The notes under the pieces: generated by a model | What the model was told of the DNA's origin: nothing | Seen by the model: the letters and a program-made list of their open reading frames with translations, nothing else | The model's database searches: none | Source of the DNA: Parcubacteria group bacterium Gr01-1014_31 | Lineage (GTDB): Bacteria; Patescibacteriota; Patescibacteriia; Buchananbacterales; GWA2-38-13 | NCBI GenBank assembly: GCA_007376135.1 | Contig: VMFR01000002.1 | Coordinates: 156,870-220,869, forward strand | Direction: 5' to 3' | DNA: 64,000 nucleotides | In this document: positions 1 through 64,000 of the stretch, piece by piece | Numbering within the stretch: position 1 is the first letter of the stretch | Layout of the letters: each line of letters starts with the position of its first letter | Position numbers and translations under genes: made by a program

Positions 1-190
1 GAGGAAGGCAGGAGAATAACCCGCCGTAAGCCAACCCAGGAGGCGCGGCAGTTTATTCTTCAGCCGTAGGCAGTGTTCGCGCCATGATTTCGTTGCTTAC
101 CGCCGACGTGCTCGCGGGCTGGAGGCGGGTTTACTCTTTATCTCCGTGGCTTGAATTTTTGGCTCACTACTGCTATCGTGGAGGTGTTTT

Positions 191-1063
191 GTGACGAAGG
201 AAAATCCCGGACAACCCATCGTCGTGCTGGGCGCCGACCACAACGGCGTTGCCCTGAAAGCGGCGGTCAAGCGGCTGCTGACCGATGCTGGTTTTTCGTG
301 CGTGGATATCGGCCCGTACGACGAGGCCAAAGTGGACTACACCGATTTTGCCAGGACCGTCGGTCAGATCGTGCACAACGGCGATGCGCGGTGGGGCGTG
401 CTCATCTGCGGGACGGGCGTAGGGATGAGCATCGGCGCCAACCGTTTCAGCAACGTGCGCGCCGCGCTGGTCCACGATCTGGCAACCGCGGGCAAATCGC
501 GCGAGCACAACGACGCCAACGTCCTGTGTCTGGGCGCCTGGGTGCAGCCCGAGGAAGTGAATCTGGAGATCGCACGTCGCTGGTTTGCGGAAAAGTTCGG
601 CGAATTCCGCCACGTGCCGCGAGTGGAGAAAACGAAACAGGCCGACCGCGCCAAGGTGGTCTTTGCGCCCGGCATTTTCGATGCGGTCCACGCCGGCCAC
701 GTCAAGCTGCTGAAATTCGCCAAATCGCTGGGCGGGAAATTGGTGGTCGGCATCAACTCCGACCGCGCCACCAGTGAGTTGAAGGGTGAAGGGTATCCGG
801 TCAACTCTGAGCAGGACCGCAAGGCGGTGTTGGAATCGTTGGACGTGGTGGATGAGGTCATTGTGTTCGACGACGTCAAGATTCGGGGGGTCATCGACCA
901 GGTGCGTCCCGATATCGTGGTCAAGGGCGGCGAGTTCACCGCCGACCAAGTGCGCGAGCGCGACCATATCCCGCCGGAGATCGAGATCAAGATCTACCCG
1001 CTGGTGCCCGGCTATTCCACGCACGGATTTTTCGAAAAGATCAGCGGGCGGCCCAAGACCTAA
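191..1063 (+). CDS. Fusion protein: N-terminal RpiB/LacA-family sugar-phosphate isomerase plus C-terminal HldE-domain-II-like (cytidylyltransferase-fold) nucleotidyltransferase
   Basis: N-terminal ~150 aa carry RpiB motifs (VLGADHNG, ICGTGVGMSIGANR). C-terminal ~140 aa carry a nucleotidyltransferase HxGH motif (GIFDAVHAGHVKLL) and VGINSDRATSELKGEGYPVNSEQDR, resembling the heptose-1-P adenylyltransferase half of HldE. GTG start at 191. Confidence 0.75.
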   Translation: MTKENPGQPIVVLGADHNGVALKAAVKRLLTDAGFSCVDIGPYDEAKVDYTDFARTVGQIVHNGDARWGVLICGTGVGMSIGANRFSNVRAALVHDLATAGKSREHNDANVLCLGAWVQPEEVNLEIARRWFAEKFGEFRHVPRVEKTKQADRAKVVFAPGIFDAVHAGHVKLLKFAKSLGGKLVVGINSDRATSELKGEGYPVNSEQDRKAVLESLDVVDEVIVFDDVKIRGVIDQVRPDIVVKGGEFTADQVRERDHIPPEIEIKIYPLVPGYSTHGFFEKISGRPKT

Positions 1064-1068
1064 ACGCT

Positions 1069-2046
1069 ATGGCAAGGGTGCATTCCCACACGTTGCCGGA
1101 ATTACTTGCCCGTCGGCGCGTCCTCGTGGTTGGGGACGCGATTTTGGATGTCGCCTATCATGGCCGCGCGCTGGGTCCGTCGGTGGAAAATCCCGCGGTC
1201 ACCACCTACGCGAACGAACGCATTGCCTACTCCTACGGCGGCGCCAGCCTGGTGGCGCGCAATCTGCTGGCGCTGGGCGCGGCGGCGGACTACGTGACCG
1301 TGCTGGGCGATGATGCGAATTTGGAGAAGTGCCGCGCGTTCTCCTACCCGCGGCTGCGTTTCAACACCAAGGTGATTGAATCGGGCCGGGTGAATACCGT
1401 GAAAGAACGGTTCTGGGCCGGCAGCACGCTGGTGTTCAAATGGGATTTCCGCGATGACCGCGACATCGGCGCAGGAGCGCAGCGCAAAATGCTTTCCGCG
1501 GTACGCCAACGGCTGCGCGGCGCAGTGGCGCTGGTCATCGCCGACAACCGCCACGGCGTGCTGGCCGGCGCGGTCATTCCACAGTTGCTCGCCGCGGCCA
1601 AGCGCGCCAAGGTCCCGGTGTACGTGGATTCGCAGGTGACCGCGTCGCGGCCAAGCAACCATCAAAGCTACCGGGGCGCGGACGTCATCTGCCTCAACCT
1701 GAAAGAAGCCCAGGCGGTGTCTCCGGCGTTCCAGCCAGAGCGCGCCGAGCAGGATTTGTGGGAGATCGCCGAGAACTTGGGAGCCACCACGGTCGTCGTC
1801 AAACTCGGCGAACAGGGTTCCGTTGCTCTGGCGAACGGGGAATTCATCAGAACTCCCGCCTTCCGCGTTTCCGCCATGGATGCGGTTGGCGCCGGGGATG
1901 CGTTCATCGCGGCACTGGCAGCAGCGCACGGCACTTCTTGGGTAACAGCGCTGGCGTTCGCCAACCGCTGGGCCGCGCTGTCCACGACCGTGCGCGGGCC
2001 AAATCCCCCAACATTGGAAGCATTTCGTCAATCGCTTGCCGATTGA
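1069..2046 (+). CDS. PfkB-family carbohydrate kinase (HldE domain I-like, sugar-7-phosphate kinase)
   Basis: PfkB signature DAVGAGDAF near C-terminus and an N-terminal GD...LD..Y motif. Starts 5 bp after the upstream stop. Confidence 0.75.
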   Translation: MARVHSHTLPELLARRRVLVVGDAILDVAYHGRALGPSVENPAVTTYANERIAYSYGGASLVARNLLALGAAADYVTVLGDDANLEKCRAFSYPRLRFNTKVIESGRVNTVKERFWAGSTLVFKWDFRDDRDIGAGAQRKMLSAVRQRLRGAVALVIADNRHGVLAGAVIPQLLAAAKRAKVPVYVDSQVTASRPSNHQSYRGADVICLNLKEAQAVSPAFQPERAEQDLWEIAENLGATTVVVKLGEQGSVALANGEFIRTPAFRVSAMDAVGAGDAFIAALAAAHGTSWVTALAFANRWAALSTTVRGPNPPTLEAFRQSLAD

Positions 2047-2090
2047 TCCGGTTCCCTAATTCCGTATTCCAAATTCCTCATTCCCCGTTT

Positions 2091-2861
2091 ATGTACGGTT
2101 ACGACGCCAGTAAACTGGAACAGTTCATCACCGCGCCGCGGGAGCAGCCGGCCGATTTCGGCGTACAGCGCGACATCGTCGCCACGCCCCACTACTCGAT
2201 GCGGCAGTTTGCTCTCAAGGCCGGCGGCGTTCTGCCGCCCCGCCAGCATGAGCGGCCAGTGACCTTGTACGTGGAAACGGGCGTAGTCTCGGTGATTTCC
2301 GGCACCGGCGAGGTTTCCGTACCGGCCGGGAAGCTGATTGAAATCCCCGCAGGAAATACCTACGCTGTGGAAGCTAAGGCACCGTCGGTGGTCTATAGTT
2401 TTGCCTATCCAAATCATTCCGGCGAACGTATACTGAAAGAGCGCGGCGGGAAGTCCGCACCGCTGACGACCCAGGAACCGGCTGACCGGCGGGAAAAGTA
2501 TTGGGGCGATATCTGCACCATCGCCAGCGAGGAGGTCGCCGGCAAGCGCCTGTTCCTGAAAGCCGGCAGCCATGGTTCGATGGAGTTCCACGTCCGCAAG
2601 CACGAAAGCTACTACGTGCATTCGGGGGAACTGGCGCTGCTGCTGCGCGCCGGCCGGGCCGAGAACCGCCTCTTCCGCGTTCCTGCGGGCAAAGCCGTGG
2701 CGATGCCGCCGGGCCTGATGCACCAGCGCGGAGCGATCCTGGATACCGTGTTGCTCGAGATTTCCACCCGCGACGAGGACAGCGATTCGTTCCTGGTGGA
2801 AGATGGCGCCGTTTCGCCGATGAAAGGATTCAATGAACTTATCAAAGAACTTAGTATCTAG
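2091..2861 (+). CDS. Bicupin-domain protein (putative sugar-phosphate isomerase/epimerase)
   Basis: Two cupin-like beta-barrel segments (GVVSVISGTGEV..., FHVRKHESYYVHSGELALL). Start chosen at MYGYD (2091) inside the longer ORF 1758..2861. Confidence 0.55.
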   Translation: MYGYDASKLEQFITAPREQPADFGVQRDIVATPHYSMRQFALKAGGVLPPRQHERPVTLYVETGVVSVISGTGEVSVPAGKLIEIPAGNTYAVEAKAPSVVYSFAYPNHSGERILKERGGKSAPLTTQEPADRREKYWGDICTIASEEVAGKRLFLKAGSHGSMEFHVRKHESYYVHSGELALLLRAGRAENRLFRVPAGKAVAMPPGLMHQRGAILDTVLLEISTRDEDSDSFLVEDGAVSPMKGFNELIKELSI

Positions 2862-2884
2862 CACTTAGTATTTAGTACAGGCCT

Positions 2885-3547
2885 ATGCAAGCTTTCCTTG
2901 ATTCCGCCAATTTGGAGGAGGTGAAGATCGCCCTCAGCAAGGGCTGGCTGCGCGGCATTACCACCAACCCGACCATCATGGCCCGCGAGCCAAAGACCAA
3001 CTACGCCGGGCATATCCAAAAGATCGCCGACCTGTGCCAGGAAGCCAATCAACCCGTGTCGTTGAGCATAGAAGTGTTCGCGCGCGATGCGGCCGGCATG
3101 CTGCAGCAGGCGCGCGAGTTCGTCAAAGAGGTCCGCTACCCGAGCCTCGCCATCAAGATCCCCGTCGCGCCGGAAACCATGGGGGTCATCGCCGCCCTGG
3201 CGGGCGAGGGCGTGCGCGTCAACGTAACGTGCGGGGTGACGTCCGGCCAGGGGGCGTTGGCCGCCGCTGCGGGCGCGACGTTCTACTCCTTGTTCTTCCA
3301 CCGCATCAAGGATCTCGGCACGGACGCGGCGCAGACCGTGCGGGACACCAAAACTTTGATCGCCGGGAGCGGCACGCAGATCATTTGCGGCAGCATCCGC
3401 AACGTCGACGATATCCTGGAGTGTTCACTGGCCGGGAGCGACATCGTGACGGCTCCGCTAAAGCTGTGGGAGGAAATGGCGCATCACGCCAAGTCGGTGG
3501 AGTGGAACGAGAAGTTTTTGCAGGATTTCGCGGCCTGGATCAAGTAA
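2885..3547 (+). CDS. Transaldolase / fructose-6-phosphate aldolase family (TalC/FSA-type, ~220 aa)
   Basis: DSANLEE...GITTNPT N-terminal motif and the typical ~220-aa length of FSA/TalC. Confidence 0.8.
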   Translation: MQAFLDSANLEEVKIALSKGWLRGITTNPTIMAREPKTNYAGHIQKIADLCQEANQPVSLSIEVFARDAAGMLQQAREFVKEVRYPSLAIKIPVAPETMGVIAALAGEGVRVNVTCGVTSGQGALAAAAGATFYSLFFHRIKDLGTDAAQTVRDTKTLIAGSGTQIICGSIRNVDDILECSLAGSDIVTAPLKLWEEMAHHAKSVEWNEKFLQDFAAWIK

Positions 3548-3553
3548 CCTCCC

Positions 3554-4228
3554 ATGCTGGAAGCTATCAAAGACCGGGTCTGGCGGGCCTGCCAACGGCT
3601 GGTGGTCGTCAACCTGGTCATCCAAACCGAAGGGAACGTGTCCGAGCGCACGCCGGATGGGCGGTTTTTCGTCATCAAACCCTCGGGCGTGCCATACGCC
3701 GAGCTGCAGCCCGACCATTTCGTGGTGGTGGACCTGGAGGGCCGCGTTCGGGAAGGCAAGCTCAAGCCATCCACCGACACCCCGACGCATCTTGAGATCT
3801 ACCGCCGCCGGCCGGACATCGGCGCCATCTGCCACACCCATTCACCGTACGCGTCCGCCTGGGCGCAGATGGGCACGCCGCTCCCCTGCTTTGGGACGAC
3901 GCATGCGGACGCGTTCGGCGGCGCCGTGCCCGTCACGCGATTGCTGACGCCCGCTGAAGTGGTCGAGGGTTACGAGCGCGCCATCGGACGCGTGATTTCC
4001 GAGGTTTTGCCGCCGACCGCGCGTGCGGTGCTGGTCGCCGGCCATGGGCCCTTCGCGTTCGGCGAGAATGGGCTGGAGGCGGTGCGCTACGCCGAGATCC
4101 TGGAGAAGGTTGCGATGATGGCGACGGTCAATCCTCCCGCCCGGCCGCTGCCCGCCCACATTCTGCGCAAGCACTACGACCGCAAGCACGGCGCGGGCCG
4201 CTACTACGGACAGGAGGTTGAACGGTAA
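3554..4228 (+). CDS. Class II aldolase/adducin-family protein (L-ribulose-5-P 4-epimerase / L-fuculose-P aldolase-like)
   Basis: GNVSER, IKPSG and HTHSPYA motifs typical of the AraD/FucA fold. Confidence 0.75.
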   Translation: MLEAIKDRVWRACQRLVVVNLVIQTEGNVSERTPDGRFFVIKPSGVPYAELQPDHFVVVDLEGRVREGKLKPSTDTPTHLEIYRRRPDIGAICHTHSPYASAWAQMGTPLPCFGTTHADAFGGAVPVTRLLTPAEVVEGYERAIGRVISEVLPPTARAVLVAGHGPFAFGENGLEAVRYAEILEKVAMMATVNPPARPLPAHILRKHYDRKHGAGRYYGQEVER

Positions 4229-4271
4229 ATACATAAGGTGCCATGCGAGCGCACGGCACCCCGGTCGCCGC

Positions 4272-4961
4272 CTAACGGGCGGCTATTTTTTTTACTATCA
4301 TCATTGGTTCCCGTGGCGCGCCGGACGGTATCACCAAGTCGGCGGCGGAAAAATTTTGCCCTTCGGTCAGCACGCTGGGCAGGGCGACGACCCGCAGGCC
4401 GGCGGCATGCGCTGCCGTGACGCCGTGCTCGGTATCCTCGAACGCCAGGCACTCGGCCGCGGGAATACCCAGTTGCCGGACAGCCTCTAGGTAGAGGTCG
4501 GGCGCGGGTTTACGCTTCAGCCCGGGATAATTTTGGAACGCGACGACAAATTGGAAAAAACCTGTCAGTCCTGCCGCGGCGAGATTTTCATCCGTGTCCT
4601 GCTGGATGGAGTTGGTCGCCGCAATACGCGGCATCTTCGGATAGGCGCGGGCAAAATTCCGTGCCAGCGCGACGTTCTCCGCCAGGACCGAAATGCCGCT
4701 TGACCGCAGCTGGCGGTAGATTTCGCGCCGCCGCAGGTTGAGCGCTGCATGGTCGCCGCTCATTTGTTTGCGGGTGCAGATGTCGGCCATGTTCTCGGTG
4801 CTCCCGCGCCCAATGAAGGGCAAGTATTCTTCCAGGGCCAGCGTCGCGCCGTGCTCGGCCAGTAGTTTCTGCCAGGCGGAAAAATGCAGTTGTTCGGTGT
4901 CGACCAGCACCCCGTCGATGTCGAATACCAGCGCTTGGACTGTACCGCTTGCCTTGGTCAT
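4272..4961 (-). CDS. HAD-IA family hydrolase (beta-phosphoglucomutase-like phosphatase)
   Basis: FDIDGVLVDTE motif I, a downstream K and a DD motif. Start set at MTKASG. Confidence 0.75.
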   Translation of the reverse strand: MTKASGTVQALVFDIDGVLVDTEQLHFSAWQKLLAEHGATLALEEYLPFIGRGSTENMADICTRKQMSGDHAALNLRRREIYRQLRSSGISVLAENVALARNFARAYPKMPRIAATNSIQQDTDENLAAAGLTGFFQFVVAFQNYPGLKRKPAPDLYLEAVRQLGIPAAECLAFEDTEHGVTAAHAAGLRVVALPSVLTEGQNFSAADLVIPSGAPREPMMIVKKIAAR

Positions 4962-5128
4962 ACTCGCCCCGTTGAACAAATTTAATAGCTACTCTGGTAG
5001 CCGCCTTCTCGTTGCGATACTATGAATACTGTGTTATCGTTCCATTCTTGTTGTCCCGGCGCACGTATTTTGTACAACGGGGTTATGATGGTAGAGTACG
5101 GTACTTATTCCTTGGATGCAACCGCACT

Positions 5129-5632
5129 ATGGTAGCAGAAAAACGGCAGACCATCGACCAACTGGCGAAGGTCGTTGCCGACCTCAAACGCGCGGGCAAG
5201 ACCGTCGTGACGACCAACGGCGTATATGACGTGCTGCATGTGGGTCACGTCCGGCTACTGGAGCAGGCAAAAAATCTGGGCGACGCGCTGGTGGTGCTGC
5301 TAAACTCCGACCGCTCCACGCGCGAGCTGAAGGGCGAAAAGCGCCCCATTGTTCCCGAGGACGAACGGGCGGAAATGGTGGCCGCGCTCGGGTGTGTGGA
5401 TTACGTCGCGATTTTTGACGACCTGCGGCCGGACGCGGCGCTGGGAAAACTCGCGCCGCAGGTGCACGTGAAAGGCGGCGACTACACGCCCGCCCAGATC
5501 CAGCCGGGCGAACGCGCGACCATTGAAGGCGGCGGCGGCAAGGTCGTCGTACTCCCGTTGACCCCCGGCCGGTCGGTGAGCGACCTGGTGGAAAAGATCC
5601 TGGCCACGGCGCCCCGAAAAGTAAAAAGTTAA
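5129..5632 (+). CDS. HldE-domain-II-like nucleotidyltransferase (heptose-1-phosphate adenylyltransferase-like), second paralog
   Basis: NGVYDVLHVGHVRLL HxGH motif, LNSDRSTRELKGEKRPIVPEDER and VHVKGGDYTP. ATG at 5129 inside ORF 5012..5632. Confidence 0.75.
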   Translation: MVAEKRQTIDQLAKVVADLKRAGKTVVTTNGVYDVLHVGHVRLLEQAKNLGDALVVLLNSDRSTRELKGEKRPIVPEDERAEMVAALGCVDYVAIFDDLRPDAALGKLAPQVHVKGGDYTPAQIQPGERATIEGGGGKVVVLPLTPGRSVSDLVEKILATAPRKVKS

Positions 5633-5695
5633 AATGCAAAAGGCAAAAAGTTCAAGTCAAAAGTAATAATTTTTTGATTTTTTGACCTTTGTCCC

Positions 5696-6820
5696 TTGAA
5701 TTCTTCTCTCATGTTCCATTTGCAACGCGCGTGGCTGCTGCTGCAGACTTTGGCGGCGTCATTCCGTCACCGACCTCCCGCGGCCGCAAAAAATATCCTG
5801 GTGCTGACCACAGGCAAGCTGGGCGACCTGGTGTGCCTGACGTCCGTGTTTGGCGCGGTTGGCCGCCAGCTGCGCACCACGGTCGATGTCGTTGCCAATC
5901 GCTTCGGCCCGGAGCTGTTCACCGGCAACCCCTCCATCGGTACCGTCTGGGTGCTCAATACGACATCACCATCGGCGCTGGCGGCGCGGCAGTACAGCCA
6001 TGCCGTCATGCTCAACCCGAATCCCGAGCTGGTTGCTCTGGCCGTGCGTGCGGGTATCCCCCATCGCATCGGCATCAGCACCCCGCGGGAGAATTTTTGG
6101 ACCAGGATCTTTGAACGGTTTCTGCGGGAGCGGTACGTCTATGGGTACGACCAACAGCAGGTACCCGAGTTCAGCCAGCGGCTGTTTGCCACCTTGGGCG
6201 TCCAGCCGGAACCGGAGCGGCGCGAATTGTTCCCGTCCGACGCCGACCGGCGCAACGCAGCGTCATTCTGGCAGCAGCACGCGCTTGACGGGCAGACGGT
6301 CGTGGCCATATGCCTGGGCGCCGGTAAGGCCTATAAACTATGGCCGGTCGAACGTTTCGCGGAAGTCGCCGACCATCTGATCGAGCACTATCGCGCAAAA
6401 ATATTGCTGGTTGGGAGCGGCGGGGATAAGGAACGGTCGGCGGCAATGGCGGCAGCAGTCATTCATCGCGAAGCGGTGGTGGATGCGACCGGGCAGTTCA
6501 AGTTGCTGGAGCTCGCCGCGGTCGTGCAGCCGTGCAAGCTGTTCATTGCCGCGGATACCGGTCCACTGCACGTCGCCGACACCATGAAGGTACCGGTGGT
6601 GGATATCGCCGGGCCCGCCGACTGCGTCACGCAGCATCCTATCTACCGGTACAAGATCCTGCACCCGCAGGGGAAAGAGCAGTACGGCGAGATGGCCGTC
6701 GCCTTCCATTCCGGTTCCGAGCATGAAGAGCGCTACGCTAAAATGGCGGGTGCGGTTACCGTGCAACAGGTGACCGACGCGATTGGCCAGCTTATCGGCG
6801 ATGGAGAACGTCGTAAGTAA
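5696..6820 (+). CDS. Glycosyltransferase family 9 (ADP-heptose:acceptor heptosyltransferase-like)
   Basis: GT9 motifs: N-terminal KLGDLV and C-terminal ADTGPLHVA. Alternative start at 5711. Confidence 0.75.
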   Translation: MNSSLMFHLQRAWLLLQTLAASFRHRPPAAAKNILVLTTGKLGDLVCLTSVFGAVGRQLRTTVDVVANRFGPELFTGNPSIGTVWVLNTTSPSALAARQYSHAVMLNPNPELVALAVRAGIPHRIGISTPRENFWTRIFERFLRERYVYGYDQQQVPEFSQRLFATLGVQPEPERRELFPSDADRRNAASFWQQHALDGQTVVAICLGAGKAYKLWPVERFAEVADHLIEHYRAKILLVGSGGDKERSAAMAAAVIHREAVVDATGQFKLLELAAVVQPCKLFIAADTGPLHVADTMKVPVVDIAGPADCVTQHPIYRYKILHPQGKEQYGEMAVAFHSGSEHEERYAKMAGAVTVQQVTDAIGQLIGDGERRK

Positions 6821-6874
6821 TGCGGCGGCCGTTCGAGTACTTACTTCTTAGCACTTAGTACTTACCACACCGAA

Positions 6875-7654
6875 ATGCGCTTCGACATCATCACCATTTT
6901 TCCGAATCTCTTTGCTTCCTATCTGGAGGAAACTATCATTGCGCGCGCCATCCGCAAAAAATCGCTGCGCGTGAATCTGGTGGACCTGCGCCGTTTTGCG
7001 AAAGCTGGCGACGCCCACCGCAGCGTGGACGGCCGTCCGTACGGCGGCGGACCGGGAATGATACTCATGGTGGAACCCATCGCTAAAGCCCTTCGGGCTT
7101 TACGAATCAAGAATCAAGAATCAAGAATCAAGGGATCGGATTGGCCCACCGCCTCTCCCCTTGTGGGAGAGGCCCGCCGCGGGGTGAGGGGGCGATCGAA
7201 GGCCCGCGTTGTGATGCTCTCTCCTGATGGCAAGCCATTCACCCAGCGGGAGGCCGAACGGTTGAGCAAGTACGACCGTCTTGTTCTCCTCTGCGGACGT
7301 TACGAGGGGTTTGATGCGCGCACGGTTAAACTTGTGGATGAGAAGCTTTCCATCGGCCCGTACGTGCTCGCCGGCGGTGAATTGCCCGCGATGGTGGTGC
7401 TGGAAGCCGTGGCGCGGCATGTGCCGGGCGTGGTCGGGCACCCCGAGGCGCTGAAGGAGGAAACTTTTTCCCAGGGTATGGACTACGTCGAGTATCCGCA
7501 GTACACGCGCCCGGAAAAATTTGTTCCGGCGGGTCTTCGACTCCGAGGCTCAGACTCGAGGAGCAAGCGTGGGGCGGCATGGCGCGTGCCAAAAATTCTG
7601 CTCTCCGGCGACCACAAAAAGATTGCCGCCTGGCGGCAGGCAAGGACCAAGTAA
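6875..7654 (+). CDS. trmD: tRNA (guanine37-N1)-methyltransferase TrmD, with two in-frame low-complexity insertions
   Basis: MRFDIITIFP..., YGGGPGM and LLCGRYEGFD motifs. An insertion of roughly 20-35 aa between PIAKAL and MLSPDGKPF is encoded by the tandem repeat (gaatcaa)x4 plus a palindrome. Confidence 0.9.
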   Translation: MRFDIITIFPNLFASYLEETIIARAIRKKSLRVNLVDLRRFAKAGDAHRSVDGRPYGGGPGMILMVEPIAKALRALRIKNQESRIKGSDWPTASPLVGEARRGVRGRSKARVVMLSPDGKPFTQREAERLSKYDRLVLLCGRYEGFDARTVKLVDEKLSIGPYVLAGGELPAMVVLEAVARHVPGVVGHPEALKEETFSQGMDYVEYPQYTRPEKFVPAGLRLRGSDSRSKRGAAWRVPKILLSGDHKKIAAWRQARTK

Positions 7655-7792
7655 TGGTTGTCAATATCGCCCCGGGAAGCCCGGGGGCGTTCTTATTGAC
7701 GCGGCACGGCGGCCCTGCTAAGGTAGGGCCGTTTGTCGTTTCTTCGTGTTCCTTGAATTTCACAACAACCTCTTTGAAGGGAGGATATCCGC

Positions 7793-9196
7793 ATGAGCGA
7801 TGCACCGTGCATCGGGATCGTCGGCGCCTTCGGCGGCGACGAGGGCAAGGGCAAAGTGGTGGATGTGCTGGCGCAGAACGCCGGCTGCGTCGTGCGTTGC
7901 GAGGGCGGCGCCAACGCCGGCCATACCATTCGGCTGGAGGACCTGTTGTTCATCGGGCATCTGTTGCCGAGCGGCGCTGCGGCCGGCACGCTGTGCGCGA
8001 TCGCCCGCGGCGTGCGCGTGGACCCGATGCAGCTGCTGCAGGAAGTCGGCAGTTATACCGCGCCGGGTGCTGGCGGGAAGTGCCGAACGCTCGCGCTCCT
8101 CGTGGACGAAGGGGCGGCGTTGTCGCTGCCGTGGCACGTCAAGCTCGAAGAGTACTTCGAGCGCGTCAAGGAAAAGCGCGTGCGCGGAACTGGCAGCACA
8201 CGACGCGGCATGGGGCCCATCGCCGCCACCGCGGCGTTGCGGCTCAACCCGCGGGTCGGCCTCCTGACGCGGCCCGAGGAACTGCGACAGTGGTTGGACG
8301 ACTTCTTCGAGGCGTTCCATCCTCTGCTGGCTGAAGCCGGCAACACCGTCACGCCTGCGGCGCTCGCCGAGCTGCTGGCGGGTCATGGGGCGCAGCTTGC
8401 CCCCTACGTCGGCGACGTGCGCGCGCGTGTCGAACAGGTCTGGCGCGGCGGCGACCCCGTCGTGCTGGAAGGCGCCCAGGGTATGATCCTGGACCCGTAC
8501 TGGGGCACGTACCCCTACACCACGCAGGGCATGTGCACCTTCGCCGGCCTGCTGCAGGGCTGCGGGCTGCCGGTCTCCGCGCTGACCGACCGCATCGGCG
8601 TTTGCAAGGCGATCGCCACCCGCGTGGGCAACGGGCCTTTCCCGTCCGAGCTGGGCGACCCGGCAAAGCTCGCTGCCGAGCCCAAGGTCGTGGACGCCGA
8701 CCTGGATGCGTTCGCCCGCGAGATGCTCACCAAGATCAACGCCGGCCATGCCTCCGACCAGGAGCTGGGCTTCTACCTGCGCGTGCGCGCCGACGAGTAC
8801 GGCGCCACGACCGGCCGCCACCGCCGCACCGGGTGGCTGGATGGCGCATGGCTGGAGTACTTCGCAGCCGTCAACGATCCCACCGCGCTGGCGTTGACCA
8901 AGCTCGACTGTCTGGGCGGTCTGCGCGAGGTCAAGATCGTGGTCGCCTACGAGCTGGACGGCCGCCATCTGCCGCCGGGCACCGTGCCGGCGCTGGCGTC
9001 GGACTACGCGCGCGTGCGCCCCGTCTACCAGACGCTGCCAGGCTGGAGCGAAGACATCAGCGACGTCACCCGGTTTGACGCCCTGCCCGCCGAGGCCCGC
9101 GCCTACGTCGAACTGGTGGAGGAGATCGCCAACTGTCCGATAGGGTGGATCGGTACCGGACCCCTTCGCCGACAGCTCATCATCCGGCCGCACTGA
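7793..9196 (+). CDS. purA: Adenylosuccinate synthetase
   Basis: GDEGKGKVVD P-loop, GPxYxxKxxR-like segments and TKLD. Confidence 0.9.
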   Translation: MSDAPCIGIVGAFGGDEGKGKVVDVLAQNAGCVVRCEGGANAGHTIRLEDLLFIGHLLPSGAAAGTLCAIARGVRVDPMQLLQEVGSYTAPGAGGKCRTLALLVDEGAALSLPWHVKLEEYFERVKEKRVRGTGSTRRGMGPIAATAALRLNPRVGLLTRPEELRQWLDDFFEAFHPLLAEAGNTVTPAALAELLAGHGAQLAPYVGDVRARVEQVWRGGDPVVLEGAQGMILDPYWGTYPYTTQGMCTFAGLLQGCGLPVSALTDRIGVCKAIATRVGNGPFPSELGDPAKLAAEPKVVDADLDAFAREMLTKINAGHASDQELGFYLRVRADEYGATTGRHRRTGWLDGAWLEYFAAVNDPTALALTKLDCLGGLREVKIVVAYELDGRHLPPGTVPALASDYARVRPVYQTLPGWSEDISDVTRFDALPAEARAYVELVEEIANCPIGWIGTGPLRRQLIIRPH

Positions 9197-9228
9197 ATTT
9201 CGCGGTCTCCCGTCCATTCCCGTTCCCC

Positions 9229-9258
9229 AGACCCCCGAGCACTCGCTTGGGGGCTTTT
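9229..9258 (+). terminator. Rho-independent terminator after purA
   Basis: cccccgagcactcgcttgggggc stem followed by a T-run. Confidence 0.55.
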
Positions 9259-9300
9259 TTTGGCTAATTTTCATGGGTCCGCCGCGGATGGTGCCATACT

Positions 9301-9330
9301 TGACAAGTGGGTCATCCGACGGTATCATTA
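9301..9330 (+). promoter_or_regulatory. Candidate sigma70-type promoter for the 16S rRNA
   Basis: ttgaca, 17-bp spacer, tatcat, about 370 bp upstream of the 16S 5' end. Confidence 0.35.
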
Positions 9331-9700
9331 GGGAGCGTTTAAAATCGCTAACGTTCACAACCGGCGCCTAACTGTTTCCACAGCTCCCGACCGCGACGGA
9401 TTGCGGTGCAGGAAAAACAGTGGCATCTGATAGCGGAGACCGTGGCGTAACTGCCAAACCCTCCGCCGCCCTATCAGGTTCCTCTGTTTTTTCTTCACCC
9501 AAAATGGTGAAGGAAAACGGACGTTGACAACTGAAACGTGGTAGGAACAACCACTGTTGTCCCGCTTCGGCGGGGCAACAGCCTACAGTCAATTCCTTTT
9601 TTGTCGGCTCCCATCGGGGGCCGGCAGAGGCTGGTTTCTGAAGCTATCTTTCAGCCTGCTTCGCCACTCGGCGAAGCTATCAATAAAAGAGCTTTCACTT

Positions 9701-11190
<1,490 letters not shown>

Positions 11191-11315
11191 AAGGAGTACG
11201 GTGTTTCTTCCAACTTCACGGTGGAAGCAACAATTCGGTCGGTTTCTGTTCTTCGGAACGGAAATCAGGAATTGACTCGGTATTCCTACCACGTTTCAGT
11301 CGTCAATCTGAAAAA

Positions 11316-11345
11316 CCCCGCCAGGTGGCGGGGTTTTTGTTATAT
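11316..11345 (+). terminator. Rho-independent terminator after the 16S
   Basis: aaaaccccgccaggtggcggggtttttgtt. Confidence 0.55.
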
Positions 11346-12263
11346 GTTTTTGGCGTCTTTTAGAATGTCTTTTTGGTACCTTTCTAAGAAAGGTACCCCC
11401 AAAGTCGCGCCCCGTGTTCGGAAAGTAGAAAAAATCAGGCTCGCTCGTCGTAAAATCGCTATGCGCAAGATTTGCCGCGCCCCGGGGACGGACAGGCGCC
11501 AGACGTTTTTTGGCAGCAGCATCCAGGACGCCGCGCTGATACGATAGCCGGAAGCCTTGCGGGTCAACCCTGACGTTTCTAGTCGCCGGGCAATTTCCGC
11601 GCGGGTGTAGTACTTCAGCACGTTGGGCGGACGCCTGCCGCTGAGCGCATTGAGCGCGCGCGTGGGCCAGAACGCCGGGCAGTACCGGTTGGGGAACGAT
11701 GCGTCAAAGATGAACGCACCGCCCGGTTTCAGCACGCGGGCAATTTCGTGCAGTGTCCGCTGGACAAACTGCTTGCCCATATGGAGAAAGACCGCGGAGG
11801 ACAGGCACAGGTCAACGCTGTCGTTCGGCAGGGGCAGCGCGTCTGCCGAACCGCAGATGAGGGAATACTGGGCGCTGGGGAAGATGGCGAAGGCCGCGCG
11901 GTAGCGCAAAAAATGCCGCAGCATAGTTTCGGCGATATCCACCCCGAAGTAGCGGTCGCAGGTCAGCTTCTTTTCGCGGGAAAGGTAGAGCGGGATGCGC
12001 CCGTAGCCGCAGCCGATCTCCAGCACGGTGCCGATGTGCTGGTCGGACGGAAAGCGCTGCCACACCTCCCCTATTTTTCCCGCCAGCGTGGCAAAGTCCT
12101 CTCGGCCGTCGCCGGTTGTGGCGATAGCCGACCGCACGTGGTCGAAAGCTGCTTCCTGTTCCCACTGCTGCCGGTAGGCGGACACGGGCGCGCCGTCGCG
12201 GGGGAAGTAGATGCCGTCGCGAGTAGTCCAATCGTTGAGCAAAGCGTTGGCCATGTTGCTCAT
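11340..12263 (-). CDS. Class I SAM-dependent methyltransferase
   Basis: Motif I LEIGCGYGR and motif post-I VDIAE. Start set at MSNMANALL (cat at 12261-12263); the longer ORF to 12926 is upstream read-through. Confidence 0.7.
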   Translation of the reverse strand: MSNMANALLNDWTTRDGIYFPRDGAPVSAYRQQWEQEAAFDHVRSAIATTGDGREDFATLAGKIGEVWQRFPSDQHIGTVLEIGCGYGRIPLYLSREKKLTCDRYFGVDIAETMLRHFLRYRAAFAIFPSAQYSLICGSADALPLPNDSVDLCLSSAVFLHMGKQFVQRTLHEIARVLKPGGAFIFDASFPNRYCPAFWPTRALNALSGRRPPNVLKYYTRAEIARRLETSGLTRKASGYRISAASWMLLPKNVWRLSVPGARQILRIAILRRASLIFSTFRTRGATLGVPFLERYQKDILKDAKNI

Positions 12264-12341
12264 TGTAGCCCGAATTACGAGTGGCAGTAAGGCCGCTCTT
12301 TTAAAGGGAAAGGAATAACGGTACAGTATGGACGTTCGTCT

Positions 12342-13733
12342 ATGGTCACCTCTGCCAGCGATATTCCGAAAAATTCGGCGCTTTCTGCCGATCTGTGCAT
12401 CATCGGTTCCGGTCCGGCGGGGTTGTCGCTGGCGCTGGAGTACAGGGGCCGGGGCGAGAAGGTCTGCGTCCTGGAAGGCGGCGAGCGGGAGCCGAATGCC
12501 GACGCGCAAGCGCTGAACGATTTGGAAGTGGACGCCCAGCCGGTTTCCCTCAAATCGCGGCTGCGCGTACTGGGCGGCACGGGCAAAGCGTGGCGCGGGC
12601 TGTGGAAACCGCATGATGCAATAGATTTTTCGGCGCGGCCGTGGGTGCCCCAGAGCGGGTGGCCGTTTTCGCGGGAAACCGTGGCGCCGTACTACGCGCG
12701 CGCGGCAAAATTGTTCCATGCGCCGGCGGCGGCCGACTTTCCCGCCGGCGGCCTCCTGGATTCTCCGCGGCTGGCCACAGCTCCGCTGTTCCGGCTGCAG
12801 GACGCGGATTTGGACCTGGCGGCCAAGTACGGGCCGGAGCTGGAACAGTCGAAGAATATCACGGTGTACGTGGGGGCAAACGTCGTGCGGCTGCAAACTG
12901 ATGGCAACGGTGTGCACGCCGCGCACGTTGAAGTCAGGACTTTAGGCGGCAACGCGTTTACCGTTGCGGCAAAACAATTCGTTCTCGCTTGCGGCGGGAT
13001 TGAAAATGCGCGGCTGTTGCTCCACTCCCATGTCGGCAACGGAAACGTCGGCGCATATTACCAGGATCACCCGAAGGGCGTTTGCGGCGTACTGACGGCC
13101 AGCAAACCGGTCCGCTGGCCGGCCTACTGGGGGAAAAATTCCGGTGTGTGGTGGATGAAGGCCGGGCTGCGGCTGCCGGATTCCGTGCAGCAGCGCGAGC
13201 AGGTACTCAACAGCTTCATTACGCTGGAGCCGGAATTCGGCAAACTCGGCAAATTCGGGAAAAAGTACCTCGGACATACGCCGGCGGTCCGAATCATCCG
13301 CGTTCGCAATTATCTGGAGCAAGCGCCCGTTTCCGGCAATCGCGTGACGCTGAGCGGCAAGGTTGACCAATTTGGCAACCCGATTGCAAAGATCACCTGG
13401 TCGCTGTCGGAGTTGGATAAAAGAACAATGGTTGTTTTTCACCGCATCCTTAAAGAAGAGTTTGCCGCCCGCGGTATCGGCAAGTTCCGCAGTCCCCTGC
13501 TTGATGGCGGCAAGGATTTTCCGGTCTTCACGGACGCATCGCACCACATGGGTACAACCCGCATGGGGACCGACCCGCACACTGCCGTCGTGGATGCGGA
13601 CTGCAAACTCCACGGCGTGGACAACGTCTTTATCGCCGGCAGCTCGGTCTTCCCGACCAGCGGCTACGCCAACCCGAATGCGACGATTGTTGCGTTGGCC
13701 ATCCGGTTGGCAGACTATCTAATTAGAACGTAA
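12342..13733 (+). CDS. GMC-family FAD-dependent oxidoreductase
   Basis: N-terminal Rossmann motif DLCIIGSGPAG and C-terminal GMC signature (H...GTTRMG...VVD...HGV.N.FIAGSSVFP). Confidence 0.8.
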   Translation: MVTSASDIPKNSALSADLCIIGSGPAGLSLALEYRGRGEKVCVLEGGEREPNADAQALNDLEVDAQPVSLKSRLRVLGGTGKAWRGLWKPHDAIDFSARPWVPQSGWPFSRETVAPYYARAAKLFHAPAAADFPAGGLLDSPRLATAPLFRLQDADLDLAAKYGPELEQSKNITVYVGANVVRLQTDGNGVHAAHVEVRTLGGNAFTVAAKQFVLACGGIENARLLLHSHVGNGNVGAYYQDHPKGVCGVLTASKPVRWPAYWGKNSGVWWMKAGLRLPDSVQQREQVLNSFITLEPEFGKLGKFGKKYLGHTPAVRIIRVRNYLEQAPVSGNRVTLSGKVDQFGNPIAKITWSLSELDKRTMVVFHRILKEEFAARGIGKFRSPLLDGGKDFPVFTDASHHMGTTRMGTDPHTAVVDADCKLHGVDNVFIAGSSVFPTSGYANPNATIVALAIRLADYLIRT

Positions 13734-13868
13734 TAATTTTATTTTATGTGGGATTTTATTCGGAGCATGAAATATTATATTTTAGGTCTCTGATGGTTCG
13801 ATTGAAATTGAAGATTTTGGAAGAATTGATAGTAACTCTGTTCAGATGGTTGAGAAAATAAAGGATTT

Positions 13869-14456
13869 ATGATTTCCTATTCGATTCCAAAATCTCCTAG
13901 TGATAATTTATTCAATAAAAAGGATGGGAAGAAGACTCCCATTGTATCAATATTATCTTTATTGGTTTCTTTTGGAACCCTAGTTTTTGTTTTTTATAAC
14001 TATTTTTTTCTTGAGCGTGCACAAATAGGTTTAAAAGATTATAAAGTAATTAGAATGGATGATGAGGGGAAAACCAGGTACCAGATAACTTATAAATTAT
14101 CAAATTATGGGAAAGTATCGGCCAGCGATGTGTCATTTAAAATATACGCAATGACTATTAATGATGATAGCTTTAAAAAAATGATATGGTCAGATAGTAT
14201 AGTCAGCATCGTTGTCCCCGGGGCAGATTTCCCTTTTGGTGTAGATACCTTGGACTTCAGCCCAGATAACCTTGGGAAGAGCATGGCGCTGATTTTTGAT
14301 TTTGAATTCAATGATACGATGTTTTCCAGAAGAAAATCGCAGTTGTGGTTTAGGTATCAGGCAGGAACTGTGGGGGACAACGTGTTATTTTATTTACTTG
14401 AGAGTGAACGAGATAAAATTATGGAAAAATATAAAGAATTAAAGACCACACAGTAG
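13869..14456 (+). CDS. Hypothetical membrane-anchored protein encoded in a low-GC island
   Basis: AT-rich codon usage in an otherwise 65% GC window, with an N-terminal TM helix. No recognizable domain. Confidence 0.5.
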   Translation: MISYSIPKSPSDNLFNKKDGKKTPIVSILSLLVSFGTLVFVFYNYFFLERAQIGLKDYKVIRMDDEGKTRYQITYKLSNYGKVSASDVSFKIYAMTINDDSFKKMIWSDSIVSIVVPGADFPFGVDTLDFSPDNLGKSMALIFDFEFNDTMFSRRKSQLWFRYQAGTVGDNVLFYLLESERDKIMEKYKELKTTQ

Positions 14457-14547
14457 TAAATCATTGAAATAGTTCCAGCCGTTTGACTCCCCCAACTGTC
14501 CAGTAGTACGTTGCAACCGTGAGGGGTTAATACCTAATTTTCGTCTT

Positions 14548-15261
14548 ATGCGTCCCACAACAAAACGGCGAGCCGTGGTTATCTCGCTAGTAGCAGGGCT
14601 ATCAGTTGGTACTTTCGCCCTCGCGTCGCACCTCTCCGTTGAAGCGGAGAAGTTTTTTCAAAAAACCTGTACCCGATTAGATATAAAGGGTATTAACGCC
14701 TTTGTTTGCGATTTGCGCGAGAGACTCGACGCGCTCACCGTCCGCGTCGACAACATTCCCGCCGGCCCGCAAGGCGAACCGGGTCCCGCCGGATCACCAG
14801 GGCCGCAGGGACCCGCGGGTGCTGGACTTGTTGTGAAAGATGTCAACGACGTCGTTATTGGTCCTCTCGTCCAAATTGAAAATAATCAACTTCTCATTTG
14901 GAAACCGAGTATCCAAAGAGTGATTGAGCTTAACCCGGTTCTTGAAGAAACAACGGTCTTACATTCATTTGGTGTTGTACTTAGTTACGAGTCTAATGAT
15001 TGTACGGGAAACCCGGTGTGGGGCGAGGGGGCGATTCTCCGCGCCGACTATGATGTAGCGAATCCTCCAAGCCAGGAAGGGTGGACCAAAATGCATGCTA
15101 CCGATATCGTTGTGCAGGTTATTGTTAATAGTGAATGGAATAATGTGAGTCGAACCTGCACCGCAGTCCCTGGAAAAATTCTTGGAACAGCTGGGTTGAT
15201 GGTTGAAGGACCATTCGGTGGGGTGCCATATACCGGTCCACTTAAAATTGTTGAGGAATAA
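14548..15261 (+). CDS. Collagen-like triple-helix repeat protein (signal-anchored, Gly-X-Y run, C-terminal globular domain)
   Basis: GPQGEPGPAGSPGPQGPAGAG G-X-Y repeats and an N-terminal hydrophobic segment. Low GC. Confidence 0.6.
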   Translation: MRPTTKRRAVVISLVAGLSVGTFALASHLSVEAEKFFQKTCTRLDIKGINAFVCDLRERLDALTVRVDNIPAGPQGEPGPAGSPGPQGPAGAGLVVKDVNDVVIGPLVQIENNQLLIWKPSIQRVIELNPVLEETTVLHSFGVVLSYESNDCTGNPVWGEGAILRADYDVANPPSQEGWTKMHATDIVVQVIVNSEWNNVSRTCTAVPGKILGTAGLMVEGPFGGVPYTGPLKIVEE

Positions 15262-15278
15262 GGTAAAATAGTACATTA

Positions 15279-15312
15279 TCAACCCCCGCCCTCGCCGGCG
15301 GGGGGTTTTGTT
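15279..15312 (+). terminator. Rho-independent terminator
   Basis: aacccccgccctcgccggcgggggttttgtttt. Confidence 0.55.
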
Positions 15313-15356
15313 TTATTGCGAGTGCTAAATTCTTTTTTGTACGGTAAAATCAGGCC

Positions 15357-17126
15357 ATGCGTATTAGCTGGTTTTCCAGTCAACAATCGCGAAACACCCT
15401 GCTGGTAATTTTGGCTGTTGCCGCAGTATTGCGGTTCTGGAACCTCGGCGGGCCGGATATGGTGACCGACGAGGTGTACTACGCGCTGCGGGGTATTGGA
15501 TATTTGGATTACATCGGTTCCGACCTGCAGTCCACCCCCTTGTACTGGTTCAATCCCCTGCCGGCGTGGACGATGCTGTCTATGCACGACCACCCGCCGC
15601 TGGTGTTTTTGGTCGCCAATCTCTTTTTCAATCTCTTTGGCGTGTCGGTGCTGGTGGCGCGGCTGCCGTTTGCGCTGGCCGGCCTTGGGTCGGTGTTGTT
15701 GGTCTATCTCATTGGCCGTAAGATGTTTTCCGAACGGGCGGGGCTTGTCGCCGCTGCCGTGATGGCCGTGTCTAGCCACGCGGTGTTTGCTTCGCGCACC
15801 GCGCTGATGGAACCGATGGCCATCGTGCTTATCCTGCTGACGTGGTTCGTTTTTTTACTGGCACTGGAAAATCCAAAGTGGTTTCCGTGGTGGGGCGCTG
15901 TTTTGGGTTTGAGTTTTCTTGCCAAGTACACGGCGTTCCCGGTGTTAGCGGTTTGTGTTGCCTACCTGGCGTTGTTTCGGCGCGACATTTTTAGATTGCG
16001 GAAATTTCACGTCGGACTGTTTGCAGTCCTCGCGGTTTTCTCTCCCGTCATCATCTACAACGTGATGCTGTACCGCACCACGGGACATTTTGATTTGCAG
16101 TTTGCGGCCCTCTTGAAACAACAGGTGCCGGAGTGGCAGCTATTGGCAGAAAAGATACCGACCAGTTACTGGGATAATTTCATCGGCATCTTCCGCGGGC
16201 TGGTGGACGCGTACTCGCCCCTGGCATTGGGGTTGGCGGCGATCGGTCTTGCCTATTCGTTTTTGTCATTCCGGCCCCGGAGCCGGAATCCAGTAACCCC
16301 ACCGGTTTCTTTGAGCGAAAAAATCGGCTTTCTGGATTCCCGCCTTCGCGGGAATGACGAAAGTGCCAACCACATTTTGTTATTACTATTTTTGGTCGCC
16401 TACACGCTGCTCTTGGTTCTTATCAAGCCCCTGCCGCGGTTCCTCTCCTACTACCTACTGGTGTTCCCGCTGGCAAGTGGTGCGGCGCTCACCGCAGCAT
16501 GGCAAGCTAAGCGCGGGCTGGAGCAGTATGCGCTGCTTGGGCTTGTGGCGTTGGCCGCAATCTACGAACTGGGCTTTTCCGTGAATACCAATCTGGTGCC
16601 GTTTTCCTATGGCGCACCCAATCTCGCTTGGTCGCTGGTGCGGCCCTACACCTCGGACTTTGGCATTAACGCCCTGGACCGCTGGATAGATAAGGAATTG
16701 GCAGGGAAAACTTCCGCGGGCGTACCGCAGACGGGTACTGTGCCGCTGGACGCGGCTATCCAGCGTAATGCCGAGCGGTACGGCCGCGGCAAGCAGCAAG
16801 CCAAAGTACTGCTGGTCTATGATACTCACTTGCACGAGACTATTACGTTGTGGGTATTTGACCGCCGTTTCATCTACCAGGGATTTCCGGCGTACTATGC
16901 AGACGAATTTTCCGACACGGTTGAAAAGGAAGGCGCCGAAAAATTCAAGGGCTATACCATTTATTATGTTACGGGCACCGAGTACAGCCTGTGGCGGCAG
17001 CGCGGTACGGTCAGCGCGGCGGCGATGAAACTGGAAAAGAAACTCGTCGGCCAAGGGTTCTCCCCCACTCCCATCACCAACAGCGTCGGCCTGCCGGTGT
17101 TCAAGGCGTATCGGTTCGGGTTGTAG
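15357..17126 (+). CDS. GT39/GT83-superfamily polytopic glycosyltransferase (ArnT/PMT-like, undecaprenyl- or dolichyl-phosphate-sugar dependent)
   Basis: About 12 TM segments and an N-terminal DE/YY...G motif (VTDEVYYALRG). Overall topology is typical of the ArnT/PMT_2 family. Confidence 0.65.
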   Translation: MRISWFSSQQSRNTLLVILAVAAVLRFWNLGGPDMVTDEVYYALRGIGYLDYIGSDLQSTPLYWFNPLPAWTMLSMHDHPPLVFLVANLFFNLFGVSVLVARLPFALAGLGSVLLVYLIGRKMFSERAGLVAAAVMAVSSHAVFASRTALMEPMAIVLILLTWFVFLLALENPKWFPWWGAVLGLSFLAKYTAFPVLAVCVAYLALFRRDIFRLRKFHVGLFAVLAVFSPVIIYNVMLYRTTGHFDLQFAALLKQQVPEWQLLAEKIPTSYWDNFIGIFRGLVDAYSPLALGLAAIGLAYSFLSFRPRSRNPVTPPVSLSEKIGFLDSRLRGNDESANHILLLLFLVAYTLLLVLIKPLPRFLSYYLLVFPLASGAALTAAWQAKRGLEQYALLGLVALAAIYELGFSVNTNLVPFSYGAPNLAWSLVRPYTSDFGINALDRWIDKELAGKTSAGVPQTGTVPLDAAIQRNAERYGRGKQQAKVLLVYDTHLHETITLWVFDRRFIYQGFPAYYADEFSDTVEKEGAEKFKGYTIYYVTGTEYSLWRQRGTVSAAAMKLEKKLVGQGFSPTPITNSVGLPVFKAYRFGL

Positions 17127-17149
17127 CACTGCGCAAACATTAAACGATA

Positions 17150-17180
17150 AACCCCCGCCCAATGGCGGGGGTTTGGGTTA
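17150..17180. terminator. Bidirectional terminator between convergent genes
   Basis: aaacccccgcccaatggcgggggtttggg. Confidence 0.5.
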
Positions 17181-17200
17181 CAAGCTCTAAGTTACAGGTT

Positions 17201-18091
17201 TCAAGGAGTGAAATCCTTCCGCGTTTTGTCCAGTCGCGCGCGGTTGGTGTTGGCCAGGAGATACATTTTGCCGTCGCCGGTTTTCAGGTAGGCCTCGTCG
17301 TCGTTTGGCGCTTTGCCCAAGCTGAGCTCCATCTGCCGGTCGTTCAGCGTCAGGCCGATGATGATATTGAGCGGCGTGAACGCGGTGTCATCGGGCAGGA
17401 ATTCCACCGCGTTGAGGTTGGCAATGTTGGACGCGAGGAGACTTGCTTGCTGCTGGTTGGCGGGCTTCCCATCCAGGAGCCACGCGCCGTCCTTGCGGGC
17501 GAGCGTGAATTGCTCGCGCCCGCGGCGGTATTTCATCTCTTGGATGTCCTGCTCCGGTACGCGTACGATCGCCTTGTCGCGCCAGTCGGTGCGGGTGAAC
17601 ACGTCATTGGGGATGGGTTCCACCACGAAGACCGCGTCACTGTCGGCGTCCATCAAGAGGCTGGTCCCATCCTGGTCGTCTCCGCGAGATATCCACCAGG
17701 CCCGGATGATCTTTCCGCCGCCCGACAGCGTCAGCTCAATGCGCTGCTTAGGGTCCAGCTTCAATGCCGCCAGATCCTTGGCATTGCCGGCGACCGACCG
17801 TACTTGCACCTGGGAAAGGTCGTCCAGCATCCGGTCGATGATGGCGGCGTCCGCGGGGAAATTGTTTGATGACGCGACGTACCACTCACCGCCGGTTTTT
17901 TTCAAGCGCACGCTGTAGTCCTTCTGCTTCATCTCAATACCGTCCACCGCCGACGGGTCGGAAATTGCGACCTGGGTTTTGCGCTGTTCCAAGGCCTGCA
18001 GGCGGCGGTACTCGCGGAAGCGTTGTCCGACGATGCCGGCGACGATCAGGAGTAAGACCGCCACGAGGATATAGGTGGAGCGGAAGCGCAT
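17201..18091 (-). CDS. DUF4340-like protein (accessory component of GldG-type ABC systems)
   Basis: N-terminal TM anchor and ~300-aa domain organisation. Sits immediately downstream of the GldG-like gene, the synteny typical of DUF4340. Confidence 0.6.
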   Translation of the reverse strand: MRFRSTYILVAVLLLIVAGIVGQRFREYRRLQALEQRKTQVAISDPSAVDGIEMKQKDYSVRLKKTGGEWYVASSNNFPADAAIIDRMLDDLSQVQVRSVAGNAKDLAALKLDPKQRIELTLSGGGKIIRAWWISRGDDQDGTSLLMDADSDAVFVVEPIPNDVFTRTDWRDKAIVRVPEQDIQEMKYRRGREQFTLARKDGAWLLDGKPANQQQASLLASNIANLNAVEFLPDDTAFTPLNIIIGLTLNDRQMELSLGKAPNDDEAYLKTGDGKMYLLANTNRARLDKTRKDFTP

Positions 18092-18130
18092 AGGCGAGCT
18101 GGTAGCTGGTAGGAGTTAGCTGGTAGTAGT

Positions 18131-19735
18131 TTATCCGGTTTGGGTGTAGCGCGCGATGGCTTTGGCGGTGGCGCGGCGGCGGATGAGCATCGCCAGCAGT
18201 CCGCCGCCGGCGACCAGCGCGCTGCCGCCAAAGATGTTGCCGTAGCGGATCCCGGCGGCTTGCTGCTCGGTGACCGCTTTGAGCGGCCGCCGTACGGAAC
18301 TGCGCGAGCGGATCTCAATCAGCGACGCGTCCTGCAGCATGGCGTCCAGCCCGTTGCCGAGCAGCACCATGTTTTCCGGCGCCTGCTGCAGCATGTTGAC
18401 GGTCAAAAACCGGCTGTTGCCCACCACCAGCACCGCGCCGTTCTCGGTGGAGCCGGCAACATCGTCAGTTTTTACGGTGACCCCGTCGGGTACGGGTTTG
18501 CCTGCGAACGCCGACGCCAATTTGCCTTGGATGAGCGCGGCAACCACTTTTGCCCCCGGTCCCCCTGGCGGGATCTGCTGTACCGCATCGGGGGTGAGGA
18601 ACAGCGGCCCGTTGCCGGTGGCAAAGGCCCCGCCCTGCGGGCTGGTCTGCCCCAACACGATGACGCGCTCGTCGTTCGGCATGACCGTCAGGGAGCTGGG
18701 CCAGGGGAAGGTGATGCTGCTGATCTTGCCGGTGATGGGGTGGTTTCCGTTCAGGCCCTGCCATGCCCCGCGCGCCTGTACGATCTTGGGCCAGACCGGG
18801 TAGGCTGCCAGCACCCGGCGGCCGCCGGCGTCGAAGGCCAGAATTTCCGGCGATTGGGGGTCCGCAACGACATCCGCATTGATAGTGACCCCCCACGCCG
18901 TCAGCAGCGCGTTGAGATTGGTTTGGTTGGGTTCAGCGAGCATCGCTTGCTGCTCGTCCACGGACACGCCGTCGGCAAAGACCAGCAGCTTGCCGCCCTT
19001 CATGACGAATTGGTCGAGCGCGAACAGTTCGGCGGAGGTGAAGACGGTCGTTGGTCCGACCATCAGCAGGCCGTCCACGTTGCCCGGGCTCAGCGCGCCG
19101 TTGGCGAACTGTACGTCGGTCACCTGGTACTCGCGGGTAAGCGCCTGCCGCACCGCCGGGTCGAGCGTTTCGCCGTGGCCGGTCGCGATGCCCAGAGCCG
19201 GCAGTTTTTCGCGCGTCAGGCGGCGGATGGCCAGCGTCAGGTCGTACTCCAGGTTCGTGGTGGCATTGATGACCGGCAGCACTTCATTTTTTTCTAGGTA
19301 GCCGACCACCAGCCCGGCGTAGCCGGAGCTGATCTCCAGTTTTTTAGTACCAAACGAGTTGAACTGCACCTCCGGCACGCCCAGCCGCTCGGCCTCGTCT
19401 TTGGTCGCCTGGTCGTCCTTAGGGTCGAACGTTTCCACCAGGAGTTTGCCGCGCCCGAATCGCTGGTATTCGGAGACCAGGTCGTGGACGTCCTGCCGGA
19501 TGCCGATGAGTTCTTCCGGCAGCTCGCGCGAAAAAAATATTTTTACGGTCACCGGCTGCGTGAGTTCTGAAAGCACCCGCCGCGACGCCTCCCCCAGCGT
19601 GTACTGCTTATTGGCCGTCAGGTCCCACCGCAGGGTGATGGGTGTAAGTAGTACATTCGCCGCCACGAGGATGACGGGTACCAGCAGCACCCGCGCGAGT
19701 GAATGGAAATGGTAGAGGGTTTTTTTCGTGGCCAT
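18131..19735 (-). CDS. GldG-like ABC-transporter-associated protein (ABC-type uncharacterized transport system auxiliary component)
   Basis: N- and C-terminal TM anchors around a large periplasmic domain. Sits between the ABC-2 permease and DUF4340, as in gldAFG clusters. Confidence 0.65.
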   Translation of the reverse strand: MATKKTLYHFHSLARVLLVPVILVAANVLLTPITLRWDLTANKQYTLGEASRRVLSELTQPVTVKIFFSRELPEELIGIRQDVHDLVSEYQRFGRGKLLVETFDPKDDQATKDEAERLGVPEVQFNSFGTKKLEISSGYAGLVVGYLEKNEVLPVINATTNLEYDLTLAIRRLTREKLPALGIATGHGETLDPAVRQALTREYQVTDVQFANGALSPGNVDGLLMVGPTTVFTSAELFALDQFVMKGGKLLVFADGVSVDEQQAMLAEPNQTNLNALLTAWGVTINADVVADPQSPEILAFDAGGRRVLAAYPVWPKIVQARGAWQGLNGNHPITGKISSITFPWPSSLTVMPNDERVIVLGQTSPQGGAFATGNGPLFLTPDAVQQIPPGGPGAKVVAALIQGKLASAFAGKPVPDGVTVKTDDVAGSTENGAVLVVGNSRFLTVNMLQQAPENMVLLGNGLDAMLQDASLIEIRSRSSVRRPLKAVTEQQAAGIRYGNIFGGSALVAGGGLLAMLIRRRATAKAIARYTQTG

Positions 19736-19739
19736 AGTG

Positions 19740-20453
19740 TTACCGCCAATGCCGCCGAACCAACGTGTAGACGTTCAGGTAGAGGAACAGCCCGATGAGC
19801 GACAGGAAGTAGACGATATCGCGCAGGTCCAGCACCCCTTTGGCGATGCTTTGGAAGTGGGTGTAGGTGGAAATGCGGTAGAGGAGGTCGGACAGCGGCC
19901 CGGCGGATGCCAGCGTGATGGAGATGCCCGACACGAGCAGCGCGAACGATGCGGCGATGGTCGCGAGGAACGCGACGATCTGGTTGCTCGTCAGGCCCGA
20001 GATCCACTGCCCCATCGCCAGGTACGCGCAGCCAAACAGCCACGCGCCCAGGTACCCGCCGATGACCGGCCCCCAGTCCAGGTCGCCCAACCGCGCAACG
20101 GTGAGCGGCAGCGTCAGGGAGAACGCCAGCGCTGCAGCTAGGAAGGTCGCGTTGGCCGCGAATTTCGCGACCACCACCTGCCACTCCGGTATCGGCAGGG
20201 TCAGCAGCAGTTCCGCGGTGCCCTGGCGCTTTTCCTCCGCCCAGGTGCGCATGGAAACGGCCGGCACCAGCAGCAGCAGATACCACGGCAGCAGGTCAAA
20301 GTAGGTGCGCAAGCTGGCCTGGTTGAAGAGGAAAAAACTTTGGAAAAAGAGCCAGTTGCTGGTGACCAGAAAAACGACCGTGAAGACGTAGGCCGTCAGC
20401 GAAAAAAATTGGCCGCGCAGCTCTTTGATGTAGACGGAAACGGCGGGAGACAT
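19740..20453 (-). CDS. ABC-2 type transporter permease (GldF-like)
   Basis: Six predicted TM helices; ABC-2 family size and position. Confidence 0.7.
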   Translation of the reverse strand: MSPAVSVYIKELRGQFFSLTAYVFTVVFLVTSNWLFFQSFFLFNQASLRTYFDLLPWYLLLLVPAVSMRTWAEEKRQGTAELLLTLPIPEWQVVVAKFAANATFLAAALAFSLTLPLTVARLGDLDWGPVIGGYLGAWLFGCAYLAMGQWISGLTSNQIVAFLATIAASFALLVSGISITLASAGPLSDLLYRISTYTHFQSIAKGVLDLRDIVYFLSLIGLFLYLNVYTLVRRHWR

Positions 20454-20484
20454 ACCGGGTGAAGCAGGAATTAGGAAGAAAGAA

Positions 20485-21477
20485 TTAGGAATGTGGTATC
20501 ACCGGAACCGTCACCGAGGTTGCCGTTGTTGCCGTTACTGACTGCGGCTGCTCGGTCGTCAGGCGGTGGAACACGTCTTCTAGGCTGACGGCGGAAACCT
20601 TTAGTTCCAGGAGCGGCCAATGATGCTGGACGCAGAGGTCAAAGAGGTCGCGCCGCACGTCGCGGGTTTTTTCCGCTTCCAGGGTAAGGGCGGTTTCCCC
20701 GGCGGCCGGGGCGACCCGCAGTTCCAGGCTCGCTACCCCCGGCAGCTGCCGCAGGGCCGCGCCGACCGCGTCCTCGGGGCCGGCGATGACTGCCTCCACG
20801 CGCTGGCGGCCGGCGGCCTGGGTGGTCAATTCGGCCGTGGTCCCCTGCCCGACGATCTGCCCGCGGTTGATGATGAGCACGCGCGTGCAGCTGGCTTGCA
20901 CCTCCTGGAGGATGTGGGTGGACAGGATAACGGTCCTGGTTTTGCCGATGTCGCGGATGAGGTGGCGGATCTCCACGATCTGGTTGGGGTCCAGTCCCGA
21001 GGTCGGCTCGTCCAGCACGATGAGTTCGGGATTGCCCAGCAGCGCGGCCGCCAAGCCGACGCGCTGGCGCAAACCTTTTGACAGCGTACCGATGCCCTGG
21101 CCAACGCGTTCGCGCAGCCCGCAGCCCGCAACCACTTTGCGGATCTCTTGGTCGGGTTGTGCCACCTGTTTGGCGACGGCGGCGAAGCGCAGGTATTCAA
21201 AGACCCGCAGCTCGGGGTACAGCGGATTGTTCTCCGGCAGGTAGCCGATCTTTTTCCGCACGTCCACCGATTGGTCGAGCAGGTCGCGTCCGTCCACGAG
21301 CACCTGGCCGCTGGTTGGGGACAGAAATCCGGTGATAACGCGCATGGTCGTGGTTTTCCCGGCGCCGTTGGGTCCTAGGAACCCCAAAATTTCGCCTTTT
21401 GCGACGCGGAAATTCAGACCGTTCAGCACCGCGGTTGAGCCGAAATTCTTGCGTAGGTTTTTGACCTCAATATCCAC
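20485..21477 (-). CDS. ABC transporter ATP-binding protein (GldA-like)
   Basis: Walker A GPNGAGKTT, signature LSKGLRQRV and Walker B LIVLDEPTSGLD. Confidence 0.9.
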   Translation of the reverse strand: MDIEVKNLRKNFGSTAVLNGLNFRVAKGEILGFLGPNGAGKTTTMRVITGFLSPTSGQVLVDGRDLLDQSVDVRKKIGYLPENNPLYPELRVFEYLRFAAVAKQVAQPDQEIRKVVAGCGLRERVGQGIGTLSKGLRQRVGLAAALLGNPELIVLDEPTSGLDPNQIVEIRHLIRDIGKTRTVILSTHILQEVQASCTRVLIINRGQIVGQGTTAELTTQAAGRQRVEAVIAGPEDAVGAALRQLPGVASLELRVAPAAGETALTLEAEKTRDVRRDLFDLCVQHHWPLLELKVSAVSLEDVFHRLTTEQPQSVTATTATSVTVPVIPHS

Positions 21478-21593
21478 AACGGAAGTGTAAAGCGTAAAGT
21501 GGAAAATGCAAAATTATGGAGTCCCGCCAGAGGCGGGACAAAAGATCTTTTCCTAAGTTTTTCGTTTTACGTTTTGCATTTTACGTTTTAACC

Positions 21594-22859
21594 TTAGCGG
21601 CTGCCGAGGGTAACGGTCAATGTTTGTTCCTTACCTTGGCGCAGGATTGTTACTTTCACCGCGTCGCCGACCTTGTGTTTGGCGATGAGCCCGGAGAGTG
21701 TTGCCGACGGTTCCTCAATTTTTACGCCATCTACTTCCAGGATGATATCGTTCTCTTTGATGCCGGCGACGTCCGCCGGGGAGCCAGGGACCACGGCCAG
21801 GTCCTCGGCCGCCTCCCCCCGCAGCACCAGCGCGCCATAGTCCACGGGCAGCTGGCTTTTTTCCTTCACCGCCGCGGTGATGGGCAGATAGCGCACCCCC
21901 AGGAACGGCCGCTGGATCTTGCCCGTGGTTTTGACCTGGTCGTACACTTCGCGCACAGCGTTGGCGGGCAGCGCGAAGCCGATGCTCTGGGCGTCGGCCA
22001 TGGCGACGTTGACGCCGATGACCTGGCCGGCGATGTTGAGCAGCGGTCCGCCGGAGTTGCCGGGATTGATGGCCGCATCCGACTGGATGATGTCGTCGAG
22101 CTGTTCGCTGCGCGTGCCGCCGCCTCCGGCGCGGATGGAGCGTTTCAGGCCGGAGACGACCCCCTTGCTGACGGTGTTATCGAATTCGCCCAGTGCGTAG
22201 CCGATGGCAATAGCGGTTTGCCCGACCTGCAGCTGGTCGGAGTCGCCGAACGTCAGATATGGCAGACCGGTCTTTTCGATCTTCAGGATGGCGATGTCGT
22301 TGGCCGTATCTTTGGCCAGTACCTTGGCGATGACCTTTTCTCCGCGGTGGGCATCGTCATTGAGGATGACGGTGTACTCGGCGTCCTCATCCTCCACGAC
22401 GTGGCGGTTGGTCACGAGGTACCCGTCGGCGGACACCAAGAATCCGGTCCCGGCCCCGACCCGTTCGCGGCGGGTGCCGCGCTGGCAATAGCCGGGGATG
22501 CGGAAATCCACGCCGAAATCTTGCAGGAATTCGTCTTGAAACGGGCGCCGGTAGCAGAGCTCGATATTGGGAACGTCAGCCGCCGCGACGATGCTGACCA
22601 CCGCGGGACTGGCGCGCTTGACCACGTCAATGACCTGCGATTCCTCACTGACGACCTGGATGGCCTGGCCGCTCCCGGCCGGCACGATGCCGGCGGCCGG
22701 TGCGCGCCAGAGATTGCGCAAGGTTTGCCAGGTGCTGGCGAACGCTCCATCGGCCGGTTTGGCTTGGCTGGCGACGCGCAGGCCGAGGCTGAACCCCAGG
22801 AAAAGGAACAGCGCGACGACCAGGAGGCGCAGGGAATTTTTTGTGGCTGAGGCGACCAT
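21594..22859 (-). CDS. htrA: HtrA/DegP-family serine protease with PDZ domain
   Basis: Catalytic motifs (TNRHVV, DIAILK, GNSGGPL) and a C-terminal PDZ segment. Confidence 0.9.
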   Translation of the reverse strand: MVASATKNSLRLLVVALFLFLGFSLGLRVASQAKPADGAFASTWQTLRNLWRAPAAGIVPAGSGQAIQVVSEESQVIDVVKRASPAVVSIVAAADVPNIELCYRRPFQDEFLQDFGVDFRIPGYCQRGTRRERVGAGTGFLVSADGYLVTNRHVVEDEDAEYTVILNDDAHRGEKVIAKVLAKDTANDIAILKIEKTGLPYLTFGDSDQLQVGQTAIAIGYALGEFDNTVSKGVVSGLKRSIRAGGGGTRSEQLDDIIQSDAAINPGNSGGPLLNIAGQVIGVNVAMADAQSIGFALPANAVREVYDQVKTTGKIQRPFLGVRYLPITAAVKEKSQLPVDYGALVLRGEAAEDLAVVPGSPADVAGIKENDIILEVDGVKIEEPSATLSGLIAKHKVGDAVKVTILRQGKEQTLTVTLGSR

Positions 22860-22872
22860 ACCGATAAAAAGG

Positions 22873-23292
22873 TTAGCGGTTCGTTCGTAAAACGTAGGGC
22901 GCCGCGTCCCACAGCTCCAGCGTCTGGCCTTCGGCCATGTCCACGCGGTAGACCCGCACGCCGTTGGGTTGCTGGTGGGAGTAGCGTAAGCGGCCGCTGT
23001 TCGTGAGCTGCTGCAGCGACGCGGGGTTCACTACGGTCGCGCGAGATGCCGTCGGCGCGGGACCCTCACGGCTTACCCCAAGGGCAGCGAAAAAACCGAC
23101 CGCCAGCGCGCCGCTGGCCAGCGGCAGCAGTCGGCGCAACGTTCGCAGCCATGCGGTCGCGCGCGGTTGCGTGTAGTAGGGTGAATTCAATAGCGCGCGG
23201 CGCAGTTGCTGGGTGAACGCGGGGTCAGGGCTGTGCGGCGGAACTGTTTGCCGCAGCCGGCGTTCGAGCGATCGCTGGTCGGGAAGTTCCAT
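22873..23292 (-). CDS. Putative membrane-anchored anti-sigma factor
   Basis: Single TM helix (LLPLASGALAVGFFAALGV) immediately downstream of an ECF sigma factor. It overlaps the 3' end of the sigma gene by about 68 bp, so its start is uncertain. Confidence 0.4.
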   Translation of the reverse strand: MELPDQRSLERRLRQTVPPHSPDPAFTQQLRRALLNSPYYTQPRATAWLRTLRRLLPLASGALAVGFFAALGVSREGPAPTASRATVVNPASLQQLTNSGRLRYSHQQPNGVRVYRVDMAEGQTLELWDAAPYVLRTNR

Positions 23293-23818
23293 AGGGGTTG
23301 TCCTCAAGCAGGGTTTTGAGTTTGTGCAAGGCGCGGTGGAGGTGGGATTTAACGGTGTTGACCGGCAGGCTCACGGTGGCGGCGATCTCCCGCAGCGAGA
23401 GGTCTTGAAAATAGCGGAGGGTGATGATGTGCTGCTGGATGAGCGAGAGCTGCCGCAGCGCACCCTGCACGGCGGGGTAGTCGGCGGAGAGCGGCAAGGC
23501 GGGAACTTTCAGGTCGGGCAGCTGTTCGGCCAACTCCAGCGCGACAGAATGTTCATGGCGGTAGTGGCTTCCCAGCTGCGCAATGGCGATACGGTACAGC
23601 CACGCCGAGAACGGTTTGCCCGTCCACCGGTAGCGCCACAATCCTTTGAGCGCCGCCAGGAATGTTTCGGCGGTCAGGTCCTGCGCCAGGGGCACGCTGC
23701 CGGTGCGCGACAGCAGGTAGCGGTAGATACGGTCAACGTAGCGGTCGTACAGGACGCCGAAAGCCTCGGGGTCGCGTTTGGCCTTCGCGACCAGTGTTGC
23801 TTCTTCATTTGGGTGCAT
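23225..23818 (-). CDS. RNA polymerase ECF-type sigma-70 factor
   Basis: Region 2 (YDRYVDRIYRYLL) and region 4 HTH (LSLREIAATVSLPVNTVKSHLHRA). Start at MHPNEE. Confidence 0.8.
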   Translation of the reverse strand: MHPNEEATLVAKAKRDPEAFGVLYDRYVDRIYRYLLSRTGSVPLAQDLTAETFLAALKGLWRYRWTGKPFSAWLYRIAIAQLGSHYRHEHSVALELAEQLPDLKVPALPLSADYPAVQGALRQLSLIQQHIITLRYFQDLSLREIAATVSLPVNTVKSHLHRALHKLKTLLEDNPYGTSRPAIARTPAAANSSAAQP

Positions 23819-24055
23819 GCTCCTATCCATACATAGCAATTGTACGGAGGGGAGTTGCAGCTGGTCAATGCGGCGGTGACGTTGACAGTCTGCGGATTTT
23901 ATGGAATGATGAGTGAACATTTTTCCCGCTTGAAGTTGTTCCGCTGACCCTGCTATAGTGCAGGCGTTCCCGTTTTTCCGGCAGTGGCTGTGGTGGTGTG
24001 TCCTCTTCGAATGACGGGACGATTCCCTCTTTGTTATTTTTTTGCATCCTTTGGT

Positions 24056-24113
24056 GGGCGCGTAGCTCAGTTGGTTATCCCGCCCCACGGCGGGACAGGG
24101 AGCGCGTCACTGA
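24056..24113 (+). pseudogene. 5' portion (tRNA positions 1-35) of an interrupted second tRNA-Ile copy, with a 20-22-nt GC hairpin inserted in the D-loop
   Basis: gggcgcgtagctcagttggtta + [tcccgccccacggcgggacagg] + gagcgcgtcactga. With the insert removed it is identical to positions 1-35 of the intact tRNA-Ile 70 bp downstream. Confidence 0.7.
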
Positions 24114-24182
24114 CCCGCCTGCCGGAGTACGGAGTCTTTAATAATGTAATATCTATTCCCCATTCCATCGTTTGTTGCTGTT

Positions 24183-24259
24183 GGGCGCGTAGCTCAGTTG
24201 GTTAGAGCGCGTCACTGATAATGACGAGGTCCCTGGTTCGACTCCAGGCGCGCCCACCA
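24183..24259 (+). tRNA. tRNA-Ile (anticodon GAT), CCA encoded
   Basis: Cloverleaf gggcgcg/cgcgccc acceptor, anticodon loop cTGATaa, T-loop ttcgact, discriminator A + CCA. Confidence 0.85.
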
Positions 24260-24296
24260 GCAGCACGTGATGGGGTGACTCCGTACGGCGGGCAGG

Positions 24297-24359
24297 TAAT
24301 GACGAGGTCCCTGGTTTTTACCCCGTCGAATGGCGGGGCGACTCCAGGCGCGCCCACCA
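24297..24359 (+). pseudogene. 3' portion (positions 36-76) of the interrupted tRNA-Ile copy, with a 22-nt GC hairpin inserted in the T-loop
   Basis: taatgacgaggtccctggtt + [tttaccccgtcgaatggcgggg] + cgactccaggcgcgcccacca. Identical to the intact gene once the insert is removed. Confidence 0.7.
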
Positions 24360-24401
24360 AAGGATGCAAGTTTTCGAGTTCGTCCTTGTCCTACAATTAT
24401 T

Positions 24402-24476
24402 GCCGAGGTAGCTCAGTGGTAGAGCGCAGGCCTGAAGAGCCTGGCGTCGTCAGTTCGATTCTGACCCTCGGCACCA
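24402..24476 (+). tRNA. tRNA-Phe (anticodon GAA), CCA encoded
   Basis: gccgagg/cctcggc acceptor, anticodon loop cTGAAga, T-loop ttcgatt. Confidence 0.85.
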
Positions 24477-24480
24477 CCAG

Positions 24481-24515
24481 AGTCCGACCCCTTGCCGGGG
24501 TCGGCTTTGTTTTAT
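24481..24515 (+). terminator. Rho-independent terminator after the tRNA pair
   Basis: agtccgaccccttgccggggtcggctttgtttta. Confidence 0.55.
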
Positions 24516-24646
24516 GGGAGTGGTTTTTGTATCGGGTTGACAGTTATGTAAAAATATGGTAGAAATAACAGAATGTTCCTTGACCCTTTTCCATCAACCA
24601 TGCGGCCCGCAACGGCCGTAATCCCTCTGTCTAAAAGGAGGACACC

Positions 24647-25792
24647 ATGCAAGGGATCAGTCTCGCCTACCTGATGGCGTGCGTGCGGGCGTTGTGGGGC
24701 GCCAATTCCAATCTCCTCAATACGGCGGTACGGCGTACCGTGACGACCGTGTCCTACGGTAAGGAAGACACACTGGCGTTGGACGCCATCGCCGAGGAGG
24801 AGATCGCCGAATCGCTCACGCGGTTCGACCACAGCGCGACGCTGGTGACCGAGGAGGCGGGTAAACTCGCGTCCGGCGACGGCAACCACCAGCACGGGGC
24901 GCAATTCTTCAGCGATCCGGTGGATGGCAGCAAGCAGCTGCAACAGTTCCTGATGCGGTCGAAGTTCGACCCGCAGGCGCGCGTGGCCGATCTCATCTAT
25001 GCCTCGTCGGCGGTCGCCGACTGGGAGAAGATGCATGGCGCGCCGGCCAGCGTGACCGGCGCCTGTAGCGCCATTACGATGGTGCGCGACGGTGTACCGG
25101 TCTTTTCGGCCATTCTCAACTTCATCAGCCAGGAGCTGGTTGTGGCGTGCCGCGACGGTATCGTGCGGATCTCGCTGCCGCACATCAAGGACGGCTTGCC
25201 CGAGCCGTTGACTCCCGCGTGGCTGTTTGGCAACGGTACGCCGCTGTCGTTCGACTGGGCGCCAGCCCAGGAGAAGGATTGGAGCCGGCCGTTCGTCACC
25301 TACCTGCCGAACGACGAGACGTATCGCAGTAACTTCCAGGGCTGCCGCATCTTCGGCGATGACGAGAAGCGGGTCGCTTCGCTGGTCGGCAAGTCCACCA
25401 CCGGTCCCGCGCGGCCGCTCTATCTGTCGGATCTGCATCGCCAGCCCCGCGTCAAGTTCGTCGCCGCCAACGGCGAAAAGATCGGGGAGTGGATCCACTG
25501 GCTGCCGTTCATCCGTTTCGCCAAGCGCGGGGACGAGCCGCTGCTGCGGCTGTACGAAGTGGTGCCCGAGCGCCCGGTGGTCAAGGGTGGCATCCTGATG
25601 AGTCCGCCGCCGGAGTATAGTATCTTCCAGCAGGTCGCTCACGGCGTGTTCCTCATCAACTGCCGCCGCCTCCGCGCGTTCCCTAACCCCTCGCTCTTCC
25701 GCTCCACACTCGTACTGCTGCCGTCGGACAACGTCCACATCCGCAGCATCATGAAGTCCAACCGCCACCGGCGCATCCAGCTCCCCTCCTAG
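24647..25792 (+). CDS. Inositol-monophosphatase/FBPase-superfamily-like protein with a long C-terminal extension
   Basis: DPVDGS metal-binding motif and an upstream EE...TEE segment. The C-terminal ~150 aa have no recognizable motif. Confidence 0.5.
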   Translation: MQGISLAYLMACVRALWGANSNLLNTAVRRTVTTVSYGKEDTLALDAIAEEEIAESLTRFDHSATLVTEEAGKLASGDGNHQHGAQFFSDPVDGSKQLQQFLMRSKFDPQARVADLIYASSAVADWEKMHGAPASVTGACSAITMVRDGVPVFSAILNFISQELVVACRDGIVRISLPHIKDGLPEPLTPAWLFGNGTPLSFDWAPAQEKDWSRPFVTYLPNDETYRSNFQGCRIFGDDEKRVASLVGKSTTGPARPLYLSDLHRQPRVKFVAANGEKIGEWIHWLPFIRFAKRGDEPLLRLYEVVPERPVVKGGILMSPPPEYSIFQQVAHGVFLINCRRLRAFPNPSLFRSTLVLLPSDNVHIRSIMKSNRHRRIQLPS

Positions 25793-25913
25793 GCGCGTCC
25801 GGTGTACCCTCGCCCGCTGCTTTTCCCAAGGCAGCGGGTTTTTTTGCTGCCGCCATCCGGCCGGTGGTATACTAAGGAAGGAACCGAAAACTTATACACT
25901 TTATCTATAACGT

Positions 25914-26591
25914 ATGGTGGAGGGGTTTTTCCGTGCGTTCCAGATCACTGCCCAGGCTGTGTGGGCGGACCTGGTTGCCAACTCTCCGCAGATCCTGGGG
26001 GCGTTGGCGGTCTTATTCTTCGGCACGTTGCTGGCGGCGACGCTGGGGTTGATCGCGTCGCGGTTCGTACGCGCGTTGCGCGTGGATCAGCTTGCCAGCC
26101 AGTTCAAGGTGAACGCCGTGATGGGCAAAGCCGGCATCAAGGATTTTTCCGTCAGCCGGCTGGTCGGATGGGTGGTCAAGTGGTTCTTCGTCGTGGTGGT
26201 GTTCCTGACCGCCGCGGATCTGCTGGGTTGGACGCAGCTGACCGAATTTTTGACGAACGTCGCCATGTACTTGCCCAAGGTACTGGTCGCCGTGCTCATC
26301 CTGTTGGCCGGCACGGTGTTGGCGAACTTCATCAGCCAGGTCGTGCGCCAAGGCGTGACGGCATCTAAGCTGGGCAACGCCGGCGTGCTGTCGGCGTTCA
26401 CCAAGTGGCTGATCATCGTGTTCACGGTGATGGCGGCGCTGGTGCAACTGGAGATCGCCAAAGAGCTGACGCAGATCCTGTTCACCGGGCTGGTGGGGAT
26501 GATCTCGCTGGCTGGAGGTCTCGCGTTCGGCCTGGGCGGCAGGGATGCTGCGAAAGATTTTCTGGACAAATTGCGTCGCGATACGCACTAG
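25914..26591 (+). CDS. Hypothetical polytopic membrane protein (conserved TM-helix repeat type)
   Basis: Four or five hydrophobic helices; no catalytic motif. Confidence 0.5.
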   Translation: MVEGFFRAFQITAQAVWADLVANSPQILGALAVLFFGTLLAATLGLIASRFVRALRVDQLASQFKVNAVMGKAGIKDFSVSRLVGWVVKWFFVVVVFLTAADLLGWTQLTEFLTNVAMYLPKVLVAVLILLAGTVLANFISQVVRQGVTASKLGNAGVLSAFTKWLIIVFTVMAALVQLEIAKELTQILFTGLVGMISLAGGLAFGLGGRDAAKDFLDKLRRDTH

Positions 26592-26708
26592 TTCGGACGT
26601 CCCTACTGCGATGAACACCGCGCCCCGCGAATGCGGGGCGCGGTTCGTTGCGGCACGATTGACGTACGCGATTATTGTGCGCTAGGGTGCAGACAGTCAT
26701 GCGACCGG

Positions 26709-26781
26709 CGGGGATTAGCGCAGTTGGTAGCGCGCTTGGTTTGGGACCAAGAGGTCGCGGGTTCGAATCCCGCATCCCCGA
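26709..26781 (+). tRNA. tRNA-Pro (anticodon TGG), CCA not encoded
   Basis: Acceptor cggggat/atccccg, D-stem gcgc, anticodon arm cttgg-tTTGGga-ccaag, T-arm gcggg-ttcgaat-cccgc. Confidence 0.75.
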
Positions 26782-26798
26782 TTTCAAATTTTTCGTTT

Positions 26799-26875
26799 CG
26801 TGGGTTTCCCGCCACCGTAATGTAATTTATTACGAGGGCGGGACCTCCCGCCAACGGCGGGATGGCAAATCCCAC
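26799..26875 (+). repeat. Copy A of a ~80-bp hairpin repeat (gggtttcccgcc / AT-rich core / ggcgggacc / cccgccaacggcggg)
   Basis: Homologous block-for-block to 36296-36360. Shares the cccgccNNNNggcggg hairpin and the taatgtaat core with the tRNA-Ile locus (24078-24160). Confidence 0.65.
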
Positions 26876-26949
26876 CAGCCCGATTTTTTCTCCCGCATGT
26901 CCCGAGTGGTTTTTCACCGAGCTTCTCCGTTGGCTACTGAAGTGTTGCT

Positions 26950-28956
26950 ATGATTGCAGCGCTTTTCTTTTTTTTACTGCAGCTGGGTGCAGGCTGGGCC
27001 TGTCTGCCGCTGTTGGACCCGACGCGGCGCTGGTCGCTGCCGGTGCGGGCGGTCGCCGGTAGCGTCGTCGGGCTGGTAGTTTCCGGGTATGCGGTTTTGT
27101 TGGCCGCCCTGCTGACGCGTTCATTGTCTTTCGGGATCCTCGCCTTCTCCATTTTGGCCGCCGTGGCGGTCATTTGGCGCTGGCGCTGTGATCCTCCGGT
27201 GAAGGAAAAAGTTTTCGGGGCGTTCGCAGGGATCTCGCGCGCGCCGGCCGCATGGGCGGTGGCCGGTATTGCGGGGCTGGTGAGCCTGCTGGGATTGCAG
27301 GTGTTGCTGCCGGATAAGGTGTTCGTGCGGGCGATCTTCGTCGGCTGGGGGGATGCGGCATACCACTTGAGCATCATCCAGCGGTTCGCCGTGGCGCAGC
27401 CGTTCACGCTGGAGCATCCCGTGTTTTCCGGGCACACCCTCACCTACCCGTTCTTGGTGGATTTTTTGTCGGCGTTGTACCGGCGGCTGGGGGCATCGGC
27501 GCTGTTCTCCTACCACCTGCCCGTCGTTGCCCTGGCGGTCGCCGGGGTCGCGTTGCTTTTCTCCTGGTATCGCACGCTGCGGATCCGCCATGGTCTGGCC
27601 GTGGTGCTCCTGGCGGTGGCGTTGTTCGGTGCGGGTCTGGGGTGGCTGTGGTTGGGTCGCGATTTTTCCGCAGCATGGCAAACCGGAGGCACCGTTGGGA
27701 TTTCGGAAACATTGCGTGATCTGCCGCATGAGTACACCCACCTGGACCGGCGTACCAGCGGACTGCGCGCAGGCACGGAGAGCGACGCGAATATCGTGTG
27801 GATGGTGCCGGTCCTGTCATTCCTTACCCATCAGCGCGGGTTTGCCCTGGGCCTGGCTCTCGGGATGGTTGTGCTCTACGCGCTGGCGATGCGCGCGACG
27901 GCACCCTGGGTAGTTGGAGTGCTGGCGGGTTTGCTGCCTCTGGCGCACGGGCACACTTTTTTCGCGCTCGGGCTGGTCGGCGCGGCGTGGTTTTTGGTCG
28001 GCTGGCCGAACCGGCGATTCTGGCTGCGCGCGGCGCTGCCGGCGGCTATCATCGCGCTGCCGGCGCTCTTGTATCTGCGCGCCGGTCTATCCGGCAGCGG
28101 CGGCGGAACCGCGATGCGCTGGTGGTTGGGGTGGATGACCTGTACCCATGAGCGGCATTGGCTGCTGTGCGACCAGCCTGTCCCGGCGGGCGCCGACACT
28201 TCGGTGCTGTGGTTTTGGCTGAAGAATTTCGGCGGAGTTCTGGTCGCTTGGGCGGCCGTGCTGCTTGTTGCCGTTTCGCGTTGGCGGAAACGGGAGCGAA
28301 CAAGTCTATCGGCAGTCCCATTACTGCTGCCCTCCGTGCTGCTGTTCGCGGTTCCCAACCTGGCGAGGCTGCAGCCCTGGGAGTTTGATAATAATAAGGT
28401 GCTGTTCTGGTGGTGGCTGTTTGCCATCGGCGCCATCGGCCAGTACCTCATGCTGCTGCCGCGGCCGTCCTTTCGGCGGTGGACGGCAGTCGCCCTGGCG
28501 GCGGTCGCGCTGCCGGCGGGGGTTACCGACGTTGCGTCGCGCCTGGGGCATTGGTCCACGTATCACTCCGGGTACGTGCAAGCGGCTGACCGCACGGCCG
28601 CCGACTGGATCATAGAACATTCCGTTCCTAATGCGGTCATTGCCGCCGCGCCCAGCGCCCACAGTTTTGTGCCGTTGCTGACGGGCCGGCCGTTGGCGCT
28701 TGGGTATGAAGGCTGGCTCTGGAGCCAGGGGGTCAACCTTGCGCCGCGCGTGGCGGCGATCTCCGCGCTCGCACGCGGAGAGATCGCCCCGGCCTGTCGC
28801 GAAGGTGTGCAGTTCGTCGTCGCGGATGCCGATTTCTTTCAACGGTTCGGGGGCGACAGCGCGGCGCTGGCGGGGGTAACGGAACTGCGCTGGCAGCAGG
28901 AAACGCCGCGCGGACCACGCCGCATCTACGCGCTCCCCTGTACTCCGCAGCCTTGA
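26950..28956 (+). CDS. Large polytopic integral membrane protein (668 aa, function unknown; possibly a glycosyl/arabinosyl-transferase-like membrane enzyme)
   Basis: More than 12 predicted TM helices plus a C-terminal soluble domain. No recognizable motif. Confidence 0.5.
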   Translation: MIAALFFFLLQLGAGWACLPLLDPTRRWSLPVRAVAGSVVGLVVSGYAVLLAALLTRSLSFGILAFSILAAVAVIWRWRCDPPVKEKVFGAFAGISRAPAAWAVAGIAGLVSLLGLQVLLPDKVFVRAIFVGWGDAAYHLSIIQRFAVAQPFTLEHPVFSGHTLTYPFLVDFLSALYRRLGASALFSYHLPVVALAVAGVALLFSWYRTLRIRHGLAVVLLAVALFGAGLGWLWLGRDFSAAWQTGGTVGISETLRDLPHEYTHLDRRTSGLRAGTESDANIVWMVPVLSFLTHQRGFALGLALGMVVLYALAMRATAPWVVGVLAGLLPLAHGHTFFALGLVGAAWFLVGWPNRRFWLRAALPAAIIALPALLYLRAGLSGSGGGTAMRWWLGWMTCTHERHWLLCDQPVPAGADTSVLWFWLKNFGGVLVAWAAVLLVAVSRWRKRERTSLSAVPLLLPSVLLFAVPNLARLQPWEFDNNKVLFWWWLFAIGAIGQYLMLLPRPSFRRWTAVALAAVALPAGVTDVASRLGHWSTYHSGYVQAADRTAADWIIEHSVPNAVIAAAPSAHSFVPLLTGRPLALGYEGWLWSQGVNLAPRVAAISALARGEIAPACREGVQFVVADADFFQRFGGDSAALAGVTELRWQQETPRGPRRIYALPCTPQP

Positions 28957-29025
28957 TATCCGGGGTCGTTCAGGAATGGTATACTAGGGGAAAGGTCGGA
29001 GGGTCTCAATTTTGTCCCTATCTAT

Positions 29026-29235
29026 ATGGAAAATCAACCAATGCACAGCAATTCATGTTCCTGCCCGCACCACAAGGTGGTGCCGTTGGCGGTAGCCTTG
29101 ATCGGGGCGCTGTTCTTCCTGCAGAACATTGGCGTGCTGGGGAGCGGCATCGTGAACGTGTTGTGGCCGCTGGCGCTGCTCGCCGCCGGTCTGACCAAGG
29201 CGTTCGGGAGCAGTTGCAAGTGCTGCGTGAAGTAG
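29026..29235 (+). CDS. Small membrane protein (69 aa) with C-terminal Cys cluster
   Basis: Two TM-like segments; followed by a terminator hairpin (ggccgccccggtggggcgg). Confidence 0.4.
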   Translation: MENQPMHSNSCSCPHHKVVPLAVALIGALFFLQNIGVLGSGIVNVLWPLALLAAGLTKAFGSSCKCCVK

Positions 29236-29334
29236 CTTACAGGGAAGGCCGCCCCGGTGGGGCGGTTTTCTGTTACCTCTTGTTCCGCGGTTCGTTCAAT
29301 GGTAGGGTTAGGGGTGCTCTAACTCTTTATTTCC

Positions 29335-30333
29335 GTGCCTATGCCCGAGACTACCGTGCGCAAGCCCAACGCTTTTGACGCGTTCGTCCACCTGGTGGCG
29401 TACGTCGCCCTGGTGTGGTCGGCCGTCTCCGTGGGCGGCATCATTTTTCAATTCATCAATCGGTTCGTGCCGGCGCTGGAACCAGGCGCGTACGTCTACG
29501 CGACCGACGCGGTCAGCACCGGCGCGTTGCGGTTCCACATTGCCACGCTGCTCTTGACCGGTCCGTTGTTGCTTTCCATGACCGCCTACCTGCACCGCCT
29601 GTTCAAGCAGGGTGCGCTGGTCACCGACAGCGGCGTGCGGCGCTGGCTGACGTACCTGCTCCTGTTCGCCGCGGCGGTCAACATCGTCGGCAGCGTCATC
29701 GCCTTGGTGTACCAATTCCTCGGCGGCAACTACACGGTGAATTTCCTGCTCAAAGCGGCAACCATCCTCGTGATCGCGGGCGGCATTTTCGGCTTCTACT
29801 TTTGGGAGCTGAAGCGGGGTACCTACCAGACCCGCCATCCCGGTGCCCTCCCGCTGGTGGCCGGCTTGGGCGTACTGTTCGTGGGACTGCTGATTGGCGG
29901 GTTTTTGCTCATCGGTTCTCCGCGCTTGGCGCGGATGCGCGAGTACGACCGGATGCGCGTGGACCGCGCGGTGCAGTTGAACTACCAGTTGGGCGATGAA
30001 TACCGTCGCACCGGTGCACTCCCCGCGACACTTTCCAATTTTGACCCGGCGTTCACCGAGGATCCGGAGCATGGCGCGCCGTTCGTCTACCGCAAGGCAG
30101 CCGACGACCGGTATGAGCTCTGTGTGACGTTCGCGGTATCCGCCCCCGAGCCGGTGGTACCGAAGGGCGTGCCGCCGTCGCGCGTACCCAAGCCCTATGG
30201 GGGCAGCGGCGGCGTCGAGCAGGCGTGGTACGAGCACGGCGAGGGCGAAGTCTGTAATACCTTTACGGTCAAGCGCCAAACTGCTGACGACCAATTCATC
30301 GAGACCCAGGTGGAAAAACCAGCTTCTCGCTAG
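29335..30333 (+). CDS. DUF5671-like membrane protein
   Basis: Four N-terminal TM helices then a soluble C-terminal domain, the arrangement typical of DUF5671 proteins. Confidence 0.5.
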   Translation: MPMPETTVRKPNAFDAFVHLVAYVALVWSAVSVGGIIFQFINRFVPALEPGAYVYATDAVSTGALRFHIATLLLTGPLLLSMTAYLHRLFKQGALVTDSGVRRWLTYLLLFAAAVNIVGSVIALVYQFLGGNYTVNFLLKAATILVIAGGIFGFYFWELKRGTYQTRHPGALPLVAGLGVLFVGLLIGGFLLIGSPRLARMREYDRMRVDRAVQLNYQLGDEYRRTGALPATLSNFDPAFTEDPEHGAPFVYRKAADDRYELCVTFAVSAPEPVVPKGVPPSRVPKPYGGSGGVEQAWYEHGEGEVCNTFTVKRQTADDQFIETQVEKPASR

Positions 30334-30712
30334 TTTGAAAGCCCAGCAACGAATATACCCCCGATAGCCTCGGGGGTATATTTATACTCCATCCACTTCT
30401 CCTTTCCACCTTTCGTTCCCGCTCTTTTCTCGCGGCCTGGATATTTCCGGGCCGTTTTTTTGCCCGTTCATATGCCATAGGATATCCACCCTTGATTATT
30501 TGACTGGCGGTTCTATGCTTTGGTTCATCAAATCCACTTCTCGGGGATGTTCAGGATGCCGCAGGGATGTTCTGCCGCACGAGAGTGGCCTTTTCTTTTA
30601 CCTGTGAATTTCGGCTGCGGCGCGCGTGCGTCGCTGGTTGAAAATTTGCAGCACCCGTTCTTTCCGATTCTTTTTTGGACCCCCAGGCTGGTTTCCCAGT
30701 CCGGGGATGACA

Positions 30713-30745
30713 ACGATAAAACCCCGCGGCCGCGGGGTTTTATCG
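30713..30745. terminator. Bidirectional terminator hairpin
   Basis: aaaaccccgcggccgcggggttttatcgttg. Confidence 0.55.
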
Positions 30746-30765
30746 TTGTGCTCGGGACGGGTTTG

Positions 30766-30936
30766 CTACAGGCAGGTGCATTTTGCTTGCGGCTGGTTGC
30801 AGCCCGTGCATTTGGGCTGGCAATGATTGGCGCCGCAACGGTGCGTTGGCTGGGGCTCGGCAAATTCCTCGCCGCACGCATCGCATTTGAAGCCGTCGGC
30901 ACTGCCGTCGCATTTGGCGCAGACGAGGTTGTGCAT
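30766..30936 (-). CDS. Cys-rich small protein (56 aa, 10 Cys, 3 His); metallothionein-like or zinc-ribbon protein
   Basis: MHNLVCAKCDGSADGFKCDACGEEF...HRCGANHCQPKCTGCNQPQAKCTCL. Upstream tataatgagaaaact precedes the ATG. Confidence 0.5.
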   Translation of the reverse strand: MHNLVCAKCDGSADGFKCDACGEEFAEPQPTHRCGANHCQPKCTGCNQPQAKCTCL

Positions 30937-31086
30937 AGTTTTCTCATTATACGGATTTGCCCCCGTCGCGGGCAAGCGCCCCTTGCCGCGGACGGTTTCG
31001 GGGTGTACCATAGGCGCTACCATCCACGTGCGAAGACTCGTGCTTTCTCCCGCCTACTAATTTTATAGGTATCTCCTCGTGCGAGA

Positions 31087-31157
31087 GCGGGTATTGTATA
31101 ATGGCATTACCTCAGCTTTCCAAGCTGATGACGCGGGTTCGATTCCCGCTACCCGCT
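31087..31157 (+). tRNA. tRNA-Gly (anticodon TCC), CCA not encoded
   Basis: Acceptor gcgggta/tacccgc, anticodon arm tcagc-ttTCCaa-gctga, T-arm gcggg-ttcgatt-cccgc. The D-stem has one U-U mismatch, so the parse is moderately confident. Confidence 0.7.
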
Positions 31158-31202
31158 CTCGCACGAGGAAAGGAAGGTAGGCGGGATCCCGCCCGCGGCG
31201 AG

Positions 31203-31313
31203 ACAAGCTGATGACGCGGGTTCGTCCTATACCAGAGCAAAGCACAGTATAGGACGCCCTGTACCGTGTTCCGCAAAGCGGAACTCTGGTACTGGGGCGA
31301 TTCCCGCTACCCG
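31203..31313 (+). pseudogene. Second copy of the tRNA-Gly 3' half (positions 36-72), interrupted by a 75-nt structured insert in the T-loop (between 55 and 56)
   Basis: caagctgatgacgcgggtt + [cgtcctata...ctgggg] + cgattcccgctacccgc. Identical to the intact gene outside the insert; the insert has nested inverted repeats (ccagag...ctctgg, tcctatac...gtatagga, gttccgc...gcggaac). Confidence 0.65.
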
Positions 31314-31414
31314 CCTACATGAATACCGGCGCTGACGCGCCGGTTTTTGGTGAATAAAAAAAGCCCCGGCGGTTGTAGCAACCGCGCGGGGCCAACGGTG
31401 CGGAGCCAACGAGG

Positions 31415-32380
31415 CTACTCGCCTTCGATGCCCGCCATCCGGAAGAGGATGGCGCGAAGTCTAATGATACCGACGGTTTGTCCGCCCTCGGTGACCTCGC
31501 CCACGTGCGGTTCGCGCCGTAGCAGGTGGAACGCTTCGCTGATAACCATATCCAGCGGCACGTCCACCATACCGTGGATGAGCCCGGCTTTGGCCAGGTC
31601 GATGGTGGCGTCGGGAGCGTCGCTTTTTCCCAGATGGTTGATGAGGTCGCGCCGTCGCACGATGCCCAGCACCGTCTTGGGGTCACCCTCCGCGATGACG
31701 ACGATGTGGCTATGGCGGATGGCCGCCTCCACCAACTGCTGGCGGGTTGGCCGCTGGGTGATGGCGGTACATTTGTCCAGCGGTATGTAGAGCTCCCGGA
31801 CCTTGCGGTTGCCGACGCGGATCAGCGTCTGGATGAGTCCGGCCTCCTCCGGGTCCAGGGTCCCGTGCTCTCGGGCCGCTTGGGCGGTGGCGATGACGTC
31901 TTCTTCGCGGTAGATGCGGCGTTCCGTGCCGCCCGTCAGGCGGTTGGTCAGCCGCAGCGCCCACGTGATGGGGAAGCACAGCCACAGCAATAGCCGGATG
32001 GGCACGGCGGACAGCAGCGCCGACCGCATGGCGTACTTGTACCCGATGTTCTTGGAGACGATCTCCCCGAAGAAGAACAGCGCCACTGCGTAGATGGCCA
32101 GGATCGCATTGATGCCGCCGTCCATGTCAATGGAGAGCCGGCCCAGCACCAGCGGCGTGAAGTACGTCAGCAGGTGGATGGCAAACAGGATGAAACCGAC
32201 CACGATCATTCGTTCGTCGTTCAACTGGCGGATGGCTTTGGTCGCGGACGTTCGTCCGCCGGATTTGCCCTCATGGGCGACCACATCGTGGTCGTAGACG
32301 GTCAGCCAGACCACTTCGAGCAGGGAGAACACGAAAATGAGGACGAACGAAATGACCATAACGAGTGTAATGAGCCACAC
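31415..32380 (-). CDS. CNNM/HlyC-CorC-family membrane protein (DUF21 transmembrane domain plus tandem CBS domains)
   Basis: N-terminal 4-TM DUF21-like region, then a CBS pair (IVVIAEGDPKTVLGIVRRRDL, ...). GTG start at 32378-32380 preceded by aaggagg. Confidence 0.75.
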   Translation of the reverse strand: MWLITLVMVISFVLIFVFSLLEVVWLTVYDHDVVAHEGKSGGRTSATKAIRQLNDERMIVVGFILFAIHLLTYFTPLVLGRLSIDMDGGINAILAIYAVALFFFGEIVSKNIGYKYAMRSALLSAVPIRLLLWLCFPITWALRLTNRLTGGTERRIYREEDVIATAQAAREHGTLDPEEAGLIQTLIRVGNRKVRELYIPLDKCTAITQRPTRQQLVEAAIRHSHIVVIAEGDPKTVLGIVRRRDLINHLGKSDAPDATIDLAKAGLIHGMVDVPLDMVISEAFHLLRREPHVGEVTEGGQTVGIIRLRAILFRMAGIEGE

Positions 32381-32577
32381 GGGAAACCTCCTTTGTAGTG
32401 TTCCATCGGGTTGGCGCGAAATTTGCGATTGTTCAAGGACATTCAAGCGCGGTGCTTGAGGGAGGATGCTACCAAAAAAATCATAGAATGTCAATATGAA
32501 CCAGTCGTTCGTCTTGGCGTGAACCTGAAAATTATGGCATAATATACTTATCAACATCACCACGTTTATTTAATTGT

Positions 32578-35295
32578 ATGGAGGGAATGCCCCAGCCGAC
32601 GCCGATGCCGCCCGTTCCGCCACGACCGGTCCAGCGAATACCGACCGCTCCGCCCGTACCGCAGTCCTCACCCGCCCCAAGACGTTCGCATCGGGGTTTG
32701 GTGGTTATCGTGTTGGTGTTGTTGTTTTTGGTCGCGGCGGGCGCCGTGGCTGCGCTCGGGTATTTTGGGGGGTGGTTTGGCCCCAAAAAGACTTCTCAGC
32801 TCTCGGATGACGAGATCCTTTCACGGGCGCTGCAGATGCTGCCAGAGATCAAGTCCGGCTCGGTTCGGTTTGACATCGGGTTCAAGTCCGAACCGCGCGA
32901 TGAGGGGGCAAAACCCATTACCGATGAGATTCCAGGCCTGGAAGAGCGGCGCAAGGCGAGAAATCGTGATGGCGAACGGCTGCAAGATATCCAGCGGTTG
33001 ATGTCCTCGCTGCGCGTTCGTAGCCGAAGTTCGACGAGTCCTTCCGCGAGCACCGGGGTGCAACCCAGCTACCCGCAGACTTTGGATGAGTTCGTGCTTG
33101 ACCCGGAAACGCGTACCGATCCCAGCGGCGGCAGCTATCGCTACAGCAGCAGCGGCAGCGATTTCTCGCTCGCTTTCCGCCTGGAAACTTCATCGGCGGT
33201 GGCCTCCTGGAACAAGCAACTGGATGGTACGCGCACCTACGGCAGTACCACCGCCGCCCCGCCGCGGGCCGTTGTAAATCAGGACATCACCCTGACGGCG
33301 GCGCATGAGACCCCATACGTGTATCTGGGCAGCGACGGTCTGGACCCGCTGGCGATGTTCGATAGCGACAGCCTGGATATGTACCAGTGGCTGCCCAGCG
33401 ATCTGGATACTTCATTCAACATTTGGAGCGATTTCCAGGCGCCGTCGGCCGACGGCAAACCGAGCAACGCATCCGCCGGGCTCGGCGCGAAGGTCGCGAT
33501 GGGCGCGTTCACCTTCGCTGGCAGCGGGGAGGTCCGCAAGGTTGGTGAAGTAATGTACGGCCGCGTCAACGAGTTTCCGGCACTTGGATTTTTCGACCTC
33601 AATGCCATCAAAGGCAAGTGGGTCGCGATGACCGAGGAAGATCTCATCGGCAGCGGCTTGGCCGTCAATTTCGCCGAGGTCAAAGAGGAGGTTTCTAAAG
33701 AGAACGCGACGGCCGTCAAGCAGTACCAGCTGGCGATCGCCTTGGCGCGCGAGCAGGGCGTGCTGAGCATTGAGCAGGTCCTGCCGATGACCGAAGAGAA
33801 CGGCGTTCGCTACCACCACTACCGGTTGAAGTTCGATCGCACGAAGTTCGTCGGTTATTACCAGGCGCTGGCGGAGCGTTCCAAGGCCGAGTTCGGCAAC
33901 GACGCGGTCGTGAAATTCAGCCAGGAGGTCGTGGATTATCTGCAGAACGAGGACTTCGCGCTCGCCTACGATGCTCTGGCGAAGAACACCGCTGCGGAAG
34001 TCTGGGTGCAGGAAAAGACCTATCTGCCGCGACAACTCGCATTCAGCGTCCGTCTGGTGCCGCCGGATGCGGCCATCAAACACGCCGGCAAACAGTTCAA
34101 GCTCAAAACGTCGGTGACGCTGGACAAGGTCAACCAGCCGGTGTCGGTGGAAGCGCCGTCCCCCACCATCAGCGTGGATGAGGCCACGGGGCTAGTTACT
34201 GGGCAGTCGCCGGCGCAGATCGTGCTCCAGCGCCAGATTCGCAACGTGGAGGCCATTCGCACGGCGTTACGGAAGTACCGCCAGCATGCCGGTGCCTATC
34301 CCGAGACGCTTACCGACTTGAAGCGTAAGCCGAGCGAGGTCCCACGCGCGACTCCGACTCCTAAGCCGGCTCGCGGCTCGCTGCAGGAAACCGTGAATAT
34401 TGGACTCCAGTACGGTACGGTCGTGGGGTTTGGCGGAACAGAAGATTGGGAGGAGCCGAGCACCAAGAACGACGCACCCTTCCTCAAGGTTATCCCGAAT
34501 GATGTCTACACCAAGCAGCCGTATCCGTACCAGCGCGATGGCGAGGGATACACGGTCAAATACCAGGTCCAGCTGGTCAAGGATGAAAACTCGGAGCGCA
34601 GTCCGTGGTCGTCGTATGCGCAGTACGTGGAAGGAGAGAATACCGCCGACCAGAGTTCTCTCTCGCGGGAGCAGGAAACGACCGAGGACAGCGATCATGA
34701 CGGTTTGAGCGACCGGCAGGAGCGGGATGTCTATGGCACAAGCCCGTATGATGACGACACCGACAACGACGGCTTCAAGGACGGCGTGGAGGTGCGCGGT
34801 GGCTATAACCCCAAGGGTGACGGTCGGCTGCAGACAGGGCAAACCCAGCCGGAAACCTCGTTGTCGGGAGGTACGACATCGGTGACCATGCGTGACCGCC
34901 AGCGCGTGTCCGACATGAAGCAGCTGCAAACGGCGTTGGAGATCTACTTCAACGACAAAGGCGCCTACCCGCCGGAATCCGGCGACGGTGAGATCGGCAA
35001 CCCGACCAACGGGTTCGGTTGTCTTGGTGATCTTGGTTGGGAGCAGGATAATATGTGTGCGTCACCGATTTACATGGGGTTGACGCCCCATGATCCGAGT
35101 ACCACCGTCGCTAACCCGGGGAATGACAATCCTTGCAAAACGGAAGGTGTGTTGCCGTGCAACTATTCCTACAACCAGTTGTCGGGAAACACTTACGAGA
35201 TTCATTTTCGACTGGAGGCAAACACCGGCGGCCTGAGCAGCGGATTGAACTGCGCTTCCGAGGCAGGCACAAGTAGTAAAGGATGCGTCCATTAG
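32578..35295 (+). CDS. Large signal-anchored surface protein with two internal type-IV-pilin-like head domains and Asp-rich Ca-binding (thrombospondin-type-3-like) repeats
   Basis: Pro-rich N-terminus then a TM helix. Two pilin-like segments (IVLQRQIRNVEAIRTALRKYRQHAGAYP and MRDRQRVSDMKQLQTALEIYFNDKGAYP) and DSDHDGLSDRQERD...DDDTDNDGFKDGVE repeats. Confidence 0.6.
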   Translation: MEGMPQPTPMPPVPPRPVQRIPTAPPVPQSSPAPRRSHRGLVVIVLVLLFLVAAGAVAALGYFGGWFGPKKTSQLSDDEILSRALQMLPEIKSGSVRFDIGFKSEPRDEGAKPITDEIPGLEERRKARNRDGERLQDIQRLMSSLRVRSRSSTSPSASTGVQPSYPQTLDEFVLDPETRTDPSGGSYRYSSSGSDFSLAFRLETSSAVASWNKQLDGTRTYGSTTAAPPRAVVNQDITLTAAHETPYVYLGSDGLDPLAMFDSDSLDMYQWLPSDLDTSFNIWSDFQAPSADGKPSNASAGLGAKVAMGAFTFAGSGEVRKVGEVMYGRVNEFPALGFFDLNAIKGKWVAMTEEDLIGSGLAVNFAEVKEEVSKENATAVKQYQLAIALAREQGVLSIEQVLPMTEENGVRYHHYRLKFDRTKFVGYYQALAERSKAEFGNDAVVKFSQEVVDYLQNEDFALAYDALAKNTAAEVWVQEKTYLPRQLAFSVRLVPPDAAIKHAGKQFKLKTSVTLDKVNQPVSVEAPSPTISVDEATGLVTGQSPAQIVLQRQIRNVEAIRTALRKYRQHAGAYPETLTDLKRKPSEVPRATPTPKPARGSLQETVNIGLQYGTVVGFGGTEDWEEPSTKNDAPFLKVIPNDVYTKQPYPYQRDGEGYTVKYQVQLVKDENSERSPWSSYAQYVEGENTADQSSLSREQETTEDSDHDGLSDRQERDVYGTSPYDDDTDNDGFKDGVEVRGGYNPKGDGRLQTGQTQPETSLSGGTTSVTMRDRQRVSDMKQLQTALEIYFNDKGAYPPESGDGEIGNPTNGFGCLGDLGWEQDNMCASPIYMGLTPHDPSTTVANPGNDNPCKTEGVLPCNYSYNQLSGNTYEIHFRLEANTGGLSSGLNCASEAGTSSKGCVH

Positions 35296-35423
35296 GTTTT
35301 TCAAAAATCGTCCCGGAAACGGGGCGATTTTTTTATTGCGGAATCAGGGGGTAAACTATTGACAATTTAGGTCAATTATGCTAGGATACACACTTCCCCA
35401 ATTAGGGGATTTTTTATTAGACT

Positions 35424-35897
35424 ATGGCCAAAAATTCAGTCTTCCGTCGCTCCTTTGGCGTAGCCGTTCTCGTCTCCACCCTCTCGCTGCTTTTGGCTAC
35501 CTATCCGGGCGTTGCCGCCGCTCCTCAGGGGGTCGACGACTATCCGGACGCCGTACAGCGTCAGGCGGAAATGGCCGCGTCCGCGCCGAAGGTCGTGCGC
35601 ACGATGAAGGTTATGGTGACGGCCTACAACAGTCTGCCCGAGCAGACCGACAGCACGCCGTGCATCACCGCCAGCGGTTACAACCTGTGCAGGGCCAATG
35701 AAGAGAACGTGGTTGCCGCCAATTTCCTGCGGTTCGGCACCAAGGTGCGCCTGCCTGAGTATTCCGGGGAACGGGTCTACACCGTGCAGGACCGCATGCA
35801 CCCGCGGTTTAACCGCCGGATGGACCTGTGGATGCGCGAACGTTCCGCCGCCAGGAAATTCGGTCTGCGGACGCTGACGGTGGAAGTGCTAGAGTAA
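35424..35897 (+). CDS. 3D-domain protein (MltA/YocH/SpsK-like peptidoglycan-binding/lytic domain) with signal peptide
   Basis: MKVMVTAYNSLPEQTDSTPCITASG is the 3D-domain signature; N-terminal signal peptide. Confidence 0.65.
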   Translation: MAKNSVFRRSFGVAVLVSTLSLLLATYPGVAAAPQGVDDYPDAVQRQAEMAASAPKVVRTMKVMVTAYNSLPEQTDSTPCITASGYNLCRANEENVVAANFLRFGTKVRLPEYSGERVYTVQDRMHPRFNRRMDLWMRERSAARKFGLRTLTVEVLE

Positions 35898-36108
35898 TCT
35901 CCATTAGTGCCAGAAAATGCCGCGGTCTTCCGCGGCATTTTTGGTCCCCGTGGCTTGAAAAGCGGTATTTACGGTGGTACGCTGGGGCGTACCAAGTGTT
36001 TGGGCGCGTTTTGCCCCGCAAGGGAAGACCGCCAGTCGAGGAGCTGTCCATTCAACCTTTTACATCATGTCTTTGTCGCGGTGGTGGGCAACATTTTGAC
36101 CCCATTGA

Positions 36109-36136
36109 GGCCAGGTAGCCAAGTGGTAAGGCAACG
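36109..36136 (+). pseudogene. Isolated copy of tRNA-Cys positions 1-29 (5' fragment)
   Basis: ggccaggtagccaagtggtaaggcaacg is identical to the first 28 nt of the intact tRNA-Cys 54 bp downstream. Confidence 0.65.
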
Positions 36137-36189
36137 CGGCGTCACGCGTTAAAAATTTCTTTTCGTAGAGTCGCTTTTGGCGGCAGGGA

Positions 36190-36261
36190 GGCCAGGTAGC
36201 CAAGTGGTAAGGCAACGGTCTGCAAAACCGTTATTCACGGGTTCGATTCCCGTCCTGGCCT
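36190..36261 (+). tRNA. tRNA-Cys (anticodon GCA), CCA not encoded
   Basis: Acceptor ggccagg/cctggcc, anticodon arm acggt-cTGCAaa-accgt, T-arm acggg-ttcgatt-cccgt. Confidence 0.8.
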
Positions 36262-36295
36262 CCTTGCCGCCAACTTCGTTGTTGCGTATTGATGG

Positions 36296-36360
36296 ACGGG
36301 TTTCCCGCCTCCGAAATATTTTTTTAAGAAAGGAAGGCGGGACCCCGCCAACGGCGGTGG
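36296..36360 (+). repeat. Copy B of the ~80-bp hairpin repeat (gggtttcccgcc / AT core / ggcgggacc / ccgccaacggcgg)
   Basis: Block-for-block homology with 26799-26875. Abuts the tRNA-Cys 3' fragment. Confidence 0.65.
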
Positions 36361-36379
36361 CGATTCCCGTCCTGGCCTC
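36361..36379 (+). pseudogene. Isolated copy of the tRNA-Cys 3' end (T-loop position 56 to acceptor end)
   Basis: cgattcccgtcctggcctc is identical to the 3' 19 nt of the intact tRNA-Cys and starts exactly at T-loop position 56. Confidence 0.65.
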
Positions 36380-36507
36380 GGTGCGGTCAATCGCGGTCGC
36401 GGTTCGTGTAGGGGTTGGTCGGTCCTCAGTCTTGGAGGGCCGATTTTTATGTCAGGCTTGCGAAAAATGCCGTTTTCTGATATTCTCAAGCAGTCTTTAC
36501 GACCCCT

Positions 36508-38484
36508 ATGAACGTCACGGAACTGTCGCGTCGTTTGCGGATGGATACCCGAGACCTGCTCGTGCTGCTGCCGCAGCTCGGTTTTGATATTGGCCGCCGC
36601 GCGATCAAGGTGGACGACCGGGTGGCGCAAAAGATCATCGAGCAGTGGCCGGTGTTGATGAAAAAATTGCGGGCGCAGACCGAGGACAGCGCCGCCGCGG
36701 CTGCCGCCGGCCCGGATGCGGCGGTTGCCAAACGGCAAGTGCCCGTTCCCGCGACGCTGTCGGTGCGCGAGTTCGCCCAGCGCGCCGGTTTGCCGGTGAC
36801 CAAGGTGCTGGCCGTGCTGATGCGCAACGGGGTGCTGGCATCCATCAATGAGCGAATCGACGCGGAAACCGCGACCATCGTTGGCGCCGACCTCGGCGTG
36901 GAGGTGACTGCGGAAGCGGCGACGGCGGGTGAGTCCGCGGCAGCGCAGACCGTTGCCAAACCGACGCAGGGCGCACCGCGAGCGCCGGTCATCGTAGTAC
37001 TCGGTCACGTGGACCACGGAAAAACCAAGCTGCTCGACGCCATTCGCCGCACTGACGTCGCATCGGGCGAGGCGGGCGGCATTACCCAGCATATCGGCGC
37101 GTACCAGGTAACCCGCAAGGACCGCCGCCTGACCTTTATCGATACCCCCGGCCACGAGGCCTTTGCAACCATGCGGTCGCGCGGCGCGCAGGTCGCCGAC
37201 ATTGCCATCCTGGTGGTGGGCGCCGACGACGGTGTCCAGCCGCAAACCAAGGAATCGATCAAGATCATCCATTCCGCCGGGCTCCCGCTGGTGGTCGCCA
37301 TCAACAAGGTCGACAAGCCCGATGCCAACGTGGAACGCATCAAACAGGAGCTGGCGGCACTGGAGTTGCTGCCGGAGGATTGGGGCGGCTCGACCATCTG
37401 TGTTCCCATCTCCGCCAAAGTCGGCACCGGCATTGATGCACTATTGGATACTTTGCTCTTGGTGGCGGATATGGAAAAAGAGAAGATCGTTGCCGACCCG
37501 GCGCTGCCGGCCATCGGTACGGTGATCGAATCGCACGTCGATAAGGGCGAGGGGCCGGTGGCGACCATGCTGGTGCAGACCGGCACGTTGCGCCGCGGGG
37601 ACCTGCTGCAGATCGGCGGCACCTACTATGGCAAGGTGCGGGCGCTCAAGGACTACCGCGGACGGCCGTTGGAGGAGGCCCCGCCGTCAACGCCCGTGCG
37701 ACTGCTGGGGTTAAAAGCGGTGCCGTCGGTCGGGGACGTCGCTTCCGTCACGACGACCGTGGACCGCAAGAGCAAGGCCGACACCCACGCGCTGCGGGGC
37801 CGCGCGACCAATGTCTACACCCCATCCCTGTCTTCGACTCCCGACAGTGCCGCCCCGGCGCTCACCTTCAACGTCGTGCTGAAAGCCGATGTGCTGGGTT
37901 CCCTGGAGGCGCTGATGGGCTCGCTCGACCAGTTTCAGAATCCGGAGGTCGGCGTGAAGGTGGTCGGCCGCGGTTTAGGGAACATCACCGAAGGCGACCT
38001 GCAGACGGCGGAAGCCGGCCATGCGGCGGTGCTCGGGTTCAACGTCAATCCGACCCCGGCCGCGGCGACGCTGGCGCATGACCGCGGTATCGAGGTGAAG
38101 ACGTATAAGATCATCTATGATCTGCTGGGTGAGATCCGCAAGCGCTTGGAAGCGATGCTCAAACCGGAGATCATCCGCACGGAGTTGGGTACCCTGAAAG
38201 TGCTGGCGGTGTTCCGCCAGGATAAGAGCGGCCAGATCATCGGCGGCGCGGTGACGGCCGGTCGCATCGGCTTGGGTGCGCAGGCATCCGTTGCCCGGGA
38301 CGGCGTGGTGCTGGCCAACGGCAAGATCTCCCAACTCCAGCAGAATAAAGTGGCGGTCCAGGAGGTTGCCCAGGGCCGGGAGTGTGGTATTCGATTCGAA
38401 GGCAAGGCGGTCGCGCAGGTCGGCGACACCGTACAGGTGTATCGCGAAGAGGTGCGCGAACGGAAGCTTGCCTTGGCCGCATAA
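36508..38484 (+). CDS. infB: Translation initiation factor IF-2
   Basis: G-domain motifs (GHVDHGKT, DTPGHEAF, NKVD) and a C-terminal beta-barrel. Confidence 0.9.
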   Translation: MNVTELSRRLRMDTRDLLVLLPQLGFDIGRRAIKVDDRVAQKIIEQWPVLMKKLRAQTEDSAAAAAAGPDAAVAKRQVPVPATLSVREFAQRAGLPVTKVLAVLMRNGVLASINERIDAETATIVGADLGVEVTAEAATAGESAAAQTVAKPTQGAPRAPVIVVLGHVDHGKTKLLDAIRRTDVASGEAGGITQHIGAYQVTRKDRRLTFIDTPGHEAFATMRSRGAQVADIAILVVGADDGVQPQTKESIKIIHSAGLPLVVAINKVDKPDANVERIKQELAALELLPEDWGGSTICVPISAKVGTGIDALLDTLLLVADMEKEKIVADPALPAIGTVIESHVDKGEGPVATMLVQTGTLRRGDLLQIGGTYYGKVRALKDYRGRPLEEAPPSTPVRLLGLKAVPSVGDVASVTTTVDRKSKADTHALRGRATNVYTPSLSSTPDSAAPALTFNVVLKADVLGSLEALMGSLDQFQNPEVGVKVVGRGLGNITEGDLQTAEAGHAAVLGFNVNPTPAAATLAHDRGIEVKTYKIIYDLLGEIRKRLEAMLKPEIIRTELGTLKVLAVFRQDKSGQIIGGAVTAGRIGLGAQASVARDGVVLANGKISQLQQNKVAVQEVAQGRECGIRFEGKAVAQVGDTVQVYREEVRERKLALAA

Positions 38485-38492
38485 CTGCCCCT

Positions 38493-38849
38493 GTGTCGTC
38501 CCATCGGGTCGCCCAAATCAGTGAACAGCTGCGGCGCGAACTCGGGCCGATTTTGGCGCAGGCCATTGAACTGCCCCCCGGGGTGCTCGTGACCGTCACG
38601 GCGGTGGATGTCGCCGCGGACCTGCAGAATGCCACCGTCTGGGTGAGTGTGCTGCCCGGCGGCGACCACGACCACGTGGTTCGCGTATTACAGCGGCAGG
38701 CTCGCGTGCTGCACGCCGCGTTGTTTTCCGCCGTCCGCTTCCGGCCCGTGCCGGCGCTGCACTTCCGTTATGATATTACTGAGGCCAAGGCGGCCGATGT
38801 CGAGGCGCTCCTGGATCGCCTGGAGCAAGATCCCGCTGAGCACCCTTGA
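38493..38849 (+). CDS. rbfA: Ribosome-binding factor A
   Basis: RVAQISEQLRRELGPIL...ATVWVSVL...RFRPVPALHFRYD is an RbfA-like KH fold. GTG start 9 bp after the infB stop; infB-rbfA synteny. Confidence 0.75.
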   Translation: MSSHRVAQISEQLRRELGPILAQAIELPPGVLVTVTAVDVAADLQNATVWVSVLPGGDHDHVVRVLQRQARVLHAALFSAVRFRPVPALHFRYDITEAKAADVEALLDRLEQDPAEHP

Positions 38850-38885
38850 CGAACGCGGCCCGGCAGGCTAGACTGCCGGGCTATG

Positions 38886-38989
38886 CTCCGTAGGACAACG
38901 GACAAAAACAGTTCGCAGGTTTTTCCTGGCGCGGTTTCCTCCGGGCATGATTTTGGTGCCCGTTCGGGTTAAACCGTTGTCCTCCGGGG
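38886..38989. repeat. Intergenic element R1: 14-16-bp terminal inverted repeat (ccgtaggacaacgg ... ccgttgtcctccgggg) enclosing a ~72-bp core; abuts the nrnA start codon
   Basis: Same TIR as 40748-40851 and 48858-48971, with unrelated internal sequence. Confidence 0.65.
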
Positions 38990-38990
38990 T

Positions 38991-39953
38991 ATGCAATTTG
39001 AATTTTCCCCGCAGCAGCTAGACGCGCAGTTCGCGCGCGTCCGAACGGCGGTTCTGGTCGGCCACATTCAGCCGGACGCCGATTGCCTGGGTTCGCTGAC
39101 CGCGTTTGCACCCTATCTAGAGAGCCGCGGTTGCGCCGTTACTCTCTACTGCGCCACCCCGGCGCCCGCCCGCCTCCAGTTTCTGCCTGGGGTAAGCCGG
39201 TTGCGGACCACGGCGCCTGGACCCTACGACGCGGTGGTGGTGCTGGACTGCGGCGACCTGAAACACGCCTGCGTGACCCCCGCGCAGCTGGCGCATTGGT
39301 CCCCGCGGCTGGTGGTCAATATCGACCACCACCAGACCAACACGCGGTACGGCGACATCAACCTGGTGCAGCCGACCGCTGCCTCTGCGACTGAGATCCT
39401 CTACCACTATTTCCGCGCTTTGGATTTTTTGGTCACGCCGCAGGTTGCCACCTCGCTCCTGGCGGGCATCGTCGGCGATACCGGCGGTTTTTACCACTCC
39501 AATACCTCACCTGCCGTGCTGAACGCCGCGGCCGAGTTGGTCGCCGCCGGTGCGTCGTTGCCGGCGCTGTTCTCCATCGCCTTTGGCGACAAGACCGTGC
39601 CGGCGCTGCAGCGCTGGGGTCCGGTGCTGTCGCGGATCACCATACACCCGCGCTACCAGGTGGCGCTGGCGGTCATCACCCGTGCCGATCTTTCCGGCTT
39701 GCCGGATGAGGCGGCGGCCGCCTCGGGGATGGCGAATTTTCTCAATACGCTGGATGGCGTGCGGGCGGTGGTCGTGCTGGTGGAACAGGCGGACGGCACC
39801 ATCCGCGGCAGCCTTCGCGCACGTGATCCCTTGCTGGACGTGGCGAAGTTCGCTACGCTGTGTGGTGGCGGCGGCCATAAACTTGCGGCAGGGTTTGCCA
39901 TCAAGGGGAGGCTGCAGGAAACGCCGCAGGGGTGGAAAGTTGTGGCCGGATAA
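38991..39953 (+). CDS. nrnA: DHH/DHHA1-family phosphoesterase (NrnA-like oligoribonuclease / pAp phosphatase)
   Basis: DHH motifs (HIQPDADCLGS, VNIDHHQTN) and DHHA1 GGGH. Confidence 0.8.
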   Translation: MQFEFSPQQLDAQFARVRTAVLVGHIQPDADCLGSLTAFAPYLESRGCAVTLYCATPAPARLQFLPGVSRLRTTAPGPYDAVVVLDCGDLKHACVTPAQLAHWSPRLVVNIDHHQTNTRYGDINLVQPTAASATEILYHYFRALDFLVTPQVATSLLAGIVGDTGGFYHSNTSPAVLNAAAELVAAGASLPALFSIAFGDKTVPALQRWGPVLSRITIHPRYQVALAVITRADLSGLPDEAAAASGMANFLNTLDGVRAVVVLVEQADGTIRGSLRARDPLLDVAKFATLCGGGGHKLAAGFAIKGRLQETPQGWKVVAG

Positions 39954-39954
39954 A

Positions 39955-40107
39955 TCGTAAATTTTAAATTACAAATTTTCAATTTTCATTGAATTATTAA
40001 TGACTTAATTTTTAAACATCGTGTCGACGCTCGGATCTAATCATTGGAAATTGAAAATTGTACCATTGATTGTAAATTAGAAATTGTGAATTAATAATTT
40101 TAGCCTT
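39955..40107 (+). promoter_or_regulatory. AT-rich (>75% AT) intergenic region upstream of clpP with reiterated gaaattg/aaattg motifs; probable promoter/operator region
   Basis: Sharp compositional drop and repeated aaatt(g/t) units immediately 5' of clpP. Confidence 0.4.
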
Positions 40108-40683
40108 ATGCACCTGATCCCTACCGTCATCGAGAAGTCGACGTTCGGCGAGCGCGCGTATGATATCTATTCGCGCCTGCTCAAGGAGCGCATTATTTTC
40201 CTGGGTGACGTGATCACCGACCCGCTGGCCAACACCATCATCGCGCAGTTGCTGTTCCTCGAGTCGGAGGATTCGAAAAAGGAGATCAAAATCTACATTA
40301 ATAGCCCGGGTGGTTCGGTGTCGGCCGGCTTGGCGATCTACGATACAATGCAGTACGTCAAACCGGATGTGATGACCATTTGCGTCGGTACGGCGGCATC
40401 TATGGGAGCGGTGCTCCTGGCGTCCGGCACGAAGGGCAAGCGGATCGTGCTGCCCAACTCCGAGGTCATGCTGCACCAGGTGATGGGCGGCGCTGAGGGC
40501 CAGGCCATTGATGTCAAGATCCGCGCCGAGCATATCCTGAAGATCAAGGACCGGCTCAATCTGATCCTGGCCAAGCACACGGGACAGCCGCTGAAGAAGA
40601 TCGAAAAGGACACCGACCGCGACTATTACCTGACTCCCCAGGAAGCTATCGCCTACGGCTTGGTGGACAGGATCATCCAGTAA
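40108..40683 (+). CDS. clpP: ATP-dependent Clp protease proteolytic subunit
   Basis: Catalytic triad context ([13 protein letters not shown]) and full-length ClpP similarity. Confidence 0.9.
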
Positions 40684-40747
40684 GCGCTCCCCGCCCGGTA
40701 TATCCGCCACTTCCCGCCGCCTCCCCTTTCGGAGACGGCGTTGGCTT

Positions 40748-40851
40748 GCCCCGTAGGACAATGGAATCTTGAGAACGGTTGGGAGGCTTACGTTCTCATG
40801 CATTTCCATGAACAGGCTATCAAAACGGCATCAACCGTTGTCCTACGGGGC
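40748..40851. repeat. Intergenic element R2: TIR gccccgtaggacaatgg ... ccgttgtcctacggggc enclosing a ~70-bp core
   Basis: See R1; located between clpP and rny. Confidence 0.65.
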
Positions 40852-41113
40852 TTGTCAAGGGAATCATTTTGTGGTACGTTAGGGCCACGTATTGCAATTA
40901 ACTACGACGTTTGAGGGTGACCCGTGAGCGTTCTGATTTTCTCCATGTTGCATAGCCTGCTTGAACACTCTGGAATCGCCGACAGTGCCGTTTGGCCTGC
41001 CGCCGGTTTCACGTTCACCGCGGCGTTCTTGCCCAGGTAAATCAGGCCCAAACCGCCGCGCCTGCGGGCGCGGACTTCGCTCCGGCCGTCCCCCTCGCCG
41101 TTGGACGGACACT

Positions 41114-42640
41114 ATGAAAAACTTTTTATGGGCGATCGCCCTGACTGCAGGGTTCGCTTTTGGCATTGCGCTCGGGTACTACCTGCGCAAGCTGTGGGCC
41201 ATCCGCCGACGCGACATCATCGAGTCGCGTATCGAGAGCCTCATCAATGAGGCCAAGGCCAAAGAGAAAGAGATCCTGCTGGAGGCCAATGACAAGGCGC
41301 TCAAGCTGATCGAGGAGGCCAAGATCGAAGAGCGTAAGCGTCAGGCCGATCTGCGCGCGGCCCAGCAGCGCTTGGAAAAGCGCGAGGGGCTCTTCGACCA
41401 GAAGATCCTAGAGATCGAATCGAAGAAACAGGAGATCGTCGAGAAGGTTGCAAAGATCGAGCAGGTCAAGGCGGAGATCGCCAAGATCAAGGAAGAGCAA
41501 CTCGCCCGTTTGGAGCAGATCTCCCAGCTCAATCAGGAGGAAGCGAAGCGGCTGCTGTTCGAAAATATCGAGCGCCGCAGCAAGGATGACCTGGCCGCGC
41601 GTATCCGCAAGCTGAATGAGCAGTCAGCCGAGGAGATCGACCGCCAGGCCAAGAAACTCTTGAGTATGGCCATCCAGCGCTGCGCCAGCTCGCACGCCGC
41701 CGAGATCACCACCTCCACGGTCGATCTGCCGTCCGATGAAATGAAGGGCCGCATTATCGGCCGCGAGGGCCGCAACATTAAGGCCATTGAACTGATGACG
41801 GGTGTCGAGATCATCGTGGATGACACGCCGCAGGCCATCACCTTGTCGGGATTTTCGGCCATCCGCCGGCAGGTCGCCAAGCTCGCGCTCATCAAGCTCA
41901 TCGCCGATGGCCGCATCCACCCCGGCCGCATCGAGGAAGCCATTGAGCAGGCGAAAAAGGAACTCGCCACGGATCTGAAGAAGGCCGGCGAGGACGCTCT
42001 CTATGAGGTGGGCATTACCGGTATTCACCCCAAACTGGTCTCCATTTTGGGCCGCTTGAAGTACCGCACCAGCTACGGCCAGAATATCCTGCACCACTCC
42101 GTGGAGGTGGCATACCTGGCCGGGTTGATCGCCGAGGAGCTGGGCGCTGACGTGGCGTTGGCCAAGAAGGGCGGCCTGTTCCACGATATCGGCAAGGCCG
42201 TGGACCACGAGGTCCAGGGCAGCCACCCGGAGATCGGTTACAATATTCTCAAGAAGTTCAACGTCGGCGAGGACGTGGCGCAGATCGCCAAGACCCACCA
42301 CGACGACATGCCGCCCCTGTTGGAGTGTGTGATTGTCAAGGTGGCCGACGCCATTTCGGGCGCCCGGCCCGGCGCCCGCAAGGACACGTATGAGAAGTAT
42401 GTGCAGCGGCTGGAAGAGCTGGAGCAATTGGCATCCAGTTTCCCGGGTGTGGAGAAGACCTACGCCATCCAGGCCGGACGCGAGGTGCGCGTCTTCGTGG
42501 TGCCGCAGGAAGTGGATGACCTGGGCGCGTACAAGCTGGCCTCGGAGATCGCGCGCCGCATCGAGCAGGAGCTGAAGTACCCGGGTGAGATTCGCGTCAA
42601 CGTCATCCGCGAGACCCGCGTCATTGAGTACGCGAGGTAA
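41114..42640 (+). CDS. rny: Ribonuclease Y
   Basis: N-terminal TM helix, coiled coil, KH domain (GRIIGREGRNI) and HD domain (HSVEVAYLAGLIA...HDIGK). Confidence 0.9.
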   Translation: MKNFLWAIALTAGFAFGIALGYYLRKLWAIRRRDIIESRIESLINEAKAKEKEILLEANDKALKLIEEAKIEERKRQADLRAAQQRLEKREGLFDQKILEIESKKQEIVEKVAKIEQVKAEIAKIKEEQLARLEQISQLNQEEAKRLLFENIERRSKDDLAARIRKLNEQSAEEIDRQAKKLLSMAIQRCASSHAAEITTSTVDLPSDEMKGRIIGREGRNIKAIELMTGVEIIVDDTPQAITLSGFSAIRRQVAKLALIKLIADGRIHPGRIEEAIEQAKKELATDLKKAGEDALYEVGITGIHPKLVSILGRLKYRTSYGQNILHHSVEVAYLAGLIAEELGADVALAKKGGLFHDIGKAVDHEVQGSHPEIGYNILKKFNVGEDVAQIAKTHHDDMPPLLECVIVKVADAISGARPGARKDTYEKYVQRLEELEQLASSFPGVEKTYAIQAGREVRVFVVPQEVDDLGAYKLASEIARRIEQELKYPGEIRVNVIRETRVIEYAR

Positions 42641-42723
42641 TCTTGTAATGCAAATTTTGTACCTTGGAACTCGAGTAGCGGACCGATCCAATCTTGAGAT
42701 ACCCGTTATAAGCTACCGGCTCC

Positions 42724-43518
42724 ATGATGAATATCCTTTTCTTCGGTGACGTTGTCGGCAAGGTCGGCCGCAAGGGGCTGGCTGCGGCGCTGCCGGGGTT
42801 GCGCCGGGAAACGAACGCCGATTTGGTGATCGTCAACGGCGAGAATTCTTCGCACGGCAACGGCATCACCGCCTCGACCTATGCGGAGTTGCGCGCGGCC
42901 GGTGCCGATGTGGTGACGCTGGGCGACCACGCGTTCGACCGCGAGGAAGCTCGGACGCTGCTGGGCAGCGACGACCGGCTCGTGCGGCCGGCCAACTATC
43001 CCCCGCAGTTGCCGGGTGTGGGCGCCCGTCTGGTGCCGGTGGGCAGCCGTGAGGTGTTGGTCATCAATTTGTTGGGACGCGTCTTCATGAAGATGCATTA
43101 CGACTGTCCGTTCCGCGCGTTTGACGCCTTGTATGCGCAGTATGCCGCCCGTCGGCCAGCTGCCGTCATCGTTGATTTTCACGCCGAGGCAACCTCGGAA
43201 AAGCAGGCGTTCGCTTGGCACGTGGATGGTCGCGCCTCGGCGGTGCTGGGCACCCATACGCATGTGCCGACCGCCGACTTGCGCACGCTGCCCGCCGGTA
43301 CGGCGCTGGTCTGCGACGTCGGCATGGTCGGCCCCCGCGATTCGGTCATTGGCGTCACGCCGGCGCGGTCGCTCAAGTCATTTTTGCAGCAAACCCCAAG
43401 CCTGTTCGAACCCGCCGAAGACGGGCCGTGCCTGGTGAACGGCGTTCTGCTCCGCGTCGACCCCGCGACCGGCCGTGTCCAGGCGTTACAGCGCCTGGAC
43501 CGTGAGGTTCCCGTGTAG
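42724..43518 (+). CDS. ymdB: YmdB-like metallophosphoesterase (TIGR00282 family)
   Basis: ILFFGDVVGK...VIVNGENSSHGNGI...GDHAFD motifs; conserved rny-ymdB synteny. Confidence 0.8.
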   Translation: MMNILFFGDVVGKVGRKGLAAALPGLRRETNADLVIVNGENSSHGNGITASTYAELRAAGADVVTLGDHAFDREEARTLLGSDDRLVRPANYPPQLPGVGARLVPVGSREVLVINLLGRVFMKMHYDCPFRAFDALYAQYAARRPAAVIVDFHAEATSEKQAFAWHVDGRASAVLGTHTHVPTADLRTLPAGTALVCDVGMVGPRDSVIGVTPARSLKSFLQQTPSLFEPAEDGPCLVNGVLLRVDPATGRVQALQRLDREVPV

Positions 43519-43626
43519 CGAAACCGTGGCTGACTTGCGCAAAATTCGGGGGTTGGGTATACTTACCTGGGTACGGGTAGCGTAGGCTACCATTGGAAGA
43601 ATAATTTTTTTGAAAGGAGGTGGCGA

Positions 43627-43911
43627 ATGAACAAAGCAGAACTCATCGACGTGATCGCGCAGAAAGTCAGCATCACCAAGCGCCAGGCGGAGGAGGCTAT
43701 CGATTGTGTGACCTCGACGATCACCGATACGATCAAGGGCGGCGGCGAAGTGACGATCACCGGTTTCGGCGCGTTTTCCGCCAAGCAGCGCGCTGGCCGG
43801 ACCGGCGTGAACCCGCGCAACCCCACCGAAAAGATCGAGATTCCTGCCGTGACGGTGCCGAAATTCAAGGCCGGCAAGGCTCTCAAGGACGCACTCAAGG
43901 GTAAGACCTAA
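43627..43911 (+). CDS. hup: HU-family DNA-binding protein
   Basis: MNKAELIDVIA...GFGAFSAKQRAGRTGVNPRNP signature. Confidence 0.85.
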   Translation: MNKAELIDVIAQKVSITKRQAEEAIDCVTSTITDTIKGGGEVTITGFGAFSAKQRAGRTGVNPRNPTEKIEIPAVTVPKFKAGKALKDALKGKT

Positions 43912-43940
43912 CCGGCACTTCCCTGTACAGTTCCAAACTC

Positions 43941-43965
43941 CCCTCGCGCATGCGCGAGGGGAGTT
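43941..43965 (+). terminator. Terminator after hup
   Basis: ccctcgcgcatgcgcgagggg palindrome followed by T-rich sequence. Confidence 0.5.
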
Positions 43966-43982
43966 TTGGTATGGCGAAAAAT

Positions 43983-44022
43983 AAAAACGTTCACCTGGCG
44001 GTGAACATCTTTCTGGTGCGCC
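43983..44022 (-). repeat. Distal copy of a 40-bp direct repeat (minus-strand terminator hairpin plus the last 9 nt of the tRNA-Lys 3' end), followed by a degenerate tRNA-like sequence with hairpin inserts
   Basis: aaaaacgttcacctggcggtgaacatctttctggtgcgcc is identical to 44188-44227. Confidence 0.6.
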
Positions 44023-44187
44023 TAGAGAGGATCGAAGTCGGTCCGATGCCCATCGGACCTCCCCATAGGGGCTTCCGCCCCTCTGGTGCTCGCTGCGCTC
44101 GCGGTCACCCCCGGCAATGCGGGGGAGTTTTTCCTCCCCCGCCACCCCCACGTTCGATTCCCTGGCGGATAAACATTGTTAATAAAG

Positions 44188-44227
44188 AAAAACGTTCACC
44201 TGGCGGTGAACATCTTTCTGGTGCGCC
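44188..44227 (-). repeat. Proximal copy of the 40-bp repeat: functional terminator (gttcaccgccaggtgaac + T-run on minus strand) plus the tRNA-Lys 3' end
   Basis: Identical to 43983-44022. Confidence 0.6.
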
Positions 44228-44294
44228 CAGAGGGAATCGAACCCCCAACCGTTGGCTTAAGAGGCCACTGCTCTGCCAATTGAGCTATGGGCGC
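44219..44294 (-). tRNA. tRNA-Lys (anticodon CTT), CCA encoded
   Basis: Reverse complement: gcgccca...anticodon loop cTCTTaa...ggttcgattccc...tgggcgc a cca. Confidence 0.8.
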
Positions 44295-44314
44295 GTACTT
44301 GGGTTTTCCAACAT

Positions 44315-44386
44315 TGCTCCCGGAGGGATTCGAACCCCCAACAACAGGTCCGAAGCCTGCTGTGATATCCATTTCACCACGGGAGC
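44315..44386 (-). tRNA. tRNA-Arg (anticodon TCG), CCA not encoded
   Basis: Reverse complement: gctcccg tg gtga...tcac a gcagg cTTCGGa cctgt ... ggggg ttcgaat ccctc cgggagc a. Confidence 0.75.
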
Positions 44387-44533
44387 GAAAGGCGGGAGCG
44401 ACCAGCGCGGACGGTACTTACATTCCCGGATAGTAGCGGAAAAATGCCGGTTCGTCAATCCTGAAGGTATGAAAACCCCGCGATCTTGTGGACCGCGGGG
44501 CGTGGAATGTGGGTGGAACCGAAGGAACGGAAA

Positions 44534-45835
44534 CTACGGAGCGTCGCCGCCGGGGGTGGCGGACGGGACGATCGCCGGTGCGTCGGCGACGCGCAGGGTC
44601 TCGCGCCATTCCAGCGGCACGAGTGCGCGCCGGACCTCCCGGTGGATGTCGGGGAGCGGAATGCGGGTGGCCGGCACTCCGCGCGCGGTCGTGGACCCGT
44701 TGAAGATCCAGCCGGCCTGCGGGGTGAGGTGCCACTCGGGACGGTCGGCGACCGTGGTGCTGGTCAGCCGCTGGGTGTCGTCGGGCGGCTTGGCGCCGGC
44801 GCGACGGTACTCCTCCATGCGCAGCCGACGCGCGATGGCGCAGGTGGCCCACCAGCAGTCGCTCCGCTTACGGTCGCGGAGCAGCACTTCGGCGAACTGC
44901 CGCAGCACGGGCGGCATGTCCTGGCTGCTGGCGACCCCCTGGAGTCGTTCGGGGTGGAGCGCCGAAACCATCCGGGAGATGGACTCGACGACCTGGTGGG
45001 AGGGGTGGTTGCGGCCGACCTGGCGTCCCAGCGACCCGATGACGGTGCCGGGCACCTTGAGATGCTGCGAGACGTAGATCTGGGTGTTACCGCAGTTGGG
45101 CGCGGCCGGGGTCCCTTGCTGGACGAAGAGGTCGCACTTGCCGTAGAAGCGGGCCATGCGGTGGAACAGCGGGTCGTCGCCGACGATGCTGCCCACCCGC
45201 AGCACCGTGCCATCGGGGAACTGCAGCGTTCGCACGCTCGCTCGTTGCGCCCAGGCCTGGCGCGAAGGTCCGAGGAATCGCACCTGTTCCTCGTACTTGG
45301 CCGAGATGGCCTTGAACGCCCAGTAGATGACCTCCCGTGGGTCGTCCGGGTAGCGGTCGTGCAGGATGCGCACGAGGTGCGCCAGATCGAACGGCTGCGC
45401 TCCGCCGCGGGAATCCTGGCGCGACACGTAGGTCAGGATCTTCCCCAGGGCGGGGTCTTCGGCGATGCCGAGCGAATTCGCGACCAGCTGCGCCGAGCAC
45501 GTGATGACGTCGGGGTCCTGCAGGCGCAGGCGGTGGTCATCGAGCTTGGCCAGCGCGATGCCGAGCACCAAGGTGCCGTCCGCTTCATGCTGGGCGACCG
45601 GCCGGCCGTCGGGCGTGCTCTGACCGGATCCCCAGAACTCAAGCTTGGCACAGTGAATGCCGGGGTACCTCCCCTTGCCGAAGTTGCGGAGCAGCCACAG
45701 TGCCAGGATCTCCTCCAGGTGCGGCCGCGGGTGCACCGCGATTCGCTTGATGGTCAGCTGACCTTGGGAGGATGCGGCAATCGCTGCCGCGATCTCGGCC
45801 TTCAGGTCGGGAAACTGGGTCGTTTCGTTGTTCAC
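44534..45835 (-). CDS. Hypothetical protein (433 aa), no recognizable domain
   Basis: Protein-like composition on the minus strand; the overlapping plus-strand ORF 44486..46006 is R/G/D-rich antisense noise. Followed by a terminator at 46017-46045. Confidence 0.5.
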   Translation of the reverse strand: MNNETTQFPDLKAEIAAAIAASSQGQLTIKRIAVHPRPHLEEILALWLLRNFGKGRYPGIHCAKLEFWGSGQSTPDGRPVAQHEADGTLVLGIALAKLDDHRLRLQDPDVITCSAQLVANSLGIAEDPALGKILTYVSRQDSRGGAQPFDLAHLVRILHDRYPDDPREVIYWAFKAISAKYEEQVRFLGPSRQAWAQRASVRTLQFPDGTVLRVGSIVGDDPLFHRMARFYGKCDLFVQQGTPAAPNCGNTQIYVSQHLKVPGTVIGSLGRQVGRNHPSHQVVESISRMVSALHPERLQGVASSQDMPPVLRQFAEVLLRDRKRSDCWWATCAIARRLRMEEYRRAGAKPPDDTQRLTSTTVADRPEWHLTPQAGWIFNGSTTARGVPATRIPLPDIHREVRRALVPLEWRETLRVADAPAIVPSATPGGDAP

Positions 45836-46062
45836 GACACTCTCCTATGTTTGCGGGTTATCCTCCACCCGTCAGGGTTCCAGGAATTACCTGGCGTTTC
45901 AAAGACCATCTCCACGGAAAACGATCCCGCGGAGTACCTTGGCGGAACGATTCCGTCAGGGAAAATGCTTTATACCATAGATTTGTTGAATTGTCAATAT
46001 AATTAGACCATCATTAAAAAACGCGGCGTAAGCCGCGTTTTTCCCTCCAGCCAGGGGAGAAG

Positions 46063-47103
46063 CTAGTCCAGCAGTTCGGGGTTGAGCATGTGAAATTGCG
46101 CCGTCTCTTTCGTGATCTCTTCATTGCGGAACAGGTTGATGAGGTCCTGGTCCATGGTGATCATCCCTTCCTCCGCGCTGGTCTGCAGCACCGTCTTGAT
46201 CTGCGCGATCTTGTTCTCGCGCACGAGGTTGGCGACCGCCGGGGTGTTGATCAGGATCTCGCGGGTGGCGACGCGGCCGCCGGTTTTCCTGGGGATGAGA
46301 CGCTGGGAAATGATGGCGCGCAGCGTGATGGACAGCTGCAGGCGGATCTGGGGCTGCTGGTGCGGGGGGAAGATGTCGATAATGCGGTCCATCGTCTGGG
46401 CGGCATTGTGGGTGTGGAGTGTCGCCAGTACCAGGTGGCCGGTCTCCGCCAGGGTGATGGTGGTGGCGATCGTCTCCAGGTCGCGCATTTCGCCGACCAT
46501 GATGACGTTGGGGTCCTGGCGCAGGACGTGGATGAGTGCGTTGTTAAAGCTGAGCATGTCGGTGTTCAGCTGGCGCTGCTTGATGATGGATTTGATGGGT
46601 TCGAAAACGAACTCAATGGGGTCTTCCAGCGTGATGATGTGCGAGGAGCGTTCGTTGTTGATGTGGTTGATCATCGCCGCCAAGGTCGTCGACTTGCCGC
46701 AGCCGGTGGGGCCGGTCACCAGCAGCAGCCCTTGTTGCAGGTTGAGCAGGTCGTAAACGATCTGCGGCACGTTGATGTCCTTGAGGGTCGGGATCTCCTT
46801 GCTGATGACGCGCGCGACCATCCCCAGGTTATCCTTTTCCCAGTGGCAGTTGACACGGAAGCGTCCGATACTCTTCAGGTCGTAGGAGAGGTCCAACTCG
46901 CGCTCCGTTTCCAGCAGGCCGTACTGTTTGTCGGTCAACATCGGTTTGATGAGCGCGCGGATGTCATTGCCCGTCAGCTTCGCCTTGCCGGGGATCTGGT
47001 GCAATACCCCGTCAATGCGGATGATCGGCGGCATCGCGGTCACCAGATGAAGGTCGGAGGCCTTGCGCTCGACGGCGATCTTGAATAACTCATCGATGCT
47101 CAT
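46063..47103 (-). CDS. pilT: Type IV pilus retraction ATPase PilT
   Basis: Walker A GPTGCGKSTT, Asp box and His box (VGEMRD, ATLHT) of PilT/PilU ATPases. Confidence 0.9.
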   Translation of the reverse strand: MSIDELFKIAVERKASDLHLVTAMPPIIRIDGVLHQIPGKAKLTGNDIRALIKPMLTDKQYGLLETERELDLSYDLKSIGRFRVNCHWEKDNLGMVARVISKEIPTLKDINVPQIVYDLLNLQQGLLLVTGPTGCGKSTTLAAMINHINNERSSHIITLEDPIEFVFEPIKSIIKQRQLNTDMLSFNNALIHVLRQDPNVIMVGEMRDLETIATTITLAETGHLVLATLHTHNAAQTMDRIIDIFPPHQQPQIRLQLSITLRAIISQRLIPRKTGGRVATREILINTPAVANLVRENKIAQIKTVLQTSAEEGMITMDQDLINLFRNEEITKETAQFHMLNPELLD

Positions 47104-47175
47104 ATAGCAGATTCGGACGTTACGACGTTACCGGATGATTATACCATACCGCTCAGCCTTCGGAAATGTTCGATA

Positions 47176-47210
47176 CCAGAAAAAAAACGCCCCGCCGCAG
47201 GCGGGGCACA
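47176..47210 (-). terminator. Terminator after rnc (minus strand)
   Basis: Reverse complement ctattgtgccccgcctgcggcggggcgttttttt. Confidence 0.55.
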
Positions 47211-47241
47211 ATAGTATCTCATTTTGTACTGGCTCCTTTCT

Positions 47242-47940
47242 TCACGACCAGCTCTTCGTTTTTAATCCGCGTTCCGCCGCCCGCTCCTGGGCTTCGCGTT
47301 TGCTGGAACCTTCTCCTTCCGCGACCAGCTCTTCGCCCAGGTAGAGACCGACGGTGAAGTGTTTTGCGTGGTCCGGTCCGCGTTCCGACAGCACCTGGTA
47401 CGTGGGGGTGATCCCCAGCTGCTCCTGGGCGGATTCCTGAAAGCGGCTCTTGGGGTCGTGGTAGAGCTGCTCTTCGAAAATGCGCGGTAGTTCCGGCAGC
47501 AGGCAGCGCTCGAGGAACCCTTTGGTGGCGTCGTACCCGCCGTCCAGGTAGATGGCGCCGACTACCGCCTCAAAGGCGTTGGCCAGGATATACTGGCGCG
47601 CTTTGCCCTGGGCGTCGGCCGCTTCGCCGCGGCTCAAGTACAGGTAGGGCTCCAGCTCCAGGTCGCGCGCGACCTTGGCCAGCATTTTGGCGTTCACCAG
47701 CGCCGCGCGCCAGTTGGTCAGTTCGCCCTCCGAATTGGGGTAGCGTTGATAGAGATTTTCGGTCACCACGAGCTCGATGACGGCGTCGCCTAAAAATTCC
47801 AGCCGTTCATTCTGGCCGAGCGGGAAACCCGGGTTCTCATTCAGGTAGGACCGGTGGACCATCGCCTGCTTGAGCAGGTCGAGGGTGTGGAAAGTGACGC
47901 CGAGGCGTTGCTGCAGCGGCCCAAAGTCGGTCAGCGGCAT
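47242..47940 (-). CDS. rnc: Ribonuclease III
   Basis: ERLEFLGDAV catalytic signature and a C-terminal dsRBD. Confidence 0.9.
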   Translation of the reverse strand: MPLTDFGPLQQRLGVTFHTLDLLKQAMVHRSYLNENPGFPLGQNERLEFLGDAVIELVVTENLYQRYPNSEGELTNWRAALVNAKMLAKVARDLELEPYLYLSRGEAADAQGKARQYILANAFEAVVGAIYLDGGYDATKGFLERCLLPELPRIFEEQLYHDPKSRFQESAQEQLGITPTYQVLSERGPDHAKHFTVGLYLGEELVAEGEGSSKREAQERAAERGLKTKSWS

Positions 47941-48017
47941 GGGGCGGAATCGTTATTCCGCCTGATCACCTGTGGCGGTAACCGGAGTTGCCGCAAGAGG
48001 TAAGCAGGCCGGGTAAG

Positions 48018-48512
48018 TTAAGCGGCAGGAGGCGGCGGCGGTGCCGTGGGTGCTCCTTCGGCCGACGGTTTGGCGTTGACGATCTTGGGGGCGCCGGCAG
48101 CCTCCATTTCCTTGTAGATGGTGCCAAGGACCCCGTTGACGAATTTTCCGGAGCTTTCGCCCCCGAACGTTTTCGCCAACTCGATCGCTTCATTGATGGC
48201 GACCTTGGCCGGGATCTCGACGTCGTGCTGCAGTTCGTAGATGCCGATGCGCAGGACGTTGCGGTCGACGTTGGTGATCTGCTCCAGCGGCCACTCGGGC
48301 GCGTGGTCGACGATCTCCTTGTCGATGGCGCTCCGGTTGGCGGCTACGCCGGCAACGAGCCGTCCCGCAAAACCACCATCATCAAAATCCGGCGCGAACT
48401 CGAGAAAGTTGCGCGTCAGCATGTCGGACAGCTGGTCGTCCGGCTTCCCGTTGAAGTCCCACTGGAACAGCGTCTGCAGGGCGATCGTGCGGGCGAGGTG
48501 GCGGTTGGACAT
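48018..48512 (-). CDS. nusB: Transcription antitermination factor NusB (with Pro/Ala-rich C-terminal tail)
   Basis: [14 protein letters not shown]...ILRIGIYEL NusB fold motifs. Confidence 0.85.
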
Positions 48513-48542
48513 AGACGGGAAAGGGCGACTCGGTGATAGTGG

Positions 48543-48776
48543 TTAGCCTTTGGCCGGTGCGGCCTCGGTCGACTGGCCTTTTCGCGGTTTGGCGGCTTTC
48601 ACTTTTGCCGCGATGACCTGGCGGCCGCGGTAGCTGCCGCAGAAGCGGCACGCCTGGTGCGGCACCGTGGGTTTTCCGCAGTTGCTGCAGCGGGTGAGCA
48701 CCAGCGCGGGGATCGCGCGATGCGCCCAGCCGCGACGTTTTTTTGAACGGGAACGGCGTTTGCCTGGAATGGGCAT
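48543..48776 (-). CDS. rpmF: 50S ribosomal protein L32 (extended C-terminus)
   Basis: Basic N-terminus plus a CxxCG...CxxCG zinc ribbon (CSNCGKP...CRFCGSY). Confidence 0.75.
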   Translation of the reverse strand: MPIPGKRRSRSKKRRGWAHRAIPALVLTRCSNCGKPTVPHQACRFCGSYRGRQVIAAKVKAAKPRKGQSTEAAPAKG

Positions 48777-48857
48777 GGGAAATTCTCCTTAATCATCCGT
48801 CGCCCCGCGAGATCAGGGGAGCAGATTACCGTAGTATAGACAGATTTTGTTGGATTT

Positions 48858-48971
48858 GGCAAGCCCCGTAGGACAACGGTCGATGCCATTATGGATGGGC
48901 CTCTGGTAGTGCCGGGCGGACCGCGGAGGTTCCCTGTCTCCGGAAGTCCGTTGTCCTACGGGGCAAGCCCC
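48858..48971. repeat. Intergenic element R3: TIR ggcaagccccgtaggacaacgg ... ccgttgtcctacggggcaagcccc enclosing a ~68-bp core; lies between gyrA and rpmF
   Basis: See R1 and R2. Confidence 0.65.
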
Positions 48972-48990
48972 GTCCTTCCGGTGGCGTGCC

Positions 48991-51468
48991 TTACAGCAGC
49001 GTGACCGAAGCCACCCGGTCGTCCTCTTCCTTGAAGCGCATCAGCCGCACGCCTTGGGTGGCGCGGCCCAGCACCGAGACCGAATTGAGCGGCAGCCGGA
49101 TGACCTGTCCCTTGATGGACACGATGATGAGGTCGGCTTCGACGGACTGGCTGTTGACCACGATGGCGGACACGATGGGGCCGGTTTTCGGGGTGATCTT
49201 GGCCGTCTTGATGCCGGAGCCGCCGCGCCCCTGCGTTTTGTAGGCCTTGAGCGTGGAGCGCTTGCCAAAGCCGTGCGCCATGACCGTCAGGAGTTGGCCG
49301 ACATTGACCAGCGCCGGGTCGATGACGTCCATACCGACGACGGTGTCGTTCCCCTTGAGTCGCAGGCCGCGTACGCCGCTCGCCGGCCGGCCCATCGGGC
49401 GCAGCTGCCGTTCGGGGAAGCGGATGCTTTGCCCTTGGGCTGTCACCAACAGGATGCTGTCCTGCCCGCTGGAGGGTTTGACCCAGTCCAAAATGTCGTC
49501 CTTGTGCAGGCGGATGGCGATCAGCCCGGAGCGGCGGACATTGACGAAGTCGTCGAGCGACACTTTCTTGATCTGCCCCCTGGTCGTGACCATGACCAGG
49601 AATTTCGCTTCGTCCTTTTCCGGCATGGGCAGGGCGGCCGAGATGCGTTCGTTGGGCCCCAATTGTAGGAAATTGACGATGGCGGTTCCCCGCGATTGCC
49701 GTGAGGCTTTGGGAATTTCGTAGGCCAAGAGCTGGAAAACGCGGCCGCTGGAGGTGAAGAAGAGGATGTTGGTGTGGGTTGTCGTCGAGAAGAAATGGGC
49801 GACAAAGTCCTCGTCCTTCGTGGCCAGGCCGATGACCCCCTTGCCGCCGCGTTCCTGCGTGCGGAAGGAGTCTGGCGGCAGCGCCTTGATGTAGCCGTTG
49901 CGGGAAAGCGCGATGATGACGTCCTCATCGGGGATGAGATCTTCCTGGGTGAATTCTTTGACCCCGTGCGCGACCACCTGGGTGCGGCGTGCGTCGCCGT
50001 ATTTTTCTTTCAACGCTTTGAGCTCGTCCTTGATGATGCCGGTGATGCGCGCCGCCGATTTCAGGATCGCTTGCAGCTCCTTAATGAGGGCCAGTTTGGC
50101 TTTCAATTCCTGTTCGATCTGCAGGCGTTCGAGGTTGGCCAGTTGCTGCAACCGCATCTCCAGGATGGCAACCGCCTGCCGCTCCGAGAGCTTGAAGCGT
50201 TTGATGAGGTTGATCCGGGCTTCGTCCTTGTCCTGGGATTTCTTGATGGTGGCGATGATCTCGTCGATCTTGGCCAAGGCCAGCTTCAAACCCTCCAAGA
50301 TGTGGGCGCGCTCCTCGGCACGCGCCAGGTCGTAGGCGGTGCGCCGCTTGATGACCTCGCGACGGTGCTTAAGATATTCTTCCAGGATGGCCTTGAGCGT
50401 GAGCACCCTCGGTTGGATGCCGTCCACCAGCGCCAGCAGGTTGACGTGGTAGGTTTCCTGGAGCTGGGTGTGCTGGTAGAGCTGGTTGAGCACCTTGCGC
50501 GGGTAGGCGTCCTTTTTGAGCTCGATGACGACGCGCAGGCCGCCACGTTCGGACGACTCATCGCGCAAGTCGCGGATGCCCTCCATTTTTTTGTCCTTGA
50601 CCAGTTCGGCGATCTTTTCCAGCAGCATCGCTTTGTTGACCATGTAGGGGATCTCCGTCACCACGATGTGGTGGCCGTTCCCTTGTTCGATGATCTCGGC
50701 CTTGGCGCGGGTGACGATCGCCCCCTTGCCGGTCGCGTATGCTTGTTTGATCTCGCGTTTATCAAAGATGGTCCCACCCGTCGGGAAGTCCGGCCCCTGC
50801 ACGTACTGCATCAAGCCGTCGACGGTCGCGTCCGCGTGGTCGGCCAGGTGGATGGTGGCATCCACGACCTCGCTCAGGTTATGCGGGGGAATGTTGGTCG
50901 CCATGCCGACGGCAATGCCGGTGGAGCCGTTGAGGATGAGGTTGGGCAGCCTTCCGGGCAGCACGGTCGGCTCCTGGTGGGTGCCGTCGTAGTTGGCCAC
51001 GAAGCTGACGGTTTCCTTGTCGATATCGACCAGCAGCTCTTCGGCGATGCCGGCCATTTTGGCCTCGGTGTACCGCATGGCCGCGGCCGAGTCGCCATCC
51101 ATCGAGCCGAAGTTACCCTGTCCCGCCACCAGCGGGTAGCGCAGCGAGAAATCCTGCGCCATGCGGACGAGTGAATCATAGACGGCGATATCGCCGTGGG
51201 GGTGGTATTTGCCGAGACATTCACCGACAATGGTCGCTGATTTGCGGAATTTGGACCCCGGACGCAGACCCAGCGTCCACATCGCGTAAAGCACGCGCCG
51301 GTGCACGGGTTTCAGGCCGTCGCGCACATCCGGCAGCGCGCGCGCGATGATGACGGACATCGCGTAGTCGAGATACGATTCCTGCATCTCCAGCTCGATC
51401 GGGCGCGCCTGGACCGAGATCCGTTCAGGCGCGGCGGGCGGCGGGGTGGTTTTTTTCGTTGGGGCCAT
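48991..51468 (-). CDS. gyrA: DNA gyrase subunit A
   Basis: [24 protein letters not shown], active-site Tyr region and C-terminal beta-pinwheel repeats. Confidence 0.95.
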
Positions 51469-51471
51469 AGG

Positions 51472-52152
51472 TTACGGGGTGGTGGTGGAAGTTCGGAAAA
51501 ATTCGATGGTCGCGGTTTTGGCGACGGTGCGGTTTTCGCAATTTAGGGCGTTGGCGCAGGGATCGATGAGGAGAAAGGCGGTGGTCGTCGCGACGGTCTG
51601 TGGCCGACAATCGCCGCCGACGGGCAGCGTGGTGGTCGCGTCACGCGCGTACCAGTGCAGCCGGACGGGTTCGGGCGGGGTCAGGCAGCGGTCGGTGCAG
51701 TCGCGGCAGGGGGCCGTCTGGCTGACCGTCAAGACGGCCGCCGGCGTGTCCGTGCGGCTGTCGGCCGCCAGGGTCGCCCGCCATCCGGGCGGCAGTACGT
51801 CGTGGAGACCTGTCAGGTTGATGCCCAGGCGTGCCGCGAGCCGTCCCTCCAGCTGGATGCGGATCTTTTCCGCGGTTTGTGCGTCAACGGTGAGGGGGCT
51901 GGACGTTGCCACGGCGCCGTTCTCCCACAGGCTCGTGACCTTTTCCCGCAGCTGTTCCCAGCGCTGCTGGGTCGAGACGACGAATTTCTGCCAATCGTTG
52001 CGCAGGTCGGGAGCGGGCAGGGACGGAACGGTGTCGGATAATGGTGAAAAGATCTTGAGGGCGAAGAACGCGACTCCCATGAGTATCAGCGTCCCGAGTA
52101 CCAGCCACGTGCGCGGGTGCCCGCGGCGCGGCGTTCGCAACGGCTGCTGCAT
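51472..52152 (-). CDS. Hypothetical membrane-anchored protein
   Basis: Single N-terminal TM helix; no motif. Confidence 0.45.
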   Translation of the reverse strand: MQQPLRTPRRGHPRTWLVLGTLILMGVAFFALKIFSPLSDTVPSLPAPDLRNDWQKFVVSTQQRWEQLREKVTSLWENGAVATSSPLTVDAQTAEKIRIQLEGRLAARLGINLTGLHDVLPPGWRATLAADSRTDTPAAVLTVSQTAPCRDCTDRCLTPPEPVRLHWYARDATTTLPVGGDCRPQTVATTTAFLLIDPCANALNCENRTVAKTATIEFFRTSTTTP

Positions 52153-52174
52153 AGGCTGGATTTCACTACGGGGC

Positions 52175-52795
52175 CTACGCCTTGTCCAGCACGATGACCT
52201 TCATTTCTTCCGCTGGCAGATCCTTGCGCGTCAGTTTCAGTTTCGGCAGCGTATCCTTGGGACAGATGCCGATCTCCTGGCAAAATTTATCCAGCGGGTC
52301 GGCTTTCATCGTCAGTCCGGGGATCTTGAATCCGCACGGAATGACGATGCGCGGCTCCAGGAGCGTGACCAATTCCGCGGCTTGCTTGCCGGAAAGGACG
52401 CCGCCGCCGCCTACCGGCACCAGGAGAATATCGGCTCCCGCGAGCTGCGCCACCGCGTCGCTGTCCGGAAGTTCGCCGAGCGTGCCGACGGTGACGACGT
52501 TGAGGCCGTCAATGATGATCCGGTAGCTGGTCAGGGCGCCGCCGCGTTTGGCCGCCACCCCCTCCACCAGGATGCCGCCGGCTTCGTACTCGCCGGGTCC
52601 GGCAACCAGCCGCGGTGCACCCGGACCGTCGGGCAGGTCGAGGTGTTTGGCGGCCGTCGGGTCGGTGACCGCGACGAGATTTGCGTTCAGTCGCGGGCCG
52701 CGCAGGCCGCTGCCGCTAAACAGCGGGTCGGTAATGATGGAAGCGCCGTCGCTCTGCAGGCGGAAGCAGCTGAGGCCGTGCCAGGTGAGTTGCAT
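52175..52795 (-). CDS. MBL-fold metal-dependent hydrolase (UPF0173-like)
   Basis: About 200 aa with MQLTWHGLSCFRL...ITDP and the spacing of the beta-lactamase-fold family. Confidence 0.65.
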   Translation of the reverse strand: MQLTWHGLSCFRLQSDGASIITDPLFSGSGLRGPRLNANLVAVTDPTAAKHLDLPDGPGAPRLVAGPGEYEAGGILVEGVAAKRGGALTSYRIIIDGLNVVTVGTLGELPDSDAVAQLAGADILLVPVGGGGVLSGKQAAELVTLLEPRIVIPCGFKIPGLTMKADPLDKFCQEIGICPKDTLPKLKLTRKDLPAEEMKVIVLDKA

Positions 52796-52801
52796 AAACG
52801 T

Positions 52802-53701
52802 TTACTCAAGGTCAAATGAGAGATCGGGCAGGTCGGGTTTCGTCTCCGGCGAGGGGTGGTGCCCTTTGCGGGCAATGCTGGTTTTGGGGTCGTTGGGAGT
52901 TTCGCGGCGTGCCAGCGTCGAAGCTGTGGTGGGGTGCGTTTCCAGTTCCTCCACCCCTTGTTCGCGGTCGGCGCGTCCGATGCTGGAGGAGCGTTCCTGG
53001 GTATGGCCGGTGCGCAGCGCGCTTTCGGAAACGGGACGCCCGATCGAGCGGCGGATGCCTTCCGGGAGGTCTTCGCGGGCGGCGGCGTTGTAGCGCTTCT
53101 GTTCCTGGTCGGACAGCTCCTGGGCAATGCCTTCCTGCACGTACACCTGGGTGCGTTTGTGCGACTGCATGATGTCCTCGCCGACGTGGGCGTGGGTCAA
53201 TTTCCCGGCCTCGCGCAGCTTGGTGAGCACCAGCCCCATCTGGCGACGGTTGAGGTTGGGTTCGGCACCCGGGCGGGCCGTCGCGCTGCCGAACGGCATG
53301 CCTAGCTCCCGCAGCGCCGATCTGACGTGCTCGGGGTGGCCAGTGGCTTTGCCGTAGTACTCGACGAACTTGCGCGCCGACAGCGTGCCCGGCAGTTTGG
53401 TGATCGAGAGCGGGACGTCCGAGCCGACGTTTTCGGACACCTCGCGGTCGGACATCACCTTCTCGTAGAGCTGCTTCGTGGTGCGCTTGGATTTTATAAT
53501 ATTCTCCTCTTTCAGCTGGTCGATGGAGCGCTGAAATTGGCGTTTGGTCGCCGTCTGCCAGGAAAACCGGCCCATGCCGCCCTGCTTGAGCGCGTCGCTC
53601 ACTTTCTTGGGGACGTAGGAGGTTTTATACGTCTCTTTGCTCAGCCGTTTGATGGTCGATTTGAACTCCGACGGGCTGATGCGGTCGCGCGAGGCGGGCA
53701 T
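52802..53701 (-). CDS. Hypothetical basic protein (299 aa)
   Basis: K/R-rich, no recognizable domain. Confidence 0.45.
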   Translation of the reverse strand: MPASRDRISPSEFKSTIKRLSKETYKTSYVPKKVSDALKQGGMGRFSWQTATKRQFQRSIDQLKEENIIKSKRTTKQLYEKVMSDREVSENVGSDVPLSITKLPGTLSARKFVEYYGKATGHPEHVRSALRELGMPFGSATARPGAEPNLNRRQMGLVLTKLREAGKLTHAHVGEDIMQSHKRTQVYVQEGIAQELSDQEQKRYNAAAREDLPEGIRRSIGRPVSESALRTGHTQERSSSIGRADREQGVEELETHPTTASTLARRETPNDPKTSIARKGHHPSPETKPDLPDLSFDLE

Positions 53702-54037
53702 AGGTACGCGGGGCTGAGGAGGAACAAAAAGGGGGCAATTTCCCTTCTCTATGGTACCTGATTTTTCGCTGGGTGTCCAGTTGAAATGGCAAGGCGCGAG
53801 GCTTGCAAAAAATTTTGTTTCCGGTTATACTGGGGCCTGTTCTGAAGCCCGGAACAGCCGCGGGATCACCCTGCGGTCCGGCCTGCGGGAAGCCGCAATT
53901 TCACGCGGTTCCACGCTGCCGGTACGGGGCCTTTTTATTCTCCATCTGCTGCGGTCGGGACGCGCGCACGTACCGCCACCCGGCAGAGCTGTCTCTCCAA
54001 CGGCGGACGGCTAAGGGAACCGAATGCGCGAAATTCT

Positions 54038-55237
54038 ATGGAAGAAGTAGTACAGAAACCCGCCGTCGAGTCGGCGGAAACCAGCGAACTCAAGCAGTTG
54101 TTGGCGAGCGATGCGGTCAAGATCCCAAAACCCGGGGAGCTCATCAAGGGCAAGGTGATCGCGGTCAGCAAGGCCGAAGTCCGACTGGACATTGACGGCC
54201 TGACCACCGGCGTGGTGCGCGGCCGGGAGTTTTTCGACGAATCCGACCAGTACCGCGACCTCAAAGTCGGCGACGAGGTGGAGGCGACGGTCATCGAGCT
54301 GGAGAACGAGAACGGCGAGATGGAGCTGTCGTTCCGCTTCGCCGGCCATCAGCGCGCCTGGGACCAGCTGACGGTCATGCAGCGCGAAAGCACCCCGATC
54401 GAGGTCGTGGTGACCGAGGCGAATAAAGGCGGACTGATGACGCGGGTGGGCAGCGTGTTGGGGTTCCTCCCGGTGTCGCAGTTGTCCCCCGAGCATTACC
54501 CGCGCGTGCCCGGCGGCGATAAAGCCAAGATCCTGGAACGTCTGCGGCTGCTGGCCGGCACGAAGCTGCTGGTGAAGGTCATTGACGTCAACGAGACCGA
54601 GGGCAAACTCATCGTTTCCGAGAAGGCCGCGTGGGAGGAAAAGCAGAAAGACGTGCTGGCGCGTTACCGCGTCGGCGACACGGTGACCGGCAAGGTAACC
54701 GCGGTGACCGATTTCGGCGTTTTCCTGGAATTCGGCGAGCACCTGGAAGGGCTGGTTCACATTTCCGAGCTGGCGTGGCAGCGCATCGATAAGCCGGCCG
54801 ATCTCTTCCAGCTCGGGCAGGAGATGTCCGCCAAGATCATCAACATCCAGGGGTCCAAGATCTTCCTCTCGGCCAAGCAGTTGGTGGATGACCCGTGGAA
54901 ATCCATCACCGACCGCTACCAGGTCGGCCAGGTGGTCAAGGGCAAGGTCCTCAAGATCAACCCGTTCGGTCTGTTCGTCGAGCTGGACGAAAAGATCCAT
55001 GGGCTGGCCCACGTTTCCGAGCTGTCGGACGCGCCGTTGGCCGACATTACCAAGGCTGCGACGATCGGCGACGAGCTGGAGTTCAAGATCATTTCCATCG
55101 AACCCAAGAACCATCGGCTGGGGTTGAGCCGGCGCAAGCTGCACGAGCCGATGTCCGCTCCCGAGGCCGCCAAAACCGAAGCGTCCGCACCGGCCCCGAC
55201 GGAAGGTTCCGCGCCGGTTCAGGAACCTGGCGCGTAA
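54038..55237 (+). CDS. rpsA: 30S ribosomal protein S1 (four S1 domains)
   Basis: Repeated G.V..V..FG.F.......GL.H.SE blocks. Confidence 0.85.
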   Translation: MEEVVQKPAVESAETSELKQLLASDAVKIPKPGELIKGKVIAVSKAEVRLDIDGLTTGVVRGREFFDESDQYRDLKVGDEVEATVIELENENGEMELSFRFAGHQRAWDQLTVMQRESTPIEVVVTEANKGGLMTRVGSVLGFLPVSQLSPEHYPRVPGGDKAKILERLRLLAGTKLLVKVIDVNETEGKLIVSEKAAWEEKQKDVLARYRVGDTVTGKVTAVTDFGVFLEFGEHLEGLVHISELAWQRIDKPADLFQLGQEMSAKIINIQGSKIFLSAKQLVDDPWKSITDRYQVGQVVKGKVLKINPFGLFVELDEKIHGLAHVSELSDAPLADITKAATIGDELEFKIISIEPKNHRLGLSRRKLHEPMSAPEAAKTEASAPAPTEGSAPVQEPGA

Positions 55238-55259
55238 CGCGCGTTCCCGTTCCGTAAAT

Positions 55260-55295
55260 AAAAACCCCCGGCCTAAGCGGCCGGGGGTTTCGGTT
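55260..55295. terminator. Bidirectional terminator
   Basis: aaacccccggcctaagcggccgggggtttcgg. Confidence 0.55.
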
Positions 55296-55304
55296 GTCCG
55301 CTGT

Positions 55305-55895
55305 TCAAATGCCGTGAGTGATGAGCGAGGCGATAGCCAGCAGGATGGCGGAAAGCAGCGCCAGGTGCGCGGATGTGACCAGCCACGCCGGCCCGCCCGC
55401 CATGGTTTCGATCAGGAGGAGGATGATGGCGACCACCTGGCAGTTCATCTTCATCTTCCCCCAGAGGTTGGCCTTGATGTTGTAGCCTTGCCGTTTCCAG
55501 TGCCAGCCGGCGATGATGAACGACAGGTCGATGAGGACGATCAATGATACGGTGGTCGGGAACTGCGGCAGCGCCAAGATGATGAAGAGCGACCCCATCA
55601 GGAGCTTGTCGGCCAGCGGGTCGAAGGTCTGGCCCCAGCGGGTGATCTGGTGGCGGACCCGCGCCAGACTCCCGTCGAGCGCGTCGGTGAGCGCCGCCAG
55701 CAGGAACAGCGCCGTGCCGGCGCGATACTGTTGGGTCAGCATCAACCAGATGACCGGCGGGGTCAGTACGAACCGCACCACCGTCAGGTGGTTGGGCTTG
55801 ACCCAGCGCGGGATCAGCGGTAGGATGGTCGCCCGTAGCAGGTAATCCTGCGGCTGCAGGGTGGGCGCCAAATGCAGCAGCTCGGCCAGTTTCAT
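55305..55895 (-). CDS. pgsA: CDP-alcohol phosphatidyltransferase (PgsA-like)
   Basis: D...DALDG.LAR...G...D...D motif (DALDGSLARV ... FDPLADKLL). Confidence 0.8.
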   Translation of the reverse strand: MKLAELLHLAPTLQPQDYLLRATILPLIPRWVKPNHLTVVRFVLTPPVIWLMLTQQYRAGTALFLLAALTDALDGSLARVRHQITRWGQTFDPLADKLLMGSLFIILALPQFPTTVSLIVLIDLSFIIAGWHWKRQGYNIKANLWGKMKMNCQVVAIILLLIETMAGGPAWLVTSAHLALLSAILLAIASLITHGI

Positions 55896-55999
55896 ACTCC
55901 TCCTCGCGATTCCCTATCACCGTACACCAAGGCCGCAGACTTGGCTAATCATCGATTGAATGGTATGGTGGATGGTACTATTCCTTAGAATTCCCCCGT

Positions 56000-57853
56000 A
56001 TGCGTGGCTTGATGAAAAATTTTCTTATCTTCTTGGCGGTCTTCCTGGTCATCACCGGGCTGTTCTCCATGTACGCCGCGCCGGCCGACAGTCCGCGCCG
56101 GACCGACGTCAGCACGCTGGTGGCCCAGCTCAACGACGGGCAGGTCAAAGCAGTGACGGTGCGCGGTTCCGACCTGGAAGTGGTGCTTAAGGACGGTACC
56201 CGGGAGACCGTGCGCAAGGAGATCACCGAATCGTTCAGCGAGGTGCTACGCAACTACCAGGTGGCGCCGGAAAAATTGGCGGGCGTCACGGTGGATGTAC
56301 GCGACCAAGAGGGGGCCGGGTTCTGGCTGGCGACGCTGCTGCCGTTCCTGGTGCCGTTCCTGCTCATCGCGACGTTCCTCTACTTTATGATGCGGCAGGT
56401 GCAGGGCGCAAATTCGCGGGCGATGATGTTTGGGCAGAGCCGCGCGCGCCAGATCGCACCGCAGAGCATGCGCGACCGCGCCACGTTCAAGGACGTGGCT
56501 GGCGTGCGAGAGGCCAAGGAGGAGCTGCAGGAGGTGGTGGAATTCCTGCGGCAGCCCAAAAAATTCCAAAGCCTGGGCGCGCGTATTCCGAAAGGCGTGC
56601 TGCTGATCGGGCCGCCGGGGACTGGCAAGACCTTGCTGGCGCGGGCGGTCGCTGGCGAGGCCAATGTCCCCTTCTTCAACATCTCCGGTTCCGAATTCGT
56701 GGAAATGTTCGTCGGCGTCGGGGCTTCGCGCGTGCGCGACTTGTTCCGCAAGGCCAAGCGCGCTGTTCCCTGCATTGTGTTCATCGATGAGCTGGATGCC
56801 GTCGGCCGGCAGCGCGGGGCGGGACTCGGCGGTTCCAACGACGAACGCGAGCAGACCCTCAACCAGATCCTGGTGGAGATGGACGGCTTTGACGCCACCA
56901 CTAATATCATCATCCTGGCGGCGACCAACCGGCCGGACGTGCTGGATGCGGCGCTGCTGCGCCCCGGCCGTTTTGACCGGCGCGTCACCCTGGATATGCC
57001 CGACATCAACGACCGCGAAGAGATCATGAAGGTCCATGCCAAGAACAAGCCGATGGCCAAGAGCGTGAAACTGCGCGATGTGGCCGTGCGCACGCCGGGA
57101 TTCACCGGTGCGGACCTCGCTAATCTCCTGAACGAAGCGGCCATCCTCGCGGCGCGTCGCAATAAGAAGGTCATCGATCAGGCGGAGATCCTGGAGGGTA
57201 TCGAACGCGTGCTCCTGGGGCCGGAACGCCGGTCGCACTTGATGGACGAGCATGAGAAAAAGATCACCGCGTACCACGAAGCGGGCCACGGACTGGTCGC
57301 CCACGAGATGCCGAAAGCCGACCCGGTGCGCAAGATATCCATCGTTTCGCGCGGCCGCGCGGCCGGGTACACGCTGAAGCTGCCCGAAAAGGATAAGTAC
57401 ATGAAGTCACGCGCGGAATACACGGCGGAACTGGCGGTCTTGCTGGCCGGTTTTGAAGCGGAGGCGGCCGTGTTTGGCGAGGTGACCACTGGCGCATCCA
57501 ACGATCTGCGCGAGGCCACCCGGATGGCGCGGCGCCTGATCATGGAATTTGGGATGAGCGACAAAATGGGGCCGCGCACGTTCGGCGAGCGCGAGGAGAT
57601 GATCTTTTTGGGCCGCGAGATCCATGAGCAGCGCGACTTCAGTGAGAAGGTAGCCGAGATGATCGACAGCGAGATTTCCCGCTTCATCGCCGAGGCGCGG
57701 AAATCCGCCCACGACATCATTACCCGCAAGCGCGACAAGCTGGAGGATATCGTGCGGGTGTTGCTGGTCAAAGAAACCATCGAACGCGAAGAGTTCGAGG
57801 CGCTGTTCAAAACGCCCGTACCGCCGGCTCCTCCCAAGCCGTCTGCCGCCTAG
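56000..57853 (+). CDS. ftsH: ATP-dependent zinc metalloprotease FtsH
   Basis: Two N-terminal TM helices, AAA Walker A/B ([16 protein letters not shown]), SRH, and HEAGH zinc motif. Confidence 0.95.
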
Positions 57854-57895
57854 TCAGCCGCATCCACCGCCCCGCCGGCAAGGTGGGGCGTTTTT

Positions 57896-58873
57896 TTGCC
57901 CTTGGGAAGCGGCCAAAACTCGTGGTACAATGCAAGAACTATGCAAGGAATTGCCTATCTTCCCCGCGCGTTGCGTCTGATGTGGCGCGAGCGGCGGCTG
58001 TGGCCGGCGGCGTTGGTCGTGACCTGGTCGGGCAGTTTGGCCGAGGTTGAATTATTGCGCCAGAGCGTGAACTTCGGCGAGCCGGGGTTGCCGACGCGGT
58101 TGGTGCAGGCGGTGTTGGGCTCCGGCCTGTTGAGCGGACGCGGGATGCAGGGTTTTCTGGATGAGCTGCGGAGCGATCCTCTCGCGGTCGGCAAAGTCGC
58201 GTTGGTGTGGGGGGTTGTGCTTTCAGTGCTCGCGGTGTTGACGTGGATCTCCATCGTCGGCCAGGGCGCCCTGGTCCACGGCGCCGCGTTCGCGGCGGCC
58301 AACCGTCCAATACCGCTGGCGACCGGGTGGGTGGAAGGGCGGCGGAGGTTTTGGACGGTGCTCGGGTTGAACGTGGTGGCGAAAGCCGTGGTGGCGGGGG
58401 CGGTGGTGGCGCTCATCCCGATTTCCTCCGGGCCGTTGGCGGTGTTTGCCGGCGCGTTCGTTATCGCGGCGGTGCTGGTGTTCGCGGTACTGGCGTGGTT
58501 GAAGCTCGCGGTTGCCGCGGCCGTGCTGGAACATCGGTCGCTGCGGCGCGCCGCACAGCGCGGATTTCATATCTTGATCGCCGAATGGCACGACGCCATT
58601 GCACTGGTGGCGTCCCTGGGGGTGCTGACGTTCGCGCTCTTCACGCTGCTGATGATCGTCGTCGTGCTGGCGCTGATGCCGTTCCTGCTGGTGCTGGGCG
58701 CGGCGCAATTACTGCAGTTCACGGCCGGCGCGCGGGTCTACGTCATTCTCTCGTGGCTGGTCATGGCGGCGATCGCCGCGTTCGGTTTGCTGCTGATCGG
58801 GGGCGTGCACTGGGTGTGCTGGACCACGCTCTACGCCAAGGCGGCCGCCGGCCGGCGCGAATCCGGCCGTTAG
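57896..58873 (+). CDS. Hypothetical polytopic membrane protein (Gly/Ala/Val-rich)
   Basis: Six or more hydrophobic helices. Alternative start at 57941. Confidence 0.45.
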   Translation: MPLGSGQNSWYNARTMQGIAYLPRALRLMWRERRLWPAALVVTWSGSLAEVELLRQSVNFGEPGLPTRLVQAVLGSGLLSGRGMQGFLDELRSDPLAVGKVALVWGVVLSVLAVLTWISIVGQGALVHGAAFAAANRPIPLATGWVEGRRRFWTVLGLNVVAKAVVAGAVVALIPISSGPLAVFAGAFVIAAVLVFAVLAWLKLAVAAAVLEHRSLRRAAQRGFHILIAEWHDAIALVASLGVLTFALFTLLMIVVVLALMPFLLVLGAAQLLQFTAGARVYVILSWLVMAAIAAFGLLLIGGVHWVCWTTLYAKAAAGRRESGR

Positions 58874-58889
58874 TCCAACATCCACTGCC

Positions 58890-60620
58890 ATGCCCGATCT
58901 CTCCCGCCCCGCTGACGTCATGGCGCGCCGCAAGCTGCCGGCGATAGCGACTGCTGCCGTGAGCGAACAGTTCACGGAAAAGATGGAGGAGATTGGCATC
59001 CGCGAGCGGGAACGCGAGGCGCAGGGAAAAGCGGGGCTGATGGGCGTGCCCTACATCAATCTGGTCGGGTTCGCCATTTCCCCGGACGCCCTGCAGCTGC
59101 TGCCCGAAGAAGAGGCCAAGGTGATCGGCGCCATTCCGTTCCTCTACCATGAGGGCGATATCCGTTTGGCGGCGTTGGATCCGACGGAGCAGGACGTGTA
59201 CCGGCTGGCGGAGCGGTTGACCAAAGATCATCACGCTCGCGTGGGCGTGTACCTTGTTTCCCAGCACAGCCTGGATACCGCCTGCAAACTCTACGCCGCG
59301 CTGCCGAAATTCCGTTCCATCGTCTCGGGCGTGGAGATCACCGAGGAGGAGTTCAAGAAGTACCAGTCGGAGATCAAAAGTTTTCGCGACCTGAACAAAA
59401 AGATCGAGGAGGTGTCGCTGACCGACCTGGTGACGCTCATTATCTCCGCTGCCATCGCGTCGCGGGTGTCCGACATCCACATCGAGGCCGAAGAGCGCGC
59501 CATCAAGGTGCGCTTTCGCGTAGATGGCATCCTGCACGATGTGGCGTCCATCGACCCGAAGAACTGGACCCGTATCATTGCCCGCATCAAACTGCTGTCC
59601 CACCTCAAGATCAACGTCACCGGCAAGCCCCAGGACGGGCGCTTCACCATTTTTTTGACCAAAGAGAAGATCGATGTCCGCGTGTCGGCGCTGCCGACCA
59701 CCTACGGCGAAAGCGTGGTGATGCGTTTGCTGCAGAGTTCGGCCGTCGCCCTGACGTTTGAGAGCCTCGGGCTGCGCGGCCGCGCCTTTGAAGACCTGCT
59801 GCAGGAGATCGACAAGCCCAATGGCATGATCATCACTACCGGGCCGACGGGATCAGGGAAAACGACGACCTTGTACGCCGTGCTAACCAGGCTCAACACG
59901 CCGGACACCAAGATCATCACCATTGAGGACCCGGTCGAATACCGGCTTTCGGGCATTACCCAGAGCCAGGTGGATGCCGGCCGCGGCTACACGTTTGCCT
60001 CCGGCCTGCGCTCCATCCTGCGTCAGGACCCCGACATCGTCATGGTTGGCGAAATTCGCGATCTGGAGACGGCCGATATCGCCATCAACGCGGCGCTGAC
60101 CGGCCACCTGGTGTTCTCCACTCTCCACACCAATGATGCCTCCGGCACCGTGCCGCGGTTTTTGGCGATGAACGTCAAGCCGTTCCTGCTGGCGCCCGCG
60201 CTCAATGCGATGGTCGGCCAGCGCCTGGTGCGGCAATTGTGCGACCACTGCAAGAAGCCCGAAAAGACCGACCCGAAACTGCACGAGCGCGTGGCCGCTA
60301 TCCTGCAAAAAATTCCTGAAACCTCGGGGGTGAAGGTGGACACGGGTAAAATGAGTTTTTACAAAGCGCCGGGCTGCGACGAGTGCCAGGGGCTGGGGTA
60401 CCATGGCCGCATTGGTATTTTTGAGATCATGCGCATGAACAAGGAGATCGAGGATCTCATCCTATCCGGCCACGTGTCCGAGTACGACATGCTGCGGGTC
60501 GCCGTCAAGCACGGGATGCTGACGATGCTACAGGACGGACTCTTGAAAGCGGTGGATGGGATGACCAGTTTGGACGAGGTCTTCCGCGTTGCCAAGGACA
60601 CGAGCGCGAGTTACGAATAG
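58890..60620 (+). CDS. pilB: Type II secretion / type IV pilus assembly ATPase (GspE/PilB family)
   Basis: Walker A GPTGSGKTTTLYA, Asp/His boxes and a CxxC...CxxC tetracysteine motif. Confidence 0.85.
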   Translation: MPDLSRPADVMARRKLPAIATAAVSEQFTEKMEEIGIREREREAQGKAGLMGVPYINLVGFAISPDALQLLPEEEAKVIGAIPFLYHEGDIRLAALDPTEQDVYRLAERLTKDHHARVGVYLVSQHSLDTACKLYAALPKFRSIVSGVEITEEEFKKYQSEIKSFRDLNKKIEEVSLTDLVTLIISAAIASRVSDIHIEAEERAIKVRFRVDGILHDVASIDPKNWTRIIARIKLLSHLKINVTGKPQDGRFTIFLTKEKIDVRVSALPTTYGESVVMRLLQSSAVALTFESLGLRGRAFEDLLQEIDKPNGMIITTGPTGSGKTTTLYAVLTRLNTPDTKIITIEDPVEYRLSGITQSQVDAGRGYTFASGLRSILRQDPDIVMVGEIRDLETADIAINAALTGHLVFSTLHTNDASGTVPRFLAMNVKPFLLAPALNAMVGQRLVRQLCDHCKKPEKTDPKLHERVAAILQKIPETSGVKVDTGKMSFYKAPGCDECQGLGYHGRIGIFEIMRMNKEIEDLILSGHVSEYDMLRVAVKHGMLTMLQDGLLKAVDGMTSLDEVFRVAKDTSASYE

Positions 60621-60841
60621 CAGAAAGTCATCACCGCCGTCGGCGGGATCCCGCGGCGGGAAAAGTCAAAAGTAAGGAAACGCGCCGCGGGCGCGTTTTT
60701 TTATAAAAAAGCCCCGGACACAGAGATCGCGTCCGGGGCTCCAAGGAGGACCATGCAGGTCCAATGGAAAGGGCGGGCCACCACAGGAGGAATAGAAAGG
60801 GATGGCAACTGATGATAATACTAGCGTCAGGACCGGCGCTG

Positions 60842-61294
60842 TCAACGCCGATGCAGCGTGAGGTGGCGGACGTTCAGGGTTTTGCCGAGCCGTAAGGTAA
60901 GGTCGTAGCGCCGGGCCGGAAGCAGGGGTTTGACCCGCTCGGCCCATTCTATCGCCACCACGGTGTCGGGCTTCCCAAAAAATTCATTGAGGCCGATATC
61001 TGTCAATTCCGACGGATGCTGCACGCGGTAGGCGTCCACATGGACAAACCGGCGGATTTTTTTCCCGCGATCTTTTATGCGATAGACGCGCATGAGGAGG
61101 AACGTCGGGCTGCTGATGTGGTGCCGCACGCCCAAGCCCTCGGCAAGCCCGCGCACCAGTACGGTCTTCCCCGCCCCCAGTTCGCCGTTGATGGCGAACA
61201 CCTCGCCCCCGTGTAGGCGTTTGGCGAGCAATTTGCCTAGGGTGTGTGTTTCCCGTGCCGAGGCAGTGGCAATAGTGGCAGATGCGCGAGGCAT
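60842..61294 (-). CDS. tsaE: tRNA threonylcarbamoyladenosine biosynthesis protein TsaE
   Basis: P-loop GELGAGKT and the ~150-aa YjeE fold. Confidence 0.8.
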   Translation of the reverse strand: MPRASATIATASARETHTLGKLLAKRLHGGEVFAINGELGAGKTVLVRGLAEGLGVRHHISSPTFLLMRVYRIKDRGKKIRRFVHVDAYRVQHPSELTDIGLNEFFGKPDTVVAIEWAERVKPLLPARRYDLTLRLGKTLNVRHLTLHRR

Positions 61295-61327
61295 AATTTA
61301 AATTCCTCCCCTTGGGGCAAGAGGGGG

Positions 61328-62371
61328 TTATTGGGTAATCGGTAAGTTGGCGTTCACTTTGATTTTCCGCCAATCTTTCGGTTTTCCGAAGTACCCGGCT
61401 GTGGCGATCATGGCGGCGTTGTCGGTGCAGTAAGAAAAGTCCGGCACGCGGAAATCAAGTTTATGGTCGCTGACCGCGTTCCCGAGTCGTTCGCGCAAGC
61501 GACGGTTGGCCGCGACGCCGCCGGCGAGCACGACAGTTTTGGCGCGGTACTTCGCGGCGGCCACGATGGTTTTTGGCACCAGCGAGTCAACGATTGCCGC
61601 CTGGATGGACGCGCACAGGTCGCGTTTCTCCTGCAAAGAGATGCGGCGATTTTTCACATGGTAAAGGACCGCCGTCTTGAGGCCCGAGAAACTGAAATTT
61701 AGGTCGCCGCTCCGAAGCATGGGCCGCGGGAATGCCACGGCCAGGGGGTCTCCCTGCTCGGCGAGCTTGGCCACCTGCGGGCCACCCGGGTACGGGAGGT
61801 CGAGGATCTTTGCGGTCTTATCGAACGCCTCGCCGGCAGCGTCGTCCAGGGTTTGCCCCAAGAGCTTGAAGCTGCGCGCATTTTTCATCAGCACCAGTTC
61901 GGTGTGCCCGCCGGAAACCACCAAGGCAACCATGGGAAATTTTATCTTTCCTAACTTTTGCCTTTTGCCTTTTGCCTTTTGAATTTCCGTTGGTAGCCAC
62001 GCCGCATACACGTGCGCCCGCAGGTGGTTGACGGGGACCAGCGGCGTTTTCCAAGCGAGGGCAAACGCCTTGGCCGTCTGCACGCCGACCAGGAGCGACG
62101 TGATGAGCCCGGGTCCGGCCGTCACGGCGATGCGGTCCAGCGCGTTCGGTTTGACCAAGGCTTGCCGCAGCGCGCGGTCCACGACGGGGATGATTTTGCC
62201 GACGTGGTTCCTGGCCGCGATTTCCGGCACTACGCCGCCGTAGCGGGCGTGGATTGTGGCTTGCGACGCGACCACGCTGGAGCGGACGGAAAAACCAGCA
62301 GCGGTCTTCTCAACCACCGCTGCCGCCGTTTCATCGCAGCTGGATTCAATGCCGAGGATGAGCATGGGCAA
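61328..62371 (-). CDS. tsaD: tRNA N6-adenosine threonylcarbamoyltransferase TsaD, with a short in-frame Lys-rich insertion
   Basis: MLILGIESSCDETAAAV, SGGHTEL and GxxxDN motifs. The insertion KAKGKRQKLGKIK is encoded by the tandem repeat (aaaaggc)x3. Confidence 0.9.
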   Translation of the reverse strand: MPMLILGIESSCDETAAAVVEKTAAGFSVRSSVVASQATIHARYGGVVPEIAARNHVGKIIPVVDRALRQALVKPNALDRIAVTAGPGLITSLLVGVQTAKAFALAWKTPLVPVNHLRAHVYAAWLPTEIQKAKGKRQKLGKIKFPMVALVVSGGHTELVLMKNARSFKLLGQTLDDAAGEAFDKTAKILDLPYPGGPQVAKLAEQGDPLAVAFPRPMLRSGDLNFSFSGLKTAVLYHVKNRRISLQEKRDLCASIQAAIVDSLVPKTIVAAAKYRAKTVVLAGGVAANRRLRERLGNAVSDHKLDFRVPDFSYCTDNAAMIATAGYFGKPKDWRKIKVNANLPITQ

Positions 62372-62587
62372 TGAAGTTTAAAACAAACCTACCCTTGTTA
62401 CCCATCCTCGCAGGGGGAGGTGGTACGATGAGCGCTTGACTTATAGACCAAAATGTACTATACATCTTGAACTTGGCAAATGCAATCGTGGTGGTTACGT
62501 TTTATAAGCCTAGCCCGAAAAAAATTCCTAGAGCAGTTCATCTTTAGGAATTTTGGTCCTTCACAATTCGTAAGGAGCGTGAGGTCA

Positions 62588-64000
62588 ATGCCCGATGTTG
62601 CCGTTCGTATGCCCGATTCCAAGTGGGGTTTTACCCCACCGGCCTCCCCGGAAGAGGCCGAGGAGAGACGCGAGAAAGCGATCCGCATCCGCAAGGATAT
62701 TGAGGATAAATTGGAGGTGGTCAAGCGACACTCTGGCAACCAGCTGAAGCTCAGCAAGGCGACCAAGGAGAAGTGCGAGGAGCTCAATGCGGAGCGCATG
62801 GGCATTCGAGAAGCACTCACAAAAACGAGGTCACTTGGGTCCTACCTGTCGCTCTGGATCGAACGCATCAAGCGTGGGCAAGACTGGGAAGTCGGGGTGC
62901 CGCCAGATGTCGATCGCCTACTGCCGGCGAGCAGCCGGTGGCAGAAACCGCGGTCATTGGCGGAGGCCGAAGATCGGCTCTTTGTCCTCCATGAGGACGT
63001 CGGCATCATTGATCTCGATCTCGGTGACCGGTACCGTCGAGATCCCGCTACCGGTGAGACACTCGATGAGCACGTCTATGCGCTCTGGGCCTACCACGCA
63101 CGCCACGCCAAAACGGCGAAGGCCAGCGAAGTGCGTTACCTCAATCAGTGGCGGTATTGGTGCGATGGGCTGCGCTCCGGTGAGTACATCCGTTACTTAG
63201 CGGCGGTGACGACGGAAGAGGATCAACTGCTTCCGGCGTACCGAAACATACACCGGCCCCAGACATATCGGGAAGCCCAGGCAGCCCACCGGGAAGCGGA
63301 GGATGCCTGCGCCACCATCACCCTGCAACTCTCCTGTCCGGATCGGACCGATCCGGACACCGGCGAACGCTTGGCCGAGGATCGCTACTTCCTGTGGCGC
63401 GTAAAAGCGGCTGGAGCGCTGGCGCAGCGCCAGGCCGAGCGGGTGTTTTTGGGTGAGTGGATGGACCGTTTCTGCTGCCTGCGGGACGGCGGGTTCTGGT
63501 TGGAACCGTTTGCACCGGAACCGCAGGATTTCGCGTGGTACCCGGCCGAACGGCGGTGGTCATTTCCCGCAGGTCTCTTGGATGCTCTCAACCGTCTCCT
63601 CGAACTGCGCATCGCTCAGGCGATGATTCAAGTTGAACTTTCCGGAGGCTCGCGGTTTGACCCGGAGACCGGTGAGCTGCTCCCATTCCACGATTTCAAG
63701 GCTTGGGAGGAGAAAGCGAAAGTGGCCTTGGCGGGGAAAGACTGCGAGAACATCTTCCTGCAACGGTGGGTGGAGGTAGCCAAGGCTGGCCTCGCGCACC
63801 GGACCGCCGGCATCCCGATGGGCGATACGGCAGCAGTCATGGCGAAGATCACCCCCTTCGTTTCCGCCGAACTCATGCGGCAGACCGAAGAAGCATTTAC
63901 CGCCATCGATCGCACCTGGCAGGGATCCGGCATCCAGCCGGAGTCGCCCTTCGCCGCTGCTCAGGAACTCTACCGGCTCTCCCACTCCCAGAAGTCCGCC
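62588..64000 (+). CDS. Hypothetical repeat protein, 5' partial view (continues beyond window end); contains reiterated R.DP.TGE.L...(Y/F).LW modules
   Basis: Open frame from the ATG at 62588 to the window end (absent from the ORF track because no stop is reached). Three copies of a ~35-aa module: DRYRRDPATGETLDEHVYALW, DRTDPDTGERLAEDRYFLW and SRFDPETGELLPFHDFKAW. Confidence 0.5.
   Translation, partial: MPDVAVRMPDSKWGFTPPASPEEAEERREKAIRIRKDIEDKLEVVKRHSGNQLKLSKATKEKCEELNAERMGIREALTKTRSLGSYLSLWIERIKRGQDWEVGVPPDVDRLLPASSRWQKPRSLAEAEDRLFVLHEDVGIIDLDLGDRYRRDPATGETLDEHVYALWAYHARHAKTAKASEVRYLNQWRYWCDGLRSGEYIRYLAAVTTEEDQLLPAYRNIHRPQTYREAQAAHREAEDACATITLQLSCPDRTDPDTGERLAEDRYFLWRVKAAGALAQRQAERVFLGEWMDRFCCLRDGGFWLEPFAPEPQDFAWYPAERRWSFPAGLLDALNRLLELRIAQAMIQVELSGGSRFDPETGELLPFHDFKAWEEKAKVALAGKDCENIFLQRWVEVAKAGLAHRTAGIPMGDTAAVMAKITPFVSAELMRQTEEAFTAIDRTWQGSGIQPESPFAAAQELYRLSHSQKSA

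Follow-up and report, generated by a model that had tools for sequence, protein, structure and literature searches.

The 64-kb stretch of DNA analysed here (hereafter the window) carries a group of eight genes at positions 191–6820 (Table 1). The families named for them in a first-pass annotation made from the sequence were all recovered by Pfam and NCBIfam profile matches, and none of the proteins reaches its NCBIfam equivalog cut-off. Some details had to be corrected: the HAD gene runs convergently to its neighbours instead of in their direction, and the bicupin and the second nucleotidyltransferase begin at 2091 and 5129, respectively. Six cluster proteins have exact matches in GenBank (TSC76540-44 and TSC76546, “Parcubacteria group bacterium Gr01-1014_31”), TSC76540.1 being the fusion protein and TSC76546.1 the stand-alone nucleotidyltransferase. 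The hairpins between the convergent genes resemble a bidirectional terminator, but this is suggestive by position only, since the hairpin and T-run total of the region does not exceed shuffled expectation. The rest of the window is of housekeeping character (e.g., trmD, purA, 16S rRNA, gyrA), and Pfam scans of its other open reading frames returned housekeeping genes only.

Table 1. Genes and features of the cluster (positions within the 64-kb window)
Feature	Position	Strand	Supporting match or context
RpiB–nucleotidyltransferase (RpiB-NT) fusion, single ORF of 290 aa	191–1063	+	LacAB_rpiB aa 11–147, E 1e-44; then CTP_transf_like aa 159–260 (best NCBIfam match of this part rfaE_dom_II)
PfkB-family sugar(-phosphate) kinase, HldE domain I/HldA-like	1069–2046	+	best NCBIfam match rfaE_dom_I
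Bicupin (Cupin_2 + Cupin_1)	~2091–2861	+	Pfam families; two-barrel AF2 model
Small transaldolase-type enzyme, 220 aa, TAL/FSA family	2885–3547	+	TAL_FSA match
AraD-like class II aldolase-fold enzyme, L-ribulose-5-phosphate 4-epimerase type	3554–4228	+	Aldolase_II match
Putative bidirectional terminator (GC-rich hairpins then T-runs, both strands)	4235–4284		between convergent genes
HAD hydrolase, beta-phosphoglucomutase family	4272–4979	-	HAD_2 E 2e-23; TIGR02009 116 bits
Stand-alone HldC/HldE-II-like nucleotidyltransferase	5129–5632	+	rfaE_dom_II 162.5 bits (cut-off 181.5)
GT9-family (heptosyltransferase-family) glycosyltransferase	5696–6820	+	Glyco_transf_9 PF01075, 85.5 bits (cut-off 22)

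The cluster is no chance neighbourhood, since the same set of genes turns up in a constant order in dozens of unrelated contigs; it represents a single copy of an undescribed cassette with wide conservation. The cassette occurs in Patescibacteria, Acidobacteriota, Verrucomicrobiota, Gemmatimonadota and Myxococcota, and the order RpiB-NT, PfkB, bicupin(-HAD), transaldolase recurs in Patescibacteria, an Acidobacteriaceae MAG, Lacunisphaera as well as in Gemmatimonadota and Myxococcales MAGs. Conservation of the neighbourhood, proposed earlier as a check, was assessed in 28 related loci in which the bicupin gene is flanked by 3.5 kb or more on either side; there the core genes are present in 96–100%. 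PfkB kinase, HAD phosphatase (in any form) and an HldE-II-like nucleotidyltransferase occur in all 28, the RpiB domain in 96% and the transaldolase in 27 (96%). A second nucleotidyltransferase and a GT9 gene within 6 kb of the bicupin are each found in 15 loci (54%), an AraD-like gene in six, mostly Patescibacteria-like (21%), and GmhA in 4%. The parts are further linked by fusions, namely RpiB-NT, bicupin-HAD, NT-RpiB-NT (locus L005, where the second nucleotidyltransferase is included) and NT-PfkB. The last of these is carried, together with a bicupin-HAD, by the variant locus L171, which keeps bicupin, transaldolase, kinase, phosphatase and nucleotidyltransferase and is devoid of RpiB. The cassettes at L001 and L006 lie in a glycan context, with genes for GT4, GT2, a Wzx-type flippase, DegT and SDR nearby.

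The fusion protein consists of an RpiB/LacAB-family isomerase domain (residues 11–152) and an HldE-II/HldC-like nucleotidyltransferase domain (approximately 153–290) with the motifs HAGH and, C-terminally, LVPGYSTH. Its PDB matches are RpiB 6fxs (E 1e-29) and HldC 5x9q (E 2e-22), and all its top matches share the fusion. Among cassette copies the RpiB catalytic residues D16, H17, C73, T75, H106, N107, R140, H141 and R144 are invariant. Additionally, residues specific to the cassette form are found, namely N18, K102 and W117 in 54–55 of 55 loci and N124 in 52 of 55. W117 occupies the position of the phosphate-binding Arg113 of Tc/Mt RpiB, a position held by Arg in 65 of 79 stand-alone RpiBs, and the DYP proline is missing from the cassette form too. 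The stand-alone nucleotidyltransferase carries HVGH and LTPGRSVS as its motifs, and the fifth position of its STTR5 motif is occupied by Arg (for the meaning of this motif see PMC11573728).

As had been proposed, the best matches place the kinase closest to HldE-I, the two nucleotidyltransferases closest to HldE-II and the GT9 enzyme closest to heptosyltransferases. E. coli HldE is 41–42% identical to the two nucleotidyltransferases (41% over HldE residues 324–471 for the stand-alone one) and 31% identical, over residues 4–293, to the kinase, whose top PDB match is HldA 4e84 (E 4e-12). The GT9 protein matches the PDB entries 3tov and WaaF 1psw, with 22.5% identity to E. coli WaaF. An assignment to ribokinase plus FAD synthetase, named earlier as a possible objection, does not apply: the kinase scores 148 bits with rfaE_dom_I (cut-off 345) against 62 bits with ribokinase, and the nucleotidyltransferases score 126–162 bits with rfaE_dom_II against 19–21 bits, below cut-off, with FAD_syn.

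Membership of the aldolase in the TAL_FSA family was correctly recognized. FSA type is ruled out by its Glu/Lys/Phe signature, which is that of transaldolases (FSA has Gln/Tyr), and by its closest PDB entries, the transaldolases 1vpx, 3r8r and 3s0c (E 1e-34 to 1e-28; FSA about 1e-17). In 61 cassette copies D6, E63, K91, N113, T115, S135, F137, R140, S170 and R172 are conserved, and P36, K37, H43, Y85, G169 and D176 are found specifically in the cassette form. The gene does lie embedded in the cluster, but it is a core member, near-universal in loci within and beyond Patescibacteria, and appears to catalyze a pathway step rather than to be an incidental source of the sedoheptulose-7-P that it had been suggested to supply. 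The AraD-like gene, on the other hand, is an accessory member. It had been listed among the genes standing in the place of GmhA and HldD, yet it is no obvious HldD replacement because all AraD catalytic and phosphate-binding residues are kept (equivalents of N28, K42, D76, H95, H97, D120, H171 and Y229). The protein scores 246.7 bits with the AraD subfamily model and matches the E. coli AraD structure 1jdi over its full length (E 1e-50).

The bicupin belongs to a family of about 60 full-length clusters at 50% identity. Its AF2 model (pLDDT 95.2) shows two beta-barrels and retrieved generic bicupins only in a Foldseek search. Metal ligands are missing from the N-terminal cupin; the C-terminal one has an invariant E-x-H...E...H motif (E167, H169, E174, H213) accompanied by the invariant K172, R188, R191 and R215 (all numbered from position 2085), a site resembling those of mannose-6-phosphate isomerase and lyxose isomerase. 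Weak, sub-threshold profile matches to MannoseP_isomer (42) and Lyx_isomer (40) occur among 54 relatives. We predict that this C-terminal cupin is a metal-dependent aldose–ketose isomerase. In many homologues the bicupin continues into a fused mini-HAD phosphatase of 116–123 residues, the best match of which is a capsule-biosynthesis phosphatase family. No mini-HAD was found in the window; at L088, L094 and L095 large HADs homologous to the minus-strand gene occupy its position within the operon. The minus-strand HAD is thus a predicted terminal-phosphate phosphatase standing in for the mini-HAD of most other loci.

GmhA and HldD were reported as absent, and indeed tblastn with the E. coli GmhA, GmhB and HldD proteins gave only noise in all 64 kb of the window with E values up to 10 allowed. 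The RpiB domain, suggested earlier in the place of GmhA, is not the sole candidate for this role. The likeliest substitute is the bicupin because of its metal motif, the isomerase profile matches, the phosphatase fusions and the RpiB-less locus L171.

Taken together, we suggest, with a probability of about 0.7, that the cassette makes and transfers a nucleotide-activated C7 or C8 aldose, following the logic of the ADP-heptose pathway with different parts. With fructose-6-P or sedoheptulose-7-P as the donor of a dihydroxyacetone unit and an aldose phosphate as the acceptor, the transaldolase would form a ketose phosphate, which would be sedoheptulose-7-P in the case of erythrose-4-P and octulose-8-P in the case of ribose-5-P. 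The metal-dependent cupin would convert it to the aldose phosphate, the HldE-I-like PfkB kinase would phosphorylate O1, and the HAD enzyme (here of beta-PGM type, elsewhere the mini-HAD) would remove the terminal phosphate. An HldE-II-like nucleotidyltransferase could then form the NDP-sugar for transfer by GT9 to a cell-envelope acceptor, the cell surface being the most likely destination. Families, conserved residues, fusions and co-occurrence are observed here; the substrates, the succession of steps and the sugar itself are inferred. Less firmly placed are the remodelled RpiB domain, which may supply the aldose-phosphate acceptor or act as a second, 2R-specific isomerase on a longer ketose phosphate, and the AraD-like epimerase, a possible optional feeder or tailoring step. 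Several observations count against this scheme: with two aldose–ketose isomerases the cassette has one more than a linear pathway requires, nucleotidyltransferases are often in surplus, GT9 and the second nucleotidyltransferase are each absent from the surroundings of roughly half the loci, and the bicupin is linked to sugar isomerases by a motif and sub-threshold matches. Moreover, the RpiB and transaldolase of the cassette could be the sole pentose-phosphate-pathway copies of a patescibacterial cell.

An alternative route to an activated heptose had been envisaged, of which the HldE-style logic stands. That the product is plain ADP-heptose, with the RpiB domain or the bicupin replacing GmhA on sedoheptulose-7-P and the transaldolase, RpiB and AraD-like genes merely feeding this intermediate, appears improbable. 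In its favour, Paceibacteria are already credited with “ADP-heptose biosynthesis” by KEGG-style surveys (PMC9166423), the window and 27 of the 28 loci lack GmhA, sedoheptulose-7-P is the canonical transaldolase product, and the best family matches of four enzymes are heptose enzymes. However, canonical hldE and gmhB (L141, L143) or gmhA and gmhB (L139) directly adjoin the cassette in some Acidobacteria-like loci, where a complete cassette would be redundant; its product is therefore probably something other than ordinary ADP-D-glycero-D-manno-heptose. Plain ADP-heptose would also leave one isomerase and often one nucleotidyltransferase jobless, HldD is absent, and the transaldolase would be unexpectedly constant, as we know of no heptose cluster that carries one. 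A heptose different from, or additional to, plain ADP-D,D-heptose is a tentative possibility, and a transaldolase-built octose is as likely as a heptose; a product that is neither of the two seems unlikely.

Very unlikely is the activation of a terminal, non-anomeric phosphate by the RpiB-fused nucleotidyltransferase, e.g., of ribose-5-P or ribulose-5-P to an NDP-5-pentose feeding a teichoic-acid-like polymer, in resemblance to the synthesis of CDP-ribitol, CDP-glycerol or CDP-6-fructose, with the remaining genes forming a second pathway. Consecutive steps are often united in one fusion protein, TagD, CCT and ECT, which use simple phosphomonoesters, share the CTP_transf_like fold, the mini-HAD has its best match in a capsule-biosynthesis phosphatase family and a fructose-6-P cytidylyltransferase, albeit of a different fold, is documented (PMC10918830). 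Nevertheless, the fused domain matches rfaE_dom_II (E 1e-36) far better than TagD (E 4e-12), the obligatory kinase, bicupin and transaldolase are left unexplained, and the fusions of heptose pathways as a rule join steps that are not consecutive, as in HldE and tridomain enzymes (PMC11573728). Strongly disfavoured is the absence of any single pathway, i.e., a compact genome in which housekeeping pentose-phosphate genes (rpiB, tal, araD-like) merely adjoin sugar genes to which they are unrelated. The housekeeping surroundings and the dependence of Patescibacteria on the non-oxidative pentose phosphate pathway (PMC9166423) would suit it, but phyla with large genomes share the gene order, fusions cross the presumed boundary between the two gene sets, and the RpiB and transaldolase copies carry cassette-specific invariant substitutions.

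In the octose version of the scheme, which we likewise hold tentatively, RpiB would provide ribose-5-P, an LmbR-like transaldolase reaction would add C3 to give D-glycero-D-altro-octulose-8-P, the bicupin would form the aldo-octose-8-P, and kinase, HAD and nucleotidyltransferase would yield an NDP-octose for transfer by GT9. Here every core enzyme is used once, so that the near-universal transaldolase and Rpi-family domain are explained; co-resident canonical heptose genes are accommodated, and L171 is expected if central metabolism gives ribose-5-P. To our knowledge no octose is known from envelope glycans of the cassette-bearing phyla, and no cassette enzyme is orthologous to LmbN, LmbP, LmbK or LmbO. 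In addition, loss of the Arg113 equivalent and of the DYP proline is unexpected for a plain ribose-5-P isomerase and resembles rather an adaptation to another substrate, perhaps a longer one, as seen in LacAB (PMC3755991). The precedent for an octose is experimentally proven in lincosamide biosynthesis: in the lincomycin pathway LmbR forms octulose-8-P from ribose-5-P and fructose-6-P or sedoheptulose-7-P, from which GDP-octose is reached by way of LmbN, LmbP, LmbK and LmbO (PMC5854111, PMC4351081). The bicupin would fill the role that GmhA or LmbN has in the known pathways, and the lincomycin route is a precedent for a transaldolase-primed sequence of isomerase, kinase, phosphatase and nucleotidyltransferase.

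Every family assignment that the first-pass annotation had made for the eight cassette genes was confirmed by ORF listing and profile searches. They are compiled here together with further features of the window.

Features of the window, with positions, strand and the basis or properties of each
Feature	Positions	Strand	Basis or properties
RpiB/LacAB domain followed by an HldE-II-like nucleotidyltransferase domain, one ORF	191-1063	+	ORF listing and profile searches
PfkB kinase	1069-2046	+	best curated model HldE domain I, 148 bits vs 62 for ribokinase
Bicupin	2091-2861	+	profile searches; GenBank TSC76542.1
Transaldolase/FSA-family enzyme	2885-3547	+	profile searches
AraD-like class II aldolase-fold protein	3554-4228	+	profile searches
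HAD hydrolase, beta-phosphoglucomutase family	4272-4979	−	profile searches
Second HldE-II-like nucleotidyltransferase	5129-5632	+	162.5 bits vs cut-off 181.5
GT9 glycosyltransferase	5696-6820	+	PF01075, 85.5 bits vs cut-off 22
TrmD	6875-7654		259 aa
PurA	7793-9196		467 aa
16S rRNA gene	9695-11188		complete, bacterial
ORF with methyltransferase profiles	11340-12926	−	528 aa; profiles match residues ~260-455 only
Unannotated ORF	12942-13613	−	
Low-GC stretch	14001-16000		GC 0.485 vs ~0.62 elsewhere
PMT_2-family GT-C gene	15357-17126		
Polytopic membrane protein	26950-28956		668 aa; no Pfam match; AT skew -0.32
T2SSE-family ATPases, PilT-like and PilB-like	46063-47103 and 58890-60620		

Between consecutive genes among the first five of the cassette there are 5-44 bases, and structures of a hairpin with a T-run occur on both strands between these five genes and the convergent HAD gene. 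No sigma-70 promoter was found in a scan of positions 1-7000, a type of scan that is uninformative for this phylum. Downstream follow trmD, purA and the 16S rRNA gene, and Pfam scans of the other ORFs of the window show housekeeping genes. The absence of GmhA and HldD, which had already been read from the sequence, extends over the whole 64-kb window, where E. coli GmhA, GmhB and HldD probes gave no match in tblastn even at E<=10. Six window proteins are identical to GenBank entries TSC76540-44 and TSC76546 of Parcubacteria group bacterium Gr01-1014_31, encoded on a 300-kb contig. In this database the fusion protein is named ribose 5-phosphate isomerase B, the kinase ribokinase, the bicupin nucleotidyltransferase, the transaldolase-family enzyme transaldolase and the AraD-like protein L-ribulose 5-phosphate 4-epimerase. 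Such annotation is misleading, so pathway surveys count cassette genes as pentose phosphate pathway or ADP-heptose biosynthesis.

Some other features of this stretch deserve mention. TrmD and PurA apparently carry internal insertions, since both are about 30-40 amino acids longer than the corresponding models and match them in two stretches each. No 23S or 5S rRNA gene accompanies the 16S rRNA gene in the remaining 53 kb of the window and the nearest tRNA genes (Ile-GAT, Phe) are 13 kb away, an unlinked arrangement that is common in Patescibacteria. The Arg-rich N-terminal half of the adjacent 528-aa ORF abuts the 16S rRNA gene and is probably untranslated, with an internal methionine as the likely real start. 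The low-GC stretch between the unannotated ORF and the PMT_2 gene could be foreign DNA or non-coding. The polytopic membrane protein, encoded in a stretch with a very strong skew of T over A, may be a GT-C-type glycosyltransferase and is possibly relevant for the fate of the sugar. The two T2SSE-family ATPases indicate type IV pilus genes, which are common in Patescibacteria.

The cassette is more than a chance neighbourhood. Both the RpiB and the nucleotidyltransferase domain are present in all of the best 120 homologues of the fusion protein, and in the loci of five such homologues the fusion adjoins, in varying combinations, genes for PfkB, bicupin, transaldolase, AraD-like protein, a small protein and GT9. 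With the bicupin, the most distinctive protein of the set, as query 80 metagenome loci were retrieved from contigs without taxonomic labels and scored by tblastn with the window proteins and with GmhA, GmhB, HldD, HldE, WaaC and WaaF of E. coli MG1655. Shares were counted for the 28 loci in which the bicupin is flanked by 3.5 kb or more on either side. A PfkB kinase, an HldE-II-like nucleotidyltransferase and a HAD phosphatase of any type are found in 100% of them, the RpiB domain in 96%, a transaldolase-family gene in 96% (27/28) and a minimal HAD phosphatase (mini-HAD) in 93%. GT9 and a second nucleotidyltransferase reach 54% each, followed by the AraD-like gene (21%), a GmhB-like gene (18%) and GmhA (4%, a single locus detected with the E. 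coli GmhA probe); SDR genes lie near only 3 of the 28. Conservation of the neighbourhood in relatives, named in the first-pass annotation as a check of its proposal, is thus evident from core genes present in 96-100% of these loci and from a near-invariant order of RpiB-nucleotidyltransferase, PfkB, bicupin, (HAD) and transaldolase. Named carriers include Doudna-, Kaiser- and Staskawiczbacteria and other Parcubacteria, as well as metagenome-assembled genomes placed in Acidobacteriota, Lacunisphaera (Verrucomicrobiota), Gemmatimonadota and Myxococcales, and one labelled “archaeon”.

The gene fusions on which we rely (RpiB-nucleotidyltransferase, nucleotidyltransferase-RpiB-nucleotidyltransferase, bicupin-HAD and nucleotidyltransferase-PfkB) are all backed by called genes or database proteins; further fusions marked in the locus scoring came from a heuristic and were left aside. 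A variant without RpiB is present in locus L171 (10001-14037) and comprises a bicupin-HAD fusion, a transaldolase, a 461-aa nucleotidyltransferase-PfkB fusion with a domain order opposite to that of HldE, and a ROK-family protein. Genes for B12-binding radical SAM proteins, an inositol-monophosphatase-family protein and GT9 are located nearby. In loci L001 and L006 the cassette lies within an envelope-glycan cluster, among genes for GT4, GT2, a flippase, DegT and SDR. In several loci canonical heptose genes lie directly upstream of the cassette, namely a full-length hldE (45% identity to E. coli HldE over 458 residues) with gmhB before the complete cassette of L141 and L143 (5705-7697), gmhA (43% identity to E. 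coli) with gmhB in L139 (6517-7729) and one of gmhA, gmhB or hldE in L160 (4786-5304). The gmhB genes beside cassettes show about 35% identity to the E. coli gene. These four loci are unlabelled metagenome contigs with a gene order as in the Acidobacteriaceae locus L172.

The RpiB domain shares with the known RpiB/LacAB isomerases (ribose-5-phosphate isomerase B and those for allose-6-phosphate, galactose-6-phosphate (LacAB) and erythrulose-4-phosphate) the fold, the full catalytic set and the phosphate clamp. Residues D16, H17, C73, T75, H106 and N107 are kept in 55/55 cassette copies, and the Arg-His-x-x-Arg clamp (R140, H141, R144) is kept in all 43 copies with an aligned position. The score against the RpiB subfamily model PRK05571 is 154.4 bits (cut-off 135), that against the equivalog model TIGR01120 falls below its cut-off (134.2 vs 138.65 bits). 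For comparison 79 stand-alone RpiBs served as controls, which made up all but one of the 80 loci listed in a scan of genome contigs with generic RpiB motifs. Measured against them, the cassette domain differs not only by its fusion to a nucleotidyltransferase but also by cassette-specific invariant changes, i.e. the new residues Asn18, Lys102 and Asn124, the replacement of the third phosphate-binding arginine by Trp117 and the conversion of the DYP motif to DY(V/I). Position 117 is Trp in 54/55 cassette copies compared with Arg in 65/79 controls, and the proline of the DYP motif, kept in 75 of the 79 controls, is Val, Ile, Cys or Thr in the cassette. Trp117 aligns with Arg113 of the Trypanosoma cruzi and Mycobacterium tuberculosis enzymes, where it is one of three phosphate-stabilising arginines (PMC4882579). 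LacAB, an enzyme for hexose-6-phosphates, lacks Arg113 and has a basic residue in the β2/α2-loop instead if compared to M. tuberculosis RpiB; its pocket is 3 Å longer (PMC3755991). At the position of this basic loop residue roughly half of the cassette domains have Lys, which none of the controls has. Because of the cassette-specific changes and the LacAB-like loss of Arg113 this domain is probably not an ordinary ribose-5-phosphate isomerase.

The bicupin represents a real family of modest size with about 60 full-length clusters at 50% identity in an exhaustive profile search. Its AlphaFold model shows two barrels (pLDDT 95), for which PDB sequence search and Foldseek returned only generic bicupins such as oxalate decarboxylase, quercetinase and seed globulins. 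The N-terminal barrel has no metal ligands, and the C-terminal one contains the invariant metal motif E167, H169, E174 and H213 with several invariant basic residues, embedded in G-x5-E-x-H-x4-E-x6-G ... G-x5-P-x-G-x2-H. Weak matches, all under the gathering threshold, connect 42 of 54 members with PF01050 (mannose-6-phosphate isomerase; best E 9e-7) and 40 of 54 with PF07385 (D-lyxose isomerase; best E 8e-6), and monocupin relatives match GMP_PMI and WbuC weakly. With the cupin isomerases (the type II phosphomannose isomerase domain of GMP-PMI, D-lyxose isomerase and archaeal cupin phosphoglucose isomerase) the family has in common cupin motifs 1 and 2, four metal ligands, weak family-wide profile matches and a sugar-nucleotide gene context. 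It differs in the two-cupin build with a degenerate N-terminal barrel, in Glu instead of His or Gln as first ligand, in the frequent fusion to a HAD phosphatase and in that no curated model reaches threshold. From these features we infer a metal-dependent aldose-ketose isomerase. Since the GmhA reaction is the C7 homologue of that of phosphomannose isomerase, the bicupin would be a natural functional substitute for GmhA, and the variant in L171, which keeps bicupin-HAD, transaldolase and nucleotidyltransferase-PfkB without RpiB, supports its role as the main-line isomerase. The name “nucleotidyltransferase” of TSC76542.1 is supported by no profile and is probably an error spread from neighbouring genes or from bifunctional GMP-PMI enzymes. 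Two bicupin homologues, P0244 (483 aa) and P0247 (467 aa), possess an additional C-terminal domain of about 220 amino acids that may be a fused transaldolase or other cassette member.

For the next gene product the first-pass annotation had left the choice between FSA and transaldolase. Membership in the common family holds, and the FSA type can be dismissed. Its nearest relatives of known structure are true transaldolases (E 1e-34 to 1e-28, compared with about 1e-17 for FSA). Transaldolases carry a signature of Glu and Phe with the Schiff-base Lys, FSA one of Gln and Tyr. The transaldolases of Thermotoga maritima, Bacillus subtilis and Thermoplasma acidophilum have their Glu, Lys and Phe at the positions of E63, K91 and F137. 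All catalytic and phosphate-binding residues are kept in 61 cassette copies; common to these copies are further Tyr85 and an inserted loop in which Lys37 and His43 are invariant. The NCBIfam score is 141 bits (cut-off 246). A change from SPFVGR to SLFFHR in the enzyme of the window was considered as a signature and discarded, as its His is not kept across cassette copies. The AraD-like gene is an accessory member. Its product matches the E. coli AraD structure 1jdi with E 1e-50 and scores slightly below the cut-off of the AraD subfamily model (246.7 vs 257 bits). E. coli AraD relies on its Zn ligands, on Asp120 and Tyr229 as acid-base pair and on Asn28, Lys42 and Ser residues for holding the phosphate, and the cassette protein has kept all of them. 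Because the phosphate-binding residues are fully kept, a pentulose-5-phosphate is probably still the substrate. Roles as HldD replacement or sedoheptulose-7-phosphate 4-epimerase are judged unlikely on the same ground and because the gene is missing in 79% of the loci.

The kinase is 31% identical to E. coli HldE and its best NCBIfam model is rfaE_dom_I, although its 148 bits stay well below the cut-off of 345. In the structure comparison HldA (4e84) was matched with E 4e-12, with ribokinase only slightly worse (3.5e-10). Against the model rfaE_dom_II the free nucleotidyltransferase stays below the cut-off, as does the fused domain (125.9 bits). Both show 41-42% identity to E. coli HldE and possess the HxGH and the C-terminal (F/L)xxGxS(T/V)(T/S/H) motifs, the latter as LVPGYSTH in the fused and LTPGRSVS in the free copy. 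For heptose nucleotidyltransferases this motif is given as (F/L)xxGRSTT, with Arg at position 5 reported as hallmark of relaxed NTP choice (PMC11573728). The combination of ribokinase plus FAD synthetase, which the first-pass annotation had named as an example of a competing assignment, was checked: models for ribokinase or ribose-1-phosphate kinase and for FAD synthetase or TagD all score far below the rfaE models. In locus L005 (10001-11410; P0009, 469 aa) as well as in P0003 and P0005 a second nucleotidyltransferase is joined to the N-terminus of the RpiB-nucleotidyltransferase protein, and this fusion of both to RpiB suggests that the two nucleotidyltransferases act together. The GT9 protein belongs to PF01075, and it reaches none of the equivalog cut-offs for heptosyltransferases I, II and III.

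In most loci the protein beside the bicupin is a minimal HAD phosphatase of 116-123 amino acids with the motifs FDLDGxLC and MGKPxxDxxxDD. The best curated match of these mini-HADs is not GmhB but TIGR01689 (EcbF/BcbF capsule-biosynthesis phosphatase). Bicupin and mini-HAD form a single protein, with the mini-HAD at the C-terminal end, in L001 and in numerous database homologues of 353-391 amino acids. No mini-HAD is present in the window or in L007, a relative with 84% identity; both possess the larger HAD of the beta-phosphoglucomutase type instead. This looks like non-orthologous displacement, because in L088, L094 and L095 a large HAD occupies the exact position of the mini-HAD.

Taken together, we assign a probability of roughly 0.7 to the reading that the cassette encodes a pathway which activates a higher-carbon sugar in the manner of HldE for transfer by GT9, with substrates judged from the enzyme families. 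It is favoured because the invariant core would provide the four activities needed to make an NDP-heptose (isomerase, kinase, phosphatase and nucleotidyltransferase), supplemented by a transaldolase and a second isomerase, and because L001 and L006 lie in envelope-glycan contexts. That the product is plain ADP-heptose appears improbable: the transaldolase is near-universal also in phyla with large genomes, and the adjoining hldE and gmhB (L141, L143) or gmhA and gmhB (L139) argue against ADP-D,D-heptose. We know of no heptose cluster that needs a transaldolase. To our knowledge, among the NDP-sugar routes characterised so far the lincosamide octose route alone begins with a small transaldolase of its own and continues with an isomerase, a kinase, a phosphatase and a nucleotidyltransferase.

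A tentative candidate is therefore an octose. In lincosamide biosynthesis LmbR joins ribose-5-phosphate with a C3 unit from fructose-6-phosphate or sedoheptulose-7-phosphate, and LmbN, LmbP, LmbK and LmbO lead to GDP-octose (PMC5854111, PMC4351081). By analogy with this precedent, the cassette transaldolase would add a C3 unit to ribose-5-phosphate, and cupin isomerase, HldE-like kinase, HAD phosphatase and nucleotidyltransferase would yield an NDP-octose whose sugar GT9 would put into envelope glycans. Each core enzyme would be used once, but a simple supplier of ribose-5-phosphate would not need a phosphate site remodelled like that of the RpiB domain. A non-standard heptose may be envisaged with similar reserve. 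RpiB/LacAB enzymes give 2R aldoses, phosphomannose and lyxose isomerases 2S aldoses, so the two isomerases of the cassette may have opposite C2 stereochemistry and lead to a heptose epimer or to two products for the two nucleotidyltransferases. Some other product altogether is rather unlikely.

If the higher-sugar reading is correct, the cassette stands for GmhA-independent and transaldolase-coupled synthesis of an NDP-higher sugar and would add an activity to both the RpiB/LacAB family and the cupins. Patescibacteria live as episymbionts and have tiny genomes, and hardly anything is known of their surface chemistry. A conserved set of several genes devoted to an unusual activated sugar offers a direct handle on it. 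NDP-heptoses are agonists of ALPK1, and a new NDP-heptose-like metabolite from many environmental and host-associated bacteria would be of interest for immunologists. Should the product be an octose, the lincomycin octose pathway would have a counterpart in primary metabolism that is assembled from enzymes not homologous to its own. As a donor sugar this octose would be of a new kind and, for GT9, the first higher sugar other than a heptose; it would reside in the envelope glycans of Patescibacteria, Acidobacteriota, Verrucomicrobiota and others. All cassette proteins are small and predicted to be soluble, which makes the question directly testable in vitro. Literature searches (RpiB, heptose and Patescibacteria; heptosyltransferase in CPR; octose, nucleotidyltransferase and transaldolase; RpiB-cytidylyltransferase fusion) returned no description of the cassette.

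Among known systems the pathway to ADP-L-glycero-beta-D-manno-heptose (GmhA, HldE or HldA plus HldC, GmhB and HldD) resembles the cassette in the logic of its four steps, namely isomerisation, phosphorylation at the anomeric position, removal of the terminal phosphate and nucleotidyl transfer. Kinase (PfkB fold) and nucleotidyltransferases (cytidylyltransferase-like fold) are homologous with 31-42% identity to E. coli HldE, the transferase falls into the same CAZy family GT9 as WaaC, WaaF and WaaQ, and as in HldE non-consecutive steps are fused. In contrast, the cassette uses a bicupin and an RpiB-family domain in place of a SIS-fold GmhA, and an EcbF/BcbF-type mini-HAD or beta-phosphoglucomutase-type HAD in place of the HAD-IIIA phosphatase of the GmhB type. 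It has no HldD, includes a transaldolase as core member and often two nucleotidyltransferases, and is found beside the canonical genes in some genomes. With the lincosamide pathway it has in common a dedicated small TAL-family transaldolase in a sugar-nucleotide cluster (27/28 cassette loci). The lmb isomerase has a SIS fold, the kinase is of the GHMP type, the phosphatase is GmhB-like and the nucleotidyltransferase belongs to NTP_transferase, whereas the cassette counterparts are of the cupin/RpiB, PfkB and CTP_transf_like types for isomerase, kinase and nucleotidyltransferase. As these fold classes differ, the resemblance is one of logic and not of membership. Moreover, lmb genes belong to secondary metabolism of Streptomyces, in contrast with the envelope-glycan contexts of the cassette in Patescibacteria, Acidobacteriota and other phyla. 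In its principle the cassette follows the ADP-heptose and the lincosamide-octose pathways but belongs to neither of them, since it lacks GmhA, GmhB and HldD and differs in fold from the Lmb enzymes.

Follow-up and report, generated by a model that had tools for sequence, protein, structure and literature searches.

What placed a stretch of AT-rich DNA with two hypothetical genes in an otherwise high-GC Parcubacteria chromosome, and do the two genes share one origin? The question arises in a 64-kb window (the whole stretch of DNA that was analyzed; 60.8% GC) from the groundwater organism Parcubacteria group bacterium Gr01-1014_31, in which two genes deposited as hypothetical proteins, here ORF1 and ORF2, lie between a GMC oxidoreductase gene and a PMT_2 glycosyltransferase gene. 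An earlier note on this DNA had read positions 13735-15330 as a single low-GC island, either a recent horizontal acquisition or the remnant of a phage receptor-binding module. We find that this island is two separate things, a foreign AT-rich insert of ~750 bp and an older, lineage-resident collagen-like gene. CPR/Patescibacteria presumably live attached to other cells, and to our knowledge few of the surface molecules that govern their attachment and host range have been identified.

A Narrow AT-Rich Block in a Sound Assembly

Since the genome is a MAG, and since the contigs of related genomes (L001, L002, and L009) break exactly at this locus, the low-GC block might be an assembly chimera or an artifact of strain mixing; the contigs of L001 and L002 begin 278-285 bp 5' of the ORF2 homolog, and that of L009 stops within it. 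However, the GMC-ORF1-ORF2-PMT_2 segment is 100% identical in an NCBI MAG contig (300 kb), ENA contig k139_644634 (288 kb), and a Logan contig, and DNA of host composition lies on both sides of the insert within single contigs. Three independent assemblies thus agree across the locus, which argues against a chimeric join, and we give an artifact next to no weight. The neighbors are ordinary chromosomal genes, namely the GMC oxidoreductase, PMT_2, DUF4340, ABC-transport auxiliary genes, a methyltransferase, and 16S rRNA, and the ORF2-family contexts of relatives are likewise chromosomal.

The abrupt change in composition that the earlier note placed at 13735 is borne out, with a steep fall in GC at the GMC oxidoreductase stop codon (13733) and a spacer of 28.1% GC behind it (13734-13868); the left edge of the AT-rich block lies at, or a few codons from, that stop codon. 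ORF1 (13869-14456) has 34.4% GC, and its synonymous-site composition departs from that of the host (GC3 of 0.357 vs. 0.70-0.74 in its neighbors, 0.735 in the GMC gene). In a tetranucleotide scan, the 700-nt windows over 13701-14500 are the top outliers of all 64 kb (0.905 vs. a mean of 0.381 with sd 0.068, or ~7.7 sd above). The sliding-window analysis proposed at the time therefore recovers a real anomaly, the strongest in the 64 kb, but a narrower one than claimed, confined to 13734-~14487 (ORF1 and its spacers, 28-34% GC). Its right edge at ~14487 is the point where DNA homology to relatives begins, the window, L009, and L001 being alignable only from ~14488, and the second switch reported at 15262 does not occur there. 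The figure of ~35-40% GC given for the island holds for its first half, but not for ORF2 (50.6%) or for the complete flagged range (42.2%). The flanking genes are the GMC oxidoreductase and glycosyltransferase named before, but at 61.1% and 55.9% GC and not ~65%.

A Variable Cargo Slot Upstream of ORF2

To the right of the insert, the window can be compared with two related genomes, each of which carries an AT-rich segment (L001 positions 1-211, 35% GC; L009 positions 205-879, 36% GC) directly upstream of an ORF2 homolog; the two contigs end at the left of this site, and the comparison covers the right flank only. Neither of these segments is related to ORF1 or to the other, and the three genomes thus hold three mutually unrelated AT-rich genes at one spot, 5' of the conserved ORF2 promoter region. 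Relatives were sampled thinly, with 1 related locus from a scan of one genome per GTDB species and 3 from a metagenome scan. The region between the end of the GMC gene and the ORF2 promoter region is a variable cargo slot, and in the window its content is an AT-rich foreign insert with one gene (13734..14487, plus strand), recognized by its GC, its tetranucleotide deviation, and the unrelated AT-rich genes in relatives.

The right-hand anchor of the slot is the conserved upstream region of ORF2 (14488..14547, plus strand), a putative promoter and short leader that is conserved with L009 and with copy B of L001. Homology between the window and these two relatives begins ~55-60 nt before the ORF2 ATG, and blastn places the identity at 84% with L009 (from 14499 onward) and at 76% with L001 copy B (from 14482 onward). 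The putative promoter (TTGCAA, 16 nt, CCTAAT) was read by eye and was not reported by the promoter scan. Among the genes surrounding the ORF1 block there is no integrase, no convincing repeats flank the block, and the nearest tRNA lies at 24183. A 3' remnant of PMT_2 that was suspected upstream of the L009 cargo gene comes down to a 33-nt match with no protein-level support and is unproven.

ORF1, a Horizontally Moving Accessory Gene

ORF1 (13869..14456, plus strand; 195 aa; locus tag G01um101431_686) is preceded by a ribosome-binding site, AAGGA, 5 nt upstream of its start. It has one hydrophobic helix at residues ~25-48, in agreement with the earlier description of a membrane-anchored hypothetical protein, and its AF2 model (pLDDT 83.3, pTM 0.70) and family alignment predict a single-pass membrane protein with a Lys-rich cytoplasmic tail, a TM helix (25-48), a seven-strand Ig-like beta-sandwich (53-164), and a conserved C-terminal helix (178-194). 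By the positive-inside rule, the sandwich would be exposed outside the cell. The family comprises 28 proteins in the 1.84 billion representatives searched, all of its named members coming from Patescibacteria or unclassified MAGs, and its genes keep 30-35% GC in hosts of 29%, 34%, 42%, 48%, and 61% GC. Because the family is this AT-rich in every host examined, ORF1 is a horizontally moving accessory gene. For this part of the flagged range the recent horizontal acquisition proposed earlier is supported by the synonymous-site composition, by the AT-rich family in all hosts, and by the replacement of ORF1 in two relatives.

Sequence searches of Pfam, NCBIfam, PADLOC, and the PDB returned no match to ORF1, and the fold matches of its model are generic, pairing a TM helix with an Ig-like sandwich (KirBac, ApaG, arrestin, archaeal pilin; TM-scores ≤0.49); membership in any of these four families is rejected on that ground. 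The best matches in a Foldseek search of BFVD are phage "transmembrane proteins," again with a TM helix and a beta-sandwich (TMq 0.49, E = 1e-4). Since these proteins share its layout, and since ORF1 is single-gene AT-rich cargo in a variable slot, it may be a "moron"-type gene for defense or superinfection exclusion that blocks phage adsorption or DNA entry, with the slot as a defense hot spot. The family neighborhoods vary, and some are suggestive in this respect. One member is part of an island that also holds two DNA methylases of a restriction-modification system, Vsr, HNH, an S24 repressor-like peptidase, and HicAB, and others adjoin HNH or GIY-YIG genes. However, further members sit among housekeeping genes (a Peptidase_C39 gene is another neighbor on record), the defense profiles of PADLOC gave no match to ORF1 or ORF2 at E ≤ 1, the fold matches are those of generic Ig-like sandwiches, and no ORF1 homolog was found in phage genomes. 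We regard a defense role as unlikely, though a realistic prospect. It concerns the function of ORF1 only and is compatible with the explanation of the locus that we prefer.

A Resident Gene With a Mosaic Family

The closest relative, L001, whose flanking proteins are 85-94% identical to those of the window, has an ORF2 homolog at the syntenic site, upstream of the same PMT_2 (86% identical), DUF4340 (85%), and ABC_transp_aux (94.5%) genes. The N-terminal part of ORF2 and ~60 nt of upstream DNA retain 84-87% identity, equal to the flanks. ORF2 is therefore not a recent arrival. For this gene the claim of recent acquisition falls in the single close relative, where a homolog occupies the same site, and the proposed presence/absence comparison yields a split result, with ORF1 replaced by other AT-rich genes (L001, L009) but the ORF2 homolog present in L001. 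The neighboring PMT_2 gene (15357..17126, plus strand; Pfam PMT_2, 7.6e-27) encodes a GT-C type membrane glycosyltransferase and is a conserved right-hand neighbor, its L001 counterpart likewise lying downstream of ORF2-family genes.

The two ends of ORF2 have diverged unequally. Its N-terminal part is 87.5% identical to that of the syntenic homolog P0003 and 72% to that of P0002, whereas for its C-terminal head the identities are 34% (P0003) and 47% (P0002); a conserved N-terminal part joined to a divergent head that is closest to a different homolog indicates, at the level of sequence comparison, that the head has been swapped between lineages. Moreover, one N-terminal module bears at least three different heads in the family (L001 copy A, L001 copy B, and P0007), and a head-only profile picks up P0008 (31 bits), in which the part upstream of the collagen cannot be aligned to the family N-terminal module. 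By the same profile P0013, whose N-terminal region differs, is marginal (21 bits). ORF2 thus appears to be a resident, lineage-specific gene of which only the head looks exchanged, and the low GC of the head could instead reflect fast, AT-biased evolution with no exchange. A search within the window for flanking repeats, or for a DGR-like template repeat of the head, found no second copy of the island sequence. In more distant relatives the ORF2-family gene adjoins gyrA, which indicates that the gene itself has moved over longer time. An apparent inversion adjoining the distant homolog P0007 is a gene-calling difference only, the DNA of L004, L005, and L006 being identical.

The proximity of the two genes raises the further possibility that they form a co-transcribed functional pair, in which ORF1 would serve as the membrane platform, chaperone, or anchor of a collagen-like fiber. 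They lie on the same strand 91 nt apart, both products are predicted on the outer side of the membrane, and no terminator is predicted between them, the strong one following ORF2 only (15283..15314, plus strand; an 8-bp all-GC stem and then a T-run). Yet the position of ORF1 is taken by unrelated genes in relatives, one of them lacking a predicted TM segment as judged by eye; ORF1-family genes at five other loci have no ORF2-family neighbor; the ORF2 homologs in L004, L011, and L014 have no ORF1-family neighbor; and ORF2 keeps a conserved upstream region of its own. A functional pair is accordingly very improbable.

Domain Layout of the Collagen-Like Protein

ORF2 (14548-15261, plus strand; 237 aa; 50.6% GC) has the predicted order of a signal or anchor, a coiled coil, a collagen-like stalk, and a two-cysteine head, and its GC varies along this order from 53% in the N-terminal part to 78% in the GXY run and ~46% in the head. 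The constant module (14548..14763, plus strand), delimited by hydropathy and heptad analysis, AF2 helices, and homolog identity, opens with a basic N-terminus, followed by a hydrophobic segment of 18 residues that ends in ALA|SH and is predicted to be a Sec signal or a type II anchor. Behind it lies a coiled coil of perfect 3.5 heptads with a/d residues I46, I49, V53, L56, L60, L63, V67, and I70, which stop 2 residues short of the first Gly of the GXY run and are conserved in position in the family alignment. At the level of sequence, then, ORF2 has a putative non-collagen trimerization domain adjoining its collagen-like region. The AF2 helices fall at 5-27, 31-41, and 49-68 in what is, for the whole protein, a poor model (pLDDT 53.5). 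The module also carries Cys41 and Cys54, and together with the head the protein has four conserved cysteines.

The G-X-Y repeats and C-terminal domain read earlier from this ORF are both present. The stalk (14764..14826, plus strand; residues 73-93) consists of seven uninterrupted GXY triplets, GPQGEPGPAGSPGPQGPAGAG, and homologs have 8-16. With 7 contiguous triplets, ORF2 scores 13.3 bits against Pfam Collagen (PF01391), under the 27.2-bit gathering cut-off; L001 copy B scans at 30.4 bits, and P0002, P0004, P0006, and P0007 carry the annotation in precomputed form. Seven triplets make a very short triple helix, possibly one that is only marginally stable. The variable head (14827..15261, plus strand; 144 aa; GC 45.8%, GC3 0.396) is predicted to be beta-rich and has conserved Cys152 and Cys204, the motifs VxDxxGxxIG and DC[TS]G, and a terminal tail, PLxIVEE. 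No relative of the head was found in Pfam (searched with all members), in a PDB profile search, or in a PDB single-sequence search, and Foldseek with the AF2 model, which was built from an 8-sequence alignment, gave no match at E ≤ 0.001, an outcome that a model of such low quality would lead one to expect. A link of the head to the SLH-anchored P0009 and P0012 was rejected, given a head-only profile score of 8.6 bits for P0009 and earlier matches driven by the GXY run.

Relation to Phage Fibers

Under the alternative put forward earlier, the entire 1.6-kb stretch would have arrived recently as a single island or would be what is left of a phage receptor-binding (tail-fiber) module. A collagen-like stalk with a variable C-terminal head is also used by phage fibers, ORF2 has weak matches to PHROG tail-fiber families (E-values of 1e-3 to 1e-1), the GC of its head (45.8%) is below that of the genome, and the ORF2 family is patchy and occupies another chromosomal site in more distant relatives. 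The PHROG similarity, however, is limited to the GXY run (residues ~66-102) and does not extend to the non-collagen parts. Scans of IMG/VR with the ORF2 family alignment and with ORF1 returned no relatives; a tblastn search with the ORF2 head against 50,697 INPHARED phage genomes, addressing the suggestion that the C-terminal domain be compared with phage tail fibers, reached a best E-value of 0.5; and a search with ORF1 found no homolog in the same set. Gene calling in the ~12.6 kb surrounding the locus gave no phage, integrase, or transposase genes. The claim of a phage remnant is thus left without support.

Against the idea of one island, the N-terminal part of ORF2 and its upstream DNA match the housekeeping flanks in their conservation with the syntenic relative, and the 34% vs. 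51% GC of the two halves makes a single event look unlikely. The phage-like architecture does survive by analogy, in that a constant part carries an exchangeable, receptor-binding-like head; PHROG 14726, 5073, 6320, and other phage tail fibers or receptor-binding proteins with collagen motifs similarly combine a constant N-terminal module, a GXY link, and an exchangeable C-terminal head and evolve as mosaics. In ORF2, however, the constant part is a predicted signal or membrane anchor with no virion-attachment domain, which points to display on the cell and not on a virion. We consider the phage-module or one-island reading highly unlikely.

A Probable Two-Layer Accessory Locus

The explanation we prefer, and hold to be probable though well short of certain, is that the Parcubacteria (CPR) chromosome here carries a hypervariable accessory locus built in two independent layers, a cargo slot with ORF1 and a resident mosaic fiber gene, ORF2. 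In the first layer, the slot between the GMC end and the ORF2 promoter region would have taken up the ~750-bp AT-rich foreign segment with ORF1 as its only gene, a member of a rare and always AT-rich family that would move between Patescibacteria genomes. Most likely, foreign DNA was taken up and then inserted by recombination for which the conserved flank served as anchor. In the second layer, the N-terminal signal or anchor would place ORF2 outside the cell as a secreted or membrane-anchored homotrimeric fiber, its membrane-adjacent 3.5-heptad coiled coil would nucleate a short collagen triple helix, and this stalk would display a disulfide-bonded, beta-rich head. Between lineages, module shuffling would exchange stalk length and head but keep the anchor and coiled-coil module constant. 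Ligand binding is by our inference the task of the head; the fiber itself may attach the episymbiotic cell to its host or to a surface, or may be a surface target under phage or host pressure.

The locus gives a view, at single-gene resolution, of a high-GC CPR genome gaining AT-rich foreign genes at one recurrent spot with no visible mobile-element machinery. In addition, ORF2 stands for a small family that joins a constant anchor-plus-trimerization module to swappable heads and offers a concrete, testable adhesin candidate. A more specific proposal would make the ORF2 family the host-attachment fiber of an episymbiotic Parcubacteria clade, with the exchangeable head setting which host or surface is bound, the fiber modified by PMT_2, and the AT-rich slot a landing pad for mobile envelope or defense genes; as a whole this seems to us improbable, and its glycosyltransferase component is speculative. 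If it were true, ORF2, PMT_2, and the slot would amount to a compact "surface-identity" locus subject to change through the exchange of cassettes.

Comparison With Known Collagen-Like Proteins

A full-text literature search found no paper describing collagen-like proteins in CPR/Patescibacteria, and ORF2 is a new variant among bacterial collagen-like surface proteins. Its best NCBIfam match is Legionella Lcl, a collagen-like adhesin that is secreted, varies in repeat number, and has a C-terminal domain; membership is rejected, with 16.2 bits against a cut-off of 500 over residues 59-91 only. In the bacterial Scl proteins, N-terminal domains that nucleate trimerization before the collagen-like region have been documented (PMC8968730). 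The streptococcal Scl1 and Scl2 and, by prediction, ORF2 are alike in having an N-terminal signal, a trimer-nucleating N-terminal non-collagen domain, a GXY stalk that varies in length, and a variable globular domain at the cell surface. The order of parts is nevertheless reversed, the head being N-terminal and the LPXTG wall anchor C-terminal in Scl1 and Scl2, whereas ORF2 has its anchor and coiled coil at the N-terminus and its head at the C-terminus. LPXTG is absent throughout ORF2, which ends in ...PLKIVEE, and with 11.6 bits against a cut-off of 325 for NCBIfam SclB there is no sequence similarity to Scl beyond the GXY run.

The order of parts in ORF2 is shared with BclA of Bacillus and Clostridioides, a glycoprotein-type surface fiber in which a short targeting region at the N-terminus is followed by a collagen-like stalk, again of variable length, and by a beta-rich C-terminal head. 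TM segment and coiled coil are both missing from BclA, whose head folds as a C1q/TNF-like jelly roll. The ORF2 head matches no Pfam or PDB family in sequence searches, its AF2 model is too poor to compare folds, and the host is a CPR bacterium and no spore former. Closest to ORF2 in layout and presumed folding logic, by analogy only, are the eukaryotic type II transmembrane collagens and class A scavenger receptors (collagen XIII, MARCO, and SR-A), which have a cytoplasmic N-terminus, a TM segment, a juxtamembrane trimer-nucleating coiled coil, a collagen stalk, and a C-terminal ligand-binding head; trimerization sequences of transmembrane collagens are reportedly juxtamembrane. ORF2 has no sequence relationship to these proteins, its head is unrelated to SRCR domains, and its stalk, at 7 triplets, is far shorter than theirs.

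Composition and layout of the locus

The composition anomaly between the GMC oxidoreductase and PMT_2 membrane glycosyltransferase genes comes in two strengths: the block from 13734 to ~14487 is strongly foreign, and the head of the collagen-like protein gene ORF2 is mildly AT-shifted. In a 64-kb window of 60.8% GC, composition falls sharply from the GMC oxidoreductase gene (12342-13733; GC 61.1%, GC3 0.735) through a spacer (13734-13868; GC 28.1%) to the membrane-protein gene ORF1 (13869-14456; GC 34.4%, GC3 0.357), and 700-nt windows over the ORF1 block are the top tetranucleotide outliers of the 64 kb (0.905 vs. a mean of 0.381, sd 0.068). ORF2 (14548-15261) is already at 50.6% GC, with 52.8% over residues 1-72, 77.8% in its GXY run and 45.8% in its head (head GC3 0.396), and PMT_2 (15357-17126) stands at 55.9%. 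The earlier note had described one low-GC island at 13735-15330, with a second break at 15262 and flanking genes of ~65% GC; its left edge and a foreign low-GC block hold, while low GC across the whole range (42.2% overall), the right edge and the flanking values do not.

Across GMC-ORF1-ORF2-PMT_2 the NCBI contig agrees 100% with an ENA contig of 288 kb and with a Logan contig, which rules out an assembly chimera as the origin of the junctions. ORF1 and ORF2 match exactly the hypothetical proteins G01um101431_686 and G01um101431_687 on a 300-kb contig. PMT_2 is followed by DUF4340 and then ABC_transp_aux, both on the minus strand. On the other side, a complete bacterial 16S rRNA gene (9695-11188; 1482 bits) precedes a methyltransferase gene on the opposite strand (~11340-12260, minus); this 16S gene stands alone, with no 23S or 5S rRNA match anywhere in the 64 kb, so the rRNA genes are unlinked at this locus. 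Between these two genes, an independent ENA assembly of the same organism (L020) has 163 additional bases (3438-3600, vs. window ~11469) and is otherwise 100% identical; the discrepancy reflects either the assembly or an indel between strains.

A variable slot upstream of ORF2

We compared the slot, running from the GMC stop codon to the conserved region upstream of ORF2, with two relatives, L001 (85-94% identity to the window in the flanking proteins) and L009 (ORF2 N-terminus 85% identical). The DNA immediately 5' of the ORF2 homologue holds the end of an unrelated gene (35% GC) in L001 and an unrelated 224-aa gene (205-879; 36% GC) in L009. The three genomes can be aligned only from ~55-60 nt ahead of the ORF2 ATG, close to position 14488 of the window. 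Three genomes thus hold different AT-rich cargos against one conserved right-hand anchor, which makes this a recurrent insertion or replacement spot. The comparison covers the right junction, as the relatives' contigs break at the locus and the left junction lies outside them. An integrase, a tRNA and flanking repeats were looked for at the locus and none was found; cargo probably enters by recombination of taken-up DNA. The L009 cargo gene is a further orphan, for which Pfam, PHROG and PADLOC gave nothing significant (top match PADLOC NsnC, E = 0.03).

The ORF1 cargo belongs to a small, previously undescribed family. A word-indexed search returned one homologue, and exhaustive HMMER searching of 1.84 billion representatives gave a family of 28 proteins (E ≤ 1e-3; 170-320 aa), in which every named member belongs to Patescibacteria or to an unclassified 'bacterium' MAG. 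Nothing usable turned up in Pfam, NCBIfam, PADLOC, PHROGs (best E = 0.014) or PDB sequences. In ORF1 the N-terminal tail is rich in Lys and is followed by a single hydrophobic helix. The family alignment has a tail that varies, a TM helix, a beta-rich domain with N-x-G-x-x-x-A and a conserved terminal helix, YLLESExxKIxxKY. A confident AF2 model from 14 sequences (pLDDT 83.3, pTM 0.70) places a TM helix at 25-48, seven strands across 53-164 and a helix at 178-194, consistent with the membrane anchoring proposed earlier, and Foldseek against PDB and BFVD recovered only generic TM helix plus Ig-like sandwich proteins (TM-scores ≤0.49). The GC of family genes stays at 30-35% whether the host is at about 29%, 34%, 42%, 48% or 61%, and their neighbours are unlike at each locus examined: GIY-YIG with two membrane proteins; HNH_3; two DNA methylases, Vsr, HNH, Peptidase_S24 and HicAB, grouped in an island; or Peptidase_C39 and DnaK. 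From this constant low GC and these shifting neighbours we infer that ORF1 is a horizontally moving accessory gene. Our best guess at its role, a doubtful one, is a surface-exposed envelope protein for exclusion or defence.

ORF2 in related genomes

Recent horizontal acquisition, proposed earlier for the whole island, fits ORF1, with its foreign composition and mobile family, and fails for ORF2, which is syntenic in one close relative, L001. That contig carries two tandem ORF2-family genes followed by Amidase_3, PMT_2, a TPR protein, a pilin-like gene, DUF4340 and ABC_transp_aux, and protein identities to the window (PMT_2 86%, DUF4340 85%, ABC_transp_aux 94.5%) indicate the same neighbourhood. 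Over its first 285 nt ORF2 shares 87% identity with copy A of the L001 pair, on par with the flanking genes. Conservation at this position, which the earlier note had named as refuting a recent acquisition, is thus seen for ORF2 in a single close relative. The L001 Amidase_3 gene, 3' of the pair, is absent from the 64-kb window.

Distant relatives carry the ORF2-family gene at other sites, which places the family in the clade's accessory genome. In L011, L013 and L014 it adjoins gyrA; in L013 (1726-4687) it lies between gyrA and L32 (rpmF)/NusB, accompanied by HATPase_c/DUF4325 and 126-aa genes that are AT-richer. The window has gyrA, L32 and NusB side by side (48018-51468), and the spot has the look of a second place where accessory genes insert in this clade.

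Architecture of ORF2 and probable exchange of its head

The ORF2 protein begins with a basic MRPTTKRR and an 18-residue hydrophobic stretch ending ALA|SH, predicted to serve as a Sec signal or, if uncleaved, as a type II anchor. Cysteines 41 and 54 are conserved in the N-terminal part, and heptads with solely I/V/L at a/d (I46 I49 V53 L56 L60 L63 V67 I70) form a coiled coil that stops two residues ahead of the collagen run. As the earlier note observed, a GXY run (seven triplets, vs. 8-16 in homologues) is followed by a C-terminal domain, here a beta-rich head of 144 aa in which cysteines 152 and 204 are conserved, with VxDxxGxxIG and DC[TS]G motifs and a PLxIVEE tail. The N-terminal signal and the positions of the four cysteines argue for a predicted extracytoplasmic location. 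The head has no relative in Pfam or PDB; the AF2 model is unreliable, and a fold search with it gave no match.

A coiled coil set directly against a GXY run is the classic design by which a collagen trimer is nucleated. Transmembrane collagens have reportedly also been studied for a juxtamembrane trimerisation sequence, and ORF2 resembles the type II members in layout. Bacterial Scl proteins, in which an N-terminal domain nucleates the trimer (PMC8968730), have the reverse polarity.

The ORF2 family is small (P0002-P0008 and the second L001 copy), and the two halves of ORF2 itself disagree about their closest relative: the N-terminal part is 87.5% identical to the syntenic homologue P0003 vs. 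72.2% to P0002, and the head is 47.2% identical to P0002 vs. 34.1% to P0003. At least three C-terminal ends, unrelated to one another, occur on one and the same N-terminal module, namely a DCTG-type head, a second coiled coil with a Pro/Thr linker and a different head (L001 copy B), and a Cys-rich end (P0007); the tandem L001 genes (279-2372) have near-identical N-terminal modules and unrelated ends. A head-only profile detects P0008 (31.4 bits), whose pre-collagen region cannot be aligned with the family module, and marginally P0013 (21.3 bits), which has a different N-terminal region. The head is AT-shifted in the window (GC3 0.396) vs. near host GC in L001 copy A. These disagreeing matches, the several ends on one module and the AT-shifted head point to putative head exchange on an anchor and trimerisation module that stays constant, the GXY run being the likely joint. 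Fast divergence alone, with no exchange of heads, is a conceivable alternative to head exchange. A suspected link between the head and SLH-anchored proteins was rejected with the head-only profile (8.6 bits for P0009).

The phage-remnant idea gained no support: PHROG tail-fibre matches to ORF2 cover the GXY run only, no relatives of ORF1 or the ORF2 family were found in IMG/VR or 50,697 phage genomes, and no phage genes flank the locus in the window or in relatives. The likeness to receptor-binding proteins is one of design, not descent. Taken together, the locus would be a hypervariable surface-protein locus with two layers, a cargo slot presently holding a foreign membrane-protein gene, to which the acquisition reading applies, and a resident gene, to which it does not, encoding a putative collagen-like trimeric fibre with an exchangeable head. 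The fibre plausibly serves an episymbiotic CPR bacterium as an adhesin. ORF2 would thereby represent a new form of bacterial collagen-like surface protein, beside the ORF1 family.

Other features of the window and its relatives

Window 34890-35292, the C-terminal part of a 905-aa ORF (32578-35295) and among the lower-GC spots of the window (~51%), is 65% identical at the protein level to a 174-aa N_methyl (pilin-like) protein that L001 encodes between its TPR and DUF4340 genes; the pilin-like module therefore lies elsewhere here, fused to or embedded in a far larger ORF. The genome with the distant homologue P0007 (L004/L005) has a 171-nt direct repeat (4206-4375 and 7614-7783; 82% identical), each copy spanning a 52-aa ORF. 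An apparent inversion of a 359-aa ORF beside P0007 proved to reflect gene calling alone, since the DNA sequences are the same. Two short palindromic REP/MITE-like units lie in frame inside the PMT_2 coding sequence (16265-16293 and 16333-16361; GTCATTCCGG...CCGGAATCCAG and CTGGATTCCCGCCTTCGCGGGAATGAC). Their translation, in a glycosyltransferase loop, is ...FLDSRLRGNDE...; L001 3662-3694 (intergenic, 94% identical) and L011 792-826 have similar units, and the pair is a dispersed short repeat that has landed within a gene.

What the first reader, a model, noticed from the sequence alone, without database searches (positions are those of the whole stretch)
24056..24359. tRNA-Ile gene nested inside a second, triply interrupted copy of itself
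An intact tRNA-Ile(GAT) (24183-24259) lies between the two halves of a second copy split exactly between anticodon-loop nucleotides 35 and 36 (5' part 24056-24113, 3' part 24297-24359).
- The outer copy carries small GC hairpin inserts at two further positions: the D-loop (tcccgccccacggcgggacagg) and the T-loop between positions 55 and 56 (tttaccccgtcgaatggcgggg).
- With the three inserts removed, the outer copy is 100% identical to the inner gene.
- The sequences abutting the 35/36 break are 20-23-nt inverted repeats (cccgcctgccggagtacggagtc ... gactccgtacggcgggcagg). They would pair into a long helix bringing the two halves together, with the inner tRNA and an AT-rich stretch (tttaataatgtaat...) in the loop.

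This is either a tRNA gene carrying three intron-like inserts with a complete tRNA inside one of them, or the footprint of a hairpin-ended element that carries a tRNA-Ile as cargo and inserted into the anticodon loop of a resident tRNA-Ile. Either would be novel for a bacterium.
Basis: seen in the sequence. Interest (0 to 1): 0.85.

Follow-up and report, generated by a model that had tools for sequence, protein, structure and literature searches.

The report
Nested "Russian-doll" tRNA genes in Patescibacteria
An intact tRNA-Ile gene really does sit inside the anticodon loop of a second, hairpin-interrupted copy of itself, and this turns out to be one case of a widespread, apparently undescribed habit of Patescibacteria (CPR bacteria), in which small cassettes carrying a replacement tRNA insert into the matching tRNA gene and leave its broken halves as a shell.

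Summary
With three inserts removed (21/22, 35/36, 55/56), the outer copy matches the inner tRNA-Ile(GAU) at 77/77 bases. The organism is a Parcubacteria/Patescibacteria MAG.

Four related assemblies carry the same locus in different states:
- a different cassette at the same 35/36 site;
- an apparent triple nest;
- extra hairpins at 10/11 and 44/45;
- one outer copy lacking its 3' end.

Three other lineages (16S identity 73–80%) also have a tRNA-Ile inside tRNA-Ile at 35/36. Two of them share the insert termini CCCGCCTGCC…GGCGGGCAGG.

The pattern is general. This window's tRNA-Gly and tRNA-Cys are nested too, as are Thr, Val, Leu and Trp genes in other Patescibacteria. About 11 of 37 unselected tRNAs are affected, and 12 of 18 shells are broken. 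Four of five GIY-YIG–tRNA modules lie inside cognate shells.

It is not a group I intron and has no archaeal BHB motif. The best reading is selfish cassettes that bring a replacement tRNA, with the shells as relics. The enzyme link is inferred, and splicing of the shells is not excluded.

The parts
23882..23959 (+). Two sigma-70-like promoters (23882-23910 and 23930-23959) that drive the tRNA-Ile nest and tRNA-Phe as one operon
   Evidence: Promoter scan. The hexamers are conserved in L064 while the spacers differ. No promoter-like site lies inside the insert.
23992..24055 (+). 64-nt leader segment found only in this strain. It holds a hairpin with a TCGAATG loop (24002-24026) and the leader strand TTGCATCCTTTGGT (24042-24055), which pairs with ACCA plus the trailer
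   Evidence: Absent from L062, L063 and L064, which read GTGGTTGT|GGGCGCG. Inverted repeat I1 and direct repeat D2.
24056..24077 (+). Shell (outer tRNA-Ile) nt 1-21
24078..24099 (+). Hairpin insert at 21/22: U-CCCGCC-CCAC-GGCGGG-ACAGG. It looks like a miniature of the cassette B termini
   Evidence: Identical in L064; one loop base shorter in L062 and L063.
24100..24113 (+). Shell nt 22-35, ending at G34 A35 of the anticodon
24114..24182 (+). Cassette B 5' arm (X). It has the conserved terminus CCCGCCTGCC, helix strands, and an unpaired AT-rich stretch (24137-24163)
   Evidence: All 4 differences between the window and L064 fall in the AT-rich stretch.
24183..24259 (+). Inner, intact tRNA-Ile(GAU) with encoded CCA. 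This is presumed to be the functional gene
   Evidence: ARAGORN; Rfam 74.2 bits
24260..24296 (+). Cassette B 3' arm (Y), ending in the conserved GGCGGGCAGG
   Evidence: 0 of 37 differences from L064.
24297..24316 (+). Shell nt 36-55, starting at U36 of the anticodon
24317..24338 (+). Hairpin insert at 55/56 within the T-loop motif GGTT|CGA: UUUA-CCCCGUC-GAAU-GGCGGGG. It appears to be the inverse orientation of the hairpin-plus-3'-tail type
   Evidence: Compare the L062 44/45 insert CCCGGTC-ATTC-GACCGGG-CAAG and the L023 5/6 insert ending in UAAA.
24339..24369 (+). Shell nt 56-76 (24339-24359) plus the trailer AAGGATGCAA, which pairs with the leader
24402..24504 (+). Ordinary tRNA-Phe(GAA) (24402-24476) and an intrinsic terminator (24484-24504) that close the operon
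   Evidence: No arms and no shell fragments.
31042..31314 (+). Second nest in this window. Intact tRNA-Gly(UCC) (31087-31158) lies between arms UCCCGCCUAC…/…GUAGGCGGGA. The shell 5' exon ends at C35 (31042-31047). The shell 3' half starts at nt 36 (31204-31224) and carries a 73-nt T-loop insert (31225-31297, with CG duplicated) before 31298-31314
36109..36379 (+). Third nest. Intact tRNA-Cys(GCA) (36190-36263) lies between shell pieces idx 1-28 (36109-36136), 48-54 (36296-36302) and 55-73 (36361-36379). A 58-nt double-hairpin insert sits in the T-loop (36303-36360)
47242..47940 (-). RNase III gene. It is a candidate enzyme for cutting the long arm helices and releasing the inner pre-tRNA (inferred)
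   Evidence: Pfam Ribonucleas_3_3, Ribonuclease_3 and dsrm

Best explanation
**What it is.** The locus records repeated insertion of small selfish cassettes into a tRNA gene. Each cassette is a complete tRNA gene held between two complementary, GC-rich arms. It lands inside the cognate resident tRNA gene, most often exactly between anticodon nt 35 and 36, but also in the T-loop and the D-arm.

**Why it is tolerated.** These genomes carry single-copy tRNA genes, so hitting a live gene is survivable only if the cassette brings a working copy of the same tRNA. The inner gene becomes the functional one, still transcribed from the resident promoter. The two halves of the old gene remain as a non-functional shell.

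**How nests deepen.** The cargo tRNA carries the same target, so it can be hit again and nests become deeper. Dead shells are free to collect further hairpin-only inserts and heterologous cassettes, and to lose pieces.

**Role of the arms.** In the transcript the arms form a long helix. It closes off the inner pre-tRNA from the identical shell sequences and offers an RNase III-type substrate, after which RNase P and 3' processing release the tRNA.

**Likely enzyme.** The autonomous form of the element is probably a free-standing GIY-YIG homing endonuclease gene travelling with a tRNA gene, as seen in other Patescibacteria. The cassettes in this window lack it, so they would be mobilised in trans or be decayed derivatives.

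**Shown.** The architecture, the strain polymorphism, recurrence of the site, recurrence across lineages and tRNAs, shell decay, and GIY-YIG co-location.

**Inferred.** That the shell is inert, that the arms act in RNA processing, and that a GIY-YIG enzyme makes the break.
For: 1. Exact anatomy.
2. Strains with 98.6-99% identical flanks differ in cassette content at the same 35/36 site. The window has B, L062 has the unrelated cassette A, and L063 has B inside A's tRNA. They also differ in small inserts (10/11 and 44/45 present or absent) and in a 64-nt leader.
3. L064's flanks are only 87-89% identical and its tRNA-Phe differs at 14/75 positions, yet it carries the same B cassette and shell 5' part with 4/250 differences, and its shell lacks nt 57-76.
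4. Nests at 35/36 occur in three other lineages with 16S identity 73-80%. Two of them have the same termini CCCGCCTGCC…GGCGGGCAGG with different, still complementary, internal arm sequence.
5. The pattern is general. The window's Gly and Cys, L007 Thr and Trp, the L023 multi-level Thr nest (including a heterologous Thr-GGU cassette and a hairpin-only insert in a dead shell), L090 Val x2 and Leu, and L093 Leu are all nested. Control tRNAs have neither arms nor fragments.
6. 12 of 18 shells carry disabling losses.
7. Plain tRNA-Ile(GAU) genes exist in other Patescibacteria (L088, L093).
8. A survey of 95 complete Patescibacteria genomes found hardly any missing isoacceptors other than Asn and Asp (PMC13011429), so shells are not needed as sole copies.
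9. GIY-YIG ORFs lie directly upstream of tRNAs in 4 of 9 places against 1% expected (P about 1e-6). Four of five such modules sit inside a cognate shell.
10. The phage GIY-YIG enzyme SegB cuts inside tRNA genes at the T-loop motif and drives tRNA-segment duplication (PMC13096335). Three shells in this window are broken in GGTT|CGA, one with a 2-nt duplication.
11. Arm helices contain G·U pairs far more often than A·C appositions, 21 to 6. RNase III is encoded in the window.
Against: - No nuclease, transposase or reverse transcriptase lies in or near the window's cassettes.
- The GIY-YIG ORFs found elsewhere are single-domain proteins of 81-135 aa, with only weak similarity to characterised homing endonucleases.
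- Between the window and L064, shell exons, the 21/22 hairpin and the arm helices show 0 of about 146 differences, while the unpaired AT-rich stretch shows 4/27. That pattern looks like purifying selection on the paired RNA, shell included, and a purely inert shell does not predict it. Recent transfer combined with constraint on the arms is the alternative.
- Several shells are perfectly intact although the hosts are very distant (L069, L066).
- How a break at 35/36 would be specified in tRNAs with different loop sequences is unknown.
- The L063 triple nest rests on one 1.2-kb contig that ends at the inner tRNA.
- The shell tally and the prevalence estimate come from a small, partly hand-curated sample.
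Confidence: 0.58

Rival explanations
1. The outer copy is a functional, multiply interrupted tRNA gene. The hairpins and the tRNA-bearing insert would be introns removed by an unknown protein-dependent endonuclease and ligase in Patescibacteria, so one transcript yields two or more tRNAs. This would be a bacterial counterpart of archaeal multi-intron and split tRNAs.
For: - Removing the inserts restores a perfect tRNA.
- Six shells in different lineages keep complete exons with paired stems. One of them (L069) has acceptor and T stems that differ from its inner copy yet are perfectly complementary.
- Paired regions, shell exons and the 21/22 hairpin are invariant between the window and L064 while the unpaired stretch varies.
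- G·U pairs exceed A·C appositions in the arms.
- Insert termini share motifs (CCCGCC… …GGCGGG(N)CAGG) that splicing machinery could recognise.
- 35/36 is also the favoured site of group I introns in this phylum (PMC13011429).
Against: - There is no BHB geometry. The two junctions face each other at the base of one helix.
- There is no group I core, and A rather than U precedes the 5' junction.
- 12 of 18 shells are broken, including L064 in this same locus.
- Small inserts come and go between near-identical strains, and one variant (L062/L063 at 10/11) has lost its 3' CAGG.
- The 55/56 hairpin looks like an inverted copy of the hairpin-plus-tail type, which an RNA signal would not tolerate.
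- The innermost functional copies never carry small inserts.
- No splicing endonuclease or RtcB was found in the 64 kb, which is weak evidence.
Confidence: 0.15
2. The nests are not made by mobile cassettes. They would arise in situ from error-prone repair or replication restart at fragile, highly transcribed tRNA genes. Breaks in the loops would be patched by copying the gene again from a sister chromosome, with the GC hairpins as templated or fold-back repair scars. Similar sites would then reflect similar fragility.
For: - In the window the cargo is identical to the shell (77/77), as expected for a local copy.
- Nested tRNAs are always cognate or nearly so.
- The hairpin family (CC)(TGCC)n/(GGCA)n(GG) varies in repeat number like a slippage product.
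- One T-loop insert shows a 2-nt duplication.
- No element-encoded enzyme lies in the window.
Against: - The arms are not copies of the shell's own flanks or of tRNA sequence (leader and trailer compared).
- The same 10-nt termini and the same 16-mer hairpin recur in hosts with 73-80% 16S identity and in different tRNAs.
- In L069 and L065 the cargo differs from the shell.
- The nest is nearly identical between genomes whose flanks differ by 11-19%.
- GIY-YIG genes lie inside some cassettes.
Confidence: 0.2
3. Assembly chimera: reads from strain variants or repeats were mis-joined to give an apparent nest.
For: - The source is a metagenome assembly.
- Several short-read contigs break near this locus (L002, L060 and L063 end at or next to it).
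Against: - The shared exact repeats are at most 22 nt, far below the assembly k-mers.
- The same architecture was recovered in at least four independent assemblies of this lineage and in at least six contigs of three other lineages.
- The internal logic (perfect exon restoration, complementary arms) is not what mis-joins produce.
Confidence: 0.01

Closest known systems
Free-standing GIY-YIG homing endonucleases associated with tRNA genes (phage T4/T6 SegB; 'intronless homing')
   Same: - A GIY-YIG gene sits next to tRNA genes.
- The enzyme breaks DNA inside tRNA genes at the T-loop motif.
- Repair duplicates or co-converts a segment containing a whole tRNA gene (PMC13096335).
- In Patescibacteria, GIY-YIG ORFs lie directly upstream of tRNAs and inside shells of the cognate tRNA.
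   Different: - SegB gives tandem amplification or marker replacement in phage genomes, not a gene nested inside its own broken copy.
- The cassettes in this window carry no endonuclease.
- The Patescibacterial ORFs are catalytic-domain-only proteins of unknown activity.
- The dominant site here is 35/36, not the T-loop.
[quoted passage not shown] 2026, PMC13011429)
   Same: - Same phylum.
- Same unusual insertion point between anticodon nt 35 and 36.
- Standard tRNA finders likewise miss the interrupted copy.
   Different: - Those are self-splicing ribozymes of 200 nt or more, with U35 at -1.
- Here the 5' exon ends in A (Ile), C (Gly) or G (Thr).
- Apart from the tRNA, the inserts are 40-110 nt of simple helix.
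- Rfam finds no intron core.
Archaeal multi-intron, split and tri-split tRNA genes (BHB-dependent; Thermoproteales, Nanoarchaeum, Caldivirga)
   Same: - Several short inserts at non-canonical positions (D-arm, anticodon loop, variable loop, T-loop).
- The halves are held together by GC-rich complementary sequences.
- Insert sequences are shared between positions.
- Strain-level heterogeneity (compare PMC3293823).
   Different: - No bulge-helix-bulge motif at any junction examined.
- The hosts are bacteria with no known splicing endonuclease.
- An intact copy of the same tRNA sits inside the insert.
- Most shells are broken.
Integrative elements that target tRNA genes and restore them (tyrosine-integrase islands, prophages, pNOB8/SSV-type)
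   Same: The element inserts into a tRNA gene, supplies sequence that keeps a functional tRNA, and leaves a tRNA fragment behind.
   Different: - Those carry an integrase and kilobases of cargo.
- They duplicate only the part of the tRNA 3' of the crossover, as direct repeats.
- Here a whole tRNA of about 77 nt plus arms (119-188 nt in all) sits between both halves, with no integrase and no att-type repeat.
Small palindromic mobile elements inside genes (REP/BIME, MITEs, Rickettsia palindromic elements)
   Same: Short GC-rich hairpin inserts occur with conserved sequence families across genomes, sometimes inside RNA genes. Both orientations seem to occur.
   Different: - No target-site duplication.
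- Not dispersed through the window.
- Tightly concentrated in tRNA genes.
- Some carry a tRNA in the hairpin tip.
'Fractured genes' split by a free-standing homing endonuclease gene (Dassa et al. 2009, PMC2677866)
   Same: A selfish endonuclease cassette sits inside an essential gene, and function is rescued by a trick other than excision of the DNA. This comparison rests on the title and abstract only.
   Different: - There the rescue is protein trans-splicing by split inteins.
- Here the rescue is a complete spare copy of the gene carried by the cassette.

Membership tests
Bacterial group I intron in a tRNA anticodon loop | Uridine at the last position of the 5' exon (the U·G pair in P1) | tested here: not met
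   The 5' exon ends in A35 (…CACTGA|CCCGCC) in all the Ile nests, in C35 in Gly and in G35 in Thr.
Bacterial group I intron in a tRNA anticodon loop | Conserved catalytic core (P3-P9), detectable by the Rfam Intron_gpI model; length of about 200 nt or more | tested here: not met
   There is no Rfam hit other than tRNA in 24056-24359, either at gathering score or at E<=1. Excluding the inner tRNA, the insert holds only 106 nt of helix and an AT-rich loop.
Archaeal-type BHB intron / split tRNA | Bulge-helix-bulge motif: two 3-nt bulges on opposite strands separated by 4 bp, each containing a splice site | tested here: not met
   Folding of five nests shows that in the B type the two junctions lie directly opposite each other (an A35-U36 pair next to C1-G-1). 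The A type can form a 4-nt bulge, 3 bp and a 1-nt bulge at best. Neither register places both sites as the motif requires.
Archaeal-type BHB intron / split tRNA | Splicing endonuclease (EndA) and RtcB-type ligase encoded in the genome | not testable with these tools
   Only 64 kb of the genome is available. None was found among the ORFs scanned.
Archaeal-type BHB intron / split tRNA | Joining the exons gives a complete, foldable tRNA | tested here: met
   77/77 identity to the intact gene after removing the inserts. However, 12 of 18 shells elsewhere fail this test.
Free-standing homing-endonuclease cassette (SegB-like) | Endonuclease gene within or adjacent to the mobile segment | tested here: not met
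   tblastn finds no GIY-YIG gene in the window, and Pfam finds no nuclease near the nests. The feature is met in other Patescibacterial nests: L093 Leu, L090 Leu and Val, L007 Trp.
Free-standing homing-endonuclease cassette (SegB-like) | Filled and empty alleles coexist among relatives | tested here: inconclusive
   L062 (A's tRNA intact) against L063 (the same tRNA carrying B) forms a filled/empty pair for B, but the L063 contig ends inside the nest. Plain tRNA-Ile genes were seen only in distant Patescibacteria.
Free-standing homing-endonuclease cassette (SegB-like) | The enzyme cleaves the cassette-free target gene | not testable with these tools
   This needs biochemistry. The only indirect hints are breaks in the T-loop motif GGTT|CGA and one 2-nt duplication.
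tRNA-targeting integrative element (tyrosine/serine recombinase) | Recombinase gene, and direct repeats consisting of the 3' part of the tRNA at both ends | tested here: not met
   No recombinase lies in the cassette. The insert is flanked by the 5' half on one side and the 3' half on the other, with no repeated core.
MITE / REP-like palindromic element | Terminal inverted repeats or a hairpin | tested here: met
   Arms and hairpins are shown. The same 16-mer hairpin, CCTGCCTGCCGGCAGG, occurs in L064, L011 and L027, and a longer form in L093.
MITE / REP-like palindromic element | Target-site duplication, and many dispersed copies in the genome | tested here: not met
   No duplication at the Ile junctions. 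The motifs do not occur elsewhere in the 64 kb, apart from ordinary terminators.
IS200/IS605-type (PATE) element | Separate subterminal hairpins at each end, insertion 3' of a fixed tetranucleotide, and a TnpA(Y1) gene somewhere | tested here: not met
   The two ends pair with each other rather than folding separately. The 5' flanks differ (GTAG, GTTA, CTGA, ACGA, GGTT). TnpA could not be tested genome-wide.

The most novel reading that the evidence does not exclude
The shells are not relics. Patescibacteria would possess an undescribed, protein-dependent tRNA splicing system that removes hairpin inserts and whole tRNA-bearing inserts at non-BHB junctions (35/36, D-arm, T-loop). Nested genes would then be polycistronic 'tRNA-in-intron' units that yield several tRNAs, and the shared termini (CCCGCC… …GGCGGG(N)CAGG) would be the recognition signal. 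That would be the first non-ribozyme tRNA splicing in Bacteria, and a link to archaeal split tRNAs.
Probability: 0.12. Interest if true: 0.95.

Novelty: new variant of a known kind. Interest (0 to 1): 0.8.

Why it matters
- **A new solution to an old problem for selfish DNA.** To live inside an essential single-copy gene, introns and inteins splice themselves out, and integrative elements rebuild the gene end. These cassettes simply bring a spare copy, which produces genes nested in their own remains.
- **Fast turnover of tRNA genes.** It would account for rapid replacement and horizontal spread of tRNA genes in a phylum with minimal genomes.
- **A mechanistic lead.** Position 35/36 may be a hotspot in Patescibacteria for this reason, possibly also for their group I introns.
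- **A caution for annotation.** tRNA finders report only the innermost copy, so shells, hairpins and the cassettes are invisible in current annotation. They may also break short-read assemblies at tRNA loci.
- **If the shells are spliced.** Bacteria would then have a protein-based tRNA splicing pathway.
- **Practical use.** The arms act as natural insulators that let a tRNA fold correctly among identical flanking sequence, which may be useful for engineered tRNA scaffolds.

Tried and rejected
- **Group I intron.** Rejected: A, not U, at -1, and no Rfam core.
- **BHB intron.** Rejected: junction geometry is wrong.
- **Decayed tandem triplication.** This would have the insert arms as degenerate tRNA halves. 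Rejected because the arms show no significant similarity to the tRNA (shuffle p 0.3-0.96).
- **Genome-wide repeat.** The insert motifs occur nowhere else in the window, and the other CCCGCC hairpins are terminators followed by runs of T.
- **Phage or viral origin.** All 17 IMG/VR matches to the junction 16-mer are chance hits in coding sequence. INPHARED gives only ordinary tRNA matches.
- **Synteny through the downstream 381-aa gene.** GTDB relatives are only 33-42% identical and have no tRNA-Ile nearby. The 96% relatives (L059-L061) lose synteny at about 24531, where they carry an rve-type IS.
- **Own promoter inside the insert.** None found.
- **GIY-YIG or other nuclease, transposase or RT in the window.** None found.
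- **Naming the GIY-YIG ORFs.** NCBIfam and PHROGs give only weak catalytic-domain hits.
- **Close relatives of the L069 host for an empty site.** The nearest cca homologue is only 58% identical. Those loci did, however, yield plain tRNA-Ile genes and new nests.
- **Literature.** Six searches found no description of nested bacterial tRNA genes.
Full report
**1. Observation**

ARAGORN and Rfam find one tRNA-Ile(GAU) at 24183-24259. Around it lie four pieces of a second copy:
- 24056-24077 (nt 1-21)
- 24100-24113 (nt 22-35)
- 24297-24316 (nt 36-55)
- 24339-24359 (nt 56-76)

They are separated by a 22-nt hairpin at 21/22, a 183-nt insert at 35/36 that contains the intact gene, and a 22-nt hairpin at 55/56. 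Removing the three inserts gives 77/77 identity to the inner gene. An exact concatenation of all the parts reproduces the sequence.

The insert ends pair with each other. A perfect 21-nt inverted repeat (24042-24062 / 24349-24369) also extends the outer acceptor stem through ACCA. The whole 345 nt folds at -187.6 kcal/mol, z = -10.

Two promoter-like sites (23882-23959) and a terminator (24484-24504) frame the nest and an ordinary tRNA-Phe as one operon. The insert has no promoter of its own. ARAGORN does not see the outer copy even in intron mode.

**2. Organism and independent assemblies**

The window is identical to part of a 288-kb ENA metagenome contig. Its proteins are those of the NCBI MAG 'Parcubacteria group bacterium Gr01-1014_31'. 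GC content is 61%, and the 16S gene (9695-11188) is not followed by a 23S gene.

Anchoring on the upstream ECF sigma-factor gene retrieved three further assemblies of relatives. All carry the nest, each in a different state (parses verified):
- **L062** (flank 99% identical). The shell has five inserts: 10/11, 21/22, 35/36, 44/45 and 55/56. The 35/36 insert is an unrelated cassette, 'A': CCCCGGTACCAAAAATTT – tRNA – ACCCAAAATTTGGTACGGGGCAGG.
- **L063** (98.6%). It has the same shell and cassette A, but A's tRNA is itself interrupted at 35/36 by the window's cassette 'B', giving three levels. The contig ends at the innermost CCA, so the 3' side is unseen.
- **L064** (an NCBI MAG; flanks 87-89% identical, tRNA-Phe differing at 14/75). 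It has cassette B, the 21/22 hairpin and a 16-nt hairpin at 10/11, but its shell lacks nt 57-76.

The window alone has a 64-nt leader segment (23992-24055). In short, strains that differ by about 1% in their flanks differ by five or more structural events within 300 bp.

**3. An unexplained pattern of conservation**

Between the window and L064 the promoter region differs at 19/151 positions and tRNA-Phe at 14/75. The nested block 24067-24316 differs at only 4/250, and all four changes lie in the unpaired AT-rich part of arm X.

Either the block moved recently between these lineages, or everything that is base-paired in the RNA is under constraint, including shell exons and the 21/22 hairpin. 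I cannot separate these two explanations. The pattern counts somewhat against a completely inert shell.

**4. The same thing in distant lineages**

One restrictive scan of JGI metagenomes required the identical D-arm and anticodon stem and a non-T at position 36. It returned six contigs representing three more nests, all at 35/36 of tRNA-Ile(GAU).
- **L065/L068 and L069.** These inserts begin with CCCGCCTGCC and end with GGCGGGCAGG, like B. Further in, the arms differ in sequence but stay complementary.
- **L066/67/70.** This insert has different ends.
- **Cargo against shell.** In L069, shell and cargo differ in the acceptor and T stems, and both are perfectly paired. In L065 they differ in the acceptor stem.
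- **Host divergence.** The four hosts share only 73-80% 16S identity.
- **Location.** In these hosts the nest lies just downstream of the 16S gene, and in L066 it lies in the 16S-tRNA-Ala-23S spacer.

**5. It is not specific to tRNA-Ile**

I surveyed all 45 tRNAs in the DNA then held for two features: leader-trailer duplexes and nearby fragments of the tRNA's own sequence. Both features go together and are absent from control tRNAs.

*In this window:*
- **tRNA-Gly(UCC), 31087-31158.** It lies between arms UCCCGCCUAC…/…GUAGGCGGGA. The shell 5' exon ends at C35. The shell 3' half starts at nt 36 and carries a 73-nt T-loop insert.
- **tRNA-Cys(GCA), 36190-36263.** It lies between shell pieces 1-28, 48-54 and 55-73, with a double hairpin in the T-loop.

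*Elsewhere:*
- **L007.** It has a tRNA-Thr cassette (arms CCCGCCCGCC…GGCAGGCGGG) at 23/24 of a decayed Thr shell.
- **L023.** It has a 443-nt construction. A level-0 Thr(UGU) shell carries inserts at 5/6, 23/24, 35/36 and the T-loop. The 23/24 insert holds a level-1 Thr(UGU), which is itself split at 35/36 by a cassette with the intact gene. The 35/36 insert of level 0 is a hairpin only. The T-loop insert holds an intact Thr(GGU). Level 1 has a 3-nt deletion in its anticodon stem, and level 0 has lost its T-loop.
- **L088, L090, L093.** These loci were fetched through a cca homologue without regard to nesting. L088 and L093 have plain tRNA-Ile(GAU) genes. L090 Val(GAC), Val(UAC) and Leu, and L093 Leu, are new nests.

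*Tally*:
- About 11 of 37 unselected tRNAs are nested.
- At least 10 distinct inserts lie at 35/36, in Ile, Gly, Thr and Val.
- 7 lie in the D-arm, 4 in the T-loop, and a few elsewhere.
- 12 of 18 shells carry disabling losses.

The loop sequences at 35/36 differ between tRNAs. The site therefore seems to be set by position rather than by sequence.

**6. Hairpin families**

The small inserts are related to the cassette termini.
- The 21/22 insert is U-CCCGCC-CCAC-GGCGGG-A-CAGG, which is B's ends closed by a tetraloop.
- The 10/11 insert of L064, CCTGCCTGCCGGCAGG, equals B's first 12 nt (one mismatch) joined to its last 4.
- That exact 16-mer also occurs in two unrelated Patescibacteria: L011, and L027 where it lies next to a GIY-YIG gene. 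About 2e-4 such matches would be expected by chance (my estimate for a 16-mer in about 0.45 Mb, both strands).
- A longer form, CCTGCCTGCCTGCCGGCAGGCAGG, sits at 9/10 of the L093 tRNA-Leu shell.
- A second type is a 7-bp stem with a GAAU/AUUC loop and a 4-nt tail. It appears in one orientation at 44/45 in L062 and 5/6 in L023, and apparently inverted at 55/56 in the window. That suggests insertion as DNA.

Within the window these motifs occur only at the tRNA nests.

**7. What it is not**

- **Group I intron.** The 5' exon ends in A, C or G rather than U, and Rfam finds no intron core. [quoted passage not shown]
- **BHB intron.** The two junctions face each other at the foot of one helix, so the archaeal motif is not formed.
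- **Decayed tandem copies.** The arms are not degenerate tRNA halves.
- **Phage-borne element.** No supporting match.
- **Integrase-type island.** There is no recombinase, and both halves flank the insert.

**8. A lead on the enzyme**

Small GIY-YIG ORFs (81-135 aa) recur in the Patescibacterial loci.
- Four of nine in the unselected DNA lie within 80 nt upstream of a tRNA on the same strand. The expected fraction is 1% (P about 1e-6).
- Including L065, four of five such modules sit inside a shell of the cognate tRNA. An example is L093: Leu nt 1-9 | hairpin | nt 10-31 | GIY-YIG | intact tRNA-Leu. L090 has a frameshifted copy before Val(UAC).

The closest characterised parallel is phage SegB. 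It is a GIY-YIG homing endonuclease that colocalises with tRNA genes, cuts inside them at RAWTSGAAC (the complement of the T-loop sequence) and drives duplication of a segment holding a whole tRNA (PMC13096335). Three shells in this window are broken in GGTT|CGA, and the Gly shell has the CG duplicated. A staggered 2-nt cut could leave such a duplication; the 2-nt 3' overhang of GIY-YIG enzymes is from my own knowledge.

Against this, the window has no GIY-YIG gene, and the ORFs match named homing-endonuclease families only weakly. The link is therefore inferred.

**9. Most likely mechanism**

*Shown:*
- Cassettes consisting of arm-tRNA-arm, or arm-nuclease-tRNA, sit inside cognate tRNA genes.
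- Different cassettes use the same site.
- Cassettes sit inside cassettes.
- Shells accumulate further inserts and lose pieces.
- Uninterrupted genes exist in the phylum.

*Inferred:*
- A break made in a tRNA gene, most often at 35/36, is repaired with a cassette. Insertion into a live single-copy gene survives only if the cassette carries the same tRNA.
- The inner gene takes over under the resident promoter, and the shell is a relic.
- In the transcript the arm helix (G·U 21 against A·C 6) isolates the inner pre-tRNA from identical shell sequence. RNase III, which is encoded at 47242-47940, would cut it before RNase P and 3' trimming.

A survey of 95 complete Patescibacteria genomes found no systematically missing isoacceptors other than Asn and Asp. 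This fits shells not being needed.

**10. Rivals**

- **The shells are functional and spliced by unknown machinery.** The intact shells and the conservation pattern in section 3 support this. The 12 broken shells, the absence of any known splicing signal and the inverted hairpin count against it.
- **In-situ repair duplications with hairpin scars.** Termini and hairpins shared between hosts at 73-80% 16S identity, and cargo that differs from its shell, count against this.
- **Assembly artefact.** Independent recovery effectively excludes it.

**11. Novelty**

Six literature searches found no description of nested bacterial tRNA genes. The literature on tRNA gene fragments covers integrating elements and CRISPR spacers. 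I rate this as a new variant of a known kind: selfish homing or insertion elements in tRNA genes. Its survival trick (bring a spare copy) and its nested architecture are undescribed.

**Caveats**
- The sample of loci is small and partly selected.
- The shell tally was curated by hand.
- The L063 triple nest rests on one short contig.
- No RNA data were available.

Noticed in passing
window 31042-31314: tRNA-Gly(UCC) (31087-31158) is nested as well. It has arms UCCCGCCUAC…/…GUAGGCGGGA. A second 3' half starts exactly at anticodon nt 36 (31204-31224) and carries a 73-nt T-loop insert flanked by a duplicated CG. The shell's 5' half is unrecognisable upstream of GCTTTC (31042-31047).
   Followed up: yes
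window 36109-36379: tRNA-Cys(GCA) (36190-36263) is nested between shell pieces idx 1-28, 48-54 and 55-73. The T-loop carries a 58-nt double hairpin (UCCCGCCUCC…GGAAGGCGGGA followed by CCCCGCCAACGGCGGUGG). The middle of the shell is degenerate.
   Followed up: yes
window 23992-24055: A 64-nt segment directly upstream of the outer tRNA-Ile is present only in this strain. It contains a hairpin with the same TCGAATG loop as the 55/56 insert, and the strand that pairs perfectly with ACCA plus the trailer. GTGG occurs at both of its borders.
   Followed up: partly
window 23988-23998 and 24472-24482: The far leader of the operon (CTGTGGTGGTG) is complementary to the 3' end of tRNA-Phe plus its trailer (CACCACCAGAG). 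A helix here could close the whole Ile-Phe transcript (repeat I6).
   Followed up: no
window 9695-11188 (terminator-like hairpin at 11316-11333): The 16S rRNA gene stands alone. It is followed by a terminator-like hairpin, and no 23S, tRNA-Ile or tRNA-Ala follows. The rRNA genes are therefore unlinked, and tRNA-Ile(GAU) lies 13 kb away in its own operon.
   Followed up: partly
L059-L061 (relatives 96% identical to window 24531-30320); L061 1456-2334: In these relatives synteny ends just upstream of the promoter of the 381-aa gene (window about 24531). L061 carries an rve-family (IS-type) integrase there. The tRNA-Gly nest region is also arranged differently in L059.
   Followed up: partly
L093 7684-8100; L090 7379-7890 and 8097-8491; L007 6000-6303; L027 3175-3412: Small GIY-YIG ORFs lie directly upstream of tRNA genes and inside shells of the cognate tRNA. 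One of them, in L090, is frameshifted. In L027 a GIY-YIG gene lies beside the conserved hairpin CCTGCCTGCCGGCAGG.
   Followed up: yes
L011 4577-4592: The exact 16-mer CCTGCCTGCCGGCAGG sits at the tip of a longer hairpin (CTCAGAACT…AGTTCTGAG) in a 40%-GC Parcubacteria contig. The surrounding region looks structured and non-coding, with a T-arm-like GTTCGAGTCCCGG nearby. Neither Rfam nor ARAGORN gives a hit.
   Followed up: no
L052 (MAG labelled Sedimenticolaceae), around tRNA-Arg(CCG), minus strand of 5648-5724: A 19-nt copy of the tRNA's 5' end lies about 280 nt upstream, and a copy of its 3' end about 190 nt downstream. GC-rich hairpins fill the space between. This may be a nest outside Patescibacteria, or a mis-binned contig.
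   Followed up: partly
L065 3335-4956 and 4857-5264; L066 7445-10813: The L065 16S gene has two lineage-specific insertions (95 and 84 nt), and a GIY-YIG ORF overlaps its 3' end. The L066 23S gene spans 3369 nt against a 2925-position model, so it carries insertions.
   Followed up: no
window 24647-25792: This 381-aa protein matches no Pfam family. It is conserved at 33-43% identity across many Patescibacteria, and across a few MAGs labelled as other phyla.
   Followed up: partly
window 40961-42640, 47242-47940, 6875-7654, 61328-62371: RNase Y, RNase III, TrmD and TsaD genes all lie within the same 64 kb as three nested tRNAs. RNase III is relevant to processing of the long arm helices.
   Followed up: partly
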